Source: an uncultured bacterium (GTDB taxonomy: Bacteria; Patescibacteriota; Doudnabacteria; UBA920). Taken from it: a stretch of DNA of 64,000 bases. This document shows positions 1 to 64,000 of the stretch, piece by piece (the stretch's first letter is position 1; the number at the start of each line of letters is the position of its first letter). The stretch lies in NCBI GenBank assembly GCA_963749445.1, contig CAVVMJ010000007.1:9971-73970 (forward strand). The letters are read 5' to 3'. Under the pieces are notes generated by a model. That model saw only the letters and a list, made by a program, of their open reading frames with translations, ran no database searches and was not told where the DNA came from. The position numbers and the translations under genes were made by a program.

Positions 1-573
1 TAAACTTTCCAAAAAATCCCTGGCGTACCACTGCCGCAAATTCCAGAGATCAACGAAAGTCTGCACAGGCGGCGTCAGTTGGCCGAAAACTTTCAGGCGC
101 GGATCCGCGGCCAGGATCGCCAGATTGGGGAAGTCGGACGAGGCCAAAGGGAAGCGCTTGATAATCTCCGGCAAAAAATTTTCGTCCGCGTAAACGTAAA
201 CGTCCGCGTAATCGGCCGGAGTTAAACGGTACTGCCGGACAAACGCGCTGAACGCGCCATAAATTACTCCGGGCGGCATTAATCCCTCTATATCCAGGGG
301 CGAGTTTACCGAAACCTTTGTCTGGTATATTATATCATTCTCCAATTTGCGGTTGCTGGCCCAGAGCAGCAAAAACTTTTCCCTGTCCCGAACCCTAAAA
401 TTCCTGCCGGTTATTTCAATTGCCCCAGCTCTTTTTGGCAAGGCCATGGCGTTATTAACGGTGGATAGCGAAAAACCCAAACGGCCCGCCAGTTCCTTTT
501 GCGTAAAAACATACTGTTTCTTTTGGAAACAATCGTTTAATATTTCTCTCCAGATTTGTTCCTTTTTGAGCAT
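1..573 (-). CDS. TrmB-like HTH transcriptional regulator (3' end runs off window; no stop seen)
   Basis: Minus-strand ORF in frame from ATG at 571-573 to position 1 with no stop triplets. Translation MLKKEQIWREILNDCFQKKQYVFTQKELAGRLGFSLSTVNNAMA... has a winged-HTH-like N-terminus resembling the two other TrmB-family ORFs in the window. Confidence 0.5.
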   Translation of the reverse strand, partial: MLKKEQIWREILNDCFQKKQYVFTQKELAGRLGFSLSTVNNAMALPKRAGAIEITGRNFRVRDREKFLLLWASNRKLENDIIYQTKVSVNSPLDIEGLMPPGVIYGAFSAFVRQYRLTPADYADVYVYADENFLPEIIKRFPLASSDFPNLAILAADPRLKVFGQLTPPVQTFVDLWNLRQWYARDFLESL

Positions 574-816
574 ATCTGATATGTTTCGGTTTACTAACTA
601 TTTGATTAACCTCTTTTCTATTATATTAGAAACATAATAATTGGTCAAGTTACAAAATAATATGTGTAGTTTTTATGAGTGATATTATATTATTTGCCTT
701 ATATAAAAGGCTTTATTATTTAAATAGTTGATAAAAACCTTATTTTGTGCTATCATTGATGGTTAATTTCATAAAAGTACTTGTTTTGCTTGTGGTGGGC
801 AAAACCCTGTAAATTC

Positions 817-850
817 ATGCCCCCAAAGTCTTTTTGGGGGTTTTTGTTTC
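817..850 (+). terminator. intrinsic terminator-like hairpin (GCCCCCAAAGTCTTTTTGGGGG followed by T-run)
   Basis: Perfect 8-bp GC stem followed by TTTTTGTTT on the plus strand. Confidence 0.4.
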
Positions 851-1068
851 TCCCAAACAATTCGTCTGGCATTACCACCACTAATGCTTAATGAATTGCC
901 GGGTAGAAACACAAGGAGTTATTTCCGATAAATCCGACTTTCTGATTTATCTGACTGATTCCGAATTTACCGGGTTTTCCTCTCCATAAGTCGTCCCGAC
1001 TTAATACATTCAATTTATACGGGACATTATGAGAGGGCGATGGCAATATCGCAGCGGCAATTTTATAA

Positions 1069-1797
1069 TTGAGCCGCAGACGTGCACGGCGTTTCCCGTG
1101 CGGGCACCTTAACAATCGAGAAAACCAAATGTTAAAACTAACGTCTGACCCGGTTCGGACCATGGGTCCGAACAATCACTCGGTTGTGATTGGCGTTACG
1201 ATTATCGGCGACAGAAGAACGCCGGTGGTGAACGCAGACGTGCTCCTAAAGCTGGACTCACGAGATTGGGGCACACGAAAGACAAACCGTAATGGCCAAA
1301 TCGAACCGACGGAAGTGACTGCCATCCCCGATGGCAGTTTCAATGGCAACGGCAAACTGACGGTGGAGGCAATCCGCGTCGGCGCACCGGGGGATATGGA
1401 TCGCAAGATTATTGACATCCCAATGCCTCAACCCAAACCCGAACCCGCGGCAGTGGAAAGCATTGCCGTGACCAACGCGACTGAAGGCATTGTCTTGTGC
1501 TCCGGTTTCAACGGAACGCTCGAGATCGCCTTAGGGTTTGAGCAGGGAAAGAAGTCTCGCCCTGTCAGACTGAAAGTTTCGGCCGACCACAGGGTAGATT
1601 TTGCCAACGATAAAACGGGCACGCCTTTAGGCGCGAACGTAAAGTCGTGCGCGGCAACTACTTCGGCAGACGGAGTGCTCCGTCTGCGCGTCAACTTCCT
1701 GGCCTGCGGTCGGGACGAAGTCGAGATCAAAGTATCGGTCCCGAACTCGTCCAAAACTGCTACCGCCAAACTCAAATACAAAATGTTCGAAACTTAG
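1069..1797 (+). CDS. hypothetical protein, first gene of the GC-rich island (true start probably ATG 1129 or 1162)
   Basis: 242-aa ORF at about 60% GC against AT-rich flanks. No recognisable domain. The first codon of the ORF is TTG. Confidence 0.45.
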   Translation: MSRRRARRFPCGHLNNRENQMLKLTSDPVRTMGPNNHSVVIGVTIIGDRRTPVVNADVLLKLDSRDWGTRKTNRNGQIEPTEVTAIPDGSFNGNGKLTVEAIRVGAPGDMDRKIIDIPMPQPKPEPAAVESIAVTNATEGIVLCSGFNGTLEIALGFEQGKKSRPVRLKVSADHRVDFANDKTGTPLGANVKSCAATTSADGVLRLRVNFLACGRDEVEIKVSVPNSSKTATAKLKYKMFET

Positions 1798-1810
1798 GAG
1801 AGATAGACTG

Positions 1811-2788
1811 ATGACTCGTCACACACCCACATCCGCTGCACCGCCGCCGGCACCACCCGTGGCAACCGCACCGGCACCCCTCGCACCCGCAGTCATCCCG
1901 GCACAGGCACCCCTCGCACCCGCCACAATTCCGATCCCGGGAGGACACCACCTTAGCGACAAAACTTTGGTGACACTCGACATCCTCGTTGGAATCATCA
2001 CCGCTCTGTTCGGCCACGAAATCGGCCGCCAAGCGGGAAAGTGGTTCCAGGGAGCCAAACGCGGCTTGCAACAGATCGGTACGCCCGGGACAGCAACCGG
2101 GGTCACCATCTCAGGCAACGCACCCGCTCACATCGACCCCACCATCCATAGCGCCCTCCTAGGCATTGGACCGTGGGACGAAGCCGCCACTGGCATGACG
2201 CTGGGTGCTGCTTTCCGGCGGGCATTTCAACGCTTGTTGGAAGCAACCGGCACGCCAATGGAAGCGCCCATCCGCGCCGCGCTTGCCCAGCTGGAACAGA
2301 CTGTCGGCTTCATCGCCAACAAGCTCAACCAGCACCAGCGCGACTTCCTCCGCGAAGTCGTCGGCAAGCTCAAGACGGCTGAACTCCAGAACCTCTTCTG
2401 GCAGGACTTGGTCCTCGCCAGCAAGGACGAAACCGGTTTCATAAACTTTATGAAGGCAATGGGGATCGTCCACGAGCCGAACGAACTCACCCAGGAACTC
2501 GCGATTGCTATTGCCTATGGTTTCGAGCAGGCGAATGTGATCCGGGTCCAAATGGTGACCACGCTCACAGTTCGCTACGACGCCCGTTCCGACGCTGCCA
2601 GACAGCGCTGGTTCACCGCACATGGGCAACTCGCTCAAGGGCAGCCCGTTCAACAAAACGCGACGCCGTTCTGGCGCCGCCGCACGATATGGCTCGTCAT
2701 TGGACTGGCCATTCTGGCAGTGGCTCTATTTCTAGGCCTGCCCCACATCTACCTCAACCTTCGAAATTGGGAATGGAGTTGGAAATGA
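1811..2788 (+). CDS. hypothetical Pro/Ala-rich protein with C-terminal transmembrane anchor
   Basis: GGAG 8 nt upstream of the ATG. N-terminal PAPP/APLAP repeats and a C-terminal hydrophobic helix (IWLVIGLAILAVALFLGL). Confidence 0.55.
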   Translation: MTRHTPTSAAPPPAPPVATAPAPLAPAVIPAQAPLAPATIPIPGGHHLSDKTLVTLDILVGIITALFGHEIGRQAGKWFQGAKRGLQQIGTPGTATGVTISGNAPAHIDPTIHSALLGIGPWDEAATGMTLGAAFRRAFQRLLEATGTPMEAPIRAALAQLEQTVGFIANKLNQHQRDFLREVVGKLKTAELQNLFWQDLVLASKDETGFINFMKAMGIVHEPNELTQELAIAIAYGFEQANVIRVQMVTTLTVRYDARSDAARQRWFTAHGQLAQGQPVQQNATPFWRRRTIWLVIGLAILAVALFLGLPHIYLNLRNWEWSWK

Positions 2789-4197
2789 CGAATCTAGGAA
2801 GAATCGGAAGGTCGATCGGCACAATGGTGTCCGGTCTGGAAGCGAGGATTTTGGGCTGGATTAGCGCTCATGTCTCGCTAACGCCGCGCGCCTTCGGCAC
2901 GTGGCTTGACGAACACAATTTCATCCGGCTGGAAAACGGCGCGCCTGTCACGGACTACGCCGGTTTCTTCCGCTGGACACGCAACTCGCTCCTGTCCCTG
3001 ATGGCACTGACTTTATTGCTCGAAGCCTACACCATAGTCATCGGGACATTCAACAACACCCCGCTCGGCCTCGGCATAAGCTTAGGTTTCGGTGTGGCAG
3101 TGTTCGGCATCGCGTCGGTGGTCTGGATTTGGAGGACCATCGGCCGCGTCAACGAAGGCTTGGCCTGGATTTTCACTCTGGCCACTGCCACCCTTGCCCT
3201 AATTGGCTTAGGGACTCCGACTTACCAGTACTACGCCGCGGGGAACCTCGCCAAACTTTCGGCAAAAGATATCCAAAATCTGATCGCGGCAGGCATTCCG
3301 CGAATCTGGGCTATGGCGGGCTTTTGCCTGCTCAGCCTGATCGTTCTTCCGCTTACCTGGATGACCACTCTGGGGCCCGCCCTGCTGTCCCTGGCTTTCG
3401 CCAAGACGGCAGAAGGTCTGGAAACGGCGTGGACAGAAATCCGGAAAATATTCTCGCACGATAGGGAAGTAGCGGAAGCCGCTGCGGAAAACCTCCGCAA
3501 GCGGACAGAAACACAGACCGGCCTGCTCATGCTCACATGGGCGATCCTGGCGCTGTTTACTCTCTCTATTATTCTCTCGTCCACGGTCTGGGGGCCTTTC
3601 GGCGGCTTGGTCATCGGTATGACCGCAATCGTGCCGGTATGGATACGACGGTGGAATATGTTCTTGGGAACTTTCTTAACCAAGGCACTCTACGGCGTAG
3701 CCACAGGAGGGCTGATCTTTATCTGCTTCCTGTACGGCCTTTCACTCTCGGCCTTGATGCTGATTCCCGACCAAATTTCGCTCAACGCACTGCTAGTAAT
3801 CAAGTGGGCCAGCTTCCTAATCGGTCTCGCTTCGGCAGTTGGAGTGTTGTTTACCTCCACCACGGCCAGCAAACAGAACGAACTGGAAGCCGGCATGGGG
3901 GAAATTCAGCCCTACACCAGAAAGGTCACGGGTTTCGGGACTGATGGGCAGCCGATTTTTGAAGCTGTTCACCCCAAACCGACGTCCTTCGCCTGGGTCA
4001 AGCCCACGGTCTTCGGTGCTGTTGTCATCGCTCTGGTTGCCTATGTGCACTACAACGGCAACCCGCTTTCCGGCACCAGCCCGCTCAAGCTGGTCGCTTA
4101 CACAATGGTTGTCGGCTTGATCCTTATTCTCTTTGGGATCTTTTCCGGCGGCAAGACGCAAGCCACCCCTACACAGGAGGTGCGCCATGACCACTAG
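2785..4197 (+). CDS. hypothetical polytopic membrane protein (at least 10 predicted TM helices)
   Basis: ATGA start/stop overlap with the upstream gene and GGAG upstream. Long hydrophobic segments throughout. The longer track ORF from 2689 would overlap the previous gene by 100 nt. Confidence 0.5.
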   Translation: MTNLGRIGRSIGTMVSGLEARILGWISAHVSLTPRAFGTWLDEHNFIRLENGAPVTDYAGFFRWTRNSLLSLMALTLLLEAYTIVIGTFNNTPLGLGISLGFGVAVFGIASVVWIWRTIGRVNEGLAWIFTLATATLALIGLGTPTYQYYAAGNLAKLSAKDIQNLIAAGIPRIWAMAGFCLLSLIVLPLTWMTTLGPALLSLAFAKTAEGLETAWTEIRKIFSHDREVAEAAAENLRKRTETQTGLLMLTWAILALFTLSIILSSTVWGPFGGLVIGMTAIVPVWIRRWNMFLGTFLTKALYGVATGGLIFICFLYGLSLSALMLIPDQISLNALLVIKWASFLIGLASAVGVLFTSTTASKQNELEAGMGEIQPYTRKVTGFGTDGQPIFEAVHPKPTSFAWVKPTVFGAVVIALVAYVHYNGNPLSGTSPLKLVAYTMVVGLILILFGIFSGGKTQATPTQEVRHDH

Positions 4198-4771
4198 GAA
4201 AAAGTGCATCGTCATCGGCACTTTAATCGTCGGCGCAGCAGCCGCTGTGCTCCTCGGCTATTACGTAGGCATTGGCAAGTACGCGCCCAGCGAACAGGCG
4301 GCCTACAACCGCCTTCACGCGGCGAACAACTGGGAGTTTGAGGGGAAAACAAGCGATGTTGAAGACAAGCAAGTTCCCCTCGCCGACAAGGTTGCTCAAG
4401 TCAACGTCCTAGCCGTGCAAAAACGCACTCTGGACGCGCAAATCGGCCACCCGGAGCTGACCAACTGCCGGACGCAACCCGGCAAGGACAAGGACGGCAA
4501 GCCAATACTGGTGTCCGAGCCGTGCCCCGGCGGCGTCTCCGCGGCAATCTACAGGGGCAAAGAGGCCGTCATAACGGTCCAGCTCCTAACTTACAGCAAC
4601 GACGAACTCCCGCTCAATGTCGCACCGACCCTCGTCGGCGACGAGCAACTCGGTGGGACAGCAGTACCCCTGGGCAACAACCGGTTCCGCGTGTCGGGAC
4701 TGGTGTATGACCAGGAAAAAATCGCCGGCGGATACAAGATTCGCGTTACGCCGGAAGGAGGAGGAAACTAA
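4185..4771 (+). CDS. hypothetical membrane-anchored protein (N-terminal TM, extracytoplasmic domain)
   Basis: GGAGG upstream. The ATG overlaps the upstream stop by 11 nt. MTTRKKCIVIGTLIVGAAAAVLLGYYV signal-anchor. Confidence 0.5.
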
Positions 4772-5000
4772 TGAGAGACAGGATCCCGTGGCCTCGATCG
4801 ACAATTGACAGTAATGATTGCCCGACGAGGTGTAGGGAACCGACTTGGACAGGAGAGAAAAACAAATAATTAAGCAATTATTTCTCTCCCGTCCGTTTTA
4901 AAAGCCGTCATAGATTAACCTTATCATTCTCCCCCAAATCATGAGGAGATACCCCGCCGAAGGCGGAACAGAGAGGTTAAACTATGGCGGCTTTTAAATT

Positions 5001-5027
5001 GGCCACATTCCATTTTGGAATGTGGCC
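5001..5027. terminator. perfect 12-bp hairpin GGCCACATTCCA-TTTT-GGAATGTGGCC between convergent genes
   Basis: Palindrome seen directly. It lies between the end of the + island operon and the end of the - strand pilin-like gene. Confidence 0.45.
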
Positions 5028-5060
5028 ATCCCGAACGAAGTGAGGAATCTATTTAACTTT

Positions 5061-5765
5061 TTAATTAGTTGTCTGGGTTGTAGTGCCCCGCTGTAAAATG
5101 TCGGAGGTCGTTAAGGTGGAGGTAATAATCGTAACAATGGAGTAAGCCAAAATTACCACTACCAAACCGACAATCGCGTTAATCAAAGCTTTTTTGCCTT
5201 TTTCCGACTGCTCCTCATTGCCCGCGGACGTAATGTACCAAAACCCGCCGACAATTAACGCGACCACCGCTATCAATCCGGAAAGAATCAATAAATACTT
5301 TATAACGACAAAAATCAAATCCACCAAGGTTCCCGCGCCTGCCGGGCTGCCGGCAGTATAAGTATTTGCCGGTACGCAAAAGCCGTTGATTTGCACCAGT
5401 CGGCTGTCGCCGCAAGGGCCACTCACCGTGGAAGGGATGGTTGGATTTAAGTTCACTCCTCCGCTATTTTGATACGCAGTACAAACCGGATCGTTCGGGT
5501 AGCTGTTGCAACAAGCTAACCCGGTTAAGCCCGAAGAGGCGCAGTCAACTTGCTTTGGCCCGACAATTCCGCCGGCAACGCAGGCACTTCCTGAATAAGT
5601 GCATCCCACTGTATTTGCGCACTGGATCGGATCAGCAATACCGGTACAATTATCGGCTTTAGCCAACAAAGGCCCACATGCCAAAAAACTAAAGGCCAAA
5701 GCAAAAACTGCAAAAAACACAAGTCCTGTCAGTTTATCAAATTGCAATTTGCTATTTTTTTTCAT
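5061..5765 (-). CDS. secreted Cys-rich surface protein with C-terminal VirB2/TrbC-like two-helix pilin module (paralog 1)
   Basis: Signal peptide and 16 Cys in the ectodomain. C-terminal motif IVGGFWYITSAGNEEQSEKGKKALINAIVGLVVVILAYSIV is shared with five neighbouring ORFs. Confidence 0.6.
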   Translation of the reverse strand: MKKNSKLQFDKLTGLVFFAVFALAFSFLACGPLLAKADNCTGIADPIQCANTVGCTYSGSACVAGGIVGPKQVDCASSGLTGLACCNSYPNDPVCTAYQNSGGVNLNPTIPSTVSGPCGDSRLVQINGFCVPANTYTAGSPAGAGTLVDLIFVVIKYLLILSGLIAVVALIVGGFWYITSAGNEEQSEKGKKALINAIVGLVVVILAYSIVTIITSTLTTSDILQRGTTTQTTN

Positions 5766-5774
5766 CGCGAAAAT

Positions 5775-6173
5775 TTAAACCCCGAGCCCGCCGGTAATGG
5801 TATTTTCAATGACCGTAATAATTGTATAAGCCAAAATAATAATCACAATGCCGATAATGGCATTGATTAAAGTTTTTTTGCCTTTTTCCGACTGCTCCTC
5901 GTTGCCGGACGCGGTAATGTAATAGTACCCGCCGATAATAATGAACAGCACGGCAATGGCGCCGGCAAACAGCAGCATCAGCTTAATGACATCATAAATC
6001 AAATGCGGCAAATCCGGCTCCTGGGACAGCCCGCCGATGCCGAACAAATCCCTTAAACCGCCTATGCCGGTCAGCCCCTGGCCGACCGCGCTGGTCTGGG
6101 CAAAAACCATAGCCGGCAAAAATAGCAAAGCGGAAGATATCCAGGCAAATATTTTTTTGACTGTTTGTTTCAT
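5775..6173 (-). CDS. VirB2/TrbC-like pilin-family protein (paralog 2, minimal form)
   Basis: Signal peptide followed by IIGGYYYITASGNEEQSEKGKKTLINAIIGIVIIILAYTII. Confidence 0.6.
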   Translation of the reverse strand: MKQTVKKIFAWISSALLFLPAMVFAQTSAVGQGLTGIGGLRDLFGIGGLSQEPDLPHLIYDVIKLMLLFAGAIAVLFIIIGGYYYITASGNEEQSEKGKKTLINAIIGIVIIILAYTIITVIENTITGGLGV

Positions 6174-6214
6174 AAGATTGTGCTTCTAATTATTAAAAGT
6201 TAATTAAACACCAA

Positions 6215-6392
6215 TCAGAATGTCGGAATGTCGAATTAATCGGAGGGGTCATTTCCAAAATTTTTCCAATTTGTTATTAACCGATTAATTTGTTCAGAAA
6301 CTAAGACCAATCTTTATTGCCTGTATACGTCCAACTACCCGACCTCCGATATTCTGATTTATCCGATTATTCCGACTTCTGATTCCAAACTC
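6215..6392. repeat. MITE-like intergenic repeat module with about 17-bp terminal inverted repeats (AATCAGAATGTCGGAAT / ATTCCGACTTCTGATT)
   Basis: The internal 150 bp is homologous to 7947-8030 plus 8345-8470. Related fragments (GATTTATCCGA, ATTCCGAC) also occur at 930-990. Confidence 0.45.
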
Positions 6393-6548
6393 AGGGGCAG
6401 AACCAGTTCCGCCCGAGAGCCCGGAGCCGAAATTTTCGGCCGACCGTTTAGTGTCATTGCGAGGAGGCCGGGGCTTTGTCCGGCCGACGCGGCAATCCCT
6501 TCTTTTGATAAGATTGCTTCGGCTGCTACTGCAATGACACTAAATTTT

Positions 6549-6941
6549 TTAGCTGGATGACTTGGAAACCAAACCGGCCACCACGTTAACGATTACGTAG
6601 GACAAAAGAATAATGACAATACCGATAATGGCGTTAATGGCCGTGTTCTTGCCTTTTTCCGCGGTTTCCTCATTGCCGGCGGAGGTAATGTACCAGAAGC
6701 CGCCAATGATTAAGAACAACACGGCAATACCAAAGGCGATCCCTAGGAGCCAATTGATGATATTTTTAATCAACGCGTTAGCATCGGTAGTGCCGCAGTT
6801 TAATCCGGTTCCGGAGCAGTTAGGAGCGGTCAGCTGCGCCTGTCCAAAATGCAATGGGACAAACACAAAAATCGCCACCAACACCAGCTCAGCGACCACT
6901 AACCAATTGATTTTCTTGATTATTTGTTTCAAGCTGTTCAC
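6549..6941 (-). CDS. VirB2/TrbC-like pilin-family protein (paralog 3)
   Basis: Signal peptide, CSGTGLNCG ectodomain, then IIGGFWYITSAGNEETAEKGKNTAINAIIGIVIILLSYVIV. Confidence 0.6.
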   Translation of the reverse strand: MNSLKQIIKKINWLVVAELVLVAIFVFVPLHFGQAQLTAPNCSGTGLNCGTTDANALIKNIINWLLGIAFGIAVLFLIIGGFWYITSAGNEETAEKGKNTAINAIIGIVIILLSYVIVNVVAGLVSKSSS

Positions 6942-7061
6942 CCCCTCTCGTTTCCCTTTCCCTCTCCCTCGGGGAGAGGGCAGGGTGAGGGTTAATTTGC
7001 TGACATTATTATACTACGATTCCTAATTTTTGGCCATCTCTATCTTTTTGGCACACGGTTG

Positions 7062-7946
7062 TCATCTCGGGCTCGGCCCAGGCGTAGGATAGGTTAAATT
7101 CTTATTGGTGGCTTGGCCGCAAACAAAAGTTTGCACCTCCTGCCCGGGCTGTATGGGTTTCTGGGAAGCCATGGCCACGGCCCAGCCGCTTGCGTTTTGC
7201 GTATAGTTTGATTGCATATAATCCGCGCCGTCAACTTTTACGGTAAAAGAGATAGGACTTACATCGCCACATATCATCGCAATCTGTGCCAATAAATCTC
7301 TTTCGCCAGTAGAAATTGTGGAATTCACTAACAGGCCGGGATTTTTGGGCGTAATGACAATATTGTCCCCCAAATAATTTTTATTGGTGCTCCTAGCATT
7401 ACTGACATCCTGTAAACTGATGCCCGCGAACATCGGGTTGGAATAAGCATTGCCTCCTTGCGTACCCGCGACCGCCGGATTGGTGTTGGTATTAGCCGAC
7501 GGATTAGTTACTGCCGGGGTATTGCCATTGCCGGTACTGCCCCCGGTCAACCCGCTGGTTAGCAAATTAACCGTGATGCGGACTATGGCATAAGCCATAA
7601 TAATTACGACCAAACCGATAATCGCGCTGGTAATGGCCTTGCGGCCTTTTTCGGATTGCTCCTCGTTGCCCGCGGCCGTCAGGTACCAAAAACCGCCCAA
7701 AATTATGAACACTACGGCCACCAAGGCGGCAAATTCCAGCAATAACTGGATAACATTGCCCACGGCCTGCTGGGGCGTACATAGTTTGGGGAGGCCTTCA
7801 ATGGTATTTACCGGTTTGCCGTTAACGGTAATTTGAAACTGGCCAAAAAACTTGTTGCAATCAAATTGCGCCGACGCCGGCATGGCCAACAGCCAGCTGA
7901 AAAGGATTATCACCAGAAAAAATTGAAGCTTATGCGTTTTCTTCAT
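7062..7946 (-). CDS. VirB2/TrbC-like pilin-family protein with 170-aa C-terminal extension (paralog 4)
   Basis: Signal peptide. The conserved module ILGGFWYLTAAGNEEQSEKGRKAITSAIIGLVVIIMAYAIV is in the N-terminal half, followed by a Gly/Asn/Thr-rich linker and a C-terminal domain. Confidence 0.55.
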   Translation of the reverse strand: MKKTHKLQFFLVIILFSWLLAMPASAQFDCNKFFGQFQITVNGKPVNTIEGLPKLCTPQQAVGNVIQLLLEFAALVAVVFIILGGFWYLTAAGNEEQSEKGRKAITSAIIGLVVIIMAYAIVRITVNLLTSGLTGGSTGNGNTPAVTNPSANTNTNPAVAGTQGGNAYSNPMFAGISLQDVSNARSTNKNYLGDNIVITPKNPGLLVNSTISTGERDLLAQIAMICGDVSPISFTVKVDGADYMQSNYTQNASGWAVAMASQKPIQPGQEVQTFVCGQATNKNLTYPTPGPSPR

Positions 7947-7965
7947 AATTTTTCGGAAAATCGGA

Positions 7966-8307
7966 TTAATCGGAATTATCGGATCTGAAATTCTTCCAAT
8001 TGGTTATTAGTCGATTAATTTGCTTGGATACTATTTTATAGTGCTTGATTAGTGCTTCGCAGGTTTCGGGTTTAATATTCGGGAAACCAATGAGTTTAAT
8101 TTGTCTTAGATGGGTTATAACTTCATCCGAAGATCCCAACGCAATCCGCAAGTAACGCTTGAATTCTTTTTCCGAATTTCGTTTGGCAAAACCTTCGGTA
8201 ATTTGCGCCGGAACTCCTTTTGCCGCGCCCGTTAACTGGTCTTTTGTCCGAAACTCATTTTTTGGCAACAAATCTGCTAACCGGTAAATCGGCCTAATCA
8301 ACTTCAT
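7966..8307 (-). CDS. four-helix-bundle protein (23S rRNA IVS protein family)
   Basis: The sequence ...GAAKGVPAQITEGFAKRNSEKEFKRYLRIALGSSDEVITHLRQ... matches the four-helix-bundle family. The gene sits inside copy 2 of the repeat module. Confidence 0.55.
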   Translation of the reverse strand: MKLIRPIYRLADLLPKNEFRTKDQLTGAAKGVPAQITEGFAKRNSEKEFKRYLRIALGSSDEVITHLRQIKLIGFPNIKPETCEALIKHYKIVSKQINRLITNWKNFRSDNSD

Positions 8308-8394
8308 TGACCTTCTGATAAACCTCTAAATCCTCAACATCCTTTATCATAATTAAAAAATTAAGACCGGTTTTTATTGCCTATATCCATCCAA

Positions 8395-9978
8395 CTATCC
8401 GACCTCCGATTTATCCGACATTCCGACATTCCGACATTCCGACATTCCGACATTCCGATTTATCCGAATCATACTCGTACTCTGGCTGACGTTTTGGATT
8501 TGCGTCTGCAAAATATATTGGACAATGGCAATGATGCTAAAGGACAGCAAAGCAATGGCTAAACCCAAAATGGCCCAGGTGATGGTCTTGCGCGCGGCCG
8601 TGACCGCCTCTTCGTTGCCCTGGGACATGACGTAGCGGAAGCCACCGATGACTATAAAAGCCACGGACCACAAAGCAATGACGCCCAAAAAGGCGCGCAT
8701 TATCAACAGCAAAGTCGCAGTCAAAGAATCCACGGGCAGGGGGTTATATAAACAATTGTTGGCATCGGGACCGGTACAATTAGCGGTGGAAGGAGTGCCG
8801 GCGGCAGAACATGTCCCTCCCGTGGCGGCTGAACATATCTGCCCGGAACTGCAAGTCCCCTGCTGCCCGGGACCTCCGGTACAAGAAGCACCAGGCGCGA
8901 CAGCCGCGGTCGGACTTACAGTAATATTAAAAGTAGTCGGTCCAACCCCATTTAACGCTGTGGTTCCGTCAGCGGCCACCGGAGTCGCGACAATTGAATT
9001 AACGCCGCTAATATTAAAACCGGAGTTTGCGTCCAAGGTAAAATTTTGGCTCCATTGTTTTGAACTGTCAAGTTTTACATCTTGATTACCCGCGTGCACC
9101 AATAAAATGCCGCCACTGGGCATATTGGTGGCAGAAATTGTTATGGTAGTTCCGGGCGCATAAGTACTATTGGCCGCAGGCGGCGATAAAACAACCGTCG
9201 GCGCGTTACCACTTGCGCCTGTGGCCTGAGTTAAAGTATAAGTTTGATCATAAATTCCCTTGCCGCTACTATCAGTCAGGACAAATCTTAACTTGTTATC
9301 CCCATTGCTAATAAATCCATTTGTGGCATTTACCGCTATTTGGTTGCCGCCTGAGTATATTGCAACAAAGTGATTATTATCGTTGACATAAATGTTTCCC
9401 TGCGCACCGGGCGGAAAATCTGTATAAGTAATTTTTAAGGTATCGCCAATTTTAGCGGTAGGCGGTGAAACTGTAAAGTTAAACCCCTCTCCTAAAGGAT
9501 TATTAGAAACATTTAGCTGTTTTCCCCAATTTTTTGTATCTCCCAAGTCACCCAAACTTGAATGAACATCCAAATAGTAAGGAAAAATGTAATCTGACCC
9601 TGACTTGGTAACATCACTCCAACGGGAAAAATTTGATAAATTAAAAGGGCAGTCAATATTAACATTGTTAGGAACAGGCGGGCTGACCTGGCACCTGGCC
9701 AAATACCAAGGGCTACCACTGATAGGGGCAATAAAATCAAACTCCATGATATTATTGGCACTACAGCCGTTTGTATTAACTATGGTATTAAATTTTGCCG
9801 AATCGCCTTTATAAATTCTGGTTGGAACTGCCTCCATAGAGGTAATTTGCACCTGGCAAATTCCTGCGGCTATTGCAGATTTTATGAATCCACGCCCAAA
9901 AACCCCGGCCAGCATCAATAAAATTATGACGCTGCTTTTTAGTGCGCTTAATATTTTATTGTACTTGTTCTGCGTCAT
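8395..9978 (-). CDS. large secreted surface protein with C-terminal VirB2/TrbC-like pilin module (paralog 5). The 3' end reads through the octamer repeat
   Basis: Signal peptide, about 400-aa beta-rich ectodomain, Cys/Gly-rich linker, then FIVIGGFRYVMSQGNEEAVTAARKTITWAILGLAIALLSFSII. The last 30 or so aa are encoded by the repeat module. Confidence 0.55.
   Translation of the reverse strand: MTQNKYNKILSALKSSVIILLMLAGVFGRGFIKSAIAAGICQVQITSMEAVPTRIYKGDSAKFNTIVNTNGCSANNIMEFDFIAPISGSPWYLARCQVSPPVPNNVNIDCPFNLSNFSRWSDVTKSGSDYIFPYYLDVHSSLGDLGDTKNWGKQLNVSNNPLGEGFNFTVSPPTAKIGDTLKITYTDFPPGAQGNIYVNDNNHFVAIYSGGNQIAVNATNGFISNGDNKLRFVLTDSSGKGIYDQTYTLTQATGASGNAPTVVLSPPAANSTYAPGTTITISATNMPSGGILLVHAGNQDVKLDSSKQWSQNFTLDANSGFNISGVNSIVATPVAADGTTALNGVGPTTFNITVSPTAAVAPGASCTGGPGQQGTCSSGQICSAATGGTCSAAGTPSTANCTGPDANNCLYNPLPVDSLTATLLLIMRAFLGVIALWSVAFIVIGGFRYVMSQGNEEAVTAARKTITWAILGLAIALLSFSIIAIVQYILQTQIQNVSQSTSMIRINRNVGMSECRNVGMSDKSEVG
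8415..8454. repeat. octanucleotide microsatellite (CCGACATT)x5
   Basis: Five perfect tandem units. Translated on the minus strand they form the C-terminal tail (RNVGMSECRNVGMS) of ORF 8395..9978. Confidence 0.9.
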
Positions 9979-9990
9979 ACTTTTTGATTT

Positions 9991-10485
9991 TTACTTCCCT
10001 GCCGGCGCGATGCCTTCTTCCACGTTATAGGAATTTGGGACGCAGGTATAACTGCTCGGGTTGGTCAAAGTAATGTAAGTCCACGGACTGGCAAAATCAA
10101 TTTTGCATTTGGACATTAATAGAATATTAACTGCGGTATTGACGAACATATACGCGGCCACGACCACAAAAAATCCTATGAATACCTGGGTTAACGCTCC
10201 CTTGTGTTTGGTAATGTCCTCCTCGTTGCCGCTGCTCGCCACCAGCCAAAAAGAATGTTCAACAATCTTGTAAACCGCGTAAAGCCCGGCCATGGCTATC
10301 AGCCAGTTGGTCACCCGCGCCACCCCGTAAAAAGCGTCCAAAACTCCGCAGGGATGATTATCCGTCGGCCCGCTGCCGCCGCAGGGAACTAGTCCAGCGG
10401 CATGGACGAAAAATGGCATAGAAAAAGCTATTGTTATTGTTAAGATTACCGCAACTAAAAGCCTTTTTTGTTTCAAGATAATCAT
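9991..10485 (-). CDS. VirB2/TrbC-like pilin-family protein (paralog 6, divergent)
   Basis: Signal peptide, CGGSGPTDNHPCG, then LVASSGNEEDITKHKGALTQVFIGFFVVVAAYMFV. Confidence 0.5.
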   Translation of the reverse strand: MIILKQKRLLVAVILTITIAFSMPFFVHAAGLVPCGGSGPTDNHPCGVLDAFYGVARVTNWLIAMAGLYAVYKIVEHSFWLVASSGNEEDITKHKGALTQVFIGFFVVVAAYMFVNTAVNILLMSKCKIDFASPWTYITLTNPSSYTCVPNSYNVEEGIAPAGK

Positions 10486-10540
10486 TTTTCTACAATAACT
10501 CTACCACATTTTTGGCAAATTTTCAATTTTTGTCGCTTTG

Positions 10541-10622
10541 TTGAAATTGCGAGGGCGTGCATCCGACCGAAGCAATCCCCAAAAAATAACCGGATTGCTC
10601 CGGCCACCCTCGCAATTTCATA
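10541..10622. repeat. palindromic repeat element, copy A (GAAATTGCGAGGG...CCCTCGCAATTTC)
   Basis: Terminal inverted arms plus an inner GAAGCAATCC/GGATTGCT pair. Three longer copies lie at 28142, 43438 and 48535. Confidence 0.6.
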
Positions 10623-10727
10623 AAAAACACAACTTTGCAAAAACAACAACTAGTTTCCCAATTTCCAATTTTTCTGTCGTTTTGGCTTTGCATTGGAAAT
10701 TAGTAATTGGGTATTGGAAATTCGCCA

Positions 10728-12024
10728 TCACTGCCCCGCAGTGATTGCGGCCGCTTGTTGTTCGGCTTGACTAAGCGAATCCTGCGCGCTCAACCCGTTT
10801 AAAATTACGTTATCAATCGCCTTGCCGAAAATGTTGTCCATCTTGGCCTGGTCCGGGCGGTAAAAAGATTTAGCGGTAAGGTTGGCGTTGGCAAACACGC
10901 CGATGTCCGGGTCCGGAATTTGCAGCTCAATAAGGTCGCGGCGCGAAGACGGCACTTTGTTTTGCGCGTAATATTGGTCCAGGCTGTCCTTGCTCGTTAA
11001 AAATTTTACCAAATCCCAGGCTGCGGCCAGTTCTTACTCTGTTTGCTCACCACCTCTCCCCAGTAGTTGGCAAAATTCACGGATGGGTTATTCAAATCCG
11101 GCTGCGGCACGCCGGCCACGTCAAAATTCAAATTGGGAGATTTTTGTAAGATGGTGGCGCGACTATAGGAATAGCTGTACAAAAACGCGGCGCGGCCGTT
11201 GGCAAAAGCGTCAATGGAATAATCGCTTTGGGCGTTCCAGTTGTAATTAGGGCTGGAAGGATTGGCAAAAGATGTGTAAAAACTCAAAGCACTGACTCCG
11301 GGATTGGTAAAATTGCCGTTTTTCTGAACCGGGTCGGCAAAAGTCGGCTGCATGCCGGTATAAGGCATGGTGCCCTGCTGCAGCATCATCAAATACAAAA
11401 TATCCACCGCGCGATTGACATTGGCGTTAGTACCTAATGCTACGCCGCTTTGCAAAAAATAACCGTGGCTGTCCTGCCGCTTGATTTTCTGCACATCCGT
11501 TGCCAGCTCGCTCCAGGTCTTCGGCGGCGTGGCAATCCCCGCGCTGCCCATCATATCCTTGTTATAATACAGCGCCAAAGAATCCACGGACATGGCCGCG
11601 CCGTAAATTTTTCCTGGCTGGTAAAATCGTTGACCACCGCGTCCACAAAGGTATCCTTAAAATCCTTCAAAGTAAAAATGGAAGCCGGCGAAGGCGTGGC
11701 TTTGTCCAAATACTGCGGCAGCCAGGCGTTGTTGATGGAAAAAATATCCGGCCCGTTGCCTGCGGCCAAAGCGTTCAGCAAATCCTGCTGGTAAGTGTTA
11801 ATGTCTTTTTTGGTGTAGACGATGGTAATATTGGGATTTTTTTGGCGGTAAGCGTCGAGCAGCGGCTGCAGGCTTTGGCTGTCCATAAACGGATTCCACA
11901 TGGTCAGGGTAATATTCCGCTGAACCGTAGTTGTCCCTCCCCCGCCGCATCCCGCCGCAAGCAAACTAAGGCCGATGGCGGATAAAAGCAATTTTGGTTT
12001 GAAAAATTTTCTTTTTGGTTTCAT
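10728..12024 (-). pseudogene. ABC transporter substrate-binding lipoprotein (sugar-binding family) disrupted by two frameshifts
   Basis: Three consecutive minus-strand ORFs (11551..12024, 11006..11593, 10728..11012) translate to one SBP with a lipobox LAAGC. One frameshift is in the AAAAATTT run near 11588 and one is near 11010. Confidence 0.55.
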
Positions 12025-12123
12025 ATGCCGCGGATATTCACGCGGATTACTACGCGGATCTACCGCTGACAGCCGCGCCTTCCGCGTCTGATCTGCGTTG
12101 CTATCCGCATTTAATCCGCAATT

Positions 12124-13020
12124 TTAAATTTTTAGACCTTTTAAAAATTTGCCAAACTCTTCCCTCAAATCCTCGTGTTTAAGTCCGAATTCCACCACGG
12201 TCTTTAAATACTCCAGCTTGTTGCCGCAGTCGTAATATTTGCCTCCTTTAATCTCCAGGGCGTGGCACGGCTTGCCTTTTTCCAGCAAAATATTGACGGC
12301 GTCAATGTAAACCAGCTCTTTCGGCGTGTTGTCCTCCTTTACCCGCCACATGGCTTCCTCAATAGCGCCAAACATTTCCGGCCCGTAAACCGCTCCGGAA
12401 ATCACCGCGTAGTCGGAATCAATTCTGCCGGGCCCGGGTTTTTCTATCAACCGGTCAATTTTCAAAAGCCCCGGCTTGATTTCTTTGCCGACCGCGTAAC
12501 CGTAGCGCTTGTAATCTTCGTCTTTGTTCATCCGAATGCTGGCCAGCATGGCGCTGGAATCGCTTGAGCCAAAAGCTTCCACCAATTGCCGGCTCCGCGA
12601 AGGCTCGGCTTCTATAAAATCATCTCCCCACAAAACCAAAAACGGCTCATTGCCAACAAAGTCCCGCGCGTTCCAAATCGGCGTGGCATTGCCCAGCGGC
12701 CCTTTTTGCCGGACAAAATAAAAGTTGGCCATGTTGGCGATGTTGCGGATTTGTTCCAGCTCCTCGTATTTGTTGGCTTCTTCCAACCGTTTTTCCAGTT
12801 CAAACGGATAGTCAAAATGGTCCTCAATGCTGCGCTTGCTCTGGCCGGTGACGATAATGATGTCTTCAATGCCCGCGCTCACCGCGTCTTCCACCACGTA
12901 CTGAATAATTGGCTTATCCACTATGGGCAGCATCTCCTTTGGCTGGGCTTTGGTGGCCGGCAAAAACCTGGTCCCATACCCCGCCGCCGGAATAATAGCT
13001 TTTCTGATTTTCTTGTTCAT
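12124..13020 (-). CDS. galU: UTP--glucose-1-phosphate uridylyltransferase
   Basis: AIIPAAGYGTRFLPATKAQPKEMLPIVDKPIIQYVVEDAVSAGIEDIIIVTG motif. Confidence 0.8.
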   Translation of the reverse strand: MNKKIRKAIIPAAGYGTRFLPATKAQPKEMLPIVDKPIIQYVVEDAVSAGIEDIIIVTGQSKRSIEDHFDYPFELEKRLEEANKYEELEQIRNIANMANFYFVRQKGPLGNATPIWNARDFVGNEPFLVLWGDDFIEAEPSRSRQLVEAFGSSDSSAMLASIRMNKDEDYKRYGYAVGKEIKPGLLKIDRLIEKPGPGRIDSDYAVISGAVYGPEMFGAIEEAMWRVKEDNTPKELVYIDAVNILLEKGKPCHALEIKGGKYYDCGNKLEYLKTVVEFGLKHEDLREEFGKFLKGLKI

Positions 13021-13046
13021 GATGATATTATACATCAACTTCTACT

Positions 13047-13123
13047 AAATACGAAAGTGGCTAAAAATACTAAACTTATGGTTTATAAGTTTAGTATTTT
13101 TAGATAATTTAGTATTTAGTAAA
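13047..13123. repeat. long AT-rich nested hairpin (TACTAAATAC...GTATTTAGTA, inner perfect 19-bp stem)
   Basis: CTAAAAATACTAAACTTAT-GGTT-ATAAGTTTAGTATTTTTAG nested within TACTAAATAC/GTATTTAGTA. Related elements lie at 29371, 58565 and 62882. Confidence 0.6.
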
Positions 13124-13125
13124 GA

Positions 13126-14631
13126 TTATTCCGTCTTCGGGCGGTACTGAATGGCTTCGGACAGATGTTTGATGATGATATTCTCGCTGCCGTCCAAGTC
13201 GGCTATGGTGCGGCTAACTTTGAGTAGGCGGTGCATGCTGCGGCCGGAAAAATTGTAGCGTTGCATGGCGGTTTTCATCAGCTGCTGGCCGGCCTGGTCC
13301 AGCCGGCAAAATTCCTTCAGCTCCACCAAGCTCATTTCGCTGTTGGTCTTGGCGCGGCCATAACGCGCGGTTTGGATTTCCCGTGTGCGCTCCACGCGCA
13401 GTTTAATATCGGCTGATTTTTCACCGGCTTCAGGCTGCGACATTTTATCGTAAGAAAGGCGCGGCACTTCCACGTGCAAATCAATGCGGTCAAGCAATGG
13501 ACCGGAAATTTTTTTCTGGTATTTAAAAATCTGCCCGGGGGTGCAGGCGCACGGCTTGCTGCCGTCGCCCAAATAGCCGCACGGGCAGGGATTCTGCGCC
13601 GCTATTAGAGTAAACTTGGCCGGAAAAGTAAAACTGCCCGAGGCGCGCGCCACAGTGACCACGCCGTCTTCCAACGGTTGCCGCAGCGCTTCCAAAACAT
13701 TGCGCGGAAATTCCGGAAATTCATCCAAAAATAAAATTCCCCGATGGGATAACGTCACTTCCCCGGGTTTAGGGTTGGCGCCGCCGCCCACCAACGCCAC
13801 GTTGGAAGTAGTGTGGTGCGGGCTGCGCACCGGCCGGCTGGCCACAAACGAACCGGTTAGCTTTCCCGCAATGCTGTAAATTTTGGTCAGCTCCAAAGCC
13901 TCTTCCAAAGCCAAATCCGGCAACAGGCCGGCCATGGCGCGGGCCAGCAAAGTCTTGCCGCTGCCCGGCGGGCCCGAAAGCAGCACATTATGCCCGCCAG
14001 CGGCCGCGATTTCCAGCGCCCGCTTGGCCAGTTCCTGCCCGGCAATATCGCTCATGTCCAAAGCCGGCGCGGGATTAATTAAAATTTTCTCCAAATCAAT
14101 AGGCGGCTGTTTGGTCAAATTGCCGCTGCCTAACAAATGCTCCAATAACCCTTTCAGGTGGGCCACCGGAAAAATTTTCAGTCCACTAACCAGCGCCGCT
14201 TCCCGGGAATTTTCCCGGGGCACAAAAATTTCCTTAAACCCCAATTCTTTGGCCCTAAGCGCCGCGGCCAAAACCCCGGGCACCGGCCTGACCTGTCCGT
14301 CCAGGGACAATTCTCCCAAAAACAGTTTACCTTTGCCGTCAAAACTGATTTGCTCCGAGGCCGACAAAATCGCCAAGGCAATCGGCAAATCAAACTGCGT
14401 GCCCAACTTTGGCACGTCGGCCGGCGCCAAATTCACGGACACGCGCGTCGGCGGATAAAAACAGCCGGAATTTTTTATCGCCGCCTTGACGCGCTCGCGG
14501 CTTTCCTGCACCGCCGTATCCGCCAGCCCCACGACAACCGTAGCCGGAAGTCCGTTAGTAATGTCAGCTTCCGTTTCCACCAATTCCGCGCCCAAGCCCA
14601 CCACGGCCGCGGAATAAATTCGCGCGATCAT
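13126..14631 (-). CDS. comM: YifB/ComM family Mg-chelatase-like ATPase
   Basis: Lon-like N-domain. Walker A GPPGSGKT, LFLDEFPEF, C-terminal CPCGYLGD...C Zn motif and Mg-chelatase C-terminus. Confidence 0.8.
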   Translation of the reverse strand: MIARIYSAAVVGLGAELVETEADITNGLPATVVVGLADTAVQESRERVKAAIKNSGCFYPPTRVSVNLAPADVPKLGTQFDLPIALAILSASEQISFDGKGKLFLGELSLDGQVRPVPGVLAAALRAKELGFKEIFVPRENSREAALVSGLKIFPVAHLKGLLEHLLGSGNLTKQPPIDLEKILINPAPALDMSDIAGQELAKRALEIAAAGGHNVLLSGPPGSGKTLLARAMAGLLPDLALEEALELTKIYSIAGKLTGSFVASRPVRSPHHTTSNVALVGGGANPKPGEVTLSHRGILFLDEFPEFPRNVLEALRQPLEDGVVTVARASGSFTFPAKFTLIAAQNPCPCGYLGDGSKPCACTPGQIFKYQKKISGPLLDRIDLHVEVPRLSYDKMSQPEAGEKSADIKLRVERTREIQTARYGRAKTNSEMSLVELKEFCRLDQAGQQLMKTAMQRYNFSGRSMHRLLKVSRTIADLDGSENIIIKHLSEAIQYRPKTE

Positions 14632-14706
14632 TTTTGAATGGAATTATGAATCAAAAATTATGAATCATGGGCCAAATCCCCTAATTCTTAATTCCTGATT
14701 CCTGAT

Positions 14707-15150
14707 TCAATCTTTATCCGCAATTCCCTTTTTATTCCAACCGGATGAGAAAAATAAAATAACTATGCCAATAATAATATATCCGTCCGCCAAATTATAA
14801 ACCCCCACCCACTTCCAAAAATGGATATAAATAAAATCCCGGACGTAACCCAAAACCAAGCGCTCGCCGACGTTCAAAGCGGCACCGGTAAAAATCAACA
14901 GCCAGGCCAAACTCTGCCCAAAACTAAATTGCCGAAAGTTTTTTGTACAATAAATTACCATGCCCAAAATTACCACAGCGTAAATTGTAAACATCAATCC
15001 GTTCGGCAGCGGCAGGCTGAACGCGAATTGCCTGTTCAAAAATTGATGGCTGACGATTTTTTTGGAGGCTTGATCAAAAACAATCAACAAAGCAAACAAA
15101 AAAACACCCAGCCCCCAAAAGCTCCTGGATGTTTTTTGAAAATTTTCCAT
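14707..15150 (-). CDS. lspA: lipoprotein signal peptidase II
   Basis: Four TM segments, FDQASKK, NVGERLVLGYVRDFI and NLADGYI motifs. Confidence 0.7.
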   Translation of the reverse strand: MENFQKTSRSFWGLGVFLFALLIVFDQASKKIVSHQFLNRQFAFSLPLPNGLMFTIYAVVILGMVIYCTKNFRQFSFGQSLAWLLIFTGAALNVGERLVLGYVRDFIYIHFWKWVGVYNLADGYIIIGIVILFFSSGWNKKGIADKD

Positions 15151-15284
15151 TCCGGATTCTGAAATGAATGCTTTCCATTTCGACCGAATGCACCTGAGGG
15201 AGAAATCTATTAACTTCTAACTTCGGATATTAACGGATCTCTCCTCGACTGCACTCGTCGAGATGGGAAAAAATATGCTAAGTT

Positions 15285-15638
15285 CTATAATGCCTTATCA
15301 GCCCACGGCATAGCGCGCAAACGGGCTTCGGGTATCTGTTTGCCTTCGTCGTCCGTCCCGTAAGTCCCCTGGCCGATTTTCGCCAAGGCTTTGTCAATTT
15401 TGGCCAAATCCGCCTGCATTACGGCAATCACGTCCTGGCTGGCTTCGTCCACGTTAATTTCCTCGGCATTTTCGTCTTCTTCGTCGCCCATTTCAGTATG
15501 AGCCGAAAGGCCGGCCAAATCATTCTCCAGTTGCCGCTTTTTTTGCAGCAGCTGTTTTTTCATTTCTTCGGTAAAAGATTGCGATAGCATATTTTTTTGA
15601 TTATCTGATGTAATTTCATTATAGCCGATATCCGTCAT
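15285..15638 (-). CDS. DksA/TraR-like protein lacking the Cys4 zinc finger
   Basis: Coiled-coil N-terminus. C-terminal GTYGTDDEGKQIPEARLRAMPWADKAL matches DksA GTYGxCxxCGxxIPxxRLxAxPxA with all Cys replaced. Confidence 0.5.
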   Translation of the reverse strand: MTDIGYNEITSDNQKNMLSQSFTEEMKKQLLQKKRQLENDLAGLSAHTEMGDEEDENAEEINVDEASQDVIAVMQADLAKIDKALAKIGQGTYGTDDEGKQIPEARLRAMPWADKAL

Positions 15639-15656
15639 TTATCAAAACTCTCGGGC

Positions 15657-15860
15657 AGGGCTTACGCATTGGCCAAGTGCGAGGCATTTTGCGAGGATGT
15701 TTGGAGGCGTACTAAAGGTACGACGACAAACACCGCAGCAAAATAACGAAGCAATTGGCCAAAGCCACTTTTTTGGAACCCGGACTTCCTCTGCCAAAAA
15801 ACGGCGGTGCGTAAGTCCTGCCAAAATTGAAAAAGCGCCCCGGTTAGGGGCCGTTTATAA
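15657..15860 (+). ncRNA. candidate structured small RNA with intrinsic terminator (family unknown)
   Basis: 15-bp closing helix GGCAGGGCUUACGCA/UGCGUAAGUCCUGCC, perfect only as plus-strand RNA (one G-U). Nested 8-bp UUGGCCAA helix and GUAC-UAAAG-GUAC hairpin. Then GCCCC-GGUUA-GGGGC stem plus U-rich tract at 15835-15860. Lies in an 850-bp gene-free gap. Confidence 0.3.
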
Positions 15861-16486
15861 AATAAAATGCCCACGCGAGGCGCTTGTAACCCGAAATTAA
15901 TCGGATACGCTTCGCGCAAACGAGTTGCGCAAAGAATACCACACTGTTAATTCCAGGCCTTCCCAACTTTACAGTCGGGAGAAAGCGTCTGAAGTCCAAT
16001 CGCATTTCAAACTGCACTCTAAACTTCTCTTGTGGTAGTTTAACAACTACCTAAAAACTTTGATTGCCTATTTTGGGCAATTAATGCTAATCCATTGGGG
16101 AATAAATTAGCCTACATTTTTGTTTTTGTTTTTCAAACAGCTTAGATTGGAATAAGCTATGACGAGAAGTTTAAAGGAAAATACCCTCAAATATCAAAAT
16201 TAAGAGCAACTTCCTTTAGTTCAGTTTACCTCGACCTTGCGTCGGGGTTTGAAATCAATTTTTAAAGTGCTTTTGTTTCCGAATCTGCTTGAATAACTGT
16301 GTATTTATCATAGCAATGTTTGCCTAAAATGTCAATTACTGACGTCTTTTGTAACTAAACTCCTTTTAAATAAAAGCGATTTAAATTTTGCTGATATAAG
16401 TTGGCTTGCTTTACCGAATTTTTGATTATTTTATCTTTTGGGGATAACCCATATAAACCTTTTAATTATGCCGGGAATAGGAAAAT

Positions 16487-18799
16487 TTAATCACCTTTGG
16501 TCAGCCTAATCCTAAAAAGAGATTTTAAATGGTTCTGATATAATTCCTTATATTTAAAAGCTTTTTTTGCATCTAGAATTATAATTTGTTTCAATTTGGC
16601 TGTATAAAAAAATCGCAGTAAACTTTGAAAGTCATACATGCTCCGCGGCAAGAAAAACTCCCTATCCGGATCAGCAGACTTTTGAGCCAAAGCTTTGCTA
16701 TAAGGATCAGCTACTTTCATACTTGGCCACTGCGAAAAAATGACGGTTTTTGCCTGCAATTGGGCCACCGGCTGGACCTGCTGGACGGAGCGCAAAAAAT
16801 TTAAAACCCCGCTGCTGCTTATTAAAAGCAAGCTGTCTTTATGGATACTGAAATTGCGGAACAGTCTGTTGCTTCCTCCGCCGCTGCGTTCAACCAATAA
16901 AAACGCGCGCTTTTTCAGTTCTCCGTAATATTCTTTGTAAAGCTTCGTAATTTCCGCCGGCGAGTCAAACACCATTACTGCCGGCAAGTCGGCTTTGCTT
17001 AAAATTTTGACGGGATTTGAATCGACGGCCGGCGTAATCCGGCAAATCGGCTGATGATGCAGAATTCCGACTAATTTGCTTCGTAATTTTTTTACCGGCC
17101 ATGGTATCAAAGAAAATTTCCCCATACCGAGGCGATTAATAAAATAGTCGAGCGCGACTTGTTCTCCTTGCGGTTCAATGACGCAAACCTTTTCAAAGCC
17201 TGAAAAACTTTTGCCAACGATGCCGCCAATATCTAGCGGCAAGGAATGGAAACTGCAGGAACGCTCCCCAAAACTTATCCATTTTACTTCCGTAGGCCTA
17301 TCCTCAAAAAAATCCTTGAGGTTACTGGCAAAGTCCGTGAGGCTTTGGAGCTTTAAACTTTGGTTTGCCGATGATAACTTTTCCGTAAAATTTTCCGCGG
17401 CACTCATAATCTTTAAAAATTCTTCGGAATTTCTTAATTCATCCGTTACGCTCACTTCGCCCCAGCCTTTGTTAAATTTTAACAATAGCGCGTTGGTCAA
17501 ACCAAAAAATAAATCCGCGTCCGAAAGCAATCGGCTGATAATATCTCTATATTCGGCATCGCCAAAGCCGGTTTCCGGATCGTAAACGGTTTTTAATAAA
17601 TAAGATAAAAAGCCCCAGCTGCTGCGCTGCCCAATAGTAGCCGTGATTACGGCCTCAAAATCACCAAGACCGATAACAATCAGGCCGCGCTGGCGGAATA
17701 GCTCGGAACTTTTCAATTCTAAAAAAGTTTGCTGGTCGCAACATAACACCCTATCGGGTAATTTCTCCGGCAGTTGCCGGCCTGAAACCAAACCCTGAAA
17801 CTGACCGCCGAAAAATGACAGATTCAAATCCAACAAGCACTCCGTTTGCCAATTTGTGGCCTGCCAAACCAAAAGCTTCATTAAAAACCTAGCCTGCTCC
17901 GGATTTTGGATGTCCTGATGAAGCAGTACTTCAAATTTTTGGCGGTCAAACATATGCCGCGGCTGGAAAATTCCCCGCGCCAAATTTTGCCGCCATGTTT
18001 CCAAAACCTGATAGCGCTTGGGTACCACAATCAGCAGTCGCTCGGCTGTCCGGCTGACAATTTGCCCGATAATATCCTCAACGGGAACAAAAGGGTCAAC
18101 GATGTAAACCGTTTTGTCCTGCATAACAACAGAGCCCAAGCGTGATTTAGCCACTGATATTTTTTTGACTGGTTTGGCTGGCTCTAATTTGTAGGGTTTG
18201 ATTTTTGCTTTTAACAAATCCGACCACGGAGCCTTGACGCGTTCCGCCAGTCCGGTAATCTGGGTCTTAGCTTCGTTGGGCAAACTTTGATAAACGCCGA
18301 GCAGCCGCTCCAGCAACTCCATGGATGCCATGGCGTCCGCCAAAGCGCGGTGCGCGTTTTTGTGCGAAATTTTAAAAATACTCGCCAAATTTTCCAAATT
18401 GTAACTATGATGCGTAGGCAGCAAAAACTGCACCAAGTCCATAGTGTCAATTACCGGCCCGAAAAATTTTATGCCGCACTTTTGCAAAAACTTAATGTCA
18501 AAACCCACGTTATGCCCAACTATCGCCGCCGTCCCCAGCTTCCCCTGCAAAAAAAACAGCTCGTCCGAAATCGCGCCGCCTTTTTCTAGGTCGGCTGATG
18601 TGAGTCCAGTCAGTCCCAAAACATGGTGCGACACCTCGCCCTTTGGCTTAAACACCCTGTCCCATTTTTCAACAATCCGAAATCCGAAATCCGAAATCCG
18701 AAATCCGGCTATCCCCACTTCCAAAATCTCATTGGTTACCGGGTCAAACCCGCTCGTCTCAATATCCAAGCTGTAATAAATTTTTTCTTGATTTGCCAT
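16487..18799 (-). CDS. DnaQ-like 3'-5' exonuclease domain protein with a large C-terminal domain of unknown function
   Basis: DEDDh motifs YYSLDIETSGFDP, GHNVGFDIKFL and HRALADA. No Walker A seen in the 600-aa C-terminal part. Start chosen at MANQEK (18799), which avoids overlap with the upstream gene. The track ORF extends to 18844. Confidence 0.55.
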   Translation of the reverse strand: MANQEKIYYSLDIETSGFDPVTNEILEVGIAGFRISDFGFRIVEKWDRVFKPKGEVSHHVLGLTGLTSADLEKGGAISDELFFLQGKLGTAAIVGHNVGFDIKFLQKCGIKFFGPVIDTMDLVQFLLPTHHSYNLENLASIFKISHKNAHRALADAMASMELLERLLGVYQSLPNEAKTQITGLAERVKAPWSDLLKAKIKPYKLEPAKPVKKISVAKSRLGSVVMQDKTVYIVDPFVPVEDIIGQIVSRTAERLLIVVPKRYQVLETWRQNLARGIFQPRHMFDRQKFEVLLHQDIQNPEQARFLMKLLVWQATNWQTECLLDLNLSFFGGQFQGLVSGRQLPEKLPDRVLCCDQQTFLELKSSELFRQRGLIVIGLGDFEAVITATIGQRSSWGFLSYLLKTVYDPETGFGDAEYRDIISRLLSDADLFFGLTNALLLKFNKGWGEVSVTDELRNSEEFLKIMSAAENFTEKLSSANQSLKLQSLTDFASNLKDFFEDRPTEVKWISFGERSCSFHSLPLDIGGIVGKSFSGFEKVCVIEPQGEQVALDYFINRLGMGKFSLIPWPVKKLRSKLVGILHHQPICRITPAVDSNPVKILSKADLPAVMVFDSPAEITKLYKEYYGELKKRAFLLVERSGGGSNRLFRNFSIHKDSLLLISSSGVLNFLRSVQQVQPVAQLQAKTVIFSQWPSMKVADPYSKALAQKSADPDREFFLPRSMYDFQSLLRFFYTAKLKQIIILDAKKAFKYKELYQNHLKSLFRIRLTKGD
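18675..18708. repeat. heptanucleotide tandem repeat (ATCCGAA)x4 plus partial, inside the exonuclease ORF
   Basis: Encodes GFRISDFGFRI in the N-terminal exonuclease domain. Confidence 0.85.
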
Positions 18800-18809
18800 A
18801 ATTGTTACT

Positions 18810-19547
18810 TTAGGCAGGTAAACTGATTTGCCAAAGCGCTTCAAATAAGTAACCCAAATTCTGGTTCAGCTCCGCGCTTTCAACAATCATGCCAAAATTT
18901 TCTTTTGTTGAAGAAATAATCCCAACTTTATCGTCATAGATATATAAGGTCATGGCAAAAATCATATTTGCTGGGGCGTAACGCAATAACCTTAATTCAG
19001 AAGGGTCGGTCGGCCAAGTTTCTTTTACATCTTTTTGCTTGCTTCTAACAACCCTCAAAGCATAACCTGATTTAATTCTCCGCGCAACATATTCTTTCAT
19101 AAATCTTTCGCCGGGGATTTTAAATAAGTCAACTATCGATAACACGCCTCTTATATTTTTGTCCGGGGTTGAAATTGTATCTTCTAAAACCGTTTTAATT
19201 CCCTCCACTCCTTCGTAAAAAGAAGTTTTCGGCTTAGACTTTAAAGTATTGTAAACAGACTTAAGTTCCGGCAACAAGCTGTCAAAAGTTCGTTGTTTTT
19301 CGGCCAAATTCCGTTTAATTTTTTCCGGGTCATTGGCGATATAATACCGGACTTTATGTTTTTCATATGCCCCCACTAATCCTTCTTCCGCGAGTTTTTC
19401 CAAAAGATCGTAGGCAGTCGGCCTGGCCACCTTGGCTCTCAAAGCAATCTCGTGGGCCTTGGCCTGCCCCATTTCCAAAAGCGCCAAATAAACCCGCGCT
19501 TTTTTATCGTCCAAACCGAATTCCTTTAAGTCTTCTTTTAATGCCAT
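18810..19547 (-). CDS. TrmB-family transcriptional regulator
   Basis: MALKEDLKEFGLDDKKARVYLALLEMGQAKAHEIALRAKVARPTAYDLLEKLAEEGLV winged-HTH plus TrmB-like C-domain. The track ORF extends to 19685. Confidence 0.65.
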   Translation of the reverse strand: MALKEDLKEFGLDDKKARVYLALLEMGQAKAHEIALRAKVARPTAYDLLEKLAEEGLVGAYEKHKVRYYIANDPEKIKRNLAEKQRTFDSLLPELKSVYNTLKSKPKTSFYEGVEGIKTVLEDTISTPDKNIRGVLSIVDLFKIPGERFMKEYVARRIKSGYALRVVRSKQKDVKETWPTDPSELRLLRYAPANMIFAMTLYIYDDKVGIISSTKENFGMIVESAELNQNLGYLFEALWQISLPA

Positions 19548-19569
19548 AAAATTGCGTTTACGATGCTTT

Positions 19570-19589
19570 TTTGATATTTGTCGAAACTT
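19570..19589. promoter_or_regulatory. perfect palindrome TGTCGAAACTTTTCGACA upstream of the TrmB-family gene (candidate operator)
   Basis: 18-bp palindrome 23 bp upstream of ATG 19547, in the divergent intergenic region shared with the 19719 gene. Confidence 0.35.
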
Positions 19590-19718
19590 TTCGACTACAT
19601 AAATATTATATAATAATGCCTTATTTATGTCAACTATTGATAATAAAACTGTTATTAGTCGAATATTATTAACATCGTACGACAAAACTGTTATGCTTGC
19701 AGATTATAAGGAGGAAGT

Positions 19719-20102
19719 ATGCGCTTTGAATCCCAACAGACTACACACGGTCTACCGACAGTTGCCATCGACGACTTCGAAAAGCTCGGCAAAGGAGAGC
19801 TTCTCTGGTTTTTCCTTTTACGGATACAACGCCGCTGGAGACCATGGACTAACCGACGTCTTATGAGAGTTAGCTCAGACAATGGTGTGGTGTTCGTCAA
19901 CAACTTTCTTAACAGATTGCCGAAAGAACTGATTTGCTCCGGGGGTGAGGGAACCCACGGTCTGATCTGCAAAGGTGATGACGGCAAAATAAACGTGCTC
20001 TTGGGCTCTTGGGGGCCAGAACTTTCACTCCCCCTTGCGAAACAGGCTGTTCAGTTGCTGTCCGAAGCCGGCCTACCAGCCAAAATCTTCGGAAAAGAAT
20101 AG
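19719..20102 (+). CDS. hypothetical protein (GC-richer, strong SD AAGGAGG)
   Basis: ATAAGGAGGAAGT-ATG. 127-aa ORF with no recognisable domain, divergent from the TrmB-family gene. Confidence 0.45.
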   Translation: MRFESQQTTHGLPTVAIDDFEKLGKGELLWFFLLRIQRRWRPWTNRRLMRVSSDNGVVFVNNFLNRLPKELICSGGEGTHGLICKGDDGKINVLLGSWGPELSLPLAKQAVQLLSEAGLPAKIFGKE

Positions 20103-20214
20103 CCTCCAATCCCTGCCGTCTGCCACTAAAAAACGCAAAACCGCCCCGGGCAACCTGTCCTCCGTAGCTTTATGCGGAGGAGGGATGCGAAGGGCGGTTG
20201 TTTTTTTATACATT

Positions 20215-20478
20215 TTACGGTTTATATTCCAGCCCAATCTTGGAGCCGGCTTTTGTAATCCAATTTTCTGTGGTCGTGACTCTGCTGTTTACAACCAAAA
20301 TTTCATCGGCATTTTTCTTTGTGCCAACCGCAAAGGATTCCACGGACGCTTGGAGGTTATTAAAATCCTTGCGCTGACCTTCAAACTTTTCATCCATTTC
20401 CAGCTTATCGTAAAATAACTGTTTGTTGGCCTCAATCACCTTATTCACAATTTTAGTTGTGTCTTCGTCGGTAATCAT
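20215..20478 (-). CDS. hypothetical protein
   Basis: 87-aa ORF, charged/helical, no domain recognised. Confidence 0.3.
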   Translation of the reverse strand: MITDEDTTKIVNKVIEANKQLFYDKLEMDEKFEGQRKDFNNLQASVESFAVGTKKNADEILVVNSRVTTTENWITKAGSKIGLEYKP

Positions 20479-20728
20479 ATACGCGGCTATTTATTTTTTG
20501 GTTTTTCGATTAAATGATGACTATTTAAAAATCTTATTACGGGCTTGCCGCAATTCAAACAAAAAGTTAAACTAGACAGTTTGCCCGGGGGAGCGACATT
20601 AACTTCCTTGTTATAATCTTTAATTTGCTTTTTACAAATATCACATTTTGTAACATGCATATGATTTTATTTTAAGGCTTGGGATAAAATCATAAACCCA
20701 AGAAAACTTTCCGTCAACTGTGGAAAAC

Positions 20729-21832
20729 TTATTCCGCCGCGTCTTCTTCCTCGGCCGGCTTGGCGGCCACAACGACTTCGCTTTCTTTGACGCGCTTACG
20801 CACTTCGGCATCTATTTCTTTAAAAACTTTGGGAGTTTCTTTAAGGAAAGCTTTGGCATTCTCGCGGCCCACGCCCAATTTAACGTCTTTGAACATAAAC
20901 GTGTTGCCGTTCTTTTCTATGGCGCCAATTAACACGCCGGTATCCAGCAAATCGCCGGAAGCGGAAATGCCTTCGTTGTACATAATGTCAAATTCCGTGG
21001 TGCGGAAAGGCGGCGCCACTTTGTTTTTGACGACTTTGACCTTAACGCGGTTGCCCACAACCTTGTCGCCGTTTTTGATTTGCGCCGACCGGCGGACTTC
21101 TATCCTGATTGAAGCGTAAAACTTAAGCGCGTTGCCGCCGGTGGTGGTTTCCGGATTACCGAACATCACGCCGATCTTCATACGGATCTGGTTAATGAAT
21201 ACCACGGTGGTCTGAGTTTTGCTGATGATAGCCGTAAGCTTGCGCAAAGCCTGCGACATTAGCCGCGCGTGCAAGCCCATATGGCTGTCGCCCATTTCGC
21301 CCTCAATTTCGTTGCGCGGGGTCAGCGCGGCCACGGAATCAATCACGATTAAATCCAAGCCGTTTGAGCGCACCAAAGTTTCGCAAATATCCAAAGCCTG
21401 CTCGCCGTTGTCCGGCTGGCTAATCAACAAATCTTCCAGTTTGACGCCGATGCGCTTGGCATACTCCGGATCCAGCGCGTGCTCGGCGTCTATAAACGCG
21501 GCGAGTCCCCCGCGCTTTTGCACTTCCGCGATCATATGCAAGGTCAAAGTGGTTTTGCCCGAACTTTCCGGACCGTAAATTTCAATGACGCGGCCTTTGG
21601 GAAAACCGCCCACGCCCAGAGCCAAATCCAAAGAAATGGAACCCGTGGGAATGGAAGCCACGTCCATAGTTCTGGAATCAGACAACTTCATGATGCTGCC
21701 AGCGCCGAACTTTTCCTGGATTTGGTCCATGGCGCTGGTCACGGCCTTCCATTTGCCTGTCTCGGGCTTAGCCGAGGAACCGGAATCCGCCGGCGCGGTT
21801 TTTGGTGTTGGTTTGGTCATAAATTTGCTCAA
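20729..21832 (-). CDS. recA: recombinase RecA
   Basis: [13 protein letters not shown] Walker [51 protein letters not shown]. Confidence 0.95.
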
Positions 21833-22014
21833 ATTCTAATTTCTAAAGCCTAAAATCTAAACAATATTCAAATCCCAAATTTTCAAAGTTTAAACTGTTT
21901 GATATTTTGGGTTTTAGAGTTTGTTTAAAATTTAGCGTTTCGATTTTAGATTTTAATGATTACTTATATAGTATACAATCGTTCACCATATGTCAAATAA
22001 TCCCTGTGGATAAT

Positions 22015-22968
22015 TCACGGCGCGCTGCTGGTAGCGGTATTTTCCGCGGTAAACGGGATATCGGACAGCTGTTCGCCTCGGCGGCCGAGCGGCCCCAGGC
22101 GCTGGCCGTTCAAAGTGGCCGCGGTGGCGCCGGCATTGCTGGTGGAAATGACGATTTTATTCTGGCCCGTCAATGTTTTGACGTCGCCGGCATGAAAAGA
22201 AATCTGCTGAGACGGGCTGTTATCAATAGCGTAGGTTAAACTGCCGTCAGCGGAAAATTCCAATTTTAAACTGACCTGGTTGGGGGAGCTCGGCAAGTCC
22301 GCCTGGCCGATTACCGACATTTTTGCCGCAGCGGTTTTGCCCATCTTGTTATCGGCCACAATGTTAATTTCCTCAGGGCCTGGCTTTAAGCTGAGCTGGG
22401 TCTGAAAATTCCCGCCGCTGTCCACGAACACGCTCTGCCCGTTTACGGTCACGCTGGAGCCCGAATCGGTTTGGCCGCGCACGTTGACAAAAGAATCCTT
22501 AATAATTTGCCCGTCACGCGGCTGGAAAATTTCCAACGACGGAGTTTTATTAATGGATAAAACTTGCCAAACAATATAGAGCAATGTCAGGGCCACAAAC
22601 AAGCTGCCTACCGTGATGCTCAAAACTTTCGGCGTTATCACCAGCTTGCCAAAATGACGGCCCGCCCAGCTCTTACGGACAGCGGTGGAACGCTGCATTT
22701 GGTTGGCAATGGCCTTTTCTTTTTTGTACTGGCTGATCAGCGCCAAGCCGTCCACGGCATACAGTTCGGCCAGCTGGCGCAAAAATCCAAACACATAGAC
22801 ATCAGGAGGCAAAGCGTTAAACTCGCCGGCTTCTAAGGCCCGCAAAAATTCCAGTCTTATCCCAGTCTGCCCGGCGGCGGTCTCCACGGACAGCCCATGT
22901 CCGCTTCTTATGGCTGACAGATATTCGCTTAGGGTTTCGGCCTGGATTTTTTTCTTTTCAAAAGACAC
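22015..22968 (-). CDS. rodZ: RodZ-like protein (XRE-type HTH, TM anchor, C-terminal DUF4115-like domain)
   Basis: N-terminal HTH (LSVETAAGQTGIRLEFLRALE), single TM segment and beta-rich C-terminal domain. Confidence 0.5.
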   Translation of the reverse strand: MSFEKKKIQAETLSEYLSAIRSGHGLSVETAAGQTGIRLEFLRALEAGEFNALPPDVYVFGFLRQLAELYAVDGLALISQYKKEKAIANQMQRSTAVRKSWAGRHFGKLVITPKVLSITVGSLFVALTLLYIVWQVLSINKTPSLEIFQPRDGQIIKDSFVNVRGQTDSGSSVTVNGQSVFVDSGGNFQTQLSLKPGPEEINIVADNKMGKTAAAKMSVIGQADLPSSPNQVSLKLEFSADGSLTYAIDNSPSQQISFHAGDVKTLTGQNKIVISTSNAGATAATLNGQRLGPLGRRGEQLSDIPFTAENTATSSAP

Positions 22969-22974
22969 AAATTA

Positions 22975-23070
22975 ATTGAACAAGATTGACATGATTGATC
23001 AAGATTGACAAGATTGCCATTCCCAAATCATGCTCAATCTTTTAATTCTTTTAAATCTTGTCAATCTCTT
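22975..23070. repeat. direct and inverted repeats of CAAGATTGAC(A) in the intergenic region
   Basis: caagattgacatgattgatcaagattgacaagattgccat ... atcttgtcaatctc lies upstream of the rodZ-like start. Confidence 0.5.
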
Positions 23071-25276
23071 CTATTCCATACTCCGCCTTCTCATCCCGCG
23101 GCACTACCCCATAGACTTCCCTCGGTTTGGCTCCCTCGCCAGGGCCGATGATTCCTCTCCCTTCCAAAATATCCAAAACCCGCGCCGCGCGCGCGTAACC
23201 GATTTTCAAACGCCGCTGCAGCAGCGAGGCGCTGGCTTTGCCCGCGCGCCGCACTTCTGCTATGGCTTCTTCCAAAAGCGGCTCATCATCATCGCCTTCG
23301 CCTTCAAATCCGGGCACGCCAATTCCCCGCTTGGGCTTTTCCAATATCGCCTCATTATAAATAACCGCACCGGTCTGCTGCTTAAAAAAATCCACCACGC
23401 GCCTGACTTCTTTTTCGCCGACGAACGCGCCCTGGATACGCCGCGGCTTGTTGAATTCCGCGGAAATATAGAGCATATCGCCGTTGCCCAAAAGTTTTTC
23501 CGCGCCGCTACTGTCCAAAATGGTGCGGCTGTCAATCTGGCTGGCCACGGCAAAGGCAATGCGCGAGGTAATGTTGGCCTTAATCAAACCAGTGATAATA
23601 TCCACGGACGGGCGCTGGGTCGCCACCACCAAATGGATGCCCACGGCGCGCGCCATTTGCGCCAAACGCACAATGGCCGCTTCCACGTCGACCTGGGCCA
23701 CGGCCATCAAATCGGCCAACTCATCCACCAAAATCACAATGTACGGCAATTTCAAACTTATTGCTTCATTGTATTCAATGATGTTGCGCTTGTTGGCTTC
23801 GGACAAAAGTTTATAACGGCGGTCCATTTCGGCAACCGCCCACTTTAAGGCATTGACCGCTTTCTCATGGTCAATGACCACGGGCGTCAGCAAATGCGGG
23901 ATGCCGTTGTACAAATTCAGCTCCACCCTTTTGGGGTCAATGACAATAAATTTAACGTCCTGCGGCGTGTTGCGGTAAAGCAGCGAAATAAATAAAGAAT
24001 TGATGGCCACGCTCTTACCCGTGCCCGTGGCGCCGGCGATAAGCAAGTGCGGCATCTTGGCCAAGTCCGCCACCATGGGCCGGCCGGCCACGTCGCGGCC
24101 CAAAGCCATGGCCAGCTTGCTCTTGTGATCCACAAAATCTTTGGTCTGCATGACCTCGCGAAGGCGCACGATGGCCGTGGCTTTGTTAGGCACTTCAATG
24201 CCCACCAAGGCCTTGCCCGGGATCGGCAATTCCATGCGGATGCTGTGCGCGGCCAGGGCCAAAGCCAAATCGTTCTGCAAAGTGGCGATCTGCGACAATT
24301 TTACCCCCACTGTCGGCCGCAAAGTGTATTGCGTCACCGTAGGCCCGACATTAACCTCGCCCATTTCCACTTCAATGCCAAAATCCGCCAAAGTTTTTTT
24401 AATAATGGCCACATTGGCCTCAATGTTACCGCTGTCCACCGCGGTCTGGTTGTCATCCAACAAATCAAACGTCGGCAGTTTCCAGTCTTTGCGCTCCAGC
24501 GGCAGGGTTTCAATCTGCGGGCCTTTGGATTTTTGATTGGTGTTAATAACTGTGCCTTTGGGTTTTTCCGGCTCATCCTGTTCTTCCTCATCTCCAACAA
24601 TGGCCTGGTTTTTGCCGGCCACCTTTTCGCTCACAAACCCCTGCGTACCCATGGCATTAATCTTCAATGTAGGCAAAGCGGTTTGCGCGACCGCGGTTGA
24701 TTCGGCAGGCTCTTCTTTTGATTTAGAAAAGAACGCGCGCAGCGATATGTCAAAAGCAATTAAGATGCCAATGACCAATAAGGCAAATAGCACCAAACTG
24801 CCCGCCCAAAAACCCAAAAAATTATAGGCAGGCGAGGCAAAAATCGCGCCAAAATAACCGCCGGCGCGGCCCTGGGACGCCAAATCAAACGCGCTCGCGC
24901 CATTGCCCAAACTAAAAATATGGATTAACCCCGTAATGCCCCCAATCAGCAAAATCGCGCCAAGATAAGTCCGCGCATAAGCGCCGCGGTGCTCCAGCTG
25001 TTCATCCGTTTGCCGATAAAGCAGCACAGCCACCATAATCAAAAGCAGCGGCACAATGTAAACCATCACCCCGAACATTTGCGCCAAAAAGCCAAATAAA
25101 GACGCGCCGAAACTGCCGGCCAAATTTGCCAAACCGAGCAAACAAACAAGCGCCAAAACCACAAACACCACCACTACAATCCCGCGCTTGGTTTCGGCGG
25201 ATAAATTTAAAGTCGGCTTCTCGCGCCTTTTCTTGGCCTGCCTTTCTTCTTCCTTGTCTTTTTTGTTTCTCGCCAT
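23051..25276 (-). CDS. ftsK: DNA translocase FtsK/SpoIIIE
   Basis: N-terminal TM helices, GATGTGKSVAINSLFISLL Walker A, C-terminal gamma winged-helix. Confidence 0.9.
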   Translation of the reverse strand: MARNKKDKEEERQAKKRREKPTLNLSAETKRGIVVVVFVVLALVCLLGLANLAGSFGASLFGFLAQMFGVMVYIVPLLLIMVAVLLYRQTDEQLEHRGAYARTYLGAILLIGGITGLIHIFSLGNGASAFDLASQGRAGGYFGAIFASPAYNFLGFWAGSLVLFALLVIGILIAFDISLRAFFSKSKEEPAESTAVAQTALPTLKINAMGTQGFVSEKVAGKNQAIVGDEEEQDEPEKPKGTVINTNQKSKGPQIETLPLERKDWKLPTFDLLDDNQTAVDSGNIEANVAIIKKTLADFGIEVEMGEVNVGPTVTQYTLRPTVGVKLSQIATLQNDLALALAAHSIRMELPIPGKALVGIEVPNKATAIVRLREVMQTKDFVDHKSKLAMALGRDVAGRPMVADLAKMPHLLIAGATGTGKSVAINSLFISLLYRNTPQDVKFIVIDPKRVELNLYNGIPHLLTPVVIDHEKAVNALKWAVAEMDRRYKLLSEANKRNIIEYNEAISLKLPYIVILVDELADLMAVAQVDVEAAIVRLAQMARAVGIHLVVATQRPSVDIITGLIKANITSRIAFAVASQIDSRTILDSSGAEKLLGNGDMLYISAEFNKPRRIQGAFVGEKEVRRVVDFFKQQTGAVIYNEAILEKPKRGIGVPGFEGEGDDDEPLLEEAIAEVRRAGKASASLLQRRLKIGYARAARVLDILEGRGIIGPGEGAKPREVYGVVPRDEKAEYGIEEIDKI

Positions 25277-25406
25277 CTTTGTTGTTTCCCTTCTCCCCCT
25301 CTGGGGGAGATGTCCCGCCTTTGGCGGGACAGAGAGGGTGCATTAAATAAAATTAATCGATTATAATTTCTCGCCTCCCTATTTTACCATTTTTTTACCC
25401 GCCTTA

Positions 25407-26168
25407 CTAGCCTAAACTTTTCCAAATTAACTGGTACATCACCTTAACCACTTCCACTACCTCTTTGCTCTTTATTACCGCGGCAAAAGGCTTGTTTTCA
25501 AGATTCAAGATGGCCAGTTTGTCTTCATAAATAATAAAACCCGTTCCCACGCTTATTACCCCGGGCAAAATTTTCATTTCCCGCCACGGGGTTTTGGTTT
25601 TTTGCCATTCTTTCCCCAAAGCGAAAACCCCGGAATCCGTAATTATATAAATTTTTGGCCGGTCAGGATTGCCGCGCAAAGCCCAGGCCTCATTTAGGAT
25701 ATCCATTCTTTTTGATTTAACCAGTTTATCCAAAATTTTCGCGCCTGAGCCAAAAAAAAGCCAGGAAGTCGGGCACGCCGATATTTCCAAAGCGATATTT
25801 TTTAAGCCTTCCACCCCGGAATAAAAACTAACCTTTGGCTCTTCCGCGTATTGTTTAGGAAATTTAATAAGCCCGGGTAAAATACTTTCCAATAAAATTT
25901 CCGCATCAACAACCTGCCGCCGCATCCGCTTGGTCAGCTTTCCCAGCTTTTGCGGCTTTTCGGCTTCAAACAGCCTTTTCTTTCCGGCAAAACTTTCTAT
26001 AATCAACCCTTGTTTAATAAGATTCTCCAACGCCAAATAAACCGTCGGCCGCTTTATGCCTGACTGCTCCGATATTTGCCATGCCGATGAAGGCCCCAAA
26101 CTCAAAGCCGCCAAATAAACTTTGGCTTCGTGCTCACTTAACCCCAATTTTTGCAGTTCTTCTTCCAT
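25407..26168 (-). CDS. TrmB-family transcriptional regulator
   Basis: MEEELQKLGLSEHEAKVYLAALSLGPSSAWQISEQSGIKRPTVYLALENLIKQGLI plus TrmB C-domain. The track ORF extends to 26228. Confidence 0.65.
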   Translation of the reverse strand: MEEELQKLGLSEHEAKVYLAALSLGPSSAWQISEQSGIKRPTVYLALENLIKQGLIIESFAGKKRLFEAEKPQKLGKLTKRMRRQVVDAEILLESILPGLIKFPKQYAEEPKVSFYSGVEGLKNIALEISACPTSWLFFGSGAKILDKLVKSKRMDILNEAWALRGNPDRPKIYIITDSGVFALGKEWQKTKTPWREMKILPGVISVGTGFIIYEDKLAILNLENKPFAAVIKSKEVVEVVKVMYQLIWKSLG

Positions 26169-26329
26169 ATATATTTTGTCATCAAATTCTGACAACAATA
26201 ATATAACATAATCATTCAATGTTTGCAAGCAAGTTAATCCAATTTATATGAATTAGTCATAAAATATTGATCATAAATTCAATCGTATGGAATAATGACT
26301 AGTTGTAAACCTTAAGGAGGAAGAAAAAA

Positions 26330-27091
26330 ATGGAAATAAAGGAAATCTGCGAAGCGTACTCCGCGAGTGATGACGTCGCGTTGTTGAAAGCTTTGAACGA
26401 ATTCAGCCTTCGGCTGTCTTATTCTTGCCATTCGATTGGGCCAGCCGCCACGGCAATGCAGTTGCGCGAAACTCATCTGCTTGGGATCTTAAACAAGACC
26501 GCGGCTGAGGCAGAAGATAAGCCGGGGGGGTCTTTAGCTTTGGTAGTTGGACGCCTCTCCGCTTACATCCATTTTGTTGGACTAATCGCTGACCGTGAGC
26601 GTGTAGATTCGGTGGTCGCCCAGCTGTCTGATCTCCCTAACGCCGACTTGACTAACTTTTTCCTCAGAAATAGCTTCTGCCAAGGAGGACTGCGTCGTGA
26701 ACAGTTAGTTTACGCAGCCGCACGCTTTATCAAAGTCAAGGACGTTTTGGCGAGGTCTCGGTTCAGGCAACTTTTACGGATGGAGATGATTGAGTCATTC
26801 AAGGTGTACGAGACGCTGGAGGCGCAAGCGGAGGATCGGGCAGTGTTGCATTACAAGATAACCCATCTTGGCGAGGCAGTCCTGGAGCGCCTCATGCACC
26901 CGCACGAACTTGCGCTGTGGTTTGTAGATGAAGCGGCGTTTAATCCAGAACTGCGCGCCGCGATGAGGAACGAGATTAAACACACGTGGCCACTGGAAGA
27001 CCTGACGGTGCCTGACGCGGAACTACGCGCCATAACCGCAAGGCGGGATGAGATTAAACGCAAATGGTCATCAGATGAGCCGTCCGTCTGA
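26330..27091 (+). CDS. hypothetical protein (GC-richer, strong SD AAGGAGG)
   Basis: TTAAGGAGGAAGAAAAAA-ATG. 253 aa with no recognisable domain, divergent from the TrmB-family gene. Confidence 0.45.
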   Translation: MEIKEICEAYSASDDVALLKALNEFSLRLSYSCHSIGPAATAMQLRETHLLGILNKTAAEAEDKPGGSLALVVGRLSAYIHFVGLIADRERVDSVVAQLSDLPNADLTNFFLRNSFCQGGLRREQLVYAAARFIKVKDVLARSRFRQLLRMEMIESFKVYETLEAQAEDRAVLHYKITHLGEAVLERLMHPHELALWFVDEAAFNPELRAAMRNEIKHTWPLEDLTVPDAELRAITARRDEIKRKWSSDEPSV

Positions 27092-27289
27092 ACGGAATTA
27101 GGTTGTCCTGTTCGACGGGACAACCATCTTAAAACTGCCGGTACGCGTACCACGCCCCGGCAGTTTTTCTTTTGGTATTTTCACCCCTCCCTAACCCTCC
27201 CCCTCCAGGGGAGGGGAATAAAGAACGAAAAATCCCGCTCCGAATGGGGCGGGATTCCTATATGCTAATTACTAAATGCTATCTGCTAA

Positions 27290-27888
27290 TTACAAGCCCT
27301 TAACTTTAACCTTCTTCGTCTTCGCCTTCGCGGCCTTGGGGATTATTACCGTCAATATCCCGTCCTTCAAATCCGCCTCTATCTGCTCGCTGTCAATGTC
27401 TACCGGAATTATGACCGAGCGGGAAAATTGCCCCAGTAGCATTCCTGGTAAAAATAATCGTCCTGAACAATGGCTTCCTCTTTTTTGCGCGCGCCACGGA
27501 TAGTCACCATGTCGTTGGCCACGGTGATGTCAATGTCCTCGGGTTTGACGCCGGCAATGGTGGACTTGATAATCACGTTGTCCTTGGTCTGGTACATGTC
27601 TATGTTCAGCTGCCCTTCAAAATCCGACATCCATTCCTCGCCGCCGTTATTGTTGGCCCCGGCCGGAGCCACAACCGCGGGCTTGGCCGCCGCCGGAATT
27701 TCCGTAACCTGCTCCTCTATTAACACAGTTTCCTGCTCGTCGTCGTCGTCGGCATCGGCACCCAGCTCTTCGGCCTCCACAGTTTGCTGCGCCATGCCCT
27801 GTGAAACGCGCGGCTGTTGGATGTCTTCATCTGTCACACTGCCCCCCATAATTTTCCCGAAAAACGAAGCTCTGTCTTTCTTGGCCAT
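27290..27888 (-). CDS. Hsp20/alpha-crystallin family small heat-shock protein, split by an apparent one-G frameshift at the G-run 27432-27435
   Basis: The ORF ends YWGNFPARS*. The shifted frame continues GQFSRSVIIPVDIDSEQIEADLKDGILTVIIPKA..., the canonical Hsp20 C-terminus. Confidence 0.6.
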
Positions 27889-28141
27889 AGATTTATAATT
27901 ACTGATAATTGTTCTTTGCCTCCGCTTTTGTTTTAGTTCAAAATCTCAGATTTAGCTTATGCCTGTATAATAAAGCATTTGATTACATCCGTCAAACCCC
28001 CACACCAATTCCCCAAAACATCAGTTTGGTTGATAAACTGGGGTAGAATGGTGCTTTTTGAAAATTAAAATATAACCAAAATTGGTGCGGAGGCCAAACC
28101 CCATAAAACAATGTGCAACATCTGAGTATTAAAGCCACCGG

Positions 28142-28272
28142 AGTGGTGAAACTCCCGCAACTCTAAAATGAATTTGCGAGGAGCCAGGGCTTTATCTGGC
28201 GACGAAGCAATCCCAAAATTTGAATGGGATTGCCGCGCCCCTCTCTGCATCGGGGCTCGCAAATTCTGTTAT
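28142..28272. repeat. palindromic repeat element, copy B
   Basis: GAATTTGCGAGGAGCC...GAAGCAATCCC-loop-GGGATTGCCGCGCCCC...GCTCGCAAATTC. Confidence 0.65.
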
Positions 28273-28279
28273 TTGATAT

Positions 28280-29368
28280 TTAATTCCCGCCGGCCAAGTA
28301 CTGCGCCAAACTAGCGGCTGCGGAAGGGTAAGCAAGCAGCTGATGAGCGGCCGGATTATTTTCCAAAGACTGCCGAAAGTCACCGGCATCCAGCTCCTGC
28401 CTGATTTGTTGCAAAACATCTTTGGCCTCGGGCATAATCAAACGTTGCCTTCGCAAATATTCCAAATTCAACTTTTCCTGGCCGGGCAGCATAGAAGTTA
28501 TAATCATCGGTAAACCAAAACGCAAAGCTTCGGACGTGGACAGGCCGCCGGGCTTGGTTAAAAAAATATCCGCGATGGCGTAAAGCTCATCCATGGGTTG
28601 ATAAAAGCCGACTACGGAAATGTTGGCATGATGATGCCGCCCCGATAATTTTTCGCGGATGATTTGATTATTGCCGCAAACCACTATGGTATGCCAATTT
28701 GGGCGCGCGGATAATTGGGCTAGCAGACGATTATTAAGGCCTATGCCGAGTGAACCGCTACCTAACACTATAACTTTTTGATTATCGCTGATGTTAAACT
28801 TGGCGCGCACCGCCTGTTTATCAACGGCTAAAGGCGTGGACAAATTGAATCCGGTGACAAAGATTTTATTTGCCGATATACCCGCGTTAACCATTTGCTG
28901 TTTTTGCTCCTCGATGTTCACCAAATAAAAATCCGCCTGACGATAAAGCCAATACGGATGCAAATGGTAATCACTAAAGGCAATACCAAATGGATTTTTG
29001 TAATATCCTTTCTTCTTTAAATACGCAATGACTGCCGAAGCCGCGGTCTGGGTAGTAATAATAATATCGGGCTGATATTCATCAACCAAAACCTTGGCGC
29101 TTTTATAATTAAACCCCGCAATGTATACGCGGAAAGGCAAAATTAGATAATGCCCAAAACGGTAAATAAAGCCCCAGACAAACGGCAAGTACTTATTGAT
29201 AAACTGATGAATGCCAACGACGATCTGTTCAAATTTACCCTTTTGCACAGCGCCGATATCGGCCAATTTAACCTCAAACCCGCCCTCTCTTAAAGACCGG
29301 CCGATGTTTTCAGCAATGGTCTTGTGTCCAGGCCTACTGAAGTGTGTACAATTAAAATTCTTTTCATA
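28280..29368 (-). CDS. GT28 glycosyltransferase (MGDG-synthase/UgtP-like), with apparent N-terminal one-base frameshift near 29325-29332
   Basis: The main ORF lacks the N-terminal Gly motif. An upstream short ORF, MKRILIVHTSVGL..., continues in the shifted frame as HKTIAENIGRSLREGGFEVKLADIGAVQKG. Confidence 0.55.
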   Translation of the reverse strand, partial: YEKNFNCTHFSRPGHKTIAENIGRSLREGGFEVKLADIGAVQKGKFEQIVVGIHQFINKYLPFVWGFIYRFGHYLILPFRVYIAGFNYKSAKVLVDEYQPDIIITTQTAASAVIAYLKKKGYYKNPFGIAFSDYHLHPYWLYRQADFYLVNIEEQKQQMVNAGISANKIFVTGFNLSTPLAVDKQAVRAKFNISDNQKVIVLGSGSLGIGLNNRLLAQLSARPNWHTIVVCGNNQIIREKLSGRHHHANISVVGFYQPMDELYAIADIFLTKPGGLSTSEALRFGLPMIITSMLPGQEKLNLEYLRRQRLIMPEAKDVLQQIRQELDAGDFRQSLENNPAAHQLLAYPSAAASLAQYLAGGN

Positions 29369-29370
29369 AT

Positions 29371-29462
29371 CTCTACTAAATACTAAAGAATACGAAAGGT
29401 ACTAAATACGAAACTTAATGGCATGCTGATAGTTTCGTACATTTTAGTATTTCGTATCTTTA
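29371..29462. repeat. AT-rich long hairpin of the TACTAAATAC family
   Basis: tactaaatactaaagaatacgaaaggtactaaatacgaaact ... tttcgtacattttagtatttcgtatctttagtatttagta. Confidence 0.55.
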
Positions 29463-29536
29463 GTATTTAGTAGAAAAACAAGTCCCATCCCGACCAACCG
29501 GCCAAGACGGGACATATCAAACTTTATATTAAATTC

Positions 29537-30403
29537 CTATTTCACGACCTGAACATACTGCCCCGTGACCCAGCCCTGGCTGCCGTCTGAAAGTGTAATG
29601 TAATACCAGCCGTTCTTGGTTTGGGTGTAAGTATAAATTTCGCCGGGATGGACTTTAGTCAAAAGTTTGCCCGAAGTGGAAGGCGCGTTTCTGACGTTGA
29701 GGTAGCCGGTCGGGGTATTGCTGATTTTTACCTGAGTGAGGTTAGCAACAGGGGTGGAAGTCGGGACCACGACAGGAGTTGAGGTCGCGGCCGGAACAGT
29801 TACAGGAGAAGGGGTCGCCGCAACGGGATTTTGCGGGGCCTGATTGACCGGAACATTGGGCCGTTGGGGAAACAGGCTGAAATTCTGGCCGGCATTGCCG
29901 CCGCTTTTATTGTTGTACCAAAGCAGCAGGCCGAAAACCAGGCATACGGCCAGCAGGGAAATCAACAGGCTCCAGCCGATTTTGCGGACCGAAGAAGACT
30001 TGGTCGGCAGGCTGATTTTTTGGGAAGTGGACGGGGTGGGAAAAATTTTTGGCTTGGCCGCGGGCACGCCCGTAAACGAAGGCGAAGCCGGCTCTTCTAT
30101 GAGCTGTTTTTCTGAATTGGTGAGGGTAATCTTTGGCGGCACCACAATGCTTTGCCCCTGCATCGCGCCGGCAGGCACAGGTTCCGGCTGGATCGGAGCC
30201 GGAGCCAGCGACACAGGCGCCGGCTCGCCGCCAACAGGCGTATTAATGCCTTCCACTAATGGCTTCGGGCTTTTCCGCGCACGGGCCGGCTTAATATCGC
30301 CGGTATCGGTCGGCCTTTGCGGCACTTTATCAACTTCGGGGATCAAATCGCTTGCCGAAGCGGTCGGCTGGACGGGGAAGTCATTTTTTTTGTCTAGAAC
30401 CAT
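29537..30403 (-). CDS. membrane-anchored Pro-rich protein with C-terminal bacterial SH3 domain
   Basis: Single TM segment (IGWSLLISLLAVCLVFGLLLW). C-terminal GYLNVRNAPSTSGKLLTKVHPGEIYTYTQTKNGWYYITLSDGSQGWV is SH3b-like. Confidence 0.55.
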   Translation of the reverse strand: MVLDKKNDFPVQPTASASDLIPEVDKVPQRPTDTGDIKPARARKSPKPLVEGINTPVGGEPAPVSLAPAPIQPEPVPAGAMQGQSIVVPPKITLTNSEKQLIEEPASPSFTGVPAAKPKIFPTPSTSQKISLPTKSSSVRKIGWSLLISLLAVCLVFGLLLWYNNKSGGNAGQNFSLFPQRPNVPVNQAPQNPVAATPSPVTVPAATSTPVVVPTSTPVANLTQVKISNTPTGYLNVRNAPSTSGKLLTKVHPGEIYTYTQTKNGWYYITLSDGSQGWVTGQYVQVVK

Positions 30404-30490
30404 AAAAAGTAATGCTAAAATTTAACGTTGGATAAATCCATTATACCACCTTTTTAAAAAATGTTTAAATTTTGTCAAACTGGTTTGATT

Positions 30491-31108
30491 TTATCCAACT
30501 TTCGCCACGACCCGGCAGGGTGCCGCGTCGGTCGCAAGCTTCATCGGCAGGGCGACAACCTCAAAATTTGGATGGCCGATGAGGGCTGCCAGGTTAATCA
30601 GGTTTTCAATAATTAAAATATCGCGCCCAAACAAAATTTTGTGTGTGCTGTAAGGAGCGCGGTCGGGGCTTGGCGTGTCCAACCCGACTATCGAGGCACC
30701 GGATTCAGCCAACTTTTTGGCAAAGCCCTCACTAAGTTCGGGATAGTTTTGGTAATATTCCTCTTCCTGGAATTCGCTGGACCAGCCAAAACAAACAAGG
30801 ACAATGTCACCGCGATGAATATCAACATGGGATAACAAATTTTCTCCAGCCGATGTCTTTCCCCGAGCGTCGATGATGATGCCGCGGCCAAAAAACTTTT
30901 CGGACGGATAATCGGACAACATTTTCCCGCCGGAGAGCATATGCGCCGGCCCTTCCATATGCGTACCCACATGCATGCCGGTTTTAAGTTCGTAGTCAAC
31001 AAACCCGTCTTTGCCTATATCAGCAATCCGGTGAAGCGCCGGCGCGGGATCGCCCGGATATACCGGCGCCTGATCGGTAAAAATATGGGTTAAATCAGTG
31101 TATTTCAT
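30491..31108 (-). CDS. cyclase family protein (kynurenine formamidase-like)
   Basis: HVGTHMEGPAHM and ...DTPSPD motifs. Confidence 0.55.
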   Translation of the reverse strand: MKYTDLTHIFTDQAPVYPGDPAPALHRIADIGKDGFVDYELKTGMHVGTHMEGPAHMLSGGKMLSDYPSEKFFGRGIIIDARGKTSAGENLLSHVDIHRGDIVLVCFGWSSEFQEEEYYQNYPELSEGFAKKLAESGASIVGLDTPSPDRAPYSTHKILFGRDILIIENLINLAALIGHPNFEVVALPMKLATDAAPCRVVAKVG

Positions 31109-32411
31109 TTTTGTTCAAAAGCAAATCTTTTAATTCTTTGTAATCATTTTTTATTATAACCAATCTCTTTTGCTTTTTCATTGCCGCCCGGAGCTGTTTA
31201 GGCAAAACAAGCTTGCGATGAATTACGGGCTCCACAATTTCCCTGAATTTGGCCGGATGGGCTGTGGCAAGCACGACCAGCGGATGAATGTCTTCCGATG
31301 ACTCCCTATATCGTAACGCCGCGGTGATTCCCACGGCCGTATGCGGGTCGCAAACATAACCGGTTTGTTCATAAATCTTTTTTATAGTTTTTCGCGTCTC
31401 GGTATCGCTTATGCCGATTCCAACAATGTCCTTGCCCATCTTCCTATAATCGTTACCATACAATTCCAACATACGGACAAAATTACTTGGATTGCCCACA
31501 TCCATGGCATTGGATATGGTCTTTTTGGATTTTTTTGGATTAAAATCGCCCGTACGCAAGTATTTTGGCACACTATCGTTAATATTAGTAGCGGCGATAA
31601 ATTTGTAAACCGGCAAACCCATTTTTTTGGCAATTAAGCCTGAGGTTAAATTGCCAAAGTTGCCGCTTGGCACAACAAAAATCGGCGGCTGATTTATCCC
31701 TTGCCTTCTAAGTTGCCCCGTCGCCCAAAAATAATAGAACGATTGTGGCAATAACCGGCCAAAATTTATTGAATTTGCCGAAGAAAAAACCATAATCTTG
31801 CTTAAACTCGCGTCTAATAAAACCTGCTTAGCCAATTTTTGGCAATCGTCAAAACTGCCCTTAACTTCAATTGCCGTAATATTGTGTCCGTAAGTTGTCA
31901 GTTGCTTTTCCTGAAGTGGACTGACCTTGCCGCTCGGGTAGAGAATAAATACCCCGATGTTTGGCACTTTAAAAAATCCGCCGGCCACCGCGCTGCCGGT
32001 ATCTCCGGAGGTGGCCACGATAATATTTAAAATTTGGTTTTGATTTTTTAAAAAATAACCCAAAGCGCGGGCCAATAACCTTGCGCCGAAATCTTTAAAA
32101 GCCATGGTCGGGCCATGGAATAATTCCAGCACGAACAAATTGGAACCTATCTGTCTTAAAGGAACTGGAAAATTAAAAGCATCCCTAATGATTGCCTTTA
32201 ACTTTTTTTCGGGGATTTCTTTTATAAAATTCCCGGCAACGGCAAAGGCAATTTGCTTAAAACTTAAACTGTCCAAATCCGCAAAAAAATCCCGCGGTAG
32301 CCTCGCCCAGCGGTCAGGCATAAAAAGGCCCCCGTCGGGAGCCAAACCTTTCTGTAAAACTTCGGGCAAACTAAAATTTTTTGACTTTTTATTGGTGCTG
32401 TGAAATTTCAT
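31095..32411 (-). CDS. thrC: threonine synthase
   Basis: LFHGPTMAFKDFGAR PLP-lysine motif. Roughly 438 aa. Confidence 0.8.
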   Translation of the reverse strand: MKFHSTNKKSKNFSLPEVLQKGLAPDGGLFMPDRWARLPRDFFADLDSLSFKQIAFAVAGNFIKEIPEKKLKAIIRDAFNFPVPLRQIGSNLFVLELFHGPTMAFKDFGARLLARALGYFLKNQNQILNIIVATSGDTGSAVAGGFFKVPNIGVFILYPSGKVSPLQEKQLTTYGHNITAIEVKGSFDDCQKLAKQVLLDASLSKIMVFSSANSINFGRLLPQSFYYFWATGQLRRQGINQPPIFVVPSGNFGNLTSGLIAKKMGLPVYKFIAATNINDSVPKYLRTGDFNPKKSKKTISNAMDVGNPSNFVRMLELYGNDYRKMGKDIVGIGISDTETRKTIKKIYEQTGYVCDPHTAVGITAALRYRESSEDIHPLVVLATAHPAKFREIVEPVIHRKLVLPKQLRAAMKKQKRLVIIKNDYKELKDLLLNKNEIH

Positions 32412-32938
32412 ATATTTTTAAGCGTAAAGTTTATTCCCGCTGCCCGCAAGCCGGCAATAACTTTCTCGGCCATCTCTTGCTTGGTCTGCTCCGCGGAATC
32501 AAAAATGTAATCCGCATATTTTTCGTACAAAACCGCCCGCTCCGCCATCAATTTTGGCAGTCCTTTTCCTTCCAACCCGATGATGCCGTTTTTGTACAAG
32601 CGCTCTCCCAGACGTTTTTCCACAATCCCCGGAGTGGTCCTTAAATAAACAACCAGGGAATCCCGCTTGATTCTTTCCATGGCCCGCTCCGCGTAAACCA
32701 TGCTGCCGGGCGGGGCAAAAACGGCATTTTGCAAATCCAGCGACATAGCGTATTGCTCTTCCAACTGGCTTAAAGACTGTTCTCCGTTGCGCTTCATATA
32801 TTCATGGTGGCTAATGCCCTGCCTTTCCAGAATAATTTTGTCCAAATCCCAAAATTGCCAACCCAAAAGTTCAGCCATAGACCTGCCCACGGCGGATTTG
32901 CCCGCTCCGGCCATGCCGATTAAAGTTATGCCGTTCAT
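32408..32938 (-). CDS. aroK: shikimate kinase-like P-loop kinase
   Basis: ITLIGMAGAGKSAVGRSMAELLGWQFWDLDKII P-loop. Confidence 0.6.
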   Translation of the reverse strand: MNGITLIGMAGAGKSAVGRSMAELLGWQFWDLDKIILERQGISHHEYMKRNGEQSLSQLEEQYAMSLDLQNAVFAPPGSMVYAERAMERIKRDSLVVYLRTTPGIVEKRLGERLYKNGIIGLEGKGLPKLMAERAVLYEKYADYIFDSAEQTKQEMAEKVIAGLRAAGINFTLKNI

Positions 32939-32947
32939 GAATGAGCC

Positions 32948-34267
32948 TTAACTTATTTTTACCAATTTATCAAATTCCTTATTGGTCAGCCATTCTTTCT
33001 CCAGCACCACCTCGCGCAAAGTTTTGCCCAAAGCCAGCGATTCTTTTACGGCTAAAGCGGCGTTGTCGTAGCCGATTTTCGGGGAAAGCAGCGTGGCAAA
33101 AGCCGTGGAATTTTCCAAATGCTTTTTGCAGTTTTCGCGGTTGGCTTTCAGCGTCTTTATGCAGGATCGGGTGAATTTGTCCAGGACTTCCGCGGACAGG
33201 GTCAGGCTCTGCAGCAAACGGTCGGCCAAAATGGGGAACATTACCCCCAGCTCAAGCTGGGCCGCATGCGCCGCGTGCTCAATGCTTAAATTATTGCCGG
33301 AAATCAGGTAGTAAAATTGGTTCACGGTTTCCGGCAAAATCGGGTTGATCTTGCCCGGCATTATGGAAGAGCCTTTTTGCAGCTCTTGGAGTTTTATTTC
33401 GCCCAATCCCCCGCGCGGGCCGCTGGCCAGCAGGCGCAAATCACTGGCAATTTTGGAACAGTCAACCATCAGGGCCGTCACGGCCTGCGATATCGCCAAA
33501 AAATCGGTCTGGCTGGAAGTTTGGGACATTAAATTTTTGGCCGGATGGAATTTTTGGCCCGTAATTTTATTGAGCTCGCGGTAAACCGCCCGAATGTATT
33601 TCGGACTGGCATTCAGCGAATTGCCAATGGCCGTGCCGCCCAGGTTCAATTCCTGGCAATAAGCGACCACGCGGTTTATTTTTTCCTGGTGCCATTTGAC
33701 AATGGCGGCATAAGACGCGAATTCCGCGCCCAATGTGGTGGGGATTGCGTCCTGCAAATGCGTCCGCGCCAGTTTTTGGATATTTTTATACTGGCGCGAC
33801 TTTTGTTCCAGGACTTCCACCATATGGCCCAAGACCTGCTGCAAATTTTGGGTCAGGCCGATGGAAGCGATTTTTATGGCCGACGGGTTGGCATCGTTGG
33901 TGGACATACTGCAGTTAACGTGGTCGTTGGGATGGACCGTAACGTTTTTGCCGGCTTTCGCCAGAATCTCCGTAGCCCGCCCGGCCAGAACTTCGTTGAC
34001 ATTCATGTTAATGGACGTGCCTGCCCCTCCCTGCAAAGCCGGCAAAGGGAACTGGCCGTCTAACCTGCCGGCCAGGACTTCATCGGCCGCCTTGACAATG
34101 GCGTCGCTGATGTCGCGGTGGAAATTTCCGGCTTCGTGGTTGGCTATGGCGGCGGAACGCTTAATCTTCGCCAAGGCGGCAATAAATTCCTTGTGCACTT
34201 TGTACACATGGAACGGAAAATTTTTTATGGCTTTTTGCGTTTGCGCGCCGAAGTATTGTTTGGTCAT
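32948..34267 (-). CDS. aspartate ammonia-lyase/fumarate hydratase class II family lyase
   Basis: GSSIMPGKINP signature and GTAIGN loop. Roughly 439 aa. Confidence 0.75.
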   Translation of the reverse strand: MTKQYFGAQTQKAIKNFPFHVYKVHKEFIAALAKIKRSAAIANHEAGNFHRDISDAIVKAADEVLAGRLDGQFPLPALQGGAGTSINMNVNEVLAGRATEILAKAGKNVTVHPNDHVNCSMSTNDANPSAIKIASIGLTQNLQQVLGHMVEVLEQKSRQYKNIQKLARTHLQDAIPTTLGAEFASYAAIVKWHQEKINRVVAYCQELNLGGTAIGNSLNASPKYIRAVYRELNKITGQKFHPAKNLMSQTSSQTDFLAISQAVTALMVDCSKIASDLRLLASGPRGGLGEIKLQELQKGSSIMPGKINPILPETVNQFYYLISGNNLSIEHAAHAAQLELGVMFPILADRLLQSLTLSAEVLDKFTRSCIKTLKANRENCKKHLENSTAFATLLSPKIGYDNAALAVKESLALGKTLREVVLEKEWLTNKEFDKLVKIS

Positions 34268-34424
34268 AAAATAGAGGTTAAATATCTGACTTAACTATAC
34301 TCTTTTTGAGATTGGGATTCAAGGATTATTTGCGGAGCATCCCCTCCTATCTTAAGCTCTTTATTAGCACATAGGAGGGGTGTCCCGACTTGTCGGGACG
34401 GGGTGGTATCGTCATAATTTTCTA

Positions 34425-34485
34425 CCACCTCCCCCGCCTGCGGCGGGTACTCCTCCTATAATAGGAGGAGGGGCTCCGCGGTTGT
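34425..34485. repeat. GC hairpin plus GCTCCGCGGTT motif element
   Basis: CTCCTCCTAT-AAT-AGGAGGAGGGGCTCCGCGGTT. Similar elements lie at 55085-55127 and 60245-60292. Confidence 0.55.
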
Positions 34486-34548
34486 CCTTTAATACAGTCA
34501 CCGCCGAAACCTTGGTGTAGATGGATGGCCGAACCGATAATCCATAAG

Positions 34549-35707
34549 CTATACCATCGCCCTCGCCACCGCTGCCACCGCGGATTTATCCAAAGGGCTC
34601 GGAATAATGTTTGCCGGATTTAGTTTGGTTACGCAACCCGCCAGGTTTTTGGCCGCCCTAATGAGCATCGGCTGGGTAATTTGTTTTATCTGATTGTCCA
34701 GCGCGCCGCGGAAGATTCCCGGAAAAACCAAAACATTGTTAATCTGGTTGGGAAAGTCCGACCGGCCCGTGGCCACAATAAAAGCTCCGGCCCGCTTGGC
34801 CGAAACGGGATTTATTTCCGGATCCGGATTGGCCATGGCAAAAATTACCGGGTCTTTGGCCATGCTTTTAACCATCCGCTGGCTTAAAATATTCGGCGCG
34901 CTCACGCCAATGAAAACATCGGCTGATTTTAAAGCGCCTGATAAATCCCCGGCAATTTTACAGCCGGTCAGTCTTGCCAGCTGGCGTTTGTGCCAGTTCA
35001 AGTCTTTGCGATGACGGCCGATGATTCCCCTACTATCACATACGATAACATGCCGGAAACCGTATTTCATCAGCAATACGGTAATGGCCGTGCCTGCCGC
35101 GCCTGCACCGCAGATGACCACTTTGGTTTTTCCAGCGGTCTGACGTTTTAGCTTTAGCGCGTTAATCAGCCCGGCCAAAACCACCACGGCCGTGCCGTGC
35201 TGGTCATCGTGCATCACCGGTATATCCAGTTCCGCTTTGAGCCGCCGCTCTATTTCAAAACAGTGCGGCGCCGAAATATCCTCCAAGCTTATGCCGCCAA
35301 ACGCCGGCGTGATATTTTTGATGGTGCTGATAACGGCTTCGGTATCCTGCGTGTCTAGGCAAATGGGGACAGGCGTCAACTCCAGCCAACCGTTTAAATA
35401 AAACACACTTGCCTTCCATAACCGGCAACGCCGCCAAAGGCCCCAAATTCCCCAATCCCAAAACCGCGCTGCCGTCTGTCACCACGGCTACGGTATTTTT
35501 TTTGATGGTATAAATTTTGGCCAGAGATTTATCTTGAAAGATTTTTTGGCAGACATCGGCCACGCCCGGGGTATAAGCCAAAGAAAGATCCCTACGGTTT
35601 CGCAGGGGTATTTTGCTTTTTATTTCCAGTTTCCCGCCGTGCTTTTTGTGCAGGGCTAAAGATTGTTTGCCGAGGTCGTTCATTTTTTTTATCAACACCG
35701 TGCTCAT
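34549..35707 (-). CDS. NAD(P)-dependent malic enzyme, split by an apparent single-base frameshift near 35395-35410
   Basis: The N-terminal ORF has LSLAYTPGVA and VVTDGSAVLGLGNLGPLAALPVMEGKCVLFK. The downstream ORF continues ICLDTQDTEAVIS...VICGAGAAGTAI. Confidence 0.7.
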
Positions 35708-35853
35708 TTATGGATAACCGATGATAATCGTGTGTTTCCTTCTCCCCTGCCTGTCCGCCAAAGCCTTGGCGACGGCGGGGCGAGGGGAGATGCCCACACC
35801 CGGACTCACGAGGGGCAGAGAGGTCGAACGGATGACAATCCTAAACGATACCA

Positions 35854-36555
35854 TCACCGCGCATTAAACAGCTTCCCCAATTTTTCCACACTCAATCCGG
35901 AAAAATCCTTTATTACCAAATCCGCCTGCCTTAAATCTTTGGCTTTATTGGTAGTAGTTATGGCCACAATTTTCATTCCTGCCCTTTGCGCCGCCTTTAT
36001 GCCATTTAAGGCATCTTCAAACACCACGCAATTTTGTGGTTTGGCTTTTATCAGCTTTGCGGCTTTTAAGAAAACTTCCGGGTTGGGCTTGCCTTTTTTG
36101 ACCTGGGATGAATCTATAATTTTGTCAAAAAACCTTCCCGTTCCCGTTTTGCCCAAAACGAATTTGATATTTTCCGCTGGCGCGGACGTAGCCATGGCAA
36201 CTTTAATCCGATTTTTCTTCAGGGTCGATAAAAAACCGACCAATCCTTTCACCGGTTTTATAAACTTTTTGTAGCTGTCCCTATAGAATTTTTCCTTTTC
36301 GCCGGCCAGACGGGCAATTTCCCGCGCGGAAACTTTTTCTTTTGCGATAATTTTGACGTCTTCTTCCGCCCGCCTGCCGTTGATTCTGGTTTTAAAAAAT
36401 TTCCAGGTCAGCCTTACCCCAAACTTTGCAGCTATAAACTGCCAGGACTTAAAATGATACTTTGTGTTATTAACCAACACGCCGTCCATGTCAAATATCG
36501 CGGCAAATTCTATTTTTTTATCTTGATGAGTCCCAGTTTCTTTTTTCTTGGCCAT
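35854..36555 (-). CDS. HAD-IA family hydrolase (beta-phosphoglucomutase-like)
   Basis: Motif I FDMDGVLVNN and motif IV-like FEDALNGIKAAQRAG. Confidence 0.65.
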   Translation of the reverse strand: MAKKKETGTHQDKKIEFAAIFDMDGVLVNNTKYHFKSWQFIAAKFGVRLTWKFFKTRINGRRAEEDVKIIAKEKVSAREIARLAGEKEKFYRDSYKKFIKPVKGLVGFLSTLKKNRIKVAMATSAPAENIKFVLGKTGTGRFFDKIIDSSQVKKGKPNPEVFLKAAKLIKAKPQNCVVFEDALNGIKAAQRAGMKIVAITTTNKAKDLRQADLVIKDFSGLSVEKLGKLFNAR

Positions 36556-36755
36556 TTTTTTACTTCCATTTCCCGCCGCAACGCCTTGCTTAATGTCCTA
36601 AACTTTTCCGAATAAACAATTTTCCCGCCGCCGCGGCTCCTGACATATTTGGATCCTTTGCCGCTGTTATGTAACATCAATCGCCGCGCTAAGTCTTTCG
36701 CGCTCCCGCTGTACAGCGTCCCGTCTTTGCATTTAAGGATGTAGAAATAAAACAT
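36510..36755 (-). CDS. GIY-YIG nuclease family protein (UPF0213-like)
   Basis: FYFYILKCKDGTLYSGSAKDLARRLMLHNSGKGSKY. Confidence 0.6.
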   Translation of the reverse strand: MFYFYILKCKDGTLYSGSAKDLARRLMLHNSGKGSKYVRSRGGGKIVYSEKFRTLSKALRREMEVKKWPRKKKLGLIKIKK

Positions 36756-36757
36756 AA

Positions 36758-37093
36758 CTAGCCAATAGACAAGAGCACGATGGATATTACCGCCAACACC
36801 ATTCCAGAAATGCCAACAATGCTCAATTTTTCTTTAAACACCGCAATGCCGATTAAAACCGTGGCAAACAAACTTAATACCGACCAAATGGTGCCCGCTA
36901 TGGAAAGCGAATTTTTTTGCAAAATCGCCGGCAGCCAGGCCAGCGTCCCTAAAATATAGGCTAAAAGGATCAGCAGCGCCAGCGTAAACCTTGGGCCGAG
37001 GGCGAACTTTTTTGAAAAAAATTCGCCGACGGCAAAAAACACAGCCGACAGCACCAGCCAATATAAATAATTTATTGATAACAAAAATTTCAT
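36758..37093 (-). CDS. small multidrug resistance-like (SMR/DMT) four-TM membrane protein
   Basis: 111 aa with four hydrophobic helices. Confidence 0.45.
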   Translation of the reverse strand: MKFLLSINYLYWLVLSAVFFAVGEFFSKKFALGPRFTLALLILLAYILGTLAWLPAILQKNSLSIAGTIWSVLSLFATVLIGIAVFKEKLSIVGISGMVLAVISIVLLSIG

Positions 37094-37139
37094 ATATTTG
37101 TATTATAACCTCTTTTCCAGGTATAATAAATAGCGGCTC

Positions 37140-37229
37140 GGAGAGGTGCGAGAGTGGTTGAATCGGGCGGTCCCGAAAACCGCTAGCTCCGCAAGGGGCT
37201 CGTGGGTTCGAATCCCACCCTCTCCGCCA
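37140..37229 (+). tRNA. tRNA-Ser (anticodon CGA)
   Basis: Acceptor GGAGAGG/CCTCTCC, G discriminator, CCA, long variable arm, TTCGAAT T-loop. Anticodon stem GCGGT/ACCGC with loop CCCGAAA, which has C rather than U at position 33. Confidence 0.7.
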
Positions 37230-37341
37230 AGACAATTTCTTATCGGAGCAACCCGATTAATCGAGAGCGAGTTGCGACCCGAGTAGTTAAATTTTGTAAT
37301 TTTTCTATCCATGTGAAAGAAGTCATGGTAGAATTACACAT

Positions 37342-37788
37342 ATGAAAGAAATTACACTTCATGATCAGTGGCTTGTTAAAGCACCTGTTGAAGATGTATT
37401 CAGGATGATGACAGACTTCGAGAAATTTCCGGAGCATTTCCCGAAGGTTGCCGAATCAATACAGGTGAAGAAACGGGAAGGAAATTATGTAGAAATGGAT
37501 GCAATTGTCAGATCGTTCGGCAAAAAATTTCCGGTACAAATGAAAACCCACATTCTCCCGGGGGAAGGCTTTATTTCAGACAATGACAGTTTTAAATTCG
37601 GAACTTCCGGACATGAAGAGATGCTACTTTCCAAATCCCCCGAAGGAACCTTAATTGATTACACCTATCGCGTTTCAATTCATAAGGCATGGCTACGCGT
37701 AGTTGCAACGCCACTTATCCGCTGGTATTCGATGAAGTACTGGGAAAAAGCAGTTATAAGCGAATTAAGGAAGGCGCTTGAGAAATAA
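37342..37788 (+). CDS. SRPBCC (START/Bet v1-like) family protein
   Basis: 148 aa. VKAPVEDVFRMMTDFEKFPEHFPKV is typical of the polyketide-cyclase/SRPBCC fold. Confidence 0.5.
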   Translation: MKEITLHDQWLVKAPVEDVFRMMTDFEKFPEHFPKVAESIQVKKREGNYVEMDAIVRSFGKKFPVQMKTHILPGEGFISDNDSFKFGTSGHEEMLLSKSPEGTLIDYTYRVSIHKAWLRVVATPLIRWYSMKYWEKAVISELRKALEK

Positions 37789-37950
37789 CGGTTCCAATTC
37801 TGGAATTTCAAACCATTCTGGCTTATCCCTGTAAATTCTCCTCAATTTCTGTATACTTTTATCAATAACCGCGAAGTTTAGGCGTTTTACCGGTTCAAAG
37901 TTCCGGCAATCGTCTCCGCCAGAAAAAAATCCCGTGTTTCGGAATTTTTT

Positions 37951-38718
37951 TTATATCAGGTGACTGCAAAAAGTTAGACGATGGATATCACTCAACCCGT
38001 GCCTAATAATCATTGTTCGATGAAACAACGTGCCGTAGCCTTTATGCTGGGCGAAGTTATAGATTGGATATTGCTGATGATATTTTTTCATCAAGTCATC
38101 GCGGAAAACTTTGGCCACAATGGACGCGGCGGCAACTGATAAAATTTTGTTGTCGCCGCCGACCACGGCTTCCTGGGCAAGGTTGACGCCGGGGATGGTG
38201 AACTTGCCGTCGATAAACAAAAATAGGCCGCCACCCCGACCGACGAGTGCATCCGAGGAGTGGAGGGGTCTGTTTATCTGTGTCTTTGACAGATTCCTCG
38301 ACTCGTCCGGCTGATGATGTTCCAATGCGGACTCGCTCGGAATGGAAGCTAATAAATTCTCTGCCGCCCTTTTCATCGCCAACAATGTTGCGTGGTGAAT
38401 GTTAACTCCATCAATAATTTTTTCATCCACCACCCCAATTCCCCACCAAGCGTGCTTTTTTATCGTAGACGATAATTCCTCGCGCTTCTTTGGTAATAAC
38501 AGCTTGCTATCCCTTATTCCCCGCTTCATATTCCATGTTTCAGGCTTCAAGATTACTGCCGCCGCTACTACCGGTCCGGCCAAACTTCCCCTGCCCACTT
38601 CATCGCAGCCGATAACGTAAGTATAGCCTTGTCTAAATTTTTGATTTTCGTATTTTGGAGACATAAAAAATGTGTCCATCCCGGCCGAGTGCAGCCGAGA
38701 GCCGGGATCCAGAATCAA
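37951..38718 (-). CDS. rnhB: ribonuclease HII, with a palindrome-bearing internal insertion
   Basis: YVIGCDEVGRGSLAGPVVAAAVIL active-site motif. 38250-38340 is a palindromic segment related to 57905-58030. Confidence 0.75.
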   Translation of the reverse strand: MILDPGSRLHSAGMDTFFMSPKYENQKFRQGYTYVIGCDEVGRGSLAGPVVAAAVILKPETWNMKRGIRDSKLLLPKKREELSSTIKKHAWWGIGVVDEKIIDGVNIHHATLLAMKRAAENLLASIPSESALEHHQPDESRNLSKTQINRPLHSSDALVGRGGGLFLFIDGKFTIPGVNLAQEAVVGGDNKILSVAAASIVAKVFRDDLMKKYHQQYPIYNFAQHKGYGTLFHRTMIIRHGLSDIHRLTFCSHLI

Positions 38719-38890
38719 GCTTTATACTGGATCCTGGATATTTTTCACAGCCCTAAAAAATTCCAGGATGACTGCAATAAAGCATCGGCAGCTATCCGCA
38801 TATCCGGATCGGTTTTACATCAAACTCACCACGTGGAAAAAGGTTCCACCGTCTTTTTGGCTTATCTGCAACCCCGTGGCTGATGAAACA

Positions 38891-40091
38891 CTATTGCAAT
38901 TTCGCTGATCCGAATTTTTTTGAATTTAGGTGTTTGAGCACGTTTGATTCAAAAGTAAACGTCACGCTACGTTTTTGCTGATACCTTGCCTCGGCGAAAG
39001 CTATCAATTTTTGCAGCAACTGGCCAAATTCCACTCCGCTGGCTTTCCATAAATGATGATACAGCGTGCCGGGCAAAGGATTAACCTCATTGGCAAAAAA
39101 TTTATTGGATGATTTGTCCAGCAAAAAATCCACGCGCGCGATGCCGCAGCAGCCAAGCGCGCGGTACACCTCTTTGGCTGTATTTTGAATCGCCGATGTT
39201 ACGCCCGCATCCAGCCGCGCCGGAATTATCACCCCGCCCTGCGATTTGCCCAATTGCGCGCCCCCGCCTTTTAAGTATTTTTCCTCAAAATCAAACAAAT
39301 CGGAAGCAAACGTCGATTCCTGCAAAGCTGATGCCGTCAAGTCGTCGTTACCGATAATACAACACGTCACATCCATCACATTTTCCACGCCCTCTTCCAC
39401 CAGAACCTTGTTATCATAATGCAGGGCCACCTCAACCCGGAATTCCAAATCTTTCAAGTCCTGATTTTTGACTTTGGCGATGCCAATGGACGAACCCAAA
39501 TGCACCGGCTTTACAAACAGAGGGTATTTTAATTCACTAATTCTCTTATTCACTAATTCTTTATTTCTCTCCCATTCGTTTTTAGTAAAATAAACAAATT
39601 TTGTGGTCGGGATGCCCGCCTGCCGCATCACGATTTTCGTCAGCGCCTTGTCCATGGAAACGGCGGACGACGGCACATCGCAGCCCACGTAAGGGATGCC
39701 GAACATTTCAAACAAACCCCTGGATGGTGCCGTCTTCGCCGTAAGAGCCGTGCAGCGCGGGAAACGCCAGGTCGATGGTTATTGATTTTCCCATCAGCCC
39801 TTTCTTTCTGAATACCATTTTTCCGATTGATTCTTCAAGATCCAAATAATACCGCGCGTAGGCCGGCTTGCCCTCCGTAGCTTTAGCGAAGGAGGGGTCC
39901 GTAAATAACTTCATATTGCCCAAATCCTCGCCGAGCATCCACTTACCCTGCTTGGTAATGTAAACCGGCGTCACTTGATAGCCCAAACCTTTTAGCCCGG
40001 CGATAATCAGCTGGCCGGTAATAATGGACACGTCATGCTCCGGCGATCCACTTCCAAAAAACACCCCGATATTTTTGTTCAATTTTGTCAT
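38891..40091 (-). CDS. ddl: D-alanine--D-alanine ligase, split by an apparent extra T near 39712
   Basis: The N-terminal ORF ends ...HGSYGEDGTIQGFV*. The shifted frame gives IQGLFEMFGIPYVGCDV, continuing the ATP-grasp domain. Confidence 0.75.
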
Positions 40092-40109
40092 TTATGTCAA
40101 TTTTGTCAA

Positions 40110-41571
40110 TTATAAATACTGGTCTCCCCAGTCATTCTGGAACACCACCACGTCGCCAGGCTGCACGATGTTTTTTAACGACTCATGCATGTCCAGCGCC
40201 GTGTCAAACCAGACGATTTGTGGTTTGTCTCCACCCTTAGCCCTTAGCCCTATACCCTCTGCAATCCACGGCGTCGCGCTGTCCCTAATCAGTATAACCA
40301 CATCGGCCACCGCTGCCAACTGCCGGCCGATTTGCCGGTGGACTTCGGCCGTAGCGGCGCCGATTTCCACCAGACCGGGCGTAATGTAGATTTTGCGCCG
40401 GCCATTAAAGCGCGACAAAACACTTACGGCCTCGGCCGCGCCGGCCGGGTTACCGTTATAACTGTCGTCAATCACCAAAACCCCGCTGGCCGAAATTATG
40501 GGCTTCAGCCGGTGCTCCACGGCCCGGACCTGCGACAGCCCAACCTTAATGTCCACAACGCTCAACCCCAAATGTTCGCCCACGGCCATCGCCGCCACGG
40601 CCGCGCCAATGCTGTATTCGCCGAGCAAAGCCAAGGAAAACGCGCCGTGATTTTTGACATTAAAACTCCAGGCCAGCTGACTTTGGTCAAATTTTTGGTC
40701 ACTGACAAAATAATCGGTCCGACCGCCTTCGCGGCCGGAATAAAAACGCACTTCCCGGCCACCGGTATAGTCCTTAAAATGGCTCACCACCCGCTCGTCG
40801 TCGCCGTTCATAATCACCAACGCTTCCGGCTTGGCGAATTCCGCGGCTTCAAAAATCGTGGCGATGATGTTACCCAAACTGCCCATGCGCTCCAAATGCG
40901 CTTCGTTAATGCCCGTGATTATGGAAATATCCGGCCGCGCGATGTCGCACAACTCTTTAATGTCGCCGCGGTAATGCTCGCCCAGTTCCAAAATTAATAT
41001 TTTCGTGTCATCGCCGACTTTATTCAAAATAAACCGCGCAATACCCACCGGCGTATTCACGCTCTCCGGTGGGCTAAGAACTGCGTACTGTGTACTGAGC
41101 ACTGATCGCAGCACTTCACTTCACCGTAGTCTTGCCATAGCTGCCGGCTATGCCGATAATCTTTAAATCTTTCAATCTTTCAATCTTCAATCTCGCCTGT
41201 TTGGCCAATTTATTTTTGGCGTAACCGTCCAGCGGCCGAATCAAAATCAGCGCAATGCTGTACCATAAAAAATAAAGCCAAAAACCGGCTATAAAACAAA
41301 CAATCACAAAAATTTGCGCCCCGTCAGTCCCGCCAAAAACCAAAAACGAGGCCGCTGCCGGAAAAATCGCAAACAGCAAATGCAAAGCAACGGCCATAAC
41401 CATCAAAGCTTTGGCCTTGGCCGTCCACACCAGCTCTTTTCGCTGCGGCTGGTGCTTGTCCGGAAAAAATCCCTTAATCTTAAGCAATTTCCAATACCTC
41501 CCCAGCTCATAATTTTCCAGTTGGAGCAGGTAAAGTTGATATTTGATGAATTTTGGGACAAATATGTCCAT
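40110..41571 (-). CDS. murF: UDP-N-acetylmuramoyl-tripeptide--D-alanyl-D-alanine ligase, split by an apparent single-base indel near 41112-41118
   Basis: The N-terminal ORF ends IGIAGSYGKTTVK*. The next ORF continues VLRSVLST... and carries the Mur ligase middle and C-terminal domains. Confidence 0.7.
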
Positions 41572-41617
41572 AAGTTACTGAGCATGGGCTAATTCGTGCG
41601 AATAAGCCTATGATGAG

Positions 41618-42398
41618 TCAGGTGATAAATTTTTTCAAAATCTCTGCAAACTCCTCCGGCTGGTCCAAAAAACTAAAATGCCCGGCGTTTTTTAGAATTG
41701 CGAATTGCGAATTGCGAATTAACGAATTCATTTTTTTGCCAAAACTGACAGGGGTGTCCGCGTCGTTTTCACCGCTGATAATTAAGGTTGGACATTTTAT
41801 ATTTTCCATATCGGACGATAAATCTTCGCCTGTGATGTTAACAAACGTTTTTTGCAGTTCCGGCGTAGCCAGGTAATCTTCCGCGTCGATTTTTTGGTAG
41901 ATTTTTTTCCTCAATCCTTGCATAAATGCCGACTTAAAAAACGGTTTTGCGATTTTTGCCGCGGACCGATAAAAATTTTTCTTGGGTGTGTCCATGGCAA
42001 ACCCCGCGCTGTCCACCAAAACCAATTTTCTGACAAGTTCCGGATGCGCAGATGACAATTTTATCCCAACCCTTCCCCCAAACGAATGACCGATAACAAT
42101 TACGTCAGTCAAATCCAATTTTTTTATAAACTCCGCCACCACTTCCGCATAATCCCCCACCGTCATCGGCAACTTCAGGAGCCTGTGATCCGCCAAACCC
42201 GGGTAAATCTATAGCAAACAATTGACGATTGACGATTGACGATTGACTCATCACGTTCGCCCAAACTTCCTTGCTGCTCCGCCATCCGTGCAAAAACAGC
42301 AGAGTCCCCGCGCCCTGGCTTTTATCCTCGCTGTAGCTGATTAACAAATCCTTGATGATTATCTGCTTATCCATATCTATATAATACCATTGCTTCAT
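41618..42398 (-). CDS. alpha/beta hydrolase, split by an apparent frameshift within 42105-42200. It also carries two in-frame 7-bp x3 tandem repeats
   Basis: N-terminal part LLFLHGWRSS...AIDLPGFGGSQAPE, C-terminal part MTVGDYAEVVAEFIKKLDLTDVIVIGHSFGG. (GACGATT)x3 at 42222-42242 and (GAATTGC)x3 at 41696-41716. Confidence 0.65.
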
Positions 42399-42435
42399 CT
42401 AAGATAAAACCCCCAATAACTTGGAGGTTTTATCA

Positions 42436-42509
42436 TGGTCGGGATGCTGGGAATCGAACCCAGTCTCCACGCACCCGAAGCGTGTGTACTACCGGTATAC
42501 TACATCCCG
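42436..42509 (-). tRNA. tRNA-Pro (anticodon CGG)
   Basis: Cloverleaf folded by hand. Acceptor CGGGATG/CATCCCG, loop TTCGGGT, T-loop TTCGATT, CCA. Confidence 0.7.
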
Positions 42510-42632
42510 ATATCTTGTTTATTGTTCCGGACAAAAATAACCCTTATTAGGGTTCAATTATTAGCGGTTTGGTCAAAGCCCGTTAGGGCGCAGACCGCGA
42601 GCGAGTCCCGATATCAATCGGGATGAGTGAAG

Positions 42633-42706
42633 TGGTGGACCTGGGGGGAATCGAACCCCCGACTGAACTATGCCATAGTCCCGTATTACCATTATACTAC
42701 AGGCCC
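42633..42706 (-). tRNA. tRNA-Ala (anticodon GGC)
   Basis: Acceptor GGGCCTG with G3-U70, anticodon loop ATGGCAT, T-arm GGGGG-TTCGATT-CCCCC, CCA. Confidence 0.7.
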
Positions 42707-42882
42707 TTATGAAAATAACGATGAACAATTAACCATTCACGATTAACCATTTATGTTCGGGTTAATTGTCAATCGTAAATTGTTAATTGTATTTGGGTAT
42801 TTTACTGGTTTTGATTGATTTCGGCAAGAGCCAATCCCCTATTGCGTCACATTGACCTTATATTGCTGGCCGTTGGGCAAAG

Positions 42883-43197
42883 TTACGGTTGTCGCTCCCC
42901 GCCGGCCGGCTGACTGGGGTTGGAAGATTTTTGATCTGTGGGAATTAACTTTTTTGCCGAATCCACGAGGTCGGTAAAATTTTTCACCTGGGCCTCAAAC
43001 GCCGGCAACAAGCCTGTCCTTTGCAAAATCCAACCAAGGATGACAACCACAATTGCCAGCCCGGCAACATACCCCAAAGCGCTGAACACACCGTTAAAAA
43101 ACGACCTCCAAATGCCGGTTTTACCGCTTTTTTTGTTGATTTGATTTAAATTTTCGGTGATAGAATCCAGCTGGATTTTAAGCTCCGGGTCGATCAT
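42883..43197 (-). CDS. hypothetical small membrane protein
   Basis: 104 aa with one central TM helix. Confidence 0.35.
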   Translation of the reverse strand: MIDPELKIQLDSITENLNQINKKSGKTGIWRSFFNGVFSALGYVAGLAIVVVILGWILQRTGLLPAFEAQVKNFTDLVDSAKKLIPTDQKSSNPSQPAGGERQP

Positions 43198-43326
43198 TCA
43201 CCCGCCTAAATTTTGCCCAAACTGCTTGGGCAAACTTAATTTATAAAAAAATTAAACAAAAGGCTAACTTTTTCAAATCCCCGGCAAAATTTTGGCGGGT
43301 AAATTTATTATATCATAGATAACTTT

Positions 43327-43402
43327 TGGTCTCCTCGGCAGGAATCGAACCTACATCGTCTCGTTAGGAGTGAGATGCTCTATCCATTGAGCTACGAGGA
43401 GA
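43327..43402 (-). tRNA. tRNA-Arg (anticodon CCT)
   Basis: Acceptor CTCCTCG/CGAGGAG, D-arm GCTC-AATGGATA-GAGC, loop CTCCTAA, TTCGATT T-loop, CCA. Confidence 0.7.
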
Positions 43403-43437
43403 TACAAAATTCAAATTGCAAAACTTAAAACAAGCTG

Positions 43438-43560
43438 AAATTGCGAGCCCCGATGCAGAGGGGCGCGGCAATCCCATAAAATTGACGGGATTGCTTCGCC
43501 CGCCTTCGCTGAAGCTTCGGCGGATAAATCGGATGCACTCCTCGCAATTTCTGATGGAAA
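43438..43560. repeat. palindromic repeat element, copy C (inverted orientation)
   Basis: GAAATTGCGAGCCCCGATGCAGAGGGGCGCGGCAATCCC-loop-GGGATTGCTTCGCC...CTCGCAATTTC. Confidence 0.65.
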
Positions 43561-43724
43561 GAAAGGCTTAAAAGCCCCAAAATTATAACATAGATGGAGA
43601 ATTTGTGCTAAAATGGCCTTATAAAAGCAAAAATGGCACTCCAATGGCCATTATATATATTATAGCATAATTATAAACTATTGTCAATAGATTAAACAAC
43701 AAACCTTTCTTTCTGTCAAATATT

Positions 43725-45068
43725 TTGTTACATATGGAACACTTTTTTAAAAAATCGGTAAATCCTCTTAACATAGCGACAATTTTCCTATTTTTGTTTA
43801 TTTTAAGCTTATTTTTTCCTATAAGATATGTTTTCCCTAGTAATTTTAGCTTAATTACAGGCATTTATTCGGACTTTACCAGCTTTTCTTTATATTTAAG
43901 CGACATTTTCTTAGTATTTACCTTTATTTTTGTTTTAATTGATTCAGCAAAACTTTGGATTTTCCACGTGAAAAAGCTAAAATGGCTCGTTCTTTGGCTA
44001 ATTTTGGCTTTTATCGTTAGTTTTAATGCAAACCACAAGGAAACCATATATTATCTACTTAAATTCCTGGAATTGGTTGTTGCATATGGAACGATTGCCA
44101 CGATCTTATCAAAAAAACCCATAAAAACGGCGCTGTTAACCTTTTTTGTTTGTTTGTCAGCCTTTCAAAGCTTGATAGCACTGTTGCAATTCTATCTCCA
44201 GCACCCAATTGGGTTGTTCAAGCTGGGAGAGCAACAAGTTTACCCCTGGCAACAGGGGATTGCCAAAATCATCCTAAACGGCCAAGCCTATGTCCGGGGT
44301 TACGGGACCTTTTTTCACCCCAACCCCTTGGCCGCTTTTTTGCTGGCCGGAATTTTCTTTAATCTTTATTTGTTTGCGATAGCAAAAAAACGCTTTGCCC
44401 AAATCCTCCTAAGTTTGACACTTTTGATCAATATTTTGGGGATGGCTGTCACATTTTCCCGCGCCGCTTTTTTGGCTTTGGCAGTCGGCCTGGTAATTTA
44501 TTTTGGGTTCCTAATGATGAAAAAAATTGAATTGAAAAAAACTTACCAGTCCCTGGGTTTGGTAATTTTAGGATTGCTGATTGCGCTGTTTTGTTTTAAA
44601 TCTTTTCTTTTGACCCGGGCGACTGTCACCGATTCAGCGTCGCTCGATAGAATTACCTACGACAAAATCGGTTTGCGGATAATTGTCAGCCACCCGCTAT
44701 TCGGCGTCGGGCTAGGGGAGAGCGTGCCGCTGATGAATCAGTATTCCCCGATAAAGCTCCTGCCCTGGGACATCCAGCCCATCCACAACTACTTCCTCCT
44801 CGCCGCCGCGGAACTCGGCATCCCCGGCGCCCTGATTTTAATTTGGATATTTTTGTCTCATTTAATAAAAATCACCAAACACGAGCTGGCTACTAACTAC
44901 TTACTACTAACTACTAGCCTGGTTTGCATCCTAATCCTGATGATGTTTGATCATTATTTTTATACCCTGCAACAAACCCAAATGCTCCTGTGGCTAATTT
45001 TAGGCTTAATTGCGGCGGAAATTTTTCCTAACAAATATGACCAAAGCCCAAAAAGTCAATCTGATTGA
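43725..45068 (+). CDS. O-antigen ligase/polymerase family membrane protein
   Basis: About 11 TM helices. YGTFFHPNPLAAFL and TFSRAAFLALAVG motifs typical of the Wzy_C domain. Confidence 0.55.
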   Translation: MLHMEHFFKKSVNPLNIATIFLFLFILSLFFPIRYVFPSNFSLITGIYSDFTSFSLYLSDIFLVFTFIFVLIDSAKLWIFHVKKLKWLVLWLILAFIVSFNANHKETIYYLLKFLELVVAYGTIATILSKKPIKTALLTFFVCLSAFQSLIALLQFYLQHPIGLFKLGEQQVYPWQQGIAKIILNGQAYVRGYGTFFHPNPLAAFLLAGIFFNLYLFAIAKKRFAQILLSLTLLINILGMAVTFSRAAFLALAVGLVIYFGFLMMKKIELKKTYQSLGLVILGLLIALFCFKSFLLTRATVTDSASLDRITYDKIGLRIIVSHPLFGVGLGESVPLMNQYSPIKLLPWDIQPIHNYFLLAAAELGIPGALILIWIFLSHLIKITKHELATNYLLLTTSLVCILILMMFDHYFYTLQQTQMLLWLILGLIAAEIFPNKYDQSPKSQSD

Positions 45069-45435
45069 AGGAACAATTTTTATTGCCCTGATGGCTTACG
45101 GATACTACCGCCATCCGGTTTTAGATTTTTGGACAATTGCCGGCGGCGTGCTGTTCATAGTTGGAGCAATATTGGGCGTGACGGCTCGCCACGAGTTGGC
45201 GGAGTGTTTTTCGGGCACGCCAAAAGCCAAGAGAATCGTCCATTCCGGAATTTATGCCAAAATCCGCCACCCGATTTATATCGGAGGATTATTAATTTGC
45301 GTTAGCTTATGCCTGCTGTACCGGAATTTGATTTTTTATTCCGTTTTATTAATTATCTTTGTTATCCAAAGTATTCGAGCCAGAGCAGAAGAAAAACTTT
45401 TGCTCAAAACCTTTGGACAAGAATATATAAATTAG
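45037..45435 (+). CDS. isoprenylcysteine carboxyl methyltransferase (ICMT/PEMT) family protein
   Basis: IVHSGIYAKIRHPIYIGGLL motif. The stop TAG at 45433-45435 abuts the IS. Confidence 0.55.
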   Translation: MTKAQKVNLIEGTIFIALMAYGYYRHPVLDFWTIAGGVLFIVGAILGVTARHELAECFSGTPKAKRIVHSGIYAKIRHPIYIGGLLICVSLCLLYRNLIFYSVLLIIFVIQSIRARAEEKLLLKTFGQEYIN

Positions 45436-46462
45436 GCTTAATGGTAAATATTAGTGCTTAGATTTCGGCGTTTGTGCCATACTTAAGATAAATAATTAAC
45501 TTTGATTATGTATGGCTTGTAAAAAAAGTGCCCAAGATGCCGTTCTTCGGCAATTATTAAGAAAGGGAAACAGTTAGGGCTCCAGCGTTACCAGTGCAAG
45601 AATTGCGGAAAGAATTTTGAGAATAAACGGCGTAAACAGAAACTTCAACGCGCCCTCTGGCGGCAATACATCTGGGGCAAACAAACAGTTAAGCAGCTGG
45701 TTAAAAAATATCAGCGGAGTGAAAAGTGGATTCGGCAGCAGCTGGATAAAGCTCCTACAAAGTCATTTCGCCTTTATCCGCAACCTGTAGTTGCCATCGC
45801 TGATTGCACATTCTGGGGTCGGGGTTACGGGGTGTTGGTTTTTAGATCCTTTGACCTTAAACAGAACCTGTACTGGACGGAGGTTAAAACTGAAACGGCT
45901 GATGTGTATCGGGAAGCCAGACAACTGCTGGAAGAATTGGGCTACACCTTTGAAGCAGTGGTCTTAGACGGTAAAAAGGGCGTCAGAGAAGTGTTTTCCG
46001 ACATTCCGGTACAAGTCTGCCAGTTCCACCAAATGGCCATCGTTACCAGGTATTTGACCAAACGGCCGAAGCTGGAAGCGGGAAAAGAACTGCGGATGAT
46101 TGCCTTGGCTTTAACTGAATTAACTGAAAACATGTTGCTGTTGTTGCTGGATGCCTGGCATGAAAAATGGGGAGACTTTTTAAAAGAACGAACCGTTAAT
46201 CCCTTTAATCCTAAAAAGTGGTTTTACACCCACAAGCGAATTAGGTCTGCTTATCGGAGTTTGAAAACCAACGCGCCTTACCTGTTTACTTACCAACGAT
46301 ATACCGGTTTAAATATTCCCAATACTACGAATTCTTTAGACGGCAGTTTTAAATATCTTAAACAACTGATTGGCATCCATAGCGGTCTGAAACGCGACAG
46401 GCGCTGGCGGTTAATCGAGGAAGTTTTAGCCGGTTTCAAGCACTAGAATTTACCATTAAACC
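45435..46462 (+). mobile_element. insertion sequence, IS1/IS1595-like, complete, flanked by an 8-bp target duplication ATAAATTA
   Basis: Imperfect 28-bp terminal IRs (left GGCTTAATGGTAAATATTAGTGCTTAGA, right reverse complement GGTTTAATGGTAAATTCTAGTGCTTGAA). The same 8-mer lies at 45427-45434 and 46463-46470. Confidence 0.7.
45512..46446 (+). CDS. IS1/IS1595-type transposase (N-terminal Zn ribbon plus DDE domain). The start is separated from the body by a frameshift in the A7 run 45521-45527
   Basis: CPRCRSSAIIKKGKQLGLQRYQCKNCGKNF zinc ribbon, HTH, then a DDE-like C-terminus ending NTTNSLDGSFKYLKQLIGIHSGLKRDRRWRLIEEV. An A8 would fuse ATG 45512 to the ORF. Confidence 0.65.
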
Positions 46463-46576
46463 ATAAATTACAAAAAATCCACTTGGTTTTAAAAACCCCT
46501 CTTTACCAAAAAGGGGATTAAATGGGTTATCTGCGGTTATCCGTATATCCGTATCCTATCCGTACTCCGTAGACGT

Positions 46577-47047
46577 TTACTTGTGATACTCCCGACCAGC
46601 TAAAATCATGCACGCGCGATATACCTGCTCTTCCAAAAGCACCCGAGCGAAGTTGTGGGTAAAAGTGAGAGGGGAGAGCGACACCGAATAATTGCTGTAC
46701 TGCTTTAGCGACTCGTGCAGACCCAAACCGCTGCCGATGACAAATACCAGCTCCTTGCCCAAACCGCCGGTACGCTGTAAAAACGCGGCAAAATCTTTGG
46801 AATTGCGGAGAGTGCCTTTTTCTTCCAGCAAAATAACCATCGCGCCGGCCGGCAGCTGCTTGGCGATCATCGCGGCTTCTTTTTCTTTTATCTGATTGAT
46901 ATCATCCTTGGCGCGATAAGAAACTTCCGGCAATTCCACCACCTTGATTTTGGCAAACTGATGAAGGCGTTTTAAATATTCCTTTTCCAAATCCAAAAAC
47001 GCCTTCTCCTTAAATTTTCCCAGCGCGATAATCTTTATTTTAAACAT
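46577..47047 (-). CDS. rlmH: 23S rRNA (pseudouridine1915-N3)-methyltransferase RlmH (SPOUT)
   Basis: 156 aa. The MKIKIIALGK start and ...VFVIGSGLGLHESL... are typical of YbeA/RlmH. Confidence 0.7.
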   Translation of the reverse strand: MFKIKIIALGKFKEKAFLDLEKEYLKRLHQFAKIKVVELPEVSYRAKDDINQIKEKEAAMIAKQLPAGAMVILLEEKGTLRNSKDFAAFLQRTGGLGKELVFVIGSGLGLHESLKQYSNYSVSLSPLTFTHNFARVLLEEQVYRACMILAGREYHK

Positions 47048-47100
47048 AGCTTTACTACTTTACCATATCCAGATAAAATACAATAGATACCTCTAAAACG

Positions 47101-47730
47101 ATGGAAATAAAAACAAAATCTGGATTTACCTTAATAGAATTATTGGTGGTCATAGCAATTATCGGCCTGCTGGCATCGGTGGTGTTGGTGGCGTTAAATA
47201 ATGCCAGAAACAAGGCAAAATCGGCACTAGCCTTGACTAATCAAAGACAACTGCAAAAAGCAGTGGAAATGTACAATCTTGATGTGGGCTTTTACCCGCC
47301 AGACGTAAACAGAGGATGGGATCCGGGTATTGCCAAGCCTCTTCCTTCAAATAAGGATCTGGGATTTGATTGTAATATTGACGCAACTGCCTGCACCTGC
47401 CCCAGCACTGATTTTCCCCCATGCTCCATCACACCATTTCCTTTACCGGCAGACTGGATGAATCAAGTAAAAAATAACTGGAAAGGTCCTTATGTGGCTG
47501 TCTGGCCAAATACGGCACCCTGGGGGGGCAAGTATGACTTCAATAATTGGAATGTACCTACGGTACGATATGGCTGCACCGTGCCGGCCGGCATTTACAT
47601 AGGCACCCAAAGAAACTACGATGATAGTAATCCTATTCCCCAAGATCAGGAACAATGGTTTTTGGATCAAAAAATGGACGCGGATAATTGCCTAAACGGC
47701 GAGGTTCAACTTATGCTTATTAAATATTAG
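47101..47730 (+). CDS. prepilin-type N-terminal cleavage/methylation domain pilin (type IV pilin/pseudopilin)
   Basis: SGFTLIELLVVIAIIGLLASVVLVAL class III signal. Cys-containing C-terminal domain. Confidence 0.7.
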   Translation: MEIKTKSGFTLIELLVVIAIIGLLASVVLVALNNARNKAKSALALTNQRQLQKAVEMYNLDVGFYPPDVNRGWDPGIAKPLPSNKDLGFDCNIDATACTCPSTDFPPCSITPFPLPADWMNQVKNNWKGPYVAVWPNTAPWGGKYDFNNWNVPTVRYGCTVPAGIYIGTQRNYDDSNPIPQDQEQWFLDQKMDADNCLNGEVQLMLIKY

Positions 47731-47806
47731 CCGGATTTACCAGGTAGGCATAATCGGCTAAGATTATTCGGTAGAGACTGTATTAATTGTTAATTACTCC
47801 TGATAA

Positions 47807-47880
47807 GGGCCTGTAGTAAAGTGGTATTACGCGGCATTCGCATTGCCGAGGCGGGGGTTCGATTCCCCCCAGGTCCACCA
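47807..47880 (+). tRNA. tRNA-Ala (anticodon CGC)
   Basis: Acceptor GGGCCTG with G3-U70, anticodon stem CGGCA/TGCCG, loop TTCGCAT, T-arm GGGGG-TTCGATT-CCCCC, CCA. Confidence 0.75.
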
Positions 47881-47940
47881 AAGAAAAACGCTCAAAATTT
47901 TTTGAGCGTTTTTCTTTGTCTCAGACTGAGAGATTATATT

Positions 47941-48510
47941 TTAGATTTCTTTTTTCAGGCGTTTTGATACCAGCCATTTGGCAAAAAAGTAAAGGCCGAT
48001 AAATATTAACGGGATTACTTCCGCAAACCGGAGATAATTTTTAAATTGATGGTAAGAAGCGCTAAAAATAAATCCTAAACTGCCGATTATGGCCAGCCAA
48101 ATTACCCCAATGTAAGCGGAGTCTTTCATAAATTTTTTAAAAGGCAACCTTATCATACCGCTTCGAATAAGTAGGCCGTGATGCAGGCCGTAAATAAATT
48201 TGGATATCAGCAGAGTATGGAAAGGCCGCGCCAGCAAATGCCGGTCAAACGGCGCGGCGACTTTATTGGCCCATTTGGCCAGCCATTCCCGCTTGGATAA
48301 TTTCATCCCCAACCAGTAAAACCCCAACTGCTCGGCAAAAATCCCGAGCAATAAAACCAAAAGCCCCGGCGCGATGCCGATAATTTTATCGGCCATCAAA
48401 AAAACCGCAGCAAACACGGTCAGTGCGGCGTCAATGAACATCCCGCAAAATAGGGCAAAATAGATGTAATTTTGCAACTGGTGCGCCTGGATAAAATGGA
48501 CGATGTGCAT
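47941..48510 (-). CDS. DedA/TVP38-like membrane protein (start set at MHIVHF; the longer track ORF begins inside a repeat)
   Basis: Polytopic membrane protein. The first 41 codons of the track ORF (MRAPMQRGARQS...) are a translation of repeat copy D. Confidence 0.45.
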   Translation of the reverse strand: MHIVHFIQAHQLQNYIYFALFCGMFIDAALTVFAAVFLMADKIIGIAPGLLVLLLGIFAEQLGFYWLGMKLSKREWLAKWANKVAAPFDRHLLARPFHTLLISKFIYGLHHGLLIRSGMIRLPFKKFMKDSAYIGVIWLAIIGSLGFIFSASYHQFKNYLRFAEVIPLIFIGLYFFAKWLVSKRLKKEI

Positions 48511-48534
48511 AAATATTGATGGATCATCTAAGCA

Positions 48535-48658
48535 GATGAAATTGCGAGGAGCCGAGGGCTTTTTATCTGGCGACGAAGCAATCCCGATACTTAACTGGGA
48601 TTGCCGCGCCCCTCGCTGCATCGGGGCTCGCAATTTCCGGGCATTTGGGATTTTGCAA
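48535..48658. repeat. palindromic repeat element, copy D
   Basis: GAAATTGCGAGGAGCCGAGGGC...GAAGCAATCCC-loop-GGGATTGCCGCGCCCCTCGCTGCATCGGGGCTCGCAATTTCC. Confidence 0.65.
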
Positions 48659-48692
48659 TTAAAGACTGACTCTACCTATCAAGGAACATTAG

Positions 48693-51128
48693 CTAGTCAG
48701 AAAACCGCCGGTAAAAACGGCGCTTAATCAATTCCACCAAAACCAGGTAAACCGCGGTTATCAAAATAATTCCGCCTACCGCAGTTACCGGCAATACAGC
48801 AAATTTAAATACCGCGCCAAACCTTGACAGCGCCACCCACCAGCCCGCGGCAATGGCGGCCAGCACGGAAAACGCCAAATACTTGGACGGATTGCTTTGC
48901 AGGAACGGAATTTTTTTGGTGCGGATAATAAAAATCACCAAAGCCTGGGTGGCTAGGCTTTCTAAAAACCAGCCGGTCTGAAACTTACTGCCGGAAAATT
49001 TAAATACCACGAACAGCAAATAAAAAGTGGCAAAATCAAACACGGAACTGACCGGGCCGAACACCAGCATAAACTCCTTAATGAATTTTAGGTTCATTTT
49101 GCGCGGTTTCTGAACCTGTTCGTGATCTACCCGGTCAAGGGGAATGGTGAATTGGGAAGAATCGTATAAAAGATTGTTAAATAATATTTGCGTCGGCAGC
49201 ATGGGCAAAAATTTAAAAAACAGCGAAGCTCCGGCCATGGAAAACATATTACCGAAATTGGATGACAGCGCCATCATTAAATACTTCATGGTGTTGGCAA
49301 ACGTCTGCCGTCCCTGGATAACGCCGTTGGCCAAATCACGCAGGCTTTTGTGCATTAAAATCAGATCAGCCGAGTCTTTGGCCACATTGACCGCGTTGTT
49401 CACGGAAATGCCCACGTCCGCGGCTTTCAGGCTCGGCGCGTCATTTATGCCGTCACCCATATATCCGACCGTGTGGCCGTTTTTTTGCAAGGCTATGATG
49501 ATGCGCTTTTTCTGCTCCGGATTGACGCGCGCGAAAATCGTGGTGGCCTCAACGGCTTTAACCATTTCGTGGTCGGATAACTTTTCTATTTCCTCGCCGA
49601 GCAATACTCCTAAAACCGGCAGCTCAATTTCCTGGGCGATTTTTTTGGTCACCAAATCGTTATCACCGGTAATAATTTTAATGCTAATGCCGTAATGTTC
49701 CAGCAATTTTAAAGTTTCCGTAACGGTTTTTTTGGGCGGATCCAAAAACGCCACAAAGCCCAAAAATATCATAGCTGATTCATCCGCTTTATCGTAAACT
49801 CTTTTGGATTCACTAATGGGTTTGTAAGCGATGCCGAGCACTCGAAATCCGTCCTGACTTAATTTCCGGTATTCATCTTCCAGTTCTTTTAACACATGCG
49901 GTGTAAGCTTGGTCTCTTCGTTTTTATAATGACCACAAGTCGTCAATAACCCCTCGGGCGCGCCTTTGGCCACCAGCTCTTTGCCTGCCGCGGATTCCAC
50001 CACCACGCTGTCCCGCCGGCGGTCAAAGTCAAACGGGATTTCATCGAGCTTCTGATAATGTTTGGTTTCGATCTTTTTAAATTTCTTGATGGCGGCATCC
50101 AGCGGGTTATGGAAACCGCTGCGGAACGTGCTGGTCAAATACGCATACTCAAAAATTTTCTCATCCGCCTCGCCCTTGGCATCCAAATATTTTACCAGGA
50201 CAATGTTGTCCTCGGTCAAAGTTCCGGTTTTGTCCGTGCACAGTACGTCCATACTGCCGAAGTTTTGGATGGATGATAGTTTTTTCACGATAACGCCGTG
50301 CTTGGACATATTCAAACTACCTTTGGAAAGGTTTAACGCGATAATCATCGGCAATAACTCCGGGGTCAAACCGACTGCCAGCGCGGCCGAAAACAAAAAC
50401 GATTCCAAAATGTTGGCCTTAAGCAGGGCGTTTATCAAAAAAATGCAGATTACCAAAACAAAGGTAATCTTCATAATCAAATAACTAAAATCTTTGATGC
50501 TGCGGTCAAATTCCGTGGGCTGTTCGCTGCCTTCCAGAGATTGCGCAATATGGCTAAACTTGGTTTGCCGGCCGGTAAGCTCCACTTCCATGGTCGCCGT
50601 GCCGCTTATGACGCTGGTGCCCAAAAACAGGGGAGTACCCGGCTCTTTTTCCGTGGGGAACGATTCGCCGGTCAACGCCGACTCGTTCAGAAAAAAATCT
50701 TTGGCCTGCAAAATTTTGCCGTCAGCCGGCACTAAATCGCCGGCTTCCAATTCCACCGCATCGCCGGGCACGATTTGCCGAAGCGGTAAATCAACGGTTT
50801 TGCCATCGCGGATGACGCGCGCCAGGACCTGGACTTTTTCCTTTAATTCCTCTGCCGCGCGGCTGGACCTAAAAGTATTAATAAAATCCAGCAGCACGCT
50901 TACCAAAATAATGGCGATGATAATCGTGGCGCTCACCGGATCGCCGGTCAAAGCCGATATGCCGGCCGCAAACACCAAAATCAAAACCAGCGGATTCTTA
51001 AACCTTACCAAAAAATCCACCAACCCTGAAATCTTTTTCCCCTCCGCCATCTGGTTCGGCCCATACTGCTTAAACCGCTTTACGGCTTCGGCTGATGTTA
51101 AACCTAAATTTTGATTTGTTTCTCCCAT
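48693..51128 (-). CDS. mgtA: magnesium-translocating P-type ATPase (MgtA-like)
   Basis: DKTGTLT phosphorylation motif, TGDN, GDGxNDxP-like motifs and MgtA-like N-terminus. 811 aa. Confidence 0.75.
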   Translation of the reverse strand: MGETNQNLGLTSAEAVKRFKQYGPNQMAEGKKISGLVDFLVRFKNPLVLILVFAAGISALTGDPVSATIIIAIILVSVLLDFINTFRSSRAAEELKEKVQVLARVIRDGKTVDLPLRQIVPGDAVELEAGDLVPADGKILQAKDFFLNESALTGESFPTEKEPGTPLFLGTSVISGTATMEVELTGRQTKFSHIAQSLEGSEQPTEFDRSIKDFSYLIMKITFVLVICIFLINALLKANILESFLFSAALAVGLTPELLPMIIALNLSKGSLNMSKHGVIVKKLSSIQNFGSMDVLCTDKTGTLTEDNIVLVKYLDAKGEADEKIFEYAYLTSTFRSGFHNPLDAAIKKFKKIETKHYQKLDEIPFDFDRRRDSVVVESAAGKELVAKGAPEGLLTTCGHYKNEETKLTPHVLKELEDEYRKLSQDGFRVLGIAYKPISESKRVYDKADESAMIFLGFVAFLDPPKKTVTETLKLLEHYGISIKIITGDNDLVTKKIAQEIELPVLGVLLGEEIEKLSDHEMVKAVEATTIFARVNPEQKKRIIIALQKNGHTVGYMGDGINDAPSLKAADVGISVNNAVNVAKDSADLILMHKSLRDLANGVIQGRQTFANTMKYLMMALSSNFGNMFSMAGASLFFKFLPMLPTQILFNNLLYDSSQFTIPLDRVDHEQVQKPRKMNLKFIKEFMLVFGPVSSVFDFATFYLLFVVFKFSGSKFQTGWFLESLATQALVIFIIRTKKIPFLQSNPSKYLAFSVLAAIAAGWWVALSRFGAVFKFAVLPVTAVGGIILITAVYLVLVELIKRRFYRRFSD

Positions 51129-51462
51129 ACTTTGTGCTTTTCTTTATTTTAGCACAAAAAAACCGAACTTTGCTCCAAATAGCTCGGCCTCCTGAACGAC
51201 GTTCGTACCTGTGTGGAAATTGCCCCGGTTTAACCCCGACTAGTACTTTAAACTTGGTTATCTAAATCTTTAGCATTAACACCCATTTTTTTATAATAGC
51301 AATCAGCCAGTTCCTGTAATTTTTTTAAGTTGGACAACATTTCTTCTTCTAAAAGCAACGGCCTATAAGTATCCATTATAATCCTAATAAGTAAACCGGC
51401 CACAAAAATACAATCTACGTACGCGTTCTGGACATCTTTGTCTGATGAACTGCCCCCAACGT

Positions 51463-52245
51463 TTATCCGAACCTGTAAACGTCCGTCTTTGACACCGCCT
51501 TGTGTAACCTTTGATTGAATGTACTTAAAAGTGGCGTGGAACCCATTTCTGAAAATTTGCTATAATATTCGTCTCGGGCTGGCTTACCTAATTTTTTTCT
51601 TACGGCAGCAGGTTTTAACTCTTCCCAACGTTCTTTTGTATCTTCGCCGGCCCAAAGTTTTATAAGTTCAGGACGCAGATTGAATAGCTCTATTTTATCA
51701 ATAATGTCTAAAACAATTCTCGTATGCGCTATGGATTGCGGCGCAAATCTATGCTCTGCCAGGTGATATGCGACAACAATTTCATCTATAGCGGAGAACA
51801 ACAAACCCAACTTCGCCATATCTGCTGACTTTAAACCGCTGTCCGAAACGTCAGAAAGATAATTAAGTAAAGTTTGCCCTATAAAAATAAAAATCTCTTT
51901 TGCTTCCGCAGCCAAGTTAGTTGTTGGGTTGGGCGCTTTATTTAAACTATCCAGGAAAGTATTCAGGTCAAAATGTTCATTTTTAACTTGTTTGGATAGC
52001 CGCAGGGCTTTCCTTTTGTCTAAACTGTCTGGCTTACTTTTCCAAGTTTTAGTAATTTCATCATTTGCTTCTTCCAGAAGTTTAATTTGTTTATCAATCA
52101 GCTCTTTTGCCTCGGGTGTTAACTCTTCATAATGTTCCGACGCAAATTTGAGGTGTTCGGATATAGCATTAGCTAAATCCGCTTCTGTCTTGGCTTGTGT
52201 TGCTGCGTCTTTAAGTTTATTTTTTAAGAAATCGGCATCAATCAT
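51463..52245 (-). CDS. hypothetical protein (island gene; weak HEPN-like R-x7-H)
   Basis: 260 aa, helical and charged. HRFAPQSIAH resembles an Rx4-6H motif only loosely. Confidence 0.3.
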   Translation of the reverse strand: MIDADFLKNKLKDAATQAKTEADLANAISEHLKFASEHYEELTPEAKELIDKQIKLLEEANDEITKTWKSKPDSLDKRKALRLSKQVKNEHFDLNTFLDSLNKAPNPTTNLAAEAKEIFIFIGQTLLNYLSDVSDSGLKSADMAKLGLLFSAIDEIVVAYHLAEHRFAPQSIAHTRIVLDIIDKIELFNLRPELIKLWAGEDTKERWEELKPAAVRKKLGKPARDEYYSKFSEMGSTPLLSTFNQRLHKAVSKTDVYRFG

Positions 52246-52347
52246 TTTTATAGCGCCATTAGTTCTATGGTAAAATTTAGCCCCCAGCCCAACTCATGGT
52301 ATCTTTGGGGAGGTTCACGGGGTTCACTGATTCACGTTCTTAAATGT

Positions 52348-52641
52348 TTATTTTCTTAAAAAATAAGCTAATAAATATCCAACAATGGCTGTCGCAACAA
52401 TCGCTATAATAATCTTATAGCTTTTACTAAGTATGTCTTTAGCGAGTTTAGAAATGCCCTTCCAAATTCCCCAAAAAATTAGCATGATGGGTGCCAAAAT
52501 ATAATTTAGCAGAAATTCTATAACACTTATTTTTTTATCGTATTTGTTCCATCTTTTTTTCATAATGGTCTGATTATGGCTTTCTCCATTTATCCCGGCC
52601 ACCGACTTTCGTATCCCGCACTCGTTCAACATGCGGAGCAA
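52348..52641 (-). CDS. hypothetical small membrane protein
   Basis: 97 aa with two TM helices. Overlaps the next ORF by 68 nt, so one of the two may be mis-called. Confidence 0.25.
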   Translation of the reverse strand: MLRMLNECGIRKSVAGINGESHNQTIMKKRWNKYDKKISVIEFLLNYILAPIMLIFWGIWKGISKLAKDILSKSYKIIIAIVATAIVGYLLAYFLRK

Positions 52642-52795
52642 CGCCGGGGTTTAATTCTTGAGCTATCTCGATCGCTTCTTGCTGGGTAGGAGCGGTTGCG
52701 GAAGCCCTATCCGCGTCCGCCCTTCTCACGGCGTAATCGCCTTGTTCGCGCCGCTCCACATACAATCTTTTGTCCGATTTACTCATAAGTAACAA
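52574..52795 (-). CDS. DUF2188 family protein
   Basis: RLYVERREQGDYAVRRADADRASATAPTQQEAIEIAQELNPGVAPHVERVRDTKVGGRDKW matches the DUF2188 consensus. Confidence 0.5.
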   Translation of the reverse strand: MLLMSKSDKRLYVERREQGDYAVRRADADRASATAPTQQEAIEIAQELNPGVAPHVERVRDTKVGGRDKWRKP

Positions 52796-52805
52796 AGTTA
52801 ATTTT

Positions 52806-54311
52806 TTAGGTAGTGATTTTTTCTTTCTTCTTTTGACTTAAATTTTCTTTTGCCAAGTCTACATTATTACAGAAGAAAGAATATAATTCATCGAAACTAG
52901 CAATGTATTCTTGAGGTGTAAGTTTTTCGTCGTCTTCTGGTACTGCCAACTGTATAGCGGCAGTTTCTATAAGATATAGGATTTGACCTCGGCTGGCTTT
53001 ATAACCTGAAAATAAATTGTTTATTACCAAAGTTTTTTTACTATTAACTTCCTCAATCATACTTCTGAGACTTTCATCCATAGGCCTAATATCCCAGTCC
53101 AAAAATTCCTTGAGCCTGCGGCGCTTTCCAGTTGCATCAGGTGGAGGGGGTGTTCGTGGGTTGTACTTTCGATTTAAGATTTCAGGTTTGGGTTTGGGAT
53201 CAACGGGTTCCACAGTCTTGATGCGGGGTTTTTGACCTTGGGTAAACGTATCCATTAAATTGGAACCTTTTATGTCCTTGTTACGCATTTTCATTAATTC
53301 GGCAACCAAATCTTTAGCGTTCTTTACCCGGTCTTTTTCTTCATCTGTTGCTTCTTGTATTTCCCTACCGAGCAAATCATCGATATGGGGTTTGAGAACC
53401 TCAAACATAAGCTGGCTAACCTCCTGCCACTCATCTGTATCCCTGTCAAAATCAGTTTTATTGGTTGTTGCGTGAACGTGGTTGAGGTAAACTTCGCCAA
53501 ATAGTGAATTAAGTGTTTGTTTATAATGAGCGTCGGGGTGTCCGAAATACTCTCTATCGCAGATAAGCCGACCAAGCTTATAACATCTTATTCCTCCCTT
53601 AACTCCGGTTCTTGGGGCAAGCCTGCCAACCCATCCCTTAATTTTTTTATAATGTTCATCACCAAACCGTAGAGGAAACTCGAATTTTTGAATTTTAAAT
53701 GACTCCTCAAGGGGAAAGTCTTTGGTTTTAACTAATTCGTCATTAATTCGAAATTCAACCTCGTAGTTATCTATAAGCGGTTTGTATCTATCGACAACTA
53801 GCAATTTTAATTCGTCGTTCTTAACTTTACGTTTTAATTTATGCACTTCGACTGAGACAAATCCGTCTTGATTGTTTGTATCAAATTGTTCAACTTGAAA
53901 TTTTTTAAGTCTGTAGTCGTGAAGATTATCGTCCTCAATTTGATAAACTATTTTGCTTTTGTCCGGAGAAGCCTTAACAATCATAGTACCACCCAAATAA
54001 CCCATAGCCGCTTTACCACCTTGTGAGTACGCTCCTAAATCGTGAGACTCCCTCTCTTTTATTTTTCCCCAAGCCAAAAAATCCTGTAATTGATCCGGGC
54101 CCATTCCCTTGCCCCCTTTGTTTGTAATAGAAATAAATTTTGGAGAAGTGAGTATTTCAACAATTAGTTTTTTCCCAATTATCCGATTACTAACAGCATT
54201 GTCTAGTAGTTCCAAAACAGCCTCTTCCCAATTTTTAAAGTTGGAGTAAAGGGAGTGTTTTAGCCCACCTTCGAAGCTTTCTTGTAATATTAATTTTTTA
54301 TTCTTTTTCAT
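52806..54311 (-). CDS. GHKL (histidine-kinase/HSP90/MutL-like) ATPase domain protein with a long charged C-terminal region
   Basis: N-box ELLDNAVSNRI and G1-box ISITNKGGKGMGPDQL. No kinase dimerisation or DNA-mismatch domains seen. Confidence 0.5.
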   Translation of the reverse strand: MKKNKKLILQESFEGGLKHSLYSNFKNWEEAVLELLDNAVSNRIIGKKLIVEILTSPKFISITNKGGKGMGPDQLQDFLAWGKIKERESHDLGAYSQGGKAAMGYLGGTMIVKASPDKSKIVYQIEDDNLHDYRLKKFQVEQFDTNNQDGFVSVEVHKLKRKVKNDELKLLVVDRYKPLIDNYEVEFRINDELVKTKDFPLEESFKIQKFEFPLRFGDEHYKKIKGWVGRLAPRTGVKGGIRCYKLGRLICDREYFGHPDAHYKQTLNSLFGEVYLNHVHATTNKTDFDRDTDEWQEVSQLMFEVLKPHIDDLLGREIQEATDEEKDRVKNAKDLVAELMKMRNKDIKGSNLMDTFTQGQKPRIKTVEPVDPKPKPEILNRKYNPRTPPPPDATGKRRRLKEFLDWDIRPMDESLRSMIEEVNSKKTLVINNLFSGYKASRGQILYLIETAAIQLAVPEDDEKLTPQEYIASFDELYSFFCNNVDLAKENLSQKKKEKITT

Positions 54312-54329
54312 AAGATTGTTTTTAACTGG

Positions 54330-54554
54330 TTATAACCTAAATTCTCCTTTTTGCCTAGGAAAATAAAATTTTGTCTTTATATCCTTTGTGGCTCTTTCTA
54401 TTTCTGAAAATATTTTGTTTATCTCTTCCGGAGTGTAGTCGTAAGCGCTACGATTCGAGCAATTACCTAAAACCCTAAGCTTTTTTAAGACCTCGTTTGT
54501 TCTATAAACTGCCAGCCTTTTAAACCTTTCCTTTTTATTATCAATGGATACCAT
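54330..54554 (-). CDS. hypothetical protein
   Basis: 74-aa ORF immediately upstream of the GHKL ATPase gene. Confidence 0.3.
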   Translation of the reverse strand: MVSIDNKKERFKRLAVYRTNEVLKKLRVLGNCSNRSAYDYTPEEINKIFSEIERATKDIKTKFYFPRQKGEFRL

Positions 54555-54717
54555 ATATTTATATCCTGTGTATATTTAATGCTTATACGGTAATAGTATA
54601 CTCCTATTGCGTATTTTGTCAATAGGTACTTTTAAAAATCAAAAAAGTACCTCATTTAAAACATTTTGTTATCATTTACCTTTACCTAAGGCTCGCTCTC
54701 CAGGAGAGATGAAAATG

Positions 54718-54996
54718 CCAAGGCATTTGACAAACCCAGTAACAACAAGTAAGATTAAGTCATACTCATTAATTAACCATAAATTTATGCGCACGACGCA
54801 AACCATGACAATTTCCCTGCCGCCGCAGATTATGGAATACTTGGAAACTTACAGAAAAAAACACGATTTTACCCGGTCGGAACTAGTAAGACACGCTTTG
54901 CGGGAATTATTCAATAAACAATCTCCTGTTAATAAGCCGACAAAATCCGAGCAAGTATACCCAAAAAGGTTGGGGAGAAACAAAAAACACTACTAA
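54718..54996 (+). CDS. ribbon-helix-helix (CopG/Arc-like) DNA-binding protein
   Basis: GGAGAGATGAAA-ATG. The C-terminal TMTISLPPQIMEYLETYRKKHDFTRSELVRHALRELF is RHH-like. Confidence 0.45.
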   Translation, partial: PRHLTNPVTTSKIKSYSLINHKFMRTTQTMTISLPPQIMEYLETYRKKHDFTRSELVRHALRELFNKQSPVNKPTKSEQVYPKRLGRNKKHY

Positions 54997-55122
54997 AATC
55001 CCGCCCCGAGCGAAGCCGAGGGGCGGGATTTTAAACAGTTAATTAGATGGCAACCAATACACCTCATCTGTCGCTCCGATGCAGTCGCGACATCTTCCCC
55101 TCCAGGGGAAGAGGCTCCGCGG

Positions 55123-56694
55123 TTAAACCCCGCGCAATAATTCTATTTTGGCGCCAATCTTGCGCAGGCGCGAGACGAGGTCTTCGTAGCCGCGGTTGAT
55201 GGAGTAGGCGTTGCGGAGGATGGAGGTGCCTTTGGCCGCCAGCATGGCGACCAGAATGTTGGCGGCCGGGCGCAGGGCGGGAGGACAAATGACTTCTGCG
55301 CCGCGGAGCTCGGTCGGCCCTTCAATGTATACCCGATGGGCATCGGCCAAAATTATATTGGCGCGCAGCTTGGTTAATTCCATATAGTAAATTGCGCGGT
55401 TTTCGTAAACCCAGTCGTGGATTAAAGTTGTGCCCTTGGCCTGCGTGGCAATGGGCACAAAAAACGGCAAATTGTCTATATTTATGCCCAATCCGCCGGG
55501 CAACGGGTGCAATTTTTCCTCCAGCGCCTTGAGTTTGGAAGGAAAAGCTTGCACATCGGCCAAATTGGTTATGCCGTTATAACTTTTGTACTGTTTGATA
55601 ATTTTATAGCGGAAACCCATTTTTTCCAGCTTTAAAAGTTCAAGCTCCAAAAAATCAATCGGGCAACGCTCAATCGTCAGCGAAGAATTCGTCGTGGCCG
55701 CGATGGCCAAAAACAGCATTGACTCAATCGGGTCTTCGCTTAAATAATAACTGACGGTTTGGTTGATATGCGGTTTGCCGTGGACAACAAGAGTGGAAGA
55801 ACCGACCCCGTCTATTTTTACGCCCAGGGCAATAAGGAAATGGCACAAATCCCGCACCATATAATTGGCGCTGGCCATTTTGATGATGGTAATGCCGGGC
55901 AAGCGCGCGGCAGCCATTAAGGCATTTTCCGTAACCGTATCACCGGTTTCATAAAGTACGATTTCGGAGGTTTTCCCGCCGGAGGCGGATCCGCCTTTGG
56001 CGGAAAGTCCAACCGATGTGACCTGGTAATTATCATGGGTGGTTTTAACTTTAACGCCCAGTTTTTCCAAAGCGAACAAATGCGGCCGCACCGTGCGCGC
56101 GCCAAGGCGGCAGCCGCCGGGGTGGGGAAGGGCAAAATTTTGCAGCAGATGAACCAGCGGCCCAAGCAGCATCAGCACGCTGCGCGTTTTGGCCGCGGAC
56201 TCCACGTCCATAGCCTTTAAATTCAGCCTTTTTGGCGGAATAATTTGCAAATCCCGGTCTTTCCATTTCACATCCACGCCAATGCTTAAAAGAACTTCCA
56301 CCATCCGATAGACCTCTTCAATCTTGGGAACTCTTTTGAGTATGGTCTTGCCCGAATTGAGCAGGCTCGCGCACAGCAGAGCCACGGCCGCGTTTTTAGA
56401 GGTGTTGGTGGTTACTTTGCCGGAAAGTTTAAACCCACCTTCAATTTTAAAATTAACGCTTTGGCCGCCCAAAGTAATAATTTCCCGCCCCAGCACGGCG
56501 CTGATTTTAGCCAGGGTTTCCGTTGTTAAATTCTGCAAACCGTTTTCCATGCGGGCCACGGCCGATTGGGAAGTTTTCAGCAGCACGGCAAACTCCGCCT
56601 GGGTCAAGCCCTTTTGTTCGCGCGTCTGGCTAATAAACCGGCCGATTCTGGCCTGTTCTTGGGCGATATTTTTAGTTAAAGCCACATTTGGCAT
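55123..56694 (-). CDS. murA: UDP-N-acetylglucosamine 1-carboxyvinyltransferase with N-terminal XRE-type HTH domain fusion
   Basis: The N-terminal 70 aa (GLTQAEFAVLLKTSQSAVARMENGLQNLTTETLAKISAVLG) are HTH_XRE. The rest is an EPT-family enzyme. There is an internal GGSASGG insertion at 55970-56000. Confidence 0.75.
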   Translation of the reverse strand: MPNVALTKNIAQEQARIGRFISQTREQKGLTQAEFAVLLKTSQSAVARMENGLQNLTTETLAKISAVLGREIITLGGQSVNFKIEGGFKLSGKVTTNTSKNAAVALLCASLLNSGKTILKRVPKIEEVYRMVEVLLSIGVDVKWKDRDLQIIPPKRLNLKAMDVESAAKTRSVLMLLGPLVHLLQNFALPHPGGCRLGARTVRPHLFALEKLGVKVKTTHDNYQVTSVGLSAKGGSASGGKTSEIVLYETGDTVTENALMAAARLPGITIIKMASANYMVRDLCHFLIALGVKIDGVGSSTLVVHGKPHINQTVSYYLSEDPIESMLFLAIAATTNSSLTIERCPIDFLELELLKLEKMGFRYKIIKQYKSYNGITNLADVQAFPSKLKALEEKLHPLPGGLGINIDNLPFFVPIATQAKGTTLIHDWVYENRAIYYMELTKLRANIILADAHRVYIEGPTELRGAEVICPPALRPAANILVAMLAAKGTSILRNAYSINRGYEDLVSRLRKIGAKIELLRGV

Positions 56695-56904
56695 ATTTTA
56701 TCCGCCTAAATTTTATATTTAATAGAATAAAATTAAACTCAATTATCCACCCTAACTTATTGGGTGTTTGATAATAAACAACCAAAATTTTGCGGATTTA
56801 TATCACCTATGATATTTATTGCATTCTAATTATAGCAAATCTAACTAATTCCGTCAAAATATACCATATATGACAAAACCCGCACGTAGGTGCGGGTTAA
56901 AGTT

Positions 56905-57005
56905 TTAAGTTATAAGTTGTGGCGGCCGGTACGGTCATAGGGATATGGTTTTAGGCGACTTACAACCTATTACCTACAACTATACTGGCCGCCATACCTT
57001 ATAAC
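56905..57005. repeat. long inverted repeat (22-nt arms GTTATAAGTTGTGGCGGCCGGTA / ACTGGCCGCCATACCTTATAAC) upstream of murA
   Basis: Arms separated by about 50 nt in the 320-bp intergenic region. Confidence 0.5.
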
Positions 57006-57017
57006 CTATTCCCCATC

Positions 57018-57227
57018 TTAAAAATGAAACAGCTTCCCAAACCAGTGTTCCAAATACTGCGAGCGCTGGTTAGTAAAATAAACCACTAACAACGCAGCAA
57101 GATAAATCAAATTCAAATACAACACCTTCCATAAATCATGCCGGATAATCCGGTATTCTGCCGCGTGCATTGAGCCGCCGGAAACGGTTACGTTTTCCTG
57201 GACGATTTTTTTGTGCTTTTTGGACAT
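57018..57227 (-). CDS. hypothetical small membrane protein
   Basis: About 69 aa with one TM helix. Confidence 0.3.
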   Translation of the reverse strand: MSKKHKKIVQENVTVSGGSMHAAEYRIIRHDLWKVLYLNLIYLAALLVVYFTNQRSQYLEHWFGKLFHF

Positions 57228-57392
57228 AAATAGTAGCGTTCCCAAATATACAAATCAACACAAATATACAAATTACTGACAGTGCTATAGATTTGTATAT
57301 TTGTTAAAATTTGTATATTTGCGATTACTACAATTATAGCATTTGAAAGGATTTGAACGCAAGCCGCCGGAGTGCTACAATACCAAAAGCTT

Positions 57393-57881
57393 ATGACTTC
57401 ACCGCTTCTCAGTTTAGCCGCTTTAATCATCGGCATTTTGGCTTTAACCGTGGCCATTGTCGGCTGGTTAAGTTTGCGTTCCTTTAACCGCCTGCGGCAA
57501 ACGTTTTTTACCGGCAGCGGGGGAGCCAACCTGGAGCATATCCTCAATAGCCTGGCCGCAGATTTCCGGCAACTGCAAAGCCAACAAACGGCCCTGGAGC
57601 AGACCTTATTAAAGCTCAAAAAAGATTTCGGTTTCGCCGTGCAGAAAATCGGCGTGGTGCGCTTTAATCCGTTCGCGGACGGCGGCGGCAATTTTAGTTT
57701 CACTCTGGCCCTGCTCAACGGCCACGACACCGGGGTGGTCATAACCAGCATGCACGGCCGCGAGCAGAACCGAATTTATACCAAAAAAATCCAAGACGGA
57801 AAAAGCGAAACAGCGCTGACCGAAGAAGAACAGCAGGCCATTGAACGCGCGGTTGACCAGCATCGCAAACAGATGGAATAA
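57393..57881 (+). CDS. DUF4446 family protein
   Basis: N-terminal TM helix. GVVRFNPFADGGGNFSFTLALLNGHDTGVVITSMHGREQNRIYTK matches the DUF4446 core. Confidence 0.5.
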   Translation: MTSPLLSLAALIIGILALTVAIVGWLSLRSFNRLRQTFFTGSGGANLEHILNSLAADFRQLQSQQTALEQTLLKLKKDFGFAVQKIGVVRFNPFADGGGNFSFTLALLNGHDTGVVITSMHGREQNRIYTKKIQDGKSETALTEEEQQAIERAVDQHRKQME

Positions 57882-57904
57882 TATTTCTCCACCCTTGGAT
57901 TCCA

Positions 57905-58030
57905 TCCCGAGCGAGTCCTCAATGTACTCTCAAGACGAGCCGAGGGATCTATCCAATATAGCAGATCCCTCCACTCCCCCTCGACTCGTCCGCTTCGCGG
58001 TGCTCGCTCGGGGTCGGTCGGGATGGACAC
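57905..58030. repeat. multi-stem palindromic element (CCATCCCGA...TCGGGATGG outer stem, GAGGGATCT...AGATCCCTC inner stem)
   Basis: Nested inverted repeats. Shares CCTCGACTCGTCCG and GACGAG..CCGAGG with the insertion inside rnhB. Confidence 0.5.
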
Positions 58031-58118
58031 TTATCTAGACAAGTTATGAAGTTGTTAAATCAAAAAGGTAAATAAAACAAAACCGGTTATCAGCAATTAA
58101 TCATAGAAAGGAAAAACA

Positions 58119-58562
58119 ATGGACAAAACGTTGAGTGACGAAAATTTAAGCCAGCAGGCCGAGACCGTGGTCGGGCCGTCCGTAAAAATTCAGGGCGACC
58201 TGAATTCCGAAGGCAACATCCGCATAGAAGGCCAGGTCAGCGGCAAAGTCAAAACCAGCCAAAGCGTGTTCGTCAACCAGGGCGCCAAAATCGCGGCCGA
58301 CGTTGTGGCCGGCAACGCCGTCATCGGCGGAGATGTCCAGGGAAATCTTAAAATTTCCGGGCACTTAATTCTCCAAACCACCGCCAAAATTACCGGCGAC
58401 GTCACTTGCTCAATTCTGCGCGTGGAAGACGGCGCCCAGTTTACCGGCAAATGCGCCATGAACGGCGCCGTGGCGGGAGCCCAACCGCCCACCAACGGCC
58501 ATACTGAACGCGGCGCCAGCAAAAAAACCGGCCGTGAGGAAATTTTGGAGATGGAAGAATAG
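58119..58562 (+). CDS. bactofilin family cytoskeletal protein
   Basis: Repetitive beta-helix pattern (GNIRIEGQVSGKVKTSQSVFVNQGAKIAADVVAGNAVIGGDVQGNLKISG...). Confidence 0.65.
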   Translation: MDKTLSDENLSQQAETVVGPSVKIQGDLNSEGNIRIEGQVSGKVKTSQSVFVNQGAKIAADVVAGNAVIGGDVQGNLKISGHLILQTTAKITGDVTCSILRVEDGAQFTGKCAMNGAVAGAQPPTNGHTERGASKKTGREEILEMEE

Positions 58563-58564
58563 AT

Positions 58565-58660
58565 AGCGATACTAATATACGAATGCATACGAATGATACT
58601 AATAATACGAATTCGTATTATTCGTTTCATTAGTATCAATTAGTATACTGGTATCTTTTA
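58565..58660. terminator. AT-rich palindromic hairpin element centred on GAATTC
   Basis: ATACTAATAATACGAA-TTCGTATTATT..ATTAGTAT with TACGAAT/ACTAAT repeats, downstream of the bactofilin gene. Confidence 0.35.
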
Positions 58661-58662
58661 AT

Positions 58663-59505
58663 ATGTACTACTATATTCTCGACCAAGGCAATCTGCCTCT
58701 TGAAAAATACGAGAAGCTGCAAACCCAACTTTCGGGGCTGTTGGCCGAGTTTAAAATTTCCGGCGAAAACGCCCGCGTCACGCCGCTGCGCAGCATCACC
58801 GATTTGGTGGATACCGCCAGCCAGCGCGGCACCAACACTTTGGTGGCCTGCGGTTCGGACGATACCTTTAACGTCATGCTGGCCGCGCTCAAAGGCCGCG
58901 ATTTTACTTTGGGTTTTATTCCCTTGGACGAAAATTCCATTTTGAGCACAATCTTAGGCATCCCAGATTTGTTTACCGGCGTCAAAACCATTGCCGCGCG
59001 CCGCATTGAAAAAATTGATTTGGCCAGAATTTCCGGCAGCTACTTTATCAGTTTTTTGGAATTTGGCGTTATGAGCCAGCGCCTGCAATCCGCCGGGCTG
59101 TGGCAGTCGTTAAAACTTCTGTCCAGCGAATCCAAAAACTTTACCATCCGGATTGATGATTCTTACACCGTCAACTTAAGCGGGCTCGGGGGGCTCGTGG
59201 CCAACATCCGTTCCAACTCCGGCAAAGACCAAAAAATCGCCAACCCCACGGACGGCAATTTGGATTTATTGATGCTGGAACGGCTGAAAAAAACCCAAGT
59301 TTTGGCTTACCGCCGCAGCATTGTGGACGGCCTCTTGGAAAAAGTGCCCAAGACCACGGTCATCAAATGCAAAAAAATCCAATTTTTGGAGCCGCGCGGT
59401 TTCCCCTTAACTATGCTTGGCCGCATGGTGACCAAATTCCCCGCCACCGTGGAAATTATTCCCAACCGGCTTAAAATGATTGTGGGGAAAAACCGGACAT
59501 TTTAA
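58663..59505 (+). CDS. diacylglycerol-kinase catalytic-domain family protein with a degenerate GGDGT motif
   Basis: TLVACGSDDTFNVMLAAL occupies the position of GGDGT. YegS-like length. Confidence 0.35.
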   Translation: MYYYILDQGNLPLEKYEKLQTQLSGLLAEFKISGENARVTPLRSITDLVDTASQRGTNTLVACGSDDTFNVMLAALKGRDFTLGFIPLDENSILSTILGIPDLFTGVKTIAARRIEKIDLARISGSYFISFLEFGVMSQRLQSAGLWQSLKLLSSESKNFTIRIDDSYTVNLSGLGGLVANIRSNSGKDQKIANPTDGNLDLLMLERLKKTQVLAYRRSIVDGLLEKVPKTTVIKCKKIQFLEPRGFPLTMLGRMVTKFPATVEIIPNRLKMIVGKNRTF

Positions 59506-59726
59506 GTTCACGGATACGCGGATTGAATCAGATATCGCGGATGTAGCGGCACGCCGTGGCGTGCCGCTTTGTTTACGATCTCACCCGCCCGGTGTAGTGT
59601 GCCGATTTATCGGCTCTGACGTTACCCGCTGTAATACGGGCCCGTGGCCTGCTTTTTTTATCCAAAACAAAACCGGCGGGGCTCGCTTGCGAACCAACCG
59701 CCGGTTTCATTATCTAAACATAATTT

Positions 59727-59962
59727 TTAATGTATTGGCGGGCCGTCAGGCGGATTCTTGCCGTTGGTAACCACAAAGCTCACGCAATCGCCCTGGTTCT
59801 TGAACGTATCGCCAAAGTCTCGCCAGTCGTCTTTCTTGCACTGGTCTTTGCTGGTCGGCACAGTCGGCGGGGGGGCGGCGTAAAATCCGCCAAAGCTGTC
59901 CCGGCGGCGACAAACAAGCTTGCCGCGGCCAGCAAAGAGGAAACAACAATTTGTTTTTTCAT
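59727..59962 (-). CDS. small secreted Cys-containing protein (needs a one-base correction in the G7/C7 run at 59869-59875)
   Basis: Signal peptide MKKQIVVSSLLAAASLFVAAGTALA. The shifted frame reads PPPPPTVPTSKDQCKKDDWRDFGDTFKNQGDCVSFVVTNGKNPPDGPPIH*. Confidence 0.3.
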
Positions 59963-60244
59963 TTTTGATTTCTTTCCGAAAAAATAATCTTTTCGACCTT
60001 TTACAATATTATATCATAGAAAAAAACCGGCAAGTTTACCCCGTACCGTCCCGACTTGTCGGAACCAGTGCGGGGTTATTCATACGTAACTATCGGAAAG
60101 CCCAAAAATCGCTTATAGCGAGCGCAAGAATTTTGACATCATTTGGGGACTGACAACCGCGGCAAACGCTTGATTTTATTAGAGTTTGCAAGTATAATCA
60201 ATGGGTTAAACATTATTTTCCCTCCAACCACCCCGTCTCGCGAA

Positions 60245-60292
60245 GCTCACCACCCCTCCTCAGCAAGGAGGGGAAGCTCCGCGGTTCAGCGA
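60245..60292. repeat. GC hairpin plus GCTCCGCGGTT motif element upstream of infB
   Basis: CCCCTCCTCAGCAAGGAGGGGAAGCTCCGCGGTT. Confidence 0.5.
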
Positions 60293-60329
60293 CATATCAG
60301 CGTCCCTATCAGCGACGTATCAGCGGAAT

Positions 60330-62249
60330 ATGAATTTATCCAGCCTCTCGTCACAATTAAATATGTCCATCCAAGACCTCCGCCTCAAAGCCAAGGAGAA
60401 GGGGTATTTTATTTCACCCAAGGCCAACAAGGTGGACAATTACGTGGCCAGAAAAATGATGGAAATTTTCGGCAAGCCGGCGCCAACTCCGTCGGGACCC
60501 AAAGAAATCAAAAAAATCAAACTGCCGGGCTTCATTAAAGTGCGCGACTTGGCCGACTTGCTCAAACTGCCCGTCACCGAAGTCATTAAAACTTTAATCA
60601 AAAACGGCGTCATGGCCACCATCAACGAAGAGGTAGATTTTGACACGGCCAGCATTGTGGCCCAGGATTTGGGTTTTGAAGTGGAAACCGAAGCCGACCA
60701 AACGCACAAAGAATTCGGCTTGGGATTCTTGCAGGAAATTTTAGCCAACGAAAAAGAAGAAAATTTAAAGCCGCGCTTTCCGATTGTCACCATAATGGGC
60801 CACGTGGACCACGGCAAAACCACGCTGCTTGATACCATCCGCAAAACTAAAGTTGCCGAAGGCGAAAGTGGGGGCATTACTCAGCACATCGGCGCCTACC
60901 GCGTGCAAAAAAACGGCAAGTGGATTACGTTTTTGGATACCCCGGGCCACGAAGCGTTTTCCGAAATGCGCGCCCGCGGCGCCAATGTTACGGACATTAT
61001 CGTGCTGGTAGTGGCCGCGGACGACGGCGTCAGGCCGCAGACTTTGGAAGTCATCAACCGCGCCAAATTTACCGAAACGCCGATGATTGTGGCCATCAAC
61101 AAAGTGGACAAGCCCGAAGCCAACGTCATTAAAGTCAAACAGGAGCTGGCCGGCGTTGGGGTTTTAACCGAAGAATGGGGTGGCAAAACCATTGCCTGCG
61201 AAATTTCCGCCAAACAGGGTTTGGGCATAGACAATCTTTTGGAAATGATTTTACTGACCGCAGAGTTGGAAAATTTACGCGCCAACCCGCAAGGCAAGAC
61301 AATCGGCACGGTCATTGAAAGCAAAATTAGCCAAGGTATGGGAGCCACGGCCACGGTGATCATCCAAAACGGCACCTTAAAAATCGGCGATATTTTTGCC
61401 GCGGGAACCGCTTTTGGCAGAATCCGGTCGCTGGAGGACGAAAAAGGCCGCAAGCTTAAAGACGCCGGCCCTTCCATCCCGGTGCAAATCTCCGGCCTGT
61501 CCGAAACGCCCAAGGCCGGCGACATTTTGCAGGTTATGGAAAATTTGGACGAGGCGCGGCAGATTGCCATGTCCGCCAAAAAAAAGGAGCAAAGCCACCG
61601 CTTTGCGCGCCACGGCCTGGCCGGGGACATAACCAGCAAAAGCTTAAATTTGGTTTTAAAGGCCGACGTGGCCGGCAGTTTGGAAGCCATTAAGCAAAGC
61701 ATTGCCAAATTAAAAAATGATGAGGTAAAAATTAATATTTTGTCCGACGGCGTGGGTGAAATAAACGAGTCCGATGTCCTGCGGGCCTCCAGCGCCAAAG
61801 CCACCGTTTTGGCGTTTCGCGTCAAGACCAATCCCAAAGCCGAAAGCCTGGCCAAACAAAGCAAGGTTACGATTGACAGCTACGAGGTTATTTACGAACT
61901 GCTCGAAGACGTAACTTCGGCGGTCATTAAAATGTTCACGCCCGAGCTGGAAAAAGTCGCCTACGGCACGGCCAAAGTTTTGGCGATTTTCCGCACGGAA
62001 AAAGGCGTAATGATCGTGGGCGGCAGCGTGCTCTCCGGCCAAATCAAAAAAAACAGCCGCATCGCGATTTTTAGAAATGACGTTGAGTTGGGTCGAGGCG
62101 AAATTATGGAACTCCAGCAAACCAAAGTCGCCGCCAAAACCATCGGCATCAACGAAGAATTCGGCATCAAACTAAAAACCCCGGTCAAAATTTTAGTCGG
62201 GGATATTTTGGAAAGCTTTGAGGAGAAAATAAAGATAAAAACTTTGTAA
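60330..62249 (+). CDS. infB: translation initiation factor IF-2
   Basis: [20 protein letters not shown] and NKVDK GTPase motifs. IF-2 C-terminal domains. Confidence 0.9.
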
Positions 62250-62311
62250 AGAAATTGGTAGAAATATGCCCCGATAAATCGGGACGAAATTTATTGAAAT
62301 TGGTTGCTGTA

Positions 62312-62340
62312 GGGGCGGGTCTAGACCCGCCCTTTTCTTT
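62312..62340 (+). terminator. intrinsic terminator (GGGGCGGGTCTAGACCCGCCC followed by TTTTCTTT)
   Basis: GC-rich perfect stem plus T-tract 60 nt downstream of infB. Confidence 0.6.
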
Positions 62341-62517
62341 GCCCGAAAACGGATTTAGCCTGCCCTTGCCCAAACTGTGGAAATTGATTATACTATGGGG
62401 CTGATATAATAAATATTGAAGCGAGATTATCTAGTTGTGCCATCCCGACCGAAGTGGATGGATCTATTATTAACAGATTCCTCGGCTCGGATGCACTCGA
62501 TCGGAATGGAATAATGT

Positions 62518-62880
62518 ATGAGACCAGTAAAAAAAGACACCAACCGCATTGCCAAGGTCAATTCGCTAATTAGGCGCGAGTTGGGACCGATTTTGTTAGT
62601 GTTTTTACAGGGGATGGAGGGATTAGTGACCATTACCAAAGCCGACACCAGCAAGGATATGAAGTGGTGCAAGGTTTGGATTTCCATTTTGGGCGGAGAT
62701 GATGATAAAATTTTAGGTTATCTTGCAAAAAATATTTACGACATCCAGGGCGAGCTGAATAAATATTTTTTCACTAAAATTATCCCGCGGATTTCCTTTC
62801 ACCTGGATACCAGCCCAAGGTACGCGCAGCATATTGATGAAGTGATACGGAAGATACACGATGAAGAAGAGACAATTTAA
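62518..62880 (+). CDS. rbfA: ribosome-binding factor A
   Basis: RIAKVNSLIRRELGPIL...VTITKADTSKDMKWCKVWISI matches the RbfA KH-like fold. Confidence 0.8.
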   Translation: MRPVKKDTNRIAKVNSLIRRELGPILLVFLQGMEGLVTITKADTSKDMKWCKVWISILGGDDDKILGYLAKNIYDIQGELNKYFFTKIIPRISFHLDTSPRYAQHIDEVIRKIHDEEETI

Positions 62881-62881
62881 G

Positions 62882-62928
62882 AATTACGGATTGCGGATTA
62901 CGAATTCGTAATGCGCAATCCGTAATTA
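62882..62928 (+). terminator. 22-bp inverted repeat ATTACGGATTGCGGATTACGAA/TTCGTAATGCGCAATCCGTAAT centred on GAATTC
   Basis: Near-perfect palindrome immediately after the rbfA stop. Confidence 0.45.
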
Positions 62929-62946
62929 ATAATTCCTATTAAGTTA

Positions 62947-63932
62947 ATGCAGCAAGATTTTATTAAAGCCAAACAACTAATTGACCAATCCCAAAACATC
63001 CTCCTGACAATGCATGAGCGGATGGACGGGGATGACGGCGGCAGCGTGCTGGCCGTTTTTCATCATTTGGCCAAAAACGGCAAGCAGGTCACCTGCGCCA
63101 TCAAAAAGGGCGTACCGCTCGCTTTGCGTTTTCTGCCCGGCAGCGAAAAAATCGCCGATGACATCAGCCATCAAAATTTTTCCGCCGAAGGCGGATCCGC
63201 CTCTGGCGGAGACTTTGATCTACTGATAATGTTCGGATGCTCTGCCAAAGACCGCTGCGGCAGCGAAGATATTATCAATTTGAACGTGCCTACGATTAAT
63301 TTTGACCACCATCCCGACAACTCCCATTTTGCCGACGTGAACGCCGTGGATCCGGCCAAATCTTCCGTGGCGGAGATAATTTATGACTTTTTCCGCTTCC
63401 ACAACTGGCCCATAACCCCCGAAGTCGCCACTTGTCTTTTGACCGGAATTATTACCGACACAGGCTCATTTATGCACGCCAACACCAAAAACTCTACGCT
63501 CAAAACCGCGGGCGAGCTGATGCGCAAAGGCGCCCAAACCAACCTTATCATTAAACACACTTCCCTGGGCAAAAATCCCCAAATTTTAAAAGCCTGGGAC
63601 AGGCTTTGGAAAACTCGCATTACGATAAAAAACACAAAATTATTTACGCTGTAATGACGGGAGAAGATTTACTCAATTTTAAAAACCTGCCGCAGGCGGC
63701 CTTTGAAGGATTCGTGGAAACGTTGAATACTTACCCGGATGCAAAGTTCGCCATGTTTTTGCGGCAGGACGGCGACGTAATTAAAGGCAGCCTGCGCTCC
63801 GACCCTTATAAAAATATTGATGTTTCCCAAATCGCCAAAGCCTTTGGCGGCGGCGGCCACAAACTGGCGGCGGGGTTTTCGCTGGCGGGAAAACTGACTA
63901 AGGACGAGGCGGGAAAATGGCGCGTAATTTAA
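62947..63932 (+). CDS. nrnA: bifunctional oligoribonuclease/PAP phosphatase NrnA (DHH-DHHA1), split by an apparent T-run frameshift near 63605
   Basis: DHH motifs (DHHP) in the first ORF and GGGGH in the second. The junction WDRLW|ENSHYDKKHKIIYAV is restored by one extra T. There is an internal GGSASGG insertion at 63180-63210. Confidence 0.7.
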
Positions 63933-64000
63933 TTGAACAAAATTAAATAAAATTTAAAAAATTGACATAATTGCCAACCGGTAATTATGTCAATTCTGTT

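Follow-up and report, generated by a model that had tools for sequence, protein, structure and literature searches.

A candidate class of large structured non-coding RNA and an accessory palindromic hairpin upstream of a DksA-like gene in Doudnabacteria-like CPR bacteria

What occupies the large gap between a DinG-related gene and a DksA-like gene in this uncultured member of the Doudnabacteria? In the window, by which we mean the whole stretch of 64,000 nucleotides that was analysed, positions 15640-16486 had been described in a sequence-only reading as free of genes and as the site of a candidate structured small RNA on the plus strand with its own terminator. The gap is real and slightly bigger than described, because the downstream gene truly starts at 15590. 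It is not an assembly artefact, as the sequence recurs in an independent assembly with 100% identity over 1616 nt. The absence of coding potential was also borne out. All ORFs in the gap are 85 aa or shorter and none is conserved, and a coding or pseudogene reading was rejected on these grounds. A non-coding, structured RNA is indeed present, but the terminator assigned to it belongs to an RNA on the minus strand, whose gene at 15829-16300 had been missed. Most likely, the gap holds a new class of large structured non-coding RNA, plus an accessory palindromic cassette. We regard it as probable that a stand-alone minus-strand RNA gene and a separate, optional hairpin cassette jointly explain the gap.

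Promoter, terminator and neighborhood of the minus-strand RNA gene

Upstream neighbor: 16487-18844, minus strand. DinG-related gene; its product of 785 aa has an N-terminal DEDDh exonuclease domain and is syntenic wherever the flank is present.

Promoter: 16307-16335, minus strand. Sigma-70-type promoter with TTGACA at 16335-16330, a 17-nt spacer, TGc, and TATGAT at 16312-16307.

RNA gene: ~16300 to 15829, minus strand. Structured non-coding RNA gene of ~471 nt with promoter, terminator and covariation.

Terminator: 15829-15884, minus strand. Extended intrinsic terminator with the outer stem AGCGCCUCG/CCGGGGCGCU, an inner stem, an A/U-rich loop and U5. The hairpin spans 15884-15834, and U5 is 15833-15829.

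Promoter-like site of the DksA-like gene: 15618-15645, minus strand. TTGATA-16-TATAAT, score 11/12.

DksA-like gene: 15285-15590, minus strand. The 101-aa product starts at M17 of a 117-aa ORF.

The promoter of the RNA gene is close to consensus, with a score of 11/12 in the promoter scan and an additional TG extended -10. TTGAC and the -10 are invariant alignment columns. All 35 full-length loci have TTGACx-17-TAnnnT with a spacer of always 17 nt, and 31 of the 35 have the extended -10 TGn. At +10, most members of the RNA family carry a DnaA-box-like site. From these signals, transcription is predicted to start ~7 nt past the -10 and to stop at the U-tract. No conserved ORF was found within the RNA gene when ORFs were compared over the related loci.

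At the other end, the same extended terminator hairpin occurs in 27 of 27 aligned members. In L022, AGCGGC/GCCGCU is a compensatory double change, which supports the pairing of AGCGCC with GGCGCU. The GCCCC/GGGGC hairpin (15837-15851), which had been taken for a plus-strand terminator, is part of this larger structure, and in all relatives the site is the 3' end of the minus-strand transcription unit. On the plus strand, the stem is followed by CGTTTATAAAATAAAAT, with three U only, and not by a U run directly after a GC-rich stem as in an intrinsic terminator (tail CGUUUAUAAAAU). In the terminator scan, the site is called only for the minus strand, where its tail is GCTTTTTCAA. Judged by its sequence, the unit has what is generically expected of an independent non-coding RNA gene, namely a promoter and a terminator of its own in conserved orientation and position.

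The genome scan gave the relatives L001-L004, two of which are Candidatus Doudnabacteria. A metagenome pattern scan gave 28 true members among 35 loci, and protein-anchored look-ups added further ones. All 35 full-length relatives come from CPR bacteria close to Candidatus Doudnabacteria; the pattern was not found in viral contigs. The RNAs are ~450-580 nt long and 50-69% identical to that of the window, while the exonucleases are 29-42% identical. In every locus with flanks, the order is exonuclease, RNA, DksA-like gene, lspA and comM on one strand, although this conservation may simply reflect general synteny within the clade. For the DksA-like gene, the start at M17 agrees with a 101-aa protein on record that is 100% identical, and most listed homologues have 101 aa. 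The protein matches the NCBIfam yteA/DksA models below the curated cut-off and the DksA structure PDB 2kq9 with E = 2.9e-8.

Since the DksA-like gene invariably follows the RNA directly and on the same strand, with 59-75 nt up to its start codon in most loci, the RNA could be a cis-acting leader or attenuator of this gene, with a conditional terminator that controls read-through. The 3' element even offers alternative pairings, the local GCCCC/GGGGC and the long-range AGCGCC/GGCGCU. In the window and in L027, however, the DksA-like gene has a promoter-like site of its own behind the terminator, and similar sites were seen by eye in other spacers. Inserts of ~170-200 nt are tolerated at this place, and the U-tract is strong in most members. 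Moreover, the RNA has 450-580 nt in a pseudoknotted fold of two domains, whereas known attenuators are far smaller. We therefore consider the attenuator unlikely and treat the RNA as the product of a stand-alone gene.

Fold of the large RNA and search for known families

On the minus strand, the RNA of the window has a minimum free energy of -159.6 kcal/mol (z = -8.7). For the comparison of relatives, the alignment was seeded by a sequence pattern and anchored by synteny. The RNAalifold consensus has compensatory changes in 40 of 71 pairs. In a refined structure with 82 tested pairs, 94.1% are paired compared with 80.8% in shuffled and 32-51% in slid controls; because the aligned sequences share descent, the shuffle controls overstate the significance and the slid controls are the fairer test. 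Both sides have changed in a compensatory manner in 51 of the 82 pairs, including pairs of the kissing loop and of LR2. Hence, the large RNA shows the compensatory substitutions beyond controls that mark a structured RNA, and the pairing collapses when the alignment is slid. The elements are, from 5' to 3' on the minus strand:

H2: 16175-16216, minus strand. Hairpin AAGGAAGUUGCUCUUAA ... UUUGAGGGUAUUUUCCU with 14 pairs, 8 of which changed on both sides; 91% paired.

LR1, 5' strand: 16164-16174, minus strand. UUAAACUUCUC, which pairs with 16019-16029. Ten pairs of this long-range helix were tested; 6 changed on both sides and 97.8% are paired.

H3: 16139-16158, minus strand. Hairpin whose loop UCCAAUC (16151-16145) complements the loop of H7.

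A/C-rich tract: 16117-16138, minus strand. Nearly invariant, single-stranded GUUUGAAAAACAAAAACAAAAA. Within it, AAAACAAAAACAAAAA forms invariant columns in alignments A2 and A3 and is unpaired in the consensus fold.

H4, H5 and H6: 16034-16116, minus strand. Hairpins enclosed by LR1, variable in sequence but retained. H6 is GGU...ACC and was scored as two helices in the refined structure.

LR1, 3' strand: 16019-16029, minus strand. GAGAAGUUUAG, followed by invariant AGUGCAG.

H7: 15987-16012, minus strand. Hairpin GUUUGA ... UCAGAC with invariant columns. Its loop holds GAUUGGA (16001-15995), the partner of the H3 loop.

H8: 15959-15986, minus strand. Hairpin UCCCGACU-GUAA-AGUUGGGA, variable in sequence.

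LR2: 15889-15958, minus strand. Long-range helix of GCCUGGAAUUAA (15958-15947) with UUAAUUUCGGGU (15900-15889); 9 of its 12 pairs changed on both sides.

H9: 15904-15940, minus strand. Long hairpin enclosed by LR2.

In the region of LR2 and H9, two further scored helices have 23 pairs, 21 of them changed on both sides, and are 96-97% paired. The kissing interaction of H3 and H7 is 92% paired and covaries, as in CCAACC/GGUUGG (L003), GCCAAG/UUUGGC (L009) and CCCAAGC/GUUUGGG (L022). G.U or U.G pairs are fixed at columns 528:629 (27/27) and frequent at 440:467 (23/27) as well as at 501:653 and 504:650 (18/27 each). These pairs indicate that the minus strand is the functional one, since the plus strand would have A.C mismatches there. 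Two candidate partners of the invariant AGUGC, a GYNCU on the 5' side and a GCGCU on the 3' side proposed by RNAalifold, were tried and neither could be established. Similarly, a small hairpin of RNAalifold at columns 639-650 was replaced by the better-supported LR2. In the resulting model, LR1 closes a 5' domain, and a 3' domain contains H7, H8 and LR2/H9. The 7-nt contact between H3 and H7 joins the two. The invariant A/C-rich tract and several junction sequences are left unpaired.

The scan of RNA families that had been suggested was performed with Rfam 15 (4227 models, including tmRNA, RNase P, 6S, SRP, OLE, ROOL, GOLLD, HEARO and raiA) and matched the RNA to none of them. At gathering thresholds, the window and L001-L004 gave only tRNAs or nothing. 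Permissive searches (E <= 10 for 15500-16600, E <= 5 for ten homologous loci, E <= 1 for the whole window) gave scattered noise, none of it recurring at the RNA. The only tmRNA match of Rfam in the window sits on a tRNA gene (42633-42706), and ARAGORN found no tmRNA in the window. Literature searches for structured RNAs of CPR, Patescibacteria or Doudnabacteria brought up only diverged RNase P RNAs of CPR as relevant. The Rfam misses are not conclusive, because such RNase P RNAs are documented to fall below the Rfam noise cut-offs (PMC8172020).

Hence, the large RNA might be an extremely diverged housekeeping RNA (RNase P, 6S or tmRNA) that escapes the Rfam models. The very strong, conserved promoter would suit such an RNA, and a neighboring gene for an RNA-polymerase-binding, DksA-like factor would be in keeping with a 6S-like one. 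The hairpin H2 with LR1 behind it and the motifs AAACUUC and UCAUAG loosely recall P3, P4 and J5/7 of RNase P (E. coli M1 RNA), and we counted this in favor of the housekeeping reading. Neither the region (E <= 10) nor the ten homologues (E <= 5) match RNase P, 6S, tmRNA or SRP, however. LR1 is an uninterrupted 11-bp helix that lacks the universal bulged U and differs in sequence from the P4 helix, and the CR-I GGAAAGUCC and CR-V ACAGAAnnCGGCUUA cores are not seen in the alignment. In addition, LR1 encloses only H3-H6, i.e., ~110-150 nt without a cruciform domain, and is followed by a structured 3' domain of ~200 nt, which no RNase P has. A 6S RNA would be one extended hairpin with a large bubble in its middle, whereas the large RNA is multi-domain with long-range helices and a kissing loop. 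A tmRNA was rejected as acceptor, T-arm and tag frame are missing, and the architecture of SRP RNA was rejected on inspection. Taken together, a diverged housekeeping RNA is very unlikely, and a new class of large structured RNA is the reading we retain.

The accessory hairpin downstream of the terminator

Accessory hairpin: 15654-15822, strand not assigned. Long hairpin closed by a 15+8-bp stem, with a long arm and, at 15764-15806, a side hairpin.

This hairpin was the most eye-catching element of the gap, and it turned out to be its least conserved part. The 15-nt inverted repeat reported for it exists, but 3-4 nt away from where it had been placed, at 15654-15668 and 15808-15822; 14 of the 15 pairs are Watson-Crick, and one is a G.U on the plus strand. 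The details nested inside were read correctly, namely the helix ATTGGCCAA at 15668-15676 and 15754-15762, the hairpin CGTAC-TAAAG-GTACG, and the GCGAGG repeats (two copies, plus GGAGG). The long arm has three conserved purine-rich internal loops, which are GAGGC/AACGAA, GAGGA/CCGCA and GAGG/ACGA on the plus strand. For 15640-15870, folding gives -97 kcal/mol on the plus strand (z = -7.4) and -86.4 kcal/mol on the minus strand (z = -5.1), and no shuffled sequence is as stable in either case.

Only L027/L039, L009 and L011 have a homologue at this site. About 30 related loci are without the hairpin, among them the closest relative, the sister genome L043, and on the RNA tree the three lineages that carry it stand apart from each other. 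Over the first 42 nt, the window and L027 are 95% identical, while the RNAs of both are only 58% identical. In three other genomes, the core of the hairpin is retained with compensatory changes. The 28 pairs scored on alignment A6 are 92% paired, 14 of them changed on both sides, and the slid controls collapse; the covariation check that had been proposed thus came out positive. The outer stems differ completely among the carriers, and the internal loops do not vary. A long N-terminal extension of the DksA homologue does not predict which genomes carry the hairpin. In the same spacer, L041 and L047 have unrelated fillers of ~200 nt. In the hairpin of L011, the 3' arm is duplicated, and L027 has a GC-rich mini-palindrome in the hairpin as well as in the RNA gene.

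Could the hairpin be a plus-strand small RNA of ~200 nt that ends at GCCCC/GGGGC, as the sequence-only reading had it? The plus-strand fold is the more stable one in all four carrier genomes, by 3-10 kcal/mol, and the stems covary. Also in favor of this reading, tandem sheared G.A pairs are possible in the three purine-rich internal loops on the plus strand. Inspected by sequence for K-turns, these loops are symmetric (4x4, 5x5, 5x6) and lack a 3-nt bulge. Contrary to the folding energies, the A.C and G.U counts of the hairpin core and all transcription signals favor the minus strand. The single G.U is a weak argument for a strand, as counting G.U and A.C in the four homologous hairpins gives contradictory answers and overall no preference for the plus strand. 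Besides, the stem-loop at the supposed end serves the minus-strand RNA as its conserved terminator, with three U in its plus-strand tail in the window and none in L027, and the hairpin is absent in most relatives. A plus-strand promoter for it was found neither in the window nor in L027 or L011, and none precedes it or is conserved upstream in any of the four carriers; hence, a plus-strand small RNA is not supported, and we deem it improbable.

Another explanation is a palindrome acting at the DNA level or a mobile one (MITE- or REP-like, or the scar of an element) that has no RNA function and sits in an insertion hot spot behind the terminator of the RNA gene. It would account for the patchy occurrence in three separated clades, for the absence from the sister genome and for a closing stem that is 95% identical between two distant genomes. 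The fillers in L041 and L047, the duplicated arm in L011 and the mini-palindrome of L027 also fit. On the other hand, MITE and REP elements would show dispersed copies, conserved terminal repeats and duplications, and there is one copy in the 64-kb window. With the covariance model R1, we found one copy per genome at the known site and no other in the 339 kb of related loci. Likewise, no further copies were detected by a 15-mer search with <=3 mismatches in the window, by blastn in the related loci or by R1 in two extra loci, and a pattern scan found no hairpin in viral contigs. No consistent target-site duplication was seen by eye. The outer stems, which would be the terminal repeats, are least conserved, whereas the stems covary around invariant internal loops, a pattern typical of a functional folded nucleic acid. 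For these reasons, we hold the purely DNA-level palindrome to be possible but doubtful. A retron msr-msd was rejected, because the neighbors are DksA-like, LspA and ComM without a reverse transcriptase, and because L009 and L011 lack the short hairpin.

We prefer to view the hairpin as part of a cassette. The promoter-like site of the DksA-like gene lies 8 nt past the hairpin, and the block around its -10, TATCGGCTATAATGA, is conserved together with the hairpin. The equivalent in L027 is TTGAAA-17-TATAAT. Hairpin and adjoining promoter would form a separate, optional unit between the RNA terminator and the DksA-like gene; the base-paired structure of the hairpin, including the three conserved internal loops, has been preserved. 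As the hairpin is restricted to three unrelated sub-lineages, the cassette was most likely acquired by horizontal transfer into an insertion hot spot.

Possible role and comparison with known systems

What could such an RNA do? We lean towards an undescribed, pseudoknotted and strongly expressed class of non-coding RNA that is fixed in Doudnabacteria-like CPR bacteria and serves as the core of an unknown RNP or particle, possibly gated by DnaA, with the hairpin-plus-promoter cassette acquired horizontally in some lineages. By analogy with OLE, ROOL and GOLLD, the large RNA would be abundant and trans-acting, either as an RNP core or as a self-assembling particle, and its invariant unpaired tracts could be the binding surfaces. 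The DnaA-box-like site at +10 may tie its synthesis to the replication status.

The genomes of CPR bacteria measure ~1 Mb, and most of these bacteria are uncultured. That such a genome keeps an RNA of 0.5 kb behind a near-perfect promoter implies an important role. This role could lie in transcription, replication or genome maintenance, if the DnaA box and the DinG-like and DksA-like neighbors are meaningful. To our knowledge, large structured bacterial RNAs whose function could not be guessed are few (OLE, GOLLD, ROOL, HEARO and raiA), and each of them has led or is leading to new biochemistry. With more than 35 diverse sequences and a kissing-loop fold supported by covariation, the family is large enough for structure determination and pull-downs.

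OLE, ROOL, GOLLD and raiA are large "ornate" bacterial non-coding RNAs with unknown or emerging functions. The RNA described here resembles them in having its own gene of several hundred nucleotides and in combining many covarying helices with pseudoknot or kissing contacts and invariant unpaired blocks. Like them, it is confined, among the loci collected here, to a single lineage of bacteria, and no function is obvious from its sequence. It differs in its host phylum (CPR), in its neighbors, a DinG-like exonuclease and a DksA-like gene, and in the lack of a match to any of these Rfam 15 families, also at E <= 10. Associated protein genes of the oapA-C kind are not evident.

With 6S and Ms1 RNA, it shares the strong promoter, a probably high abundance and the position beside the gene of a DksA-like RNA-polymerase-binding factor. 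It is, however, not a single bubbled hairpin of ~180 nt, has 2.5 times the length of 6S RNA and has no Rfam match. The invariant, unpaired A/C-rich tract AAAACAAAAACAAAAA would suit a single-strand-binding protein of the (ARN)n or S1 type, which recalls the protein-sponge RNAs CrcZ, with its A-rich Hfq/Crc sites, and CsrB/RsmZ. In contrast to these, there is one tract instead of many repeats, and the remainder is a rigid, conserved fold.

RNase P RNA (RF00010/RF00011 and the diverged CPR forms, PMC8172020) is of a similar size class to the large RNA, which is probably strongly expressed as well, and in both a long-range helix with conserved A-rich nucleotides at its flanks comes after a hairpin. 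The large RNA differs from it by the absence of CR-I, CR-V, the bulged U and the P7-P11 cruciform, by the extra 3' domain of 200 nt and by the lack of a match at permissive thresholds.

The accessory hairpin, for its part, resembles REP and MITE elements as a long imperfect intergenic palindrome right behind a terminator with a patchy distribution, but it is single-copy and site-specific, and its internal loops are conserved instead of its terminal stems. Read on the minus strand, the copy in the window has the order of a retron msr-msd, i.e., closing stem, short hairpin and long hairpin. It is unlike a retron in having no adjacent reverse transcriptase gene, and the short hairpin is missing in L009 and L011.

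The gap and its flanking genes

The gene-free stretch had been singled out in the sequence-only reading as devoid of protein-coding potential, and its longest ORF indeed has at most 85 codons. The features are as follows:

16487-18844, minus strand: DinG-related exonuclease gene
15640-16486: gene-free gap of about 850 bp
16335-16307, minus strand: near-consensus promoter TTGACA-17-TGcTATGAT
~16300 to 15829, minus strand: predicted large structured RNA, 471 nt
15654-15822: accessory hairpin
15645-15618, minus strand: predicted promoter
15285-15590, minus strand: DksA-like gene

The flanking genes are all encoded on the minus strand. Upstream, a 785-aa protein, whose gene ends at 16487, carries its only known domain, a DinG-related DEDDh exonuclease, in the N-terminal ~180 residues; for the ~600 C-terminal residues, neither Pfam nor PDB gave a sequence match. 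Over its final ~150 nt, this gene is unusually AT-rich (~29-34% GC). Downstream, the small protein (start at or below 15638) is DksA-like and scores under the curated family cut-offs. The start of its 117-aa ORF (15285-15638) is probably misplaced, with M17 at 15590 the likely one: a 101-aa protein on record is 100% identical to the product, most homologues listed have 101 aa, and the promoter predicted at 15645-15618 overlaps the first codons of the longer ORF.

A large RNA gene on the minus strand

Using the small downstream protein as query, a genome scan gave four syntenic loci, in two Candidatus Doudnabacteria MAGs and two MAGs labelled Saccharibacteria. In the spacer alignment, the minus-strand promoter-to-terminator span is conserved throughout, and the accessory hairpin is absent from all four. 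A metagenome scan with two invariant blocks, AAAACAAAAACN{85,115}AGTGYAGTTTGA, returned 35 loci, 28 of which hold all other family blocks, and protein-anchored look-ups added more members. Among the latter is an independent assembly that matches the window at 100% identity across 1616 nt. Every locus with flanks has the order exonuclease, RNA, DksA-like gene, lspA, comM and nucleotidyltransferase on one strand; the exonucleases are just 29-42% identical to that of the window.

The promoter elements TTGACx and TAnnnT, exactly 17 nt apart, occur in 35/35 full-length loci (extended -10 TG in 31). The predicted RNAs measure 447-584 nt, and no ORF is conserved within them in these 35 loci. At the 3' end, all 27 members have an extended hairpin (outer stem AGCGCC...GGCGCU, inner stem, A/U-rich loop) followed by a U-tract; L022 carries the double change AGCGGC/GCCGCU. 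The GCCCC/GGGGC stem-loop, previously taken for a plus-strand terminator, was called by the terminator scan for the minus strand alone (tail GCTTTTTCAA) and is an alternative local pairing within this extended hairpin. The gap, a structured RNA and the need for RNA analysis had been rightly flagged, but strand, owner of the terminator and main element were mis-assigned. By this comparison, the large RNA is predicted to be transcribed independently, from a promoter that is very strong and does not vary. A leader of the DksA-like gene is unlikely: in the window and L027, the terminator is followed by a separate promoter-like site ahead of this gene, similar sites were read by eye in other spacers, and insertions of 170-200 nt are tolerated between terminator and gene.

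Directly after an invariant A-rich tract, at the equivalent of 16122-16111 (minus), ~11 of 27 members have the start-stop pair AUG-UAG. In another ~11, AUG is followed by a short frame that is not conserved; 4-5 members lack the AUG.

The large RNA of the window folds with z = -8.7. RNAalifold predicted 71 pairs for 27 full-length members, 40 with compensatory changes. We revised this structure by hand, swapping one small hairpin for a long-range helix (LR2) and adding a loop-loop interaction.

Pairing in the revised structure of the large RNA
Pairs: 82
Pairs changed on both sides: 51
Cells paired in the real alignment: 94.1%
Cells paired after shuffling of columns: 80.8% (real value reached by 0/500)
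Cells paired, 3' partner slid 1-3 columns: 32-51%
Cells paired, kissing loop: 92%

In the kissing interaction, the H3 hairpin loop UCCAAUC pairs with the H7 loop GAUUGGA; covariants are CCAACC/GGUUGG (L003), GCCAAG/UUUGGC (L009) and CCCAAGC/GUUUGGG (L022). The covariation shows a predicted fold of two domains joined through this kissing loop. Alignment columns 528:629 are U.G in 27/27 sequences. The minus strand is confirmed as the RNA strand, because fixed G.U pairs would read A.C on the plus strand. CGUCAU, GUUUGnAAAACAAAAACAAAAA, AUAAG, AGUGCAG, CAGAGUG and AGCGCC are invariant and unpaired. L002, L007 and L010 have an optional covarying hairpin in the 5' region.

A scan against Rfam (tmRNA, RNase P, 6S, SRP and others) had been proposed; Rfam 15 gave no family match in the gap. 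With gathering thresholds applied, tRNAs were the only hits, if any, in the window and L001-L004, and at permissive thresholds the region, ten homologous loci and the whole window gave scattered noise only. ARAGORN found no tmRNA. Full-text literature searches on CPR (candidate phyla radiation), Patescibacteria and Doudnabacteria turned up no such RNA. Lui et al. 2021 (PMC8172020) show that divergence often keeps RNase P RNAs of CPR bacteria below Rfam cut-offs; the architecture was therefore compared with RNase P by hand. There is a loose resemblance of H2, LR1 and the motifs AAACUUC and UCAUAG to P3, P4 and J5/7 of E. coli M1. Four features speak against RNase P: the long-range helix LR1 runs through 11 bp without interruption and lacks a bulged U; the region inside it is too small, without a cruciform; beyond it comes a structured domain of 200 nt; and neither the CR-I nor the CR-V core is present. 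A diverged RNase P RNA is very improbable. Most likely, the large RNA represents a new class of large structured ncRNAs particular to one lineage of CPR bacteria; comparative support for this putative class is strong.

The accessory hairpin

The inverted repeat in the sequence-only reading exists, but its true site, 15654-15668/15808-15822, is 3-4 nt away from where it had been placed. It has 14 Watson-Crick pairs and, as noted there, a single exception, a G.U on the plus strand. The nested elements were also recovered: two ATTGGCCAA copies (15668-15676 and 15754-15762), the hairpin CGTAC-TAAAG-GTACG and GCGAGG/GGAGG direct repeats.

The hairpin lies between the U-tract of the large RNA and the -35 of the DksA-like promoter. 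It is kept at this position in L027/L039, L009 and L011 but absent from L001-L004 and from L043, the sister of the window, whose terminator is identical. The suggested covariation check was favourable: in the four-sequence alignment, the 28 core pairs are 92% paired (slid controls, 23-46%) and 14 changed on both sides. Carriers share no sequence similarity in their closing stems; what they conserve are the three internal loops and a block that extends as far as the downstream -10 (TATCGGCTATAATGA). The carriers fall into three separate clades on the RNA tree. Transfer is suggested by the first 42 nt of the hairpin, at 95% identity between L027 and the window, against just 58% for their large RNAs. 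A covariance model found no further copies in 339 kb, and none were found in viral contigs.

Unrelated fillers of ~200 nt occupy the same spacer in L041 (2799-3000) and L047 (1920-2115); lineage-specific insertions seem to favour this spacer as a hot spot. Terminator-like and promoter-like signals of its own are present in the filler of L041. In L011, a 36-nt hairpin piece is duplicated exactly beside the hairpin (4604-4639, 4712-4747). L027 has the GC-rich mini-palindrome CCTGCC...GGCAGG twice (3726-3766, 4350-4394), one copy inserted within the hairpin and the other near the 5' end of the large RNA gene, at the position where L002, L007 and L010 have their optional hairpin.

Evidence on the strand of the accessory hairpin
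MFE 3-10 kcal/mol better in 4/4 genomes: plus
Tandem G.A pairs possible in the purine-rich loops: plus
All transcription signals: minus
Core counts of A.C against G.U: minus

On either strand, 15640-15870 is far more stable than its shuffles, with an MFE of -97 kcal/mol (z = -7.4) for plus and -86.4 kcal/mol (z = -5.1) for minus. The hairpin has neither a promoter nor a usable terminator on the plus strand. The cassette is optional and structured and sits beside the large RNA. On the most economical reading, hairpin and promoter would be a horizontally acquired cassette in an insertion hot spot, with its fold under selection.

Elsewhere in the window, AT-rich intergenic palindromes (13043-13121, 29372-29474) are made of TACTAAATAC, which has 10 matches at ≤1 mismatch against 2.65 expected, a count reached by no shuffle. 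They resemble a small family of REP-like repeats, with no relation to the accessory hairpin. Longer imperfect intergenic inverted repeats with arms of 28-48 nt lie at 56906-57335, 58568-58655 and 62877-62932, some made of ATACGAA-like units.

Proposed working of the large RNA

A DnaA-box-like 9-mer occurs at +10/+11 of the RNA gene in 21/35 members (e.g., L006, L016, L018, L020, L024). Its variants TGTGGATAA, TGTGGACAA, TGTGGAAAA and TGTGAATAA are reverse complements of TTnTnCACA (DnaA box), and it has no consistent RNA pairing partner. It is absent from the window copy (equivalent region ~16291-16283). Transcription of the RNA gene may be under DnaA-dependent control in members with the box.

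The large RNA would be an abundant trans-acting RNA, scaffolding a ribonucleoprotein or self-assembling. Its kissing loops could equally pair between molecules, and in ROOL and GOLLD, kissing loops act between molecules.

Follow-up and report, generated by a model that had tools for sequence, protein, structure and literature searches.

A putative ultra-short palindromic insertion element within the murA and nrnA genes of an uncultured bacterium

Bacterial REPs lie outside genes, have a GTAG motif at the 5' side, are present in tens to hundreds of copies and adjoin a RAYT gene. REPs and REPINs are mobilized by RAYT (Y1/HUH) transposases and no target duplication is expected, which also applies to minimal derivatives of IS200/IS605. 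MITEs are defined as non-autonomous elements of less than 500 bp without coding capacity of their own (PMC10969869). RPEs are described as elements of about 150 bp (100-150 bp), forming ten families and confined to Rickettsia (Ogata et al. 2000; PMC10969869). Yeast mitochondrial GC clusters, e.g. GC42, show substitutions in the loops and conservation of the stems, referred to as 'functional constraint' (PMC4478555), and double-hairpin elements of fungal mitochondria were described by Paquin, Laforest and Lang (2000), here as cited in PMC4478555. A prior description of the 30-bp palindrome reported below was not found in the literature and sequence libraries searched.

The window, i.e. the whole stretch of 64,000 nucleotides that was analysed, contains two near-identical 30-bp palindromes, as the original prediction had claimed. 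Copy 1 is read on the minus strand within murA (positions 55975-56004) and copy 2 on the plus strand within nrnA (63181-63210). The core GGCGGATCCGCC has exactly two matches in the window (55984-55995 and 63190-63201), and the 28-nt pattern CCGCCNNNGGCGGATCCGCCNNNGGCGG, with up to three mismatches allowed, matches only at 55976-56003 and 63182-63209, the expectation from shuffled sequence being 0.00. On the plus strand, the murA copy is CCCGCCGGAGGCGGATCCGCCTTTGGCGGA and the nrnA copy is TCCGCCGAAGGCGGATCCGCCTCTGGCGGA. The two differences previously counted between the copies are those of the plus strand; in coding orientation 3 of 30 nucleotides differ, and compared as inverted copies 29 of 31 positions are complementary. 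Both copies have the form TCCGCC-NNN-GGCGGA-TCCGCC-NNN-GGCGGA and share the reading frame S-A-x-G-G-S-A-x-G-G. In coding orientation the murA copy is TCC GCC AAA GGC GGA TCC GCC TCC GGC GGG, translated as SAKGGSASGG (MurA residues 231-240), and the nrnA copy is TCC GCC GAA GGC GGA TCC GCC TCT GGC GGA, translated as SAEGGSASGG. The copies lie on either side of a switch in gene orientation and GC skew at about 57-58 kb.

The assignment of the host genes as murA and nrnA agreed with Pfam domains and homologue names. The murA ORF (55123-56694, minus strand) is intact and matches MurA entries in PDB. It contains the domains EPSP_synthase (3.9e-42) and HTH_3, the HTH domain being N-terminal, and its homologues carry the name UDP-N-acetylglucosamine 1-carboxyvinyltransferase. 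The second host gene (62947-63932, plus strand) encodes an NrnA-like phosphoesterase with DHH and DHHA1 domains and homologues named NrnA; it is present as two ORFs, 62947-63654 and 63606-63932. Alignment indicated that the gene was divided through loss of 1 nt from a run of G near 63590, GGG compared to GGGG in the orthologues. This frameshift was absent from the original prediction.

Alignment to orthologues bore out the suggestion that both segments are insertions. Among 120 close homologues of MurA only that of the window is filled, and the other 119 lack the insert, which is placed between Leu and Lys, the difference being exactly 10 amino acids. Intact empty sites (TTG|CAG and TTG|AAA) were found in the DNA of three murA orthologues, compared to which the window allele is exactly 30 bp longer and has no target duplication. 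At the NrnA site, 118 of 120 homologues show a clean gap of 12 amino acids, and the closest orthologue (85% identical) is without the insert. The filled nrnA allele is 36 bp (12 amino acids) longer, AAT TTT (30 bp) GAC TTT GAT as compared to GAT TTT GAC. From this comparison of filled and empty alleles, AATTTT on the left flank of copy 2 (63175-63180, plus strand) could be either T-rich target sequence or the left half of a 6-bp target duplication that has since decayed. The extra Asp-Phe codons on the right, GACTTT (63211-63216, plus strand), which match AATTTT at four of six positions, may be the right copy of this duplication. The second filled NrnA, P0125 (nrnA of locus L122), has the identical 30 bp at the same site, followed by GATTTC where the window has GACTTT. 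Another NrnA homologue has a copy of the palindrome at a different site, and three of five syntenic relatives retain an nrnA copy, at two different sites.

The same peptide at this position in distant lineages had been proposed as a sign of ancestral sequence, and P0125, only 68% identical, is such a case. It belongs, however, to a different clade amid empty alleles, and the shared insert therefore does not make the peptide ancestral. P0125 and its relative P0361 (at least 90% identical) are separated by a loop transition. That SA(K/E)GGSASGG is ancestral, or a Gly/Ser-rich low-complexity peptide which arose independently in both genes, could also appeal to the internally duplicated SAxGG unit, but is hardly credible given the clean gaps of 10 and 12 amino acids in nearly all homologues, the DNA identity at all synonymous positions across phyla and the occurrence of the same DNA in non-coding sequence and in two other frames. 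This reading was rejected on the orthologue alignments of MurA and NrnA, by which both copies in the window are judged to be true insertions. Mapping onto MurA structures supported the idea of a tolerated loop. In the AlphaFold model, strands 222-226 and 242-246 are separated by a coil that includes residues 231-240, for which pLDDT is below 50, and the aligned MurA structure from PDB has a gap at the position of the insert. MurA and NrnA would gain a surface loop of 10-12 residues, with no sign of a benefit to the host.

In genomes the palindrome matched at least 119 loci and in metagenomes at least 120, compared to a chance expectation of about 0.07, our own estimate for a 22-base pattern. 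The 28-nt core was thus found at no fewer than 239 further loci, in unrelated genes and many phyla. Host proteins include RpoB, RpoC, tRNA synthetases, TsaD, a release factor and an amylase; AspRS has the insert at two sites and PheT contains two copies. TsaD, CysRS, Rpe and FolD are 10 amino acids longer than their homologues, and the inserts in TsaD and CysRS are exactly 30 bp. About 60% of the copies are within ORFs of at least 200 amino acids, and the others include copies in intergenic spacers. The copies are distributed over unrelated host genes, without a regional preference in the general set. The 64-kb window has two copies, and at least 1-4 copies per MAG were seen among the matches listed, numbers that appear low next to those usual for classical REP or MITE families. 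Dispersal of the proposed miniature mobile palindrome was thereby confirmed, and mobility itself is what we infer.

All 80 genome records among the matches listed are MAGs, about half of them Patescibacteria and the remainder Omnitrophota, PVC phyla, Ignavibacteriota, Chloroflexota and others. This would fit an artefact of metagenome assemblies, either an assembly error or a BamHI-containing linker or adaptor, as would the GGATCC at the centre of the element and the appearance of GGSASGG in the literature searched as a synthetic linker only. Such an origin is nevertheless very unlikely. The flanks are colinear with those of orthologues, with nothing lost and the frame kept, the biases in frame and orientation are of biological origin, and loops diverge and expand along gene families. 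Furthermore, the matches originate in many laboratories, as judged from record names, and the same-site nrnA insert was assembled independently in separate projects, in the window (NCBI/ENA) and in L122 (JGI).

The reading frame of the copies was far from random in long ORFs. In ORFs of at least 200 amino acids, frame counts (Ser/Ala/Gly frame against the other two) were 62/6/5 and 63/3/8, corresponding to use of the Ser/Ala/Gly frame by 85% of the copies, as compared to 6/9/6 and 7/12/5 in short ORFs. The orientation giving Ser was observed 72 times and that giving Phe/Leu/Tyr 19 times (p=2e-8). Statistically, these biases imply translation of the insert and show that selection on the peptide has filtered the copies, and the expectation that either orientation gives the same kind of peptide was upheld. 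Identical DNA is also present outside coding sequence and in both of the remaining frames. The element is 10 codons long and its stems have no stop codon in any frame, which together with the flexible-loop peptide explains its tolerance even in essential enzymes.

The element is palindromic around GGATCC, as noted previously, but a pair of adjoining 15-nt hairpins, each with a 6-bp stem and a 3-nt loop, describes it better than one simple palindrome. The 15-bp arms, of GC-rich consensus TCCGCC-RRA-GGCGGA, are inverted repeats of each other except for two loop bases. When both strands of both copies were folded as single-stranded DNA, the double hairpin was the predicted minimum-energy structure in three of the four cases (-11.7 to -12.8 kcal/mol, z -2.5 to -3.7; -12.8 kcal/mol and z about -3.5 for the nrnA copy), and the plus strand of the murA copy was predicted to fold instead as one long hairpin (-12.5 kcal/mol). 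The loops are mostly RRA/TYY and vary independently of one another, whereas the stems are fixed. In copies ascertained via protein homology and not via the DNA pattern, synonymous variation was seen in 0 of 8 stem and 16 of 19 flank codon columns (p=7e-5), and the only synonymous site that is free, at the third position of loop 2, is variable. Stems are identical across phyla, including all synonymous positions. Along gene families the loops diverge and expand in multiples of 3, and degenerate and partly deleted copies persist within otherwise intact genes. Conservation of the resident copies far exceeds that of neutral DNA, which was unexpected and had not been predicted by a simple picture of a junk insert.

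Since this conservation is unlike that of decaying junk, a function may exist. The double hairpin could be a cis-element kept in place by selection, e.g. a site at which a conserved protein with affinity for DNA or RNA binds or is loaded, or a structure in the mRNA modulating translation, and the coding-frame pattern would then merely reflect avoidance of damage to the host protein. The invariant synonymous positions of the stems next to variable flanks and a variable free loop position, the identity of the stems across phyla, the few copies per genome, the retention of an nrnA copy at two sites in the syntenic relatives and the location of the window copies around the orientation and GC-skew switch are all in favour of a cis-element. 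Even so it is considered rather unlikely, because the closest relatives are without copies and compensation is not evident, the copies are scattered over unrelated genes with no preferred region, and decayed copies persist in intact genes. Rfam covariance models gave no match at the gathering score, only sub-threshold matches to generic hairpins (E at least 0.4). In addition, template-switch mutagenesis at quasi-palindromes, studied by Ripley and the Lovett laboratory, reportedly corrects the arms of imperfect palindromes against each other, and such correction could keep the stems constant even if they had no function. If acting on the element, it would explain invariant stems beside free loops. 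It is a mutational process and not an element family, however, and leaves insertion at new sites unexplained.

The junctions follow the pattern tTy^rAa, with a T-rich left and an A-rich right flank. T is present at position -2 in 88% and A at position +31 in 79% of the copies, and both in 69-74%. Direct repeats of at least 5 bp flank 17 of 120 and 19 of 122 copies, compared to 3-4 expected, and five loci have perfect abutting repeats of 6-10 bp. Most copies have no target duplication and a minority have direct repeats of variable length (5-10 bp), which is not the pattern of a classical DDE transposase. The symmetrical conservation of both flanks likewise does not fit the one-sided target of the IS200/IS605 type. 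Of the protein families encoded next to the element, none was shared by more than 5 of 121 loci. A phmmer search with RAYT and IS200 TnpA queries gave just one IS200-like ORF among about 250 loci, and the ends of this tnpA are unrelated to the element. Small GIY-YIG genes were located at most 415 nt away in only 4 loci, and an autonomous IS with ends matching the inverted repeats was not found in about 1.8 Mb of flanking DNA. Altogether, no mobilising enzyme, consistent target duplication or excision event was observed among the loci examined.

A solute-binding protein family of Omnitrophota comprises 31 filled and 89 empty alleles, with an insert of exactly 30 bp and no target duplication. 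In the tree, filled alleles are interleaved with empty ones, with a Fitch minimum of 26 changes, and a rare GCA loop is common to the family. Together with the identity of the NrnA inserts in two distant clades, this interleaving requires recombination, precise loss or site-specific re-insertion. The element might lack transposition of its own and spread solely as an allele, either by nuclease-driven homing into empty sites of orthologues or by homologous recombination, e.g. following the uptake of DNA. The many kinds of host gene would then go back to very old and rare founding events. Same-site copies in orthologues of FolD, KsgA and the solute-binding protein, with flanks just 67-84% identical, are also consistent with this. 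Spread as an allele only is improbable, since the codons immediately adjoining the element differ among filled alleles, indicating that the flanks were not co-converted, unlike in normal recombination or homing. The hundreds of different host sites, with one gene family occupied at two sites and one gene containing two copies, would still have to be reached, and perfect young target duplications exist.

Taken together, the copies are probably a previously undescribed, ultra-short (30 bp), GC-rich and non-autonomous palindromic insertion element made up of two inverted hairpin arms only. A discrete 30-bp block, occasionally with a flanking duplication of 5-10 bp, appears at T-rich/A-rich junctions in unrelated genes and spacers, as seen at the loci compared. 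As no gene travels with it, insertion might be catalysed in trans, or by replication or repair acting on extruded hairpins. According to the statistics above, insertions land in any frame and either orientation, and the survivors in genes mostly encode S-A-x-G-G-S-A-x-G-G with Ser, not Phe, at the second loop codon. A resident copy can persist for long with invariant stems while loops mutate and expand; arm-to-arm template-switch correction is the likeliest non-adaptive cause of this invariance, and selection on the hairpin is an alternative. The element would move horizontally between lineages and phyla, and recombination or precise loss would reshuffle filled and empty alleles.

The element resembles prokaryotic MITEs in being small and non-autonomous, with terminal inverted repeats, stem-loops and direct repeats at some copies (PMC10969869). 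Unlike MITEs it has nothing between the inverted repeats, is GC-rich and not AT-rich, is far below the usual MITE sizes and has no target duplication of fixed length. With REPs, REPINs and minimal IS200/IS605 derivatives it shares short GC-rich hairpins, sometimes paired, for which no target duplication is expected. Structure is conserved above the sequence of the loops, suggesting that the hairpins are recognized in single-stranded form. In contrast to REPs it is mostly intragenic, has TTy/rAA on both sides, is low in copy number and has neither a 5' GTAG nor a linked RAYT or other Y1 gene, and its jointly conserved flanks differ from the one-sided left target of IS200/IS605. Mitochondrial GC clusters and double-hairpin elements are likewise short GC-rich hairpins in AT-richer context, with conserved stems, variable loops and short or absent target duplications, and presence/absence polymorphism among relatives is a further common feature. 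They are organellar, mostly intergenic, 42 nt long and have an AG target, whereas the present element is bacterial, 30 nt long, mostly within protein-coding genes and has a target of TT|AA type; membership in the GC clusters was excluded by the bacterial chromosome and by the sequence. No Rickettsia record was among the 80 genome matches listed, and the element differs from RPEs in its length of 30 bp, its single sequence type, its presence in uncultured bacteria of many phyla, its 10-residue Ser/Ala/Gly loop and the lack of any sequence relation. Like RPEs, it is palindromic, non-autonomous and inserted in-frame into unrelated housekeeping genes, where it is translated with the host protein as an extra peptide at positions that the fold can accommodate. 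By this analogy, the element would best be read as RPE-like in effect.

The 12-mer GGCGGATCCGCC occurs exactly twice within the 64-kb window, at 55984-55995 and 63190-63201. A scan with the pattern CCGCCNNNGGCGGATCCGCCNNNGGCGG, allowing up to 3 mismatches, matched within the window only 55976-56003 and 63182-63209; shuffled sequences gave an expectation of 0.00 matches, which rules out a chance origin of the pair. A repeat finder returned the two sites as a 31-nt inverted pair with 94% complementarity. Inspection of the sequence showed the layout TCCGCC-NNN-GGCGGA-TCCGCC-NNN-GGCGGA at both sites, i.e. two abutting 15-nt hairpins that jointly form a near-perfect 30-bp palindrome centred on GGATCC. 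Folded as single-stranded DNA, the nrnA copy formed the double hairpin on both strands and the murA copy on its coding strand (-11.7 to -12.8 kcal/mol, z -2.5 to -3.7); one long hairpin was preferred for the plus strand of the murA copy. The first copy (55975-56004) lies in an ORF for an HTH-fused MurA (55123-56694, minus strand). The second (63181-63210) lies in nrnA, where the DHH half and the DHHA1 half of the protein are encoded by two plus-strand ORFs (62947-63654 and 63606-63932). Both copies are in the same frame relative to the gene and encode the peptides SAKGGSASGG and SAEGGSASGG; GLSAKGGSASGGK is an example of a peptide expected from a translated copy. The original prediction of near-identical palindromes in frame in murA and nrnA was correct as judged by exact match, pattern scan, repeat finder and direct reading.

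At about position 63590, nrnA has GGG where orthologues have GGGG, and this 1-nt deletion in a G run, absent from the original prediction, results in the two ORFs. Adjacent gene fragments were also observed for ddl (38891-40091), a Mur ligase (40110-41571) and a solute-binding protein (11006-12024). The apparent frame shifts in these four genes suggest homopolymer errors in the assembly; the split genes reflect either such errors or several pseudogenes. Such errors do not extend to the two palindromes, where the reading frames are intact.

Among the closest 120 MurA homologues (67-81% identical), the element was found only in the window protein, and in all the others the alignment shows a clean gap of 10 residues, preceded by a conserved Leu and followed by Lys/Arg/Gln. 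The empty site was intact in the DNA of three orthologues, GGT TTG/CAG, AAA TTG/AAA and GAT GTC/CGG (slash, insertion site). The window gene reads GGA CTT-30 bp-AAA, which is an exact 30-bp insertion without target duplication. In an AlphaFold model of the window MurA (mean pLDDT 84.6), residues 231-240 are part of a coil that joins strands 222-226 and 242-246, and pLDDT falls below 50 for residues 235-238. The best PDB MurA has a gap at the insert position in the alignment; the coil, the low pLDDT and the gap support the proposed surface loop. In the MurA homologue P0044, this same beta-hairpin loop contains an unrelated insert of 17 residues (SGKSSKEFSMAQGSNAS), which shows that it is generally permissive.

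The NrnA site was empty in the closest orthologue, P0122 (85% identical), and in 117 others of the 120 homologues compared. The filled allele is 12 residues longer and reads AAT TTT-30 bp-GAC TTT GAT versus GAT TTT GAC, the extra sequence beyond the 30 bp being either a decayed 6-bp duplication or six added bases. Identical 30 bp were present at the same site in P0125 (68% identical, JGI contig L122), and a close relative of P0125 in the same 90%-identity cluster differs solely by a G-to-A change in loop 1, the 3-nt loop of the first hairpin. P0150 (contig L125) has a further copy at a different NrnA site, again between CTT and AAA. In a quick neighbour-joining tree, the window NrnA was placed beside the empty P0122, and P0125 in a distant clade next to empty sequences. 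A co-conversion tract around the NrnA copy was considered and rejected: the 13 identical bases upstream largely correspond to the common ancestral H-Q-N-F context. That the segment is an insertion and not an ancestral peptide was confirmed by the orthologue gaps in both proteins and by identity at synonymous sites across phyla, and convergence was rejected on the same two observations. An artefact was rejected too: the flanks are colinear, and different projects independently recovered one and the same allele.

The dispersal of the palindrome was borne out by a search of genome and metagenome collections. At least 119 loci were found in a set with one genome per species and at least 120 in JGI metagenomes, both counts being lower bounds; by our own estimate, about 0.07 chance matches are expected in 596 Gb for 22 specified bases. 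Only 2 loci were found in 2.9 million viral contigs (IMG/VR), and the plasmids (PLSDB) and phages (INPHARED) of cultured organisms gave partial BLAST matches alone, at a chance level of E ≥0.3, which argues against a phage or plasmid vector. All 80 genome records among the matches listed were MAGs. According to the taxonomic labels in the sequence records, about half of those listed belong to Patescibacteria/CPR (Saccharibacteria, Doudnabacteria, Kaiserbacteria, many Parcubacteria and Microgenomates groups). The remainder comprise Omnitrophota, Kiritimatiellae, Verrucomicrobiota, Lentisphaerae, Planctomycetales, Ignavibacteriota (1.6-Mb contigs), Chloroflexota, Desulfotomaculaceae, Deltaproteobacteria and 'Gammaproteobacteria'.

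Among the host genes, Pfam confirmed TsaD, ribulose-phosphate epimerase, a class-1 release factor, RpoB, RpoC and an alpha-amylase. It also confirmed CysRS, in which the element is located just before the KMSKS loop, AspRS, in which it occupies two different sites in two MAGs, and PheRS beta, which has two copies within one gene. Wherever the loci included a homologue, the element stood out against it as an extra block, of exactly 10 residues in the cleanest cases. Three different Ignavibacteria proteins (L031 6022, L075 2839 and L045 391) have the element at the same position of a C-terminal ...F/../..SG(V/I)YFY domain, which to us resembles a type IX secretion sorting domain. The palindrome heads a longer repeat of about 190 bp in one Kiritimatiellae MAG (L006 4588 and 6409, L053 7326); this repeat starts with CATAGGAATTTT, the 30 bp and ACAATCCGTCTTTGTTGTCATTCCGAGCG and ends in a terminator-like hairpin; shorter flank similarity to this repeat was seen at L003 4485 and in a Verrucomicrobia MAG (L029 676).

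Across copies, the stems are TCCGCC/GGCGGA, and the outward-reading strand mostly has RRA in the loops (AAA, AGA, GGA, GAA). Variation in one loop is almost independent of that in the other, and only 24 of 128 copies have perfectly complementary loops, which by our own estimate is close to independent loop choice and argues against recent inverted duplication of a single hairpin. Two positions to the left of the element, 88% of copies have T, and two positions to the right, 79% have A; both are present in 69-74%, and the empty MurA and solute-binding protein sites indicate that this T-rich/A-rich context at least partly pre-exists in the target. Direct repeats of at least 5 bp flank 17 of 120 and 19 of 122 copies, where 3-4 are expected at random or context-matched positions. 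In five copies the repeats are perfect and abut the element (6, 6, 7, 7 and 10 bp), and most copies have no flanking direct repeat. The element does not resemble an intrinsic terminator: a T run precedes and an A run follows the palindrome on both strands, which is the wrong order. A known RNA family was likewise rejected, as Rfam searches of the whole window at gathering score and of both sites at E ≤10 returned generic sub-threshold hairpins only. Single hairpins CCCGCCnnnGGCGGR with common flanks (gagatRY...acagagagg) at 4953-4967 and 25314-25328 resemble half of the element in a different conserved context; a third, with other flanks, is found at 34433.

The reading frame of the element was strongly biased in long ORFs. 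In ORFs of at least 200 aa, the Ser/Ala/Gly frame (frame 0) and the two other frames were used 62, 6 and 5 times in the genome set and 63, 3 and 8 times in the metagenome set; the corresponding numbers for ORFs below 100 aa were 6, 9 and 6, and 7, 12 and 5. The two other frames encode PPxADPPxAE and RRRRIRLxRK. Because the loops break the symmetry of the palindrome, the encoded loop residues depend on the orientation: of the coding copies in frame 0, 72 were in the orientation giving Ser at the second loop codon versus 19 in that giving Phe/Leu/Tyr (p=2e-8). These frame and orientation biases imply that the element is translated, and that selection retains those insertions, or variants that arose from them later, whose peptide is small, polar and flexible. 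Removal of the element by mRNA splicing is contradicted by the same biases and by loop expansions in multiples of three. The results fit an element neutral enough in one frame for persistence even in essential genes.

For FolD, KsgA, a solute-binding protein and NrnA, orthologous pairs were found that have the element at the same site and flanks only 67-84% identical. The stems in these pairs were identical and the loops differed at 0-4 of 6 positions. Since the pairs had been found by the DNA pattern itself, a separate test free of this bias was performed by protein search with the Omnitrophota solute-binding protein of locus L084, resulting in 120 homologues of 70-84% identity. The site was empty in 89 (GKKI/KAANMQGL) and 31 had an insert, all at one site. 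About 10 inserts were SAAGGSASGG, about 10 had an enlarged loop 1 (SATNRGGSASGG), others had loop 2 enlarged too (SATNRGGSAVARESEGG), up to 29 residues, and seven were visibly decayed or in part deleted. Starting from 3 nt each, the loops of this family have reached 9 nt (loop 1) and at least 18 nt (loop 2) with the stems intact. Loop 2 of L249 (P0257, with P0261 noted alongside) is 18 nt long (GTAGCTCGAGAGAGCGAA) and itself a small hairpin, and that of P0320 encodes about 19 residues, which points to the hairpin loops as hot spots of further insertion.

At the DNA level, the canonical stem codons TCC GCC / GGC GGA were present in five of six homology-ascertained copies compared. Synonymous differences occurred in 0 of 8 stem codon columns, but in 16 of 19 flank columns with an invariant amino acid (Fisher p=7e-5), and the third base of loop 2, the sole unconstrained synonymous site, varied (C, T, G). 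Resident copies are thus unexpectedly conserved in their stems at the DNA level. Most canonical copies of the family have the rare GCA loop in common, so the family goes back to one founding insertion and not to several independent hits by elements of the general pool. On the tree, alleles with and without the insert were nevertheless interleaved, with a Fitch minimum of 26 changes on a poorly resolved quick neighbour-joining tree, and the codons adjoining the element differed between alleles, which shows that the flanks were not co-converted. Arm-to-arm template-switch correction is known for quasi-palindromes, and the stem conservation may be non-adaptive and arise in this way. That it reflects a function of the element is in our judgement unlikely.

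No recurring neighbour family was present in more than 5 loci when 2,458 ORFs around 121 loci were clustered all-against-all. A single IS200-like tnpA was located near the CysS copy in L069, and its ends lack TCCGCC hairpins, which argues against an IS200/RAYT link. After removal of matches to the element-encoded peptide PPEADPP, an HMM search for GIY-YIG nucleases left 11 genes, four of which have the element 0-415 nt upstream at unrelated loci (L003, L027, L116, L228). A small GIY-YIG nuclease gene is also present in the window (36513-36833, minus strand), and another in the related contig L125 (1998-2249). These small genes are weak candidates for a trans-acting nuclease. A regional, origin-proximal preference was rejected: when neighbouring genes of the window were compared with all loci by tblastn, this neighbourhood was not enriched. 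The two palindromes lie on opposite sides of a strand switch at about 57000-58100, where genes are almost all on the minus strand to the left and on the plus strand to the right and the negative GC skew flattens. A replication origin or a simple divergent operon boundary would fit this region.

Other repeats were also observed in the window. A family of about 110-130 nt (TTCCATYCCGAGCGAGTCC...GACGAGYCGAGGRATCT...CCCTCCACTCC) is located at 57895-58030, in the spacer between the DUF4446 and bactofilin genes. Its second copy (38225-38350, 74% identical) is in frame inside rnhB (37951-38718, minus strand), as an insert of about 40 residues (LASIPSESAL...GRGGG) splitting the RNase HII domain match. 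A 76-nt intergenic repeat with the hairpin CGAAGCAATCCC...GGGATTGC followed by CGCCCCTC..GCATCGGGGCTCGCAA has two copies of 91% identity, one inverted copy and one partial copy (28191-28266, 48562-48637, 43414-43501 and 10568-10605). GC-rich hairpins of variable sequence followed by the fixed motif GCTCCGCGGTT occur at 34449-34483, 55090-55124 and 60252-60286, one directly downstream of murA and one upstream of infB. Long AT-rich intergenic palindromes with the words TACGAAT, ATACTAA and ATTTGTATA (13043-13121, 57229-57335, 58568-58655 and 62877-62932) could be bidirectional terminators, promoters or protein-binding sites. Three tandem paralogous genes at 5061-9978 have T4SS-pilin domains and repeated 187-nt segments.

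Taken as a whole, the data fit an insertion element that is palindromic and non-autonomous, its mobility being inferred from its distribution. Such an element would reach new sites at T/A-rich junctions as a precise 30-bp unit, would be gained, lost or exchanged often enough for polymorphism between close relatives, and would cross phylum boundaries. The hairpin arms, the fixed stems and the free loops suggest that the element is recognised in a folded form, as a single strand or a cruciform. The symmetric flanks and occasional variable duplications fit neither IS200/IS605-type nor DDE-type transposition, and the element may equally well be inserted when breaks with staggered or blunt ends are replicated or repaired. 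A more speculative reading, which we regard as somewhat doubtful, is that the element is an actively maintained unit and not passive junk. It would then be either the smallest known substrate of a putative cross-phylum hairpin-specific insertion or homing enzyme, or a conserved protein-binding DNA or RNA site; either way, the loops would be growth points through which a 10-residue linker becomes longer new protein loops.

If real, and undescribed as the searches suggest, this element, made up solely of inverted repeats, would be shorter than any other mobile-type element known from bacteria, and among the very few living mainly inside essential protein-coding genes. The identity of the stems across phyla would mean either that the element often moves horizontally between uncultured bacteria, many of them ultra-small or episymbiotic, or that a trans-acting activity is widely shared. 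Conservation of resident copies would raise the testable question of whether the palindrome is kept by selection or by self-templated correction. The element would also be a natural demonstration of the positions at which enzymes such as MurA, RpoB/C, tRNA synthetases and TsaD tolerate a 10-residue flexible loop, its loop expansion a possible source of new protein loops, and its presence or absence a ready marker for strain-level typing in metagenomes.

A full-text literature search on the sequence, the peptide and CPR/Patescibacteria palindromes or MITEs found no prior description, only cloning primers, synthetic linkers and unrelated papers. The element differs from classical MITEs in being GC-rich and without a fixed duplication, and no parent IS was found in the loci searched; from REP/REPIN sequences it differs in being intragenic and without GTAG or a RAYT. 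Rickettsia palindromic elements (RPEs) are about 150 bp long, inserted in frame in unrelated genes and confined to Rickettsia (summarised in PMC10969869). The present element is alike in effect but differs in size, host and sequence, and would extend the RPE phenomenon to Patescibacteria (CPR), Omnitrophota, PVC phyla, Ignavibacteriota and others. Its form and its pattern of evolution are similar to those of the GC clusters of yeast mitochondria (such as GC42, PMC4478555) and the double-hairpin elements of fungal mitochondria, which have conserved stems, variable loops and a mechanism that is not established (PMC4478555). Given the literature result and the differences from MITEs, REP/REPIN and RPEs, it was classed with the selfish palindromes tolerated inside genes and not as an entirely new kind, its notable features being minimal size, cross-phylum spread and DNA-level constraint on resident copies.

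Follow-up and report, generated by a model that had tools for sequence, protein, structure and literature searches.

Why would the gene for MurA, the first committed enzyme of bacterial cell-wall synthesis, begin with a DNA-binding domain? The question is raised by a gene on the minus strand (55123..56694) of a 64-kb stretch of DNA (the window) from the patescibacterial contig CAVVMJ010000007.1, in which the initial annotation had noted an N-terminal XRE-type helix-turn-helix (HTH) domain fused to MurA. This observation was confirmed. The gene is a single uninterrupted open reading frame of 523 codons plus the stop codon (55123-55125), and its product is identical to database protein P0001. 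Pfam searches placed HTH_3 (PF01381) at residues 23-72 (E 2.2e-12, 47.3 bits against a cut-off of 23) and EPSP_synthase (PF00275) at residues 85-509 (E 3.9e-42). In NCBIfam searches, the protein scored 308.7 bits against the MurA subfamily PRK09369, above its cut-off of 297, whereas the score against the equivalog TIGR01072 was 294.2, below its cut-off of 392.7.

The HTH module comprises residues 14-75 (56470..56655, minus strand), and AF2 predicted four helices at residues 4-27, 32-39, 43-50, and 58-68, with the recognition helix at residues 43-50. The nearest PDB sequences were all Cro/C1-type DNA binders, namely HigA, MBF1, C.BclI, PezA, HipB, SinR, and 434 repressor. The HTH is joined to MurA by a short, flexible linker (residues ~69-79; 56458..56490, minus strand), in which pLDDT fell below 50 at residues 73-77 and I72 and L75 are nearly invariant. 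The MurA body spans residues 80-523 (55126..56457, minus strand); solved MurA structures aligned to residues ~80-522 only, and the AF2 model matched them with TM ~0.9 normalized to the target. Residues K100, N101, R171, C195 (encoded at 56110-56112), R200, D407, R475, and R501 correspond to the catalytic and substrate-binding residues K22, N23, R91, C115, R120, D305, R371, and R397 of E. coli MurA, and all eight were conserved in 80/80 family members. By contrast, E. coli D369 is not conserved, the position being Ala or Pro, and the family carries two short insertions (residues 231-240 and 377-385).

To determine whether the fusion could be an artifact, in which a missed stop codon or frameshift hides a separate small HTH gene, a condition that had been set beforehand as the one that would refute the fusion, we compared related sequences. 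All 120 best database clusters (67-100% identity, 499-535 aa; from NCBI, JGI, ENA, and Logan) carried both Pfam domains, and the HTH and MurA lay in one frame and one HSP in 72 of 80 related genomic loci from species-representative genomes. The fusion was also found in distant representatives at 33-55% identity and in many RefSeq actinomycete genomes. The architecture is conserved in hundreds of genomes, and its conservation indicates that it is under selection. At the protein level, nine HTH residues, including the recognition helix, were invariant in 72/72 fusion proteins; within the recognition-helix segment T41-S-Q-S-A-V-A-R-M-E-N-G-L-Q-N55 (56530..56574, minus strand), these were T41, Q43, S44, R48, E50, G52, Q54, and N55. 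We found nothing in favor of a sequencing or assembly artifact or a recent accidental fusion, and the comparative data effectively refute it; a stop codon in this one genome would not change what the family is. The remaining eight loci represent related lineages that do without the HTH, indicating that the domain is dispensable in some backgrounds. A tblastn search within +/-3 kb of these HTH-less murA genes, even at E <= 10, revealed no separate HTH gene.

We next asked what the HTH might bind. The initial annotation had proposed that the domain could autoregulate cell-wall synthesis, or derive from the fusion of a small upstream regulator gene to murA, with a 22-nt-arm inverted repeat upstream as a possible operator. 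This interpretation was partly supported: the fusion of a small XRE-type regulator was borne out and autoregulation is strongly suggested, but the proposed operator and a broad control of cell-wall synthesis were not. The inverted repeat itself is genuine, with arms at 56910-56931 and 56983-57004 matching with 3 mismatches in 22 (0 matches expected by chance), and forms part of a longer imperfect hairpin at 56906-57008 (minus strand; RNA fold z -5.8). However, it is present in a single copy in the 3' region of the upstream 75-aa gene, between the stop codon of that gene and its canonical terminator hairpin with a U-tract (CCCGCAC-CUAC-GUGCGGG-UUUU; 56875..56896, minus strand), and therefore upstream of the murA promoter, ~50-150 nt from the -35 hexamer. 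It had no counterpart in any of the 80 related loci, an Rfam search of the hairpin and of the murA leader returned only sub-threshold, generic hairpin hits, and its long arms and 7-nt center are unlike an XRE operator. It is thus very unlikely to be the operator, and a different, conserved palindrome accounts for the data.

This palindrome is an 18-bp sequence, TATATCA-N4-TGATATA. Its exact 14-mer core was present in 15/69 fusion upstream regions compared with 0 in 512 kb of background, and with <=2 mismatches in 45/69 against 0.002 expected per 150 nt. By PWM, 67/70 fusion loci scored above the 99th percentile of background, in contrast to 0/8 HTH-less orthologues; the three fusion loci without a convincing site within 200 nt were L015, L068, and L069, the last of which has a site at -638. 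In a held-out test, a PWM trained on loci L001-043 found sites above the 99th percentile in 27/31 Saccharibacteria and Actinobacteria loci (Mann-Whitney p 1e-20), at a fixed position of -47 to -53 from the residue-16 codon, which is about -27 from the ATG. In 51/65 sites, the right half or 3' flank contained a >=5/6 TATAAT match, for example TGATATAAT, an extended -10, showing that the palindrome usually overlaps the predicted -10 box. The palindrome also co-varied with recognition-helix residue 42, as Thr42 occurred with TGCTATA half-sites in 7/7 cases and Ser42 in 0/58 (Fisher p 1.4e-9), although this co-variation rests on only ~2-3 independent lineages. Furthermore, the AT-rich palindrome persists upstream of the horizontally acquired copies in actinomycetes with 61-70% GC.

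In the window, two copies bracket the predicted promoter. The best promoter-like match in the region (11/12, 17-nt spacer) consists of a predicted -35 hexamer TTGACG (56852..56857, minus strand) and a predicted -10 hexamer TATAAT preceded by TG, an extended -10 (56829..56834, minus strand). Putative operator O1 (56860..56877; minus strand TTTGTCATATATGGTATA; 17.0 bits) lies 2 nt upstream of the -35 hexamer, and the closest relatives have a site in the same position, whereas putative operator O2 (56799..56816; minus strand AATATCATAGGTGATATA; 19.9-20.1 bits) lies at about +6 to +23 from the predicted transcription start. These were the only two sites above 10 bits in the 64 kb. Both are imperfect, the center of O2 being AGGT and the left half of O1 being TTTGTCA. 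Moreover, an unusual ~104-nt leader between O2 and the ATG (56695..56798, minus strand) is lacking in relatives, so the promoter assignment here rests on consensus matching alone.

To investigate whether the palindrome controls other genes, we searched beyond murA. In 512 kb of flanks, only one strong extra site was found, probably an operon start in L069. A third palindrome-like site in the window (35034-35047) is intragenic, in a malic-enzyme-like gene, and consistent with the background rate of ~0.4 per 64 kb, and was treated as chance. In a reverse test, 33 of 120 metagenome loci chosen only because they contain the exact palindrome had an HTH-murA starting at the site. The only other recurrent neighbors were stand-alone XRE proteins with nearly the same recognition helix (TTQSNVARMEKGQQNF), some with a HigB/RelE-like partner. 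About 70 exact palindromes lay beside unrelated, heterogeneous genes with no cell-wall families among them, so the sequence alone is not unique to this system, and a broad autoregulation of cell-wall synthesis is not supported.

Collectively, these findings suggest that HTH-MurA is a bifunctional enzyme-repressor, whose HTH binds, presumably as a dimer, to the palindrome on the promoter of its own gene and so represses its own transcription, amounting to negative autoregulation of the committed step of peptidoglycan synthesis. We consider this reading likely. What the sequence comparisons establish is that both domains are intact, that the palindrome is conserved and confined to the fusion genes among the orthologues compared, that it overlaps predicted promoter elements, and that protein and DNA co-vary; catalysis, physical DNA binding, dimerization, the direction of regulation, and any modulation by MurA ligands are inferred. 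MurA is usually described as monomeric, and our data do not show how the protein would dimerize on a two-fold-symmetric site.

We considered whether the HTH might instead be a protein-protein or localization module, as the RodZ HTH is for MreB, tethering MurA to the division or elongation machinery, with the palindrome bound by another factor or being a promoter feature. HTH domains can serve as protein-interaction modules, and a bactofilin gene lies 1.4 kb away; however, this neighborhood is not a conserved feature of the actinobacterial loci. No HTH_25/RodZ-type match was found among the Pfam hits, and the HTH is followed directly by the predicted soluble MurA fold without a transmembrane segment. 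Together with the restriction of the palindrome to HTH-bearing orthologues, its co-variation with residue 42, its transfer with the gene into actinomycetes, and its presence beside stand-alone XRE proteins, these results make this alternative unlikely.

Another possibility is that the protein is mainly a sensor-regulator, in which the MurA body senses a ligand and a different enzyme supplies catalysis, as in MocR/GabR or ROK-type regulators. This is most plausible in actinomycetes, which are expected to have a housekeeping MurA and in which the copies are acquired extra genes in unrelated neighborhoods; the TIGR01072 score and the lack of D369 also point this way. Nevertheless, the eight catalytic or binding residues are conserved in actinobacterial members as well, no second murA lies in the window, and the HTH-less orthologues nested in the same clade look like ordinary MurA, so this reading also appears unlikely. 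In MocR/GabR/PdxR regulators and ROK repressors, the enzyme-like domain mostly acts as a sensor with reduced or no catalysis, whereas here the full catalytic set is retained.

Among characterized systems, BirA, the biotin protein ligase and bio operon repressor, resembles the proposed enzyme-repressor in having an N-terminal HTH fused to a catalytically active enzyme and a palindromic operator on the promoter of its pathway's own gene, so that enzyme abundance or ligand state can feed back on transcription, as in 'trigger enzymes' with a DNA-binding domain in the sense of Commichau and Stulke. BirA, however, has a winged HTH and a biotin-ligase fold, and its DNA binding depends on ligand-induced dimerization, whereas here the HTH is Cro/C1-type, the enzyme is MurA, and ligand control is conjecture. 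PutA (RHH-proline dehydrogenase) and NadR (HTH-NMN adenylyltransferase) likewise combine enzyme and repressor in a single polypeptide that regulates its own pathway, with different DNA-binding folds and enzymes, and neither acts in cell-wall synthesis. HigA-type XRE antitoxins, which autoregulate toxin-antitoxin operons, include the closest natural solved HTH by sequence (6af3_B), and the stand-alone XRE proteins beside the same palindrome are probably the evolutionary source of the HTH and its operator. In contrast to these antitoxins, HTH-murA has no adjacent toxin gene, and its C-terminal partner is an enzyme rather than a toxin-binding region. The gene is monocistronic between its predicted promoter and a terminator hairpin with a U-tract (54993..55034, minus strand), and its neighbors are the 75-aa ORF, with no Pfam match, and downstream AT-rich ORFs, for which a defense-system annotation was rejected because they gave no PADLOC or Pfam hits. 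Canonical MurA (E. coli, E. cloacae, B. subtilis MurAA, and others) shares the fold and the catalytic residues, including the fosfomycin-target cysteine, but has no DNA-binding domain, and its level is controlled by proteolysis (ClpCP with ReoM/ReoY in Firmicutes) or by partner proteins, and is not known to be controlled by the enzyme binding its own promoter.

MurA levels are a control point of cell-wall synthesis and MurA is the target of fosfomycin, yet we know of no case in which MurA regulates its own gene by binding DNA; full-text literature searches found no description of an HTH-MurA fusion, the one apparent hit being the author name 'Murarka', although this absence is not proof because most subscription journals were not covered. 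A more speculative possibility, which we hold only tentatively, is that HTH-MurA is a ligand-gated trigger enzyme, in which the open/closed or UDP-MurNAc/PEP-adduct ('dormant') state of the MurA body controls dimerization or DNA affinity of the HTH, so that murA transcription would be set directly by flux through the first committed step. PDB entries show MurA proteins binding UDP-MurNAc together with a PEP-Cys adduct (3su9, 3swd, 3swe, 3swg, and 8d84), which would be a plausible signal. In this view, the protein would be the main cell-wall precursor homeostat across most Patescibacteria, whose small genomes would be expected to encode few regulators, would replace the proteolytic or partner-protein control used by other bacteria, and would have been exported once to actinomycetes, the phylum that includes the known hosts of cultured Saccharibacteria.

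The arrangement is conserved across the ultra-small Patescibacteria, and the nested position of the actinobacterial clade is a clean example of gene flow from Saccharibacteria into the phylum that includes their known hosts. The analysis provides a defined cis-element, defined predicted specificity residues, and natural controls in the form of HTH-less orthologues, and the cultured Nonomuraea, Allokutzneria, and Actinopolymorpha, which carry the system, for example in Nonomuraea WP_214634277.1, Allokutzneria multivorans JCM 17342, and Actinopolymorpha rutila DSM 18448, make a putative regulatory mechanism of the largely uncultured Patescibacteria directly accessible to biochemistry and genetics. 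RefSeq names many of these proteins only 'helix-turn-helix domain-containing protein' or plain MurA, and both names miss half of the protein. Finally, other inverted repeats near the ATG (ATCCGC/GCGGAT and TTATC..CACCC/GGGTG..GATAA) were rejected as operators, as they are not conserved and belong to the genome-specific leader, which has only a weak fold signal (z -2.3) and no homologue in related loci, and in which predicted pairing of AUCCGC with GCGGAU covers the SD-like AGGCGGA.

The minus-strand ORF at 55123..56694 is uninterrupted and encodes 523 residues. Pfam placed an HTH_3 domain at residues 23-72 (E 2.2e-12, 47.3 bits against a gathering score of 23) and an EPSP_synthase domain at residues 85-509 (E 3.9e-42). 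The NCBIfam MurA subfamily model PRK09369 scored 308.7, above its cut-off of 297, and the stricter equivalog model TIGR01072 scored 294.2, below its cut-off of 392.7. Solved MurA structures aligned only from about residue 80. An AlphaFold2 model (pLDDT 86, pTM 0.81) displayed four N-terminal helices (4-27, 32-39, 43-50 and 58-68), followed by a low-confidence linker at about 69-79 and a confidently folded MurA body, and a Foldseek search with this model returned only ordinary MurA chains of 417-438 residues (TM ~0.9 per target, ~0.72 per query); no solved structure has the extra domain. The initial annotation, which described the protein as a MurA fused to an N-terminal XRE-type HTH domain, was therefore correct in this observation.

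To investigate whether the fusion could be an artefact in which a stop codon separating a small HTH gene from murA had been missed, a condition set beforehand as one that would refute the observation, we examined its relatives. All 120 best database clusters (67-100% identity, 499-535 aa, from NCBI, JGI, ENA and Logan assemblies) carry both Pfam domains. In a scan of one genome per species, 597 relatives were found and 80 were kept (designated L001-L080), and in 72 of these 80 loci the HTH and MurA lie in the same frame and the same HSP. A profile-free search of 1.8 billion cluster representatives found further fusions whose MurA part is only 33-55% identical (protein clusters P0122, P0130, P0132, P0143, P0144, P0151, P0180 and P0238), all of which retain the motif TSQSA(V/I)xR(I/M)ExGxQN. 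A ninth, P0124 (529 aa, Logan assembly), is a fusion-length relative whose HTH region is degenerate, having lost the recognition-helix motif (GITLEEQLGMEQE...), and may represent a decaying HTH on the way to loss. By contrast, eight close relatives (62-70% identical in MurA, including Liptonbacteria and Jorgensenbacteria MAGs) lack the HTH and have no similar HTH within 3 kb. Since these eight nest inside the fusion clade, secondary loss is the simplest reading. Collectively, these results exclude an artefact.

Both halves of the protein look functional, as judged from sequence. Against E. coli MurA, taken from NC_000913.3, residues K22, N23, R91, C115, R120, D305, R371 and R397 are conserved in the window protein as K100, N101, R171, C195, R200, D407, R475 and R501, and the same eight residues are conserved in 80/80 family members, whereas D369 is not conserved and two short insertions are present at 231-240 and 377-385. 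This conservation speaks against the alternative that the MurA body has a sensor-only role, which remains partly possible for the actinobacterial copies. In the HTH, R25, T41, Q43, S44, R48, E50, G52, Q54 and N55 are invariant in 72/72 fusion proteins, although overall identity falls to ~55%. By sequence, the nearest natural solved HTH domains are those of HigA, MBF1/EDF1, C.BclI, PezA, HipB, SinR and 434 repressor. A protein-interaction role for the HTH, as in RodZ, was also considered, but the protein does not have the RodZ architecture.

K-mer counting on the upstream regions of the related loci revealed an AT-rich palindrome. Its 14-mer core, TATCAYATRTGATA, occurs exactly in 15/69 fusion upstream regions and nowhere in 512 kb of other sequence from the same loci; with <=2 mismatches it occurs in 45/69, against 0.002 expected per 150 nt, and in 0/8 HTH-less loci. 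Most apparent misses carry variants of the same 18-bp layout, with 7-nt half-sites around a 4-nt centre, namely TATCGCA/TGCTATA, TATCTCA/TGAGATA and TATACCN/NGGTATA. A symmetrised PWM scored 67/70 fusion loci above the 99th percentile of 1856 background windows, against 0/8 HTH-less loci. Because this PWM was trained on the same regions, we repeated the test with a hold-out, in which a PWM trained only on L001-L043 recovered sites in 27/31 loci from L045-L080 above the 99th percentile of their own background (Mann-Whitney p 1e-20), the best sites clustering at -47 to -53 from the residue-16 codon, which is about -27 from the ATG. In several lineages the palindrome instead lies far from the start codon (L013, L017, L022, L028 and L031, with sites at -155 to -179, and L069, with a site at -638), which implies long leaders or an upstream co-transcribed gene. 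In 51/65 sites the right half or its flank contains a >=5/6 match to TATAAT, often as TGATATAAT, an extended -10, where binding would occlude the promoter.

The protein and the palindrome also co-vary. All seven proteins with Thr instead of Ser at position 42, the residue before the invariant Q43, have GC-type half-sites (TGCTATA), whereas none of the 58 Ser42 proteins does (Fisher p 1.4e-9). On the tree, however, the Thr42 proteins represent about two or three lineages, so that this evidence is suggestive rather than conclusive. Subsequently, the test was run in reverse on 120 metagenome loci retrieved only because they contain the exact 18-mer TATATCAYATRTGATATA, and in 33 of these an HTH-murA gene starts right at the site. 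Only two other neighbour families recur: six loci have small stand-alone XRE proteins with a near-identical recognition helix, which in L162 reads TTQSNVARMEKGQQNF, and five have small HigB/RelE-like proteins, with both in tandem in L111 (the loci concerned are L086, L092, L093, L099, L111 and L162, and L095, L150, L153 and L190). The remaining neighbours are heterogeneous and include no cell-wall genes. The palindrome therefore looks like the cognate operator of one XRE subfamily, which probably originated as toxin-antitoxin or small autoregulators and of which one branch became fused to MurA. The XRE and HigB/RelE-like loci resemble HigBA-type toxin-antitoxin modules that share the operator, and are a likely evolutionary source of the MurA-fused HTH.

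Reading the minus strand of the window, the upstream 75-aa ORF (57018..57245, -) stops at 57018 and is followed at 57008-56906 by a ~100-nt long imperfect hairpin, the inverted repeat that the initial annotation had proposed as the operator. This hairpin is genuine (0 chance matches expected, RNA fold z of -5.8), is single-copy in the window, matches no Rfam family and is absent from relatives; it may be a 3'-UTR structure or a small inserted element. A canonical terminator hairpin with a U-tract lies at 56896-56875, followed by putative operator O1 at 56877-56860 (TTTGTCATATATGGTATA, 17.0 bits). A predicted -35 hexamer, TTGACG, at 56857-56852 and a TG-extended -10, TATAAT, at 56834-56829 together form the best promoter match in the region (11/12), and putative operator O2 lies at 56816-56799 (AATATCATAGGTGATATA, 19.9 bits). 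O1 and O2 are the only sites above 10 bits in the whole 64 kb. A ~104-nt leader (56695-56798) then precedes the ATG at 56694. This leader is absent from all related loci, and those of the lineages with distant palindromes are unrelated to it; predicted pairing of AUCCGC with GCGGAU would cover the SD-like AGGCGGA, but the fold signal is weak (z -2.3), and the leader may be an insertion remnant or an added translational control. A strong terminator at 55034-54993 follows the gene, so it is monocistronic. The closest relatives (L002, L003, L005 and L006) share the two-site layout around the promoter but lack both the long hairpin and the extra leader. The inverted repeat therefore belongs to the 3' end of the neighbouring transcription unit, is specific to this genome, and is not the operator.

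The best-supported model is that of a bifunctional enzyme-repressor, in which HTH-MurA makes enolpyruvyl-UDP-GlcNAc and also, presumably as a dimer, binds its own promoter and represses it. The half-site centres are 11 bp apart, which puts them on one face of the helix. The computational analysis itself establishes the intact domains, the exclusive and positionally fixed association of the palindrome with fusion genes, its overlap with promoter elements and the co-variation, whereas DNA binding, dimerisation, the sign of regulation and the enzymatic activity are inferred. The interpretation in the initial annotation was thus supported only in part, in that autoregulation through the HTH is favoured but through a different cis-element. 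A further conjecture, resting on analogy with BirA alone, is that the ligand state of MurA gates DNA binding, for which candidate signals would be the open and closed conformations, or the UDP-MurNAc plus PEP-Cys adduct complexes seen in several PDB entries.

Functionally, this model resembles BirA, PutA and NadR, the trigger enzymes that carry a DNA-binding domain, while the HTH and its putative operator resemble those of HigA-like XRE autoregulators. In sequence and predicted fold the protein has the features of MurA, apart from the TIGR01072 score, and of the XRE HTH family, but it lacks the adjacent toxin gene that defines an antitoxin. Full-text searches of an incomplete library found no description of an HTH-MurA fusion or of its operator, although the proteins themselves are in public databases under generic names. 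Enzyme-repressors are known, and what differs here is that the enzyme acts at the committed step of peptidoglycan synthesis; the arrangement is of interest because the architecture is phylum-wide, a likely operator and a candidate specificity residue are now defined, and cultured actinomycetes make it testable.

Besides Doudnabacteria-like relatives, which are the closest to the window, the fusion occurs in Kerfeldbacteria, Nomurabacteria and other Paceibacteria, and in Saccharibacteria. It also occurs in Actinomycetota, namely the cultured Allokutzneria, Umezawaea and Actinopolymorpha, and Acidimicrobiia and Actinomycetales MAGs, and one 90% cluster has 246 members spanning many cultured Nonomuraea species, which RefSeq names either MurA or 'helix-turn-helix domain-containing protein' (actinobacterial loci L056, L057, L062, L064, L072 and L073, and protein cluster P0122). 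The actinobacterial genes have host-like GC (0.61-0.70), sit in unrelated neighbourhoods and are 65-68% identical to one Saccharibacteria subclade. In 200 NJ bootstrap replicates they are monophyletic in 200 and group with that subclade in 199, and Saccharibacteria are never monophyletic without them. This indicates a single old transfer from Saccharibacteria, an episymbiont lineage, into Actinomycetota, the phylum that includes the hosts of cultured Saccharibacteria, with the AT-rich palindrome retained despite the high-GC background.

Elsewhere in the window, a second, larger inverted repeat lies at 57229-57335, in the divergent intergenic region between the 75-aa ORF and the DUF4446 gene (57372..57881, +). 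It consists of four copies of a 13-nt unit, CAAATATACAAAT twice and its complement ATTTGTATATTTG twice, and may be the operator of some other regulator; it is unrelated to the murA palindrome. A bactofilin (polymer-forming cytoskeletal protein) gene at 58119-58562 (+) lies 1.4 kb from murA, next to a DUF4446 gene and a DAGK/YegS-like kinase gene. Immediately downstream of murA, at ~51000-55000, is an AT-rich stretch (GC 0.35-0.41, against 0.47-0.56 for murA) whose ORFs have no Pfam or PADLOC match, comprising a 501-aa protein (52806..54311, -), a 74-aa protein and a 129-aa protein whose sequence looks ribbon-helix-helix-like by eye; it may be a mobile or defence island. Finally, a malic-enzyme-like gene at 34549-35707 (-) appears split into two overlapping ORFs (35255..35707 and 34549..35406), which could reflect a frameshift, a pseudogene or a sequencing error, and contains a chance near-match to the palindrome at 35034-35047.
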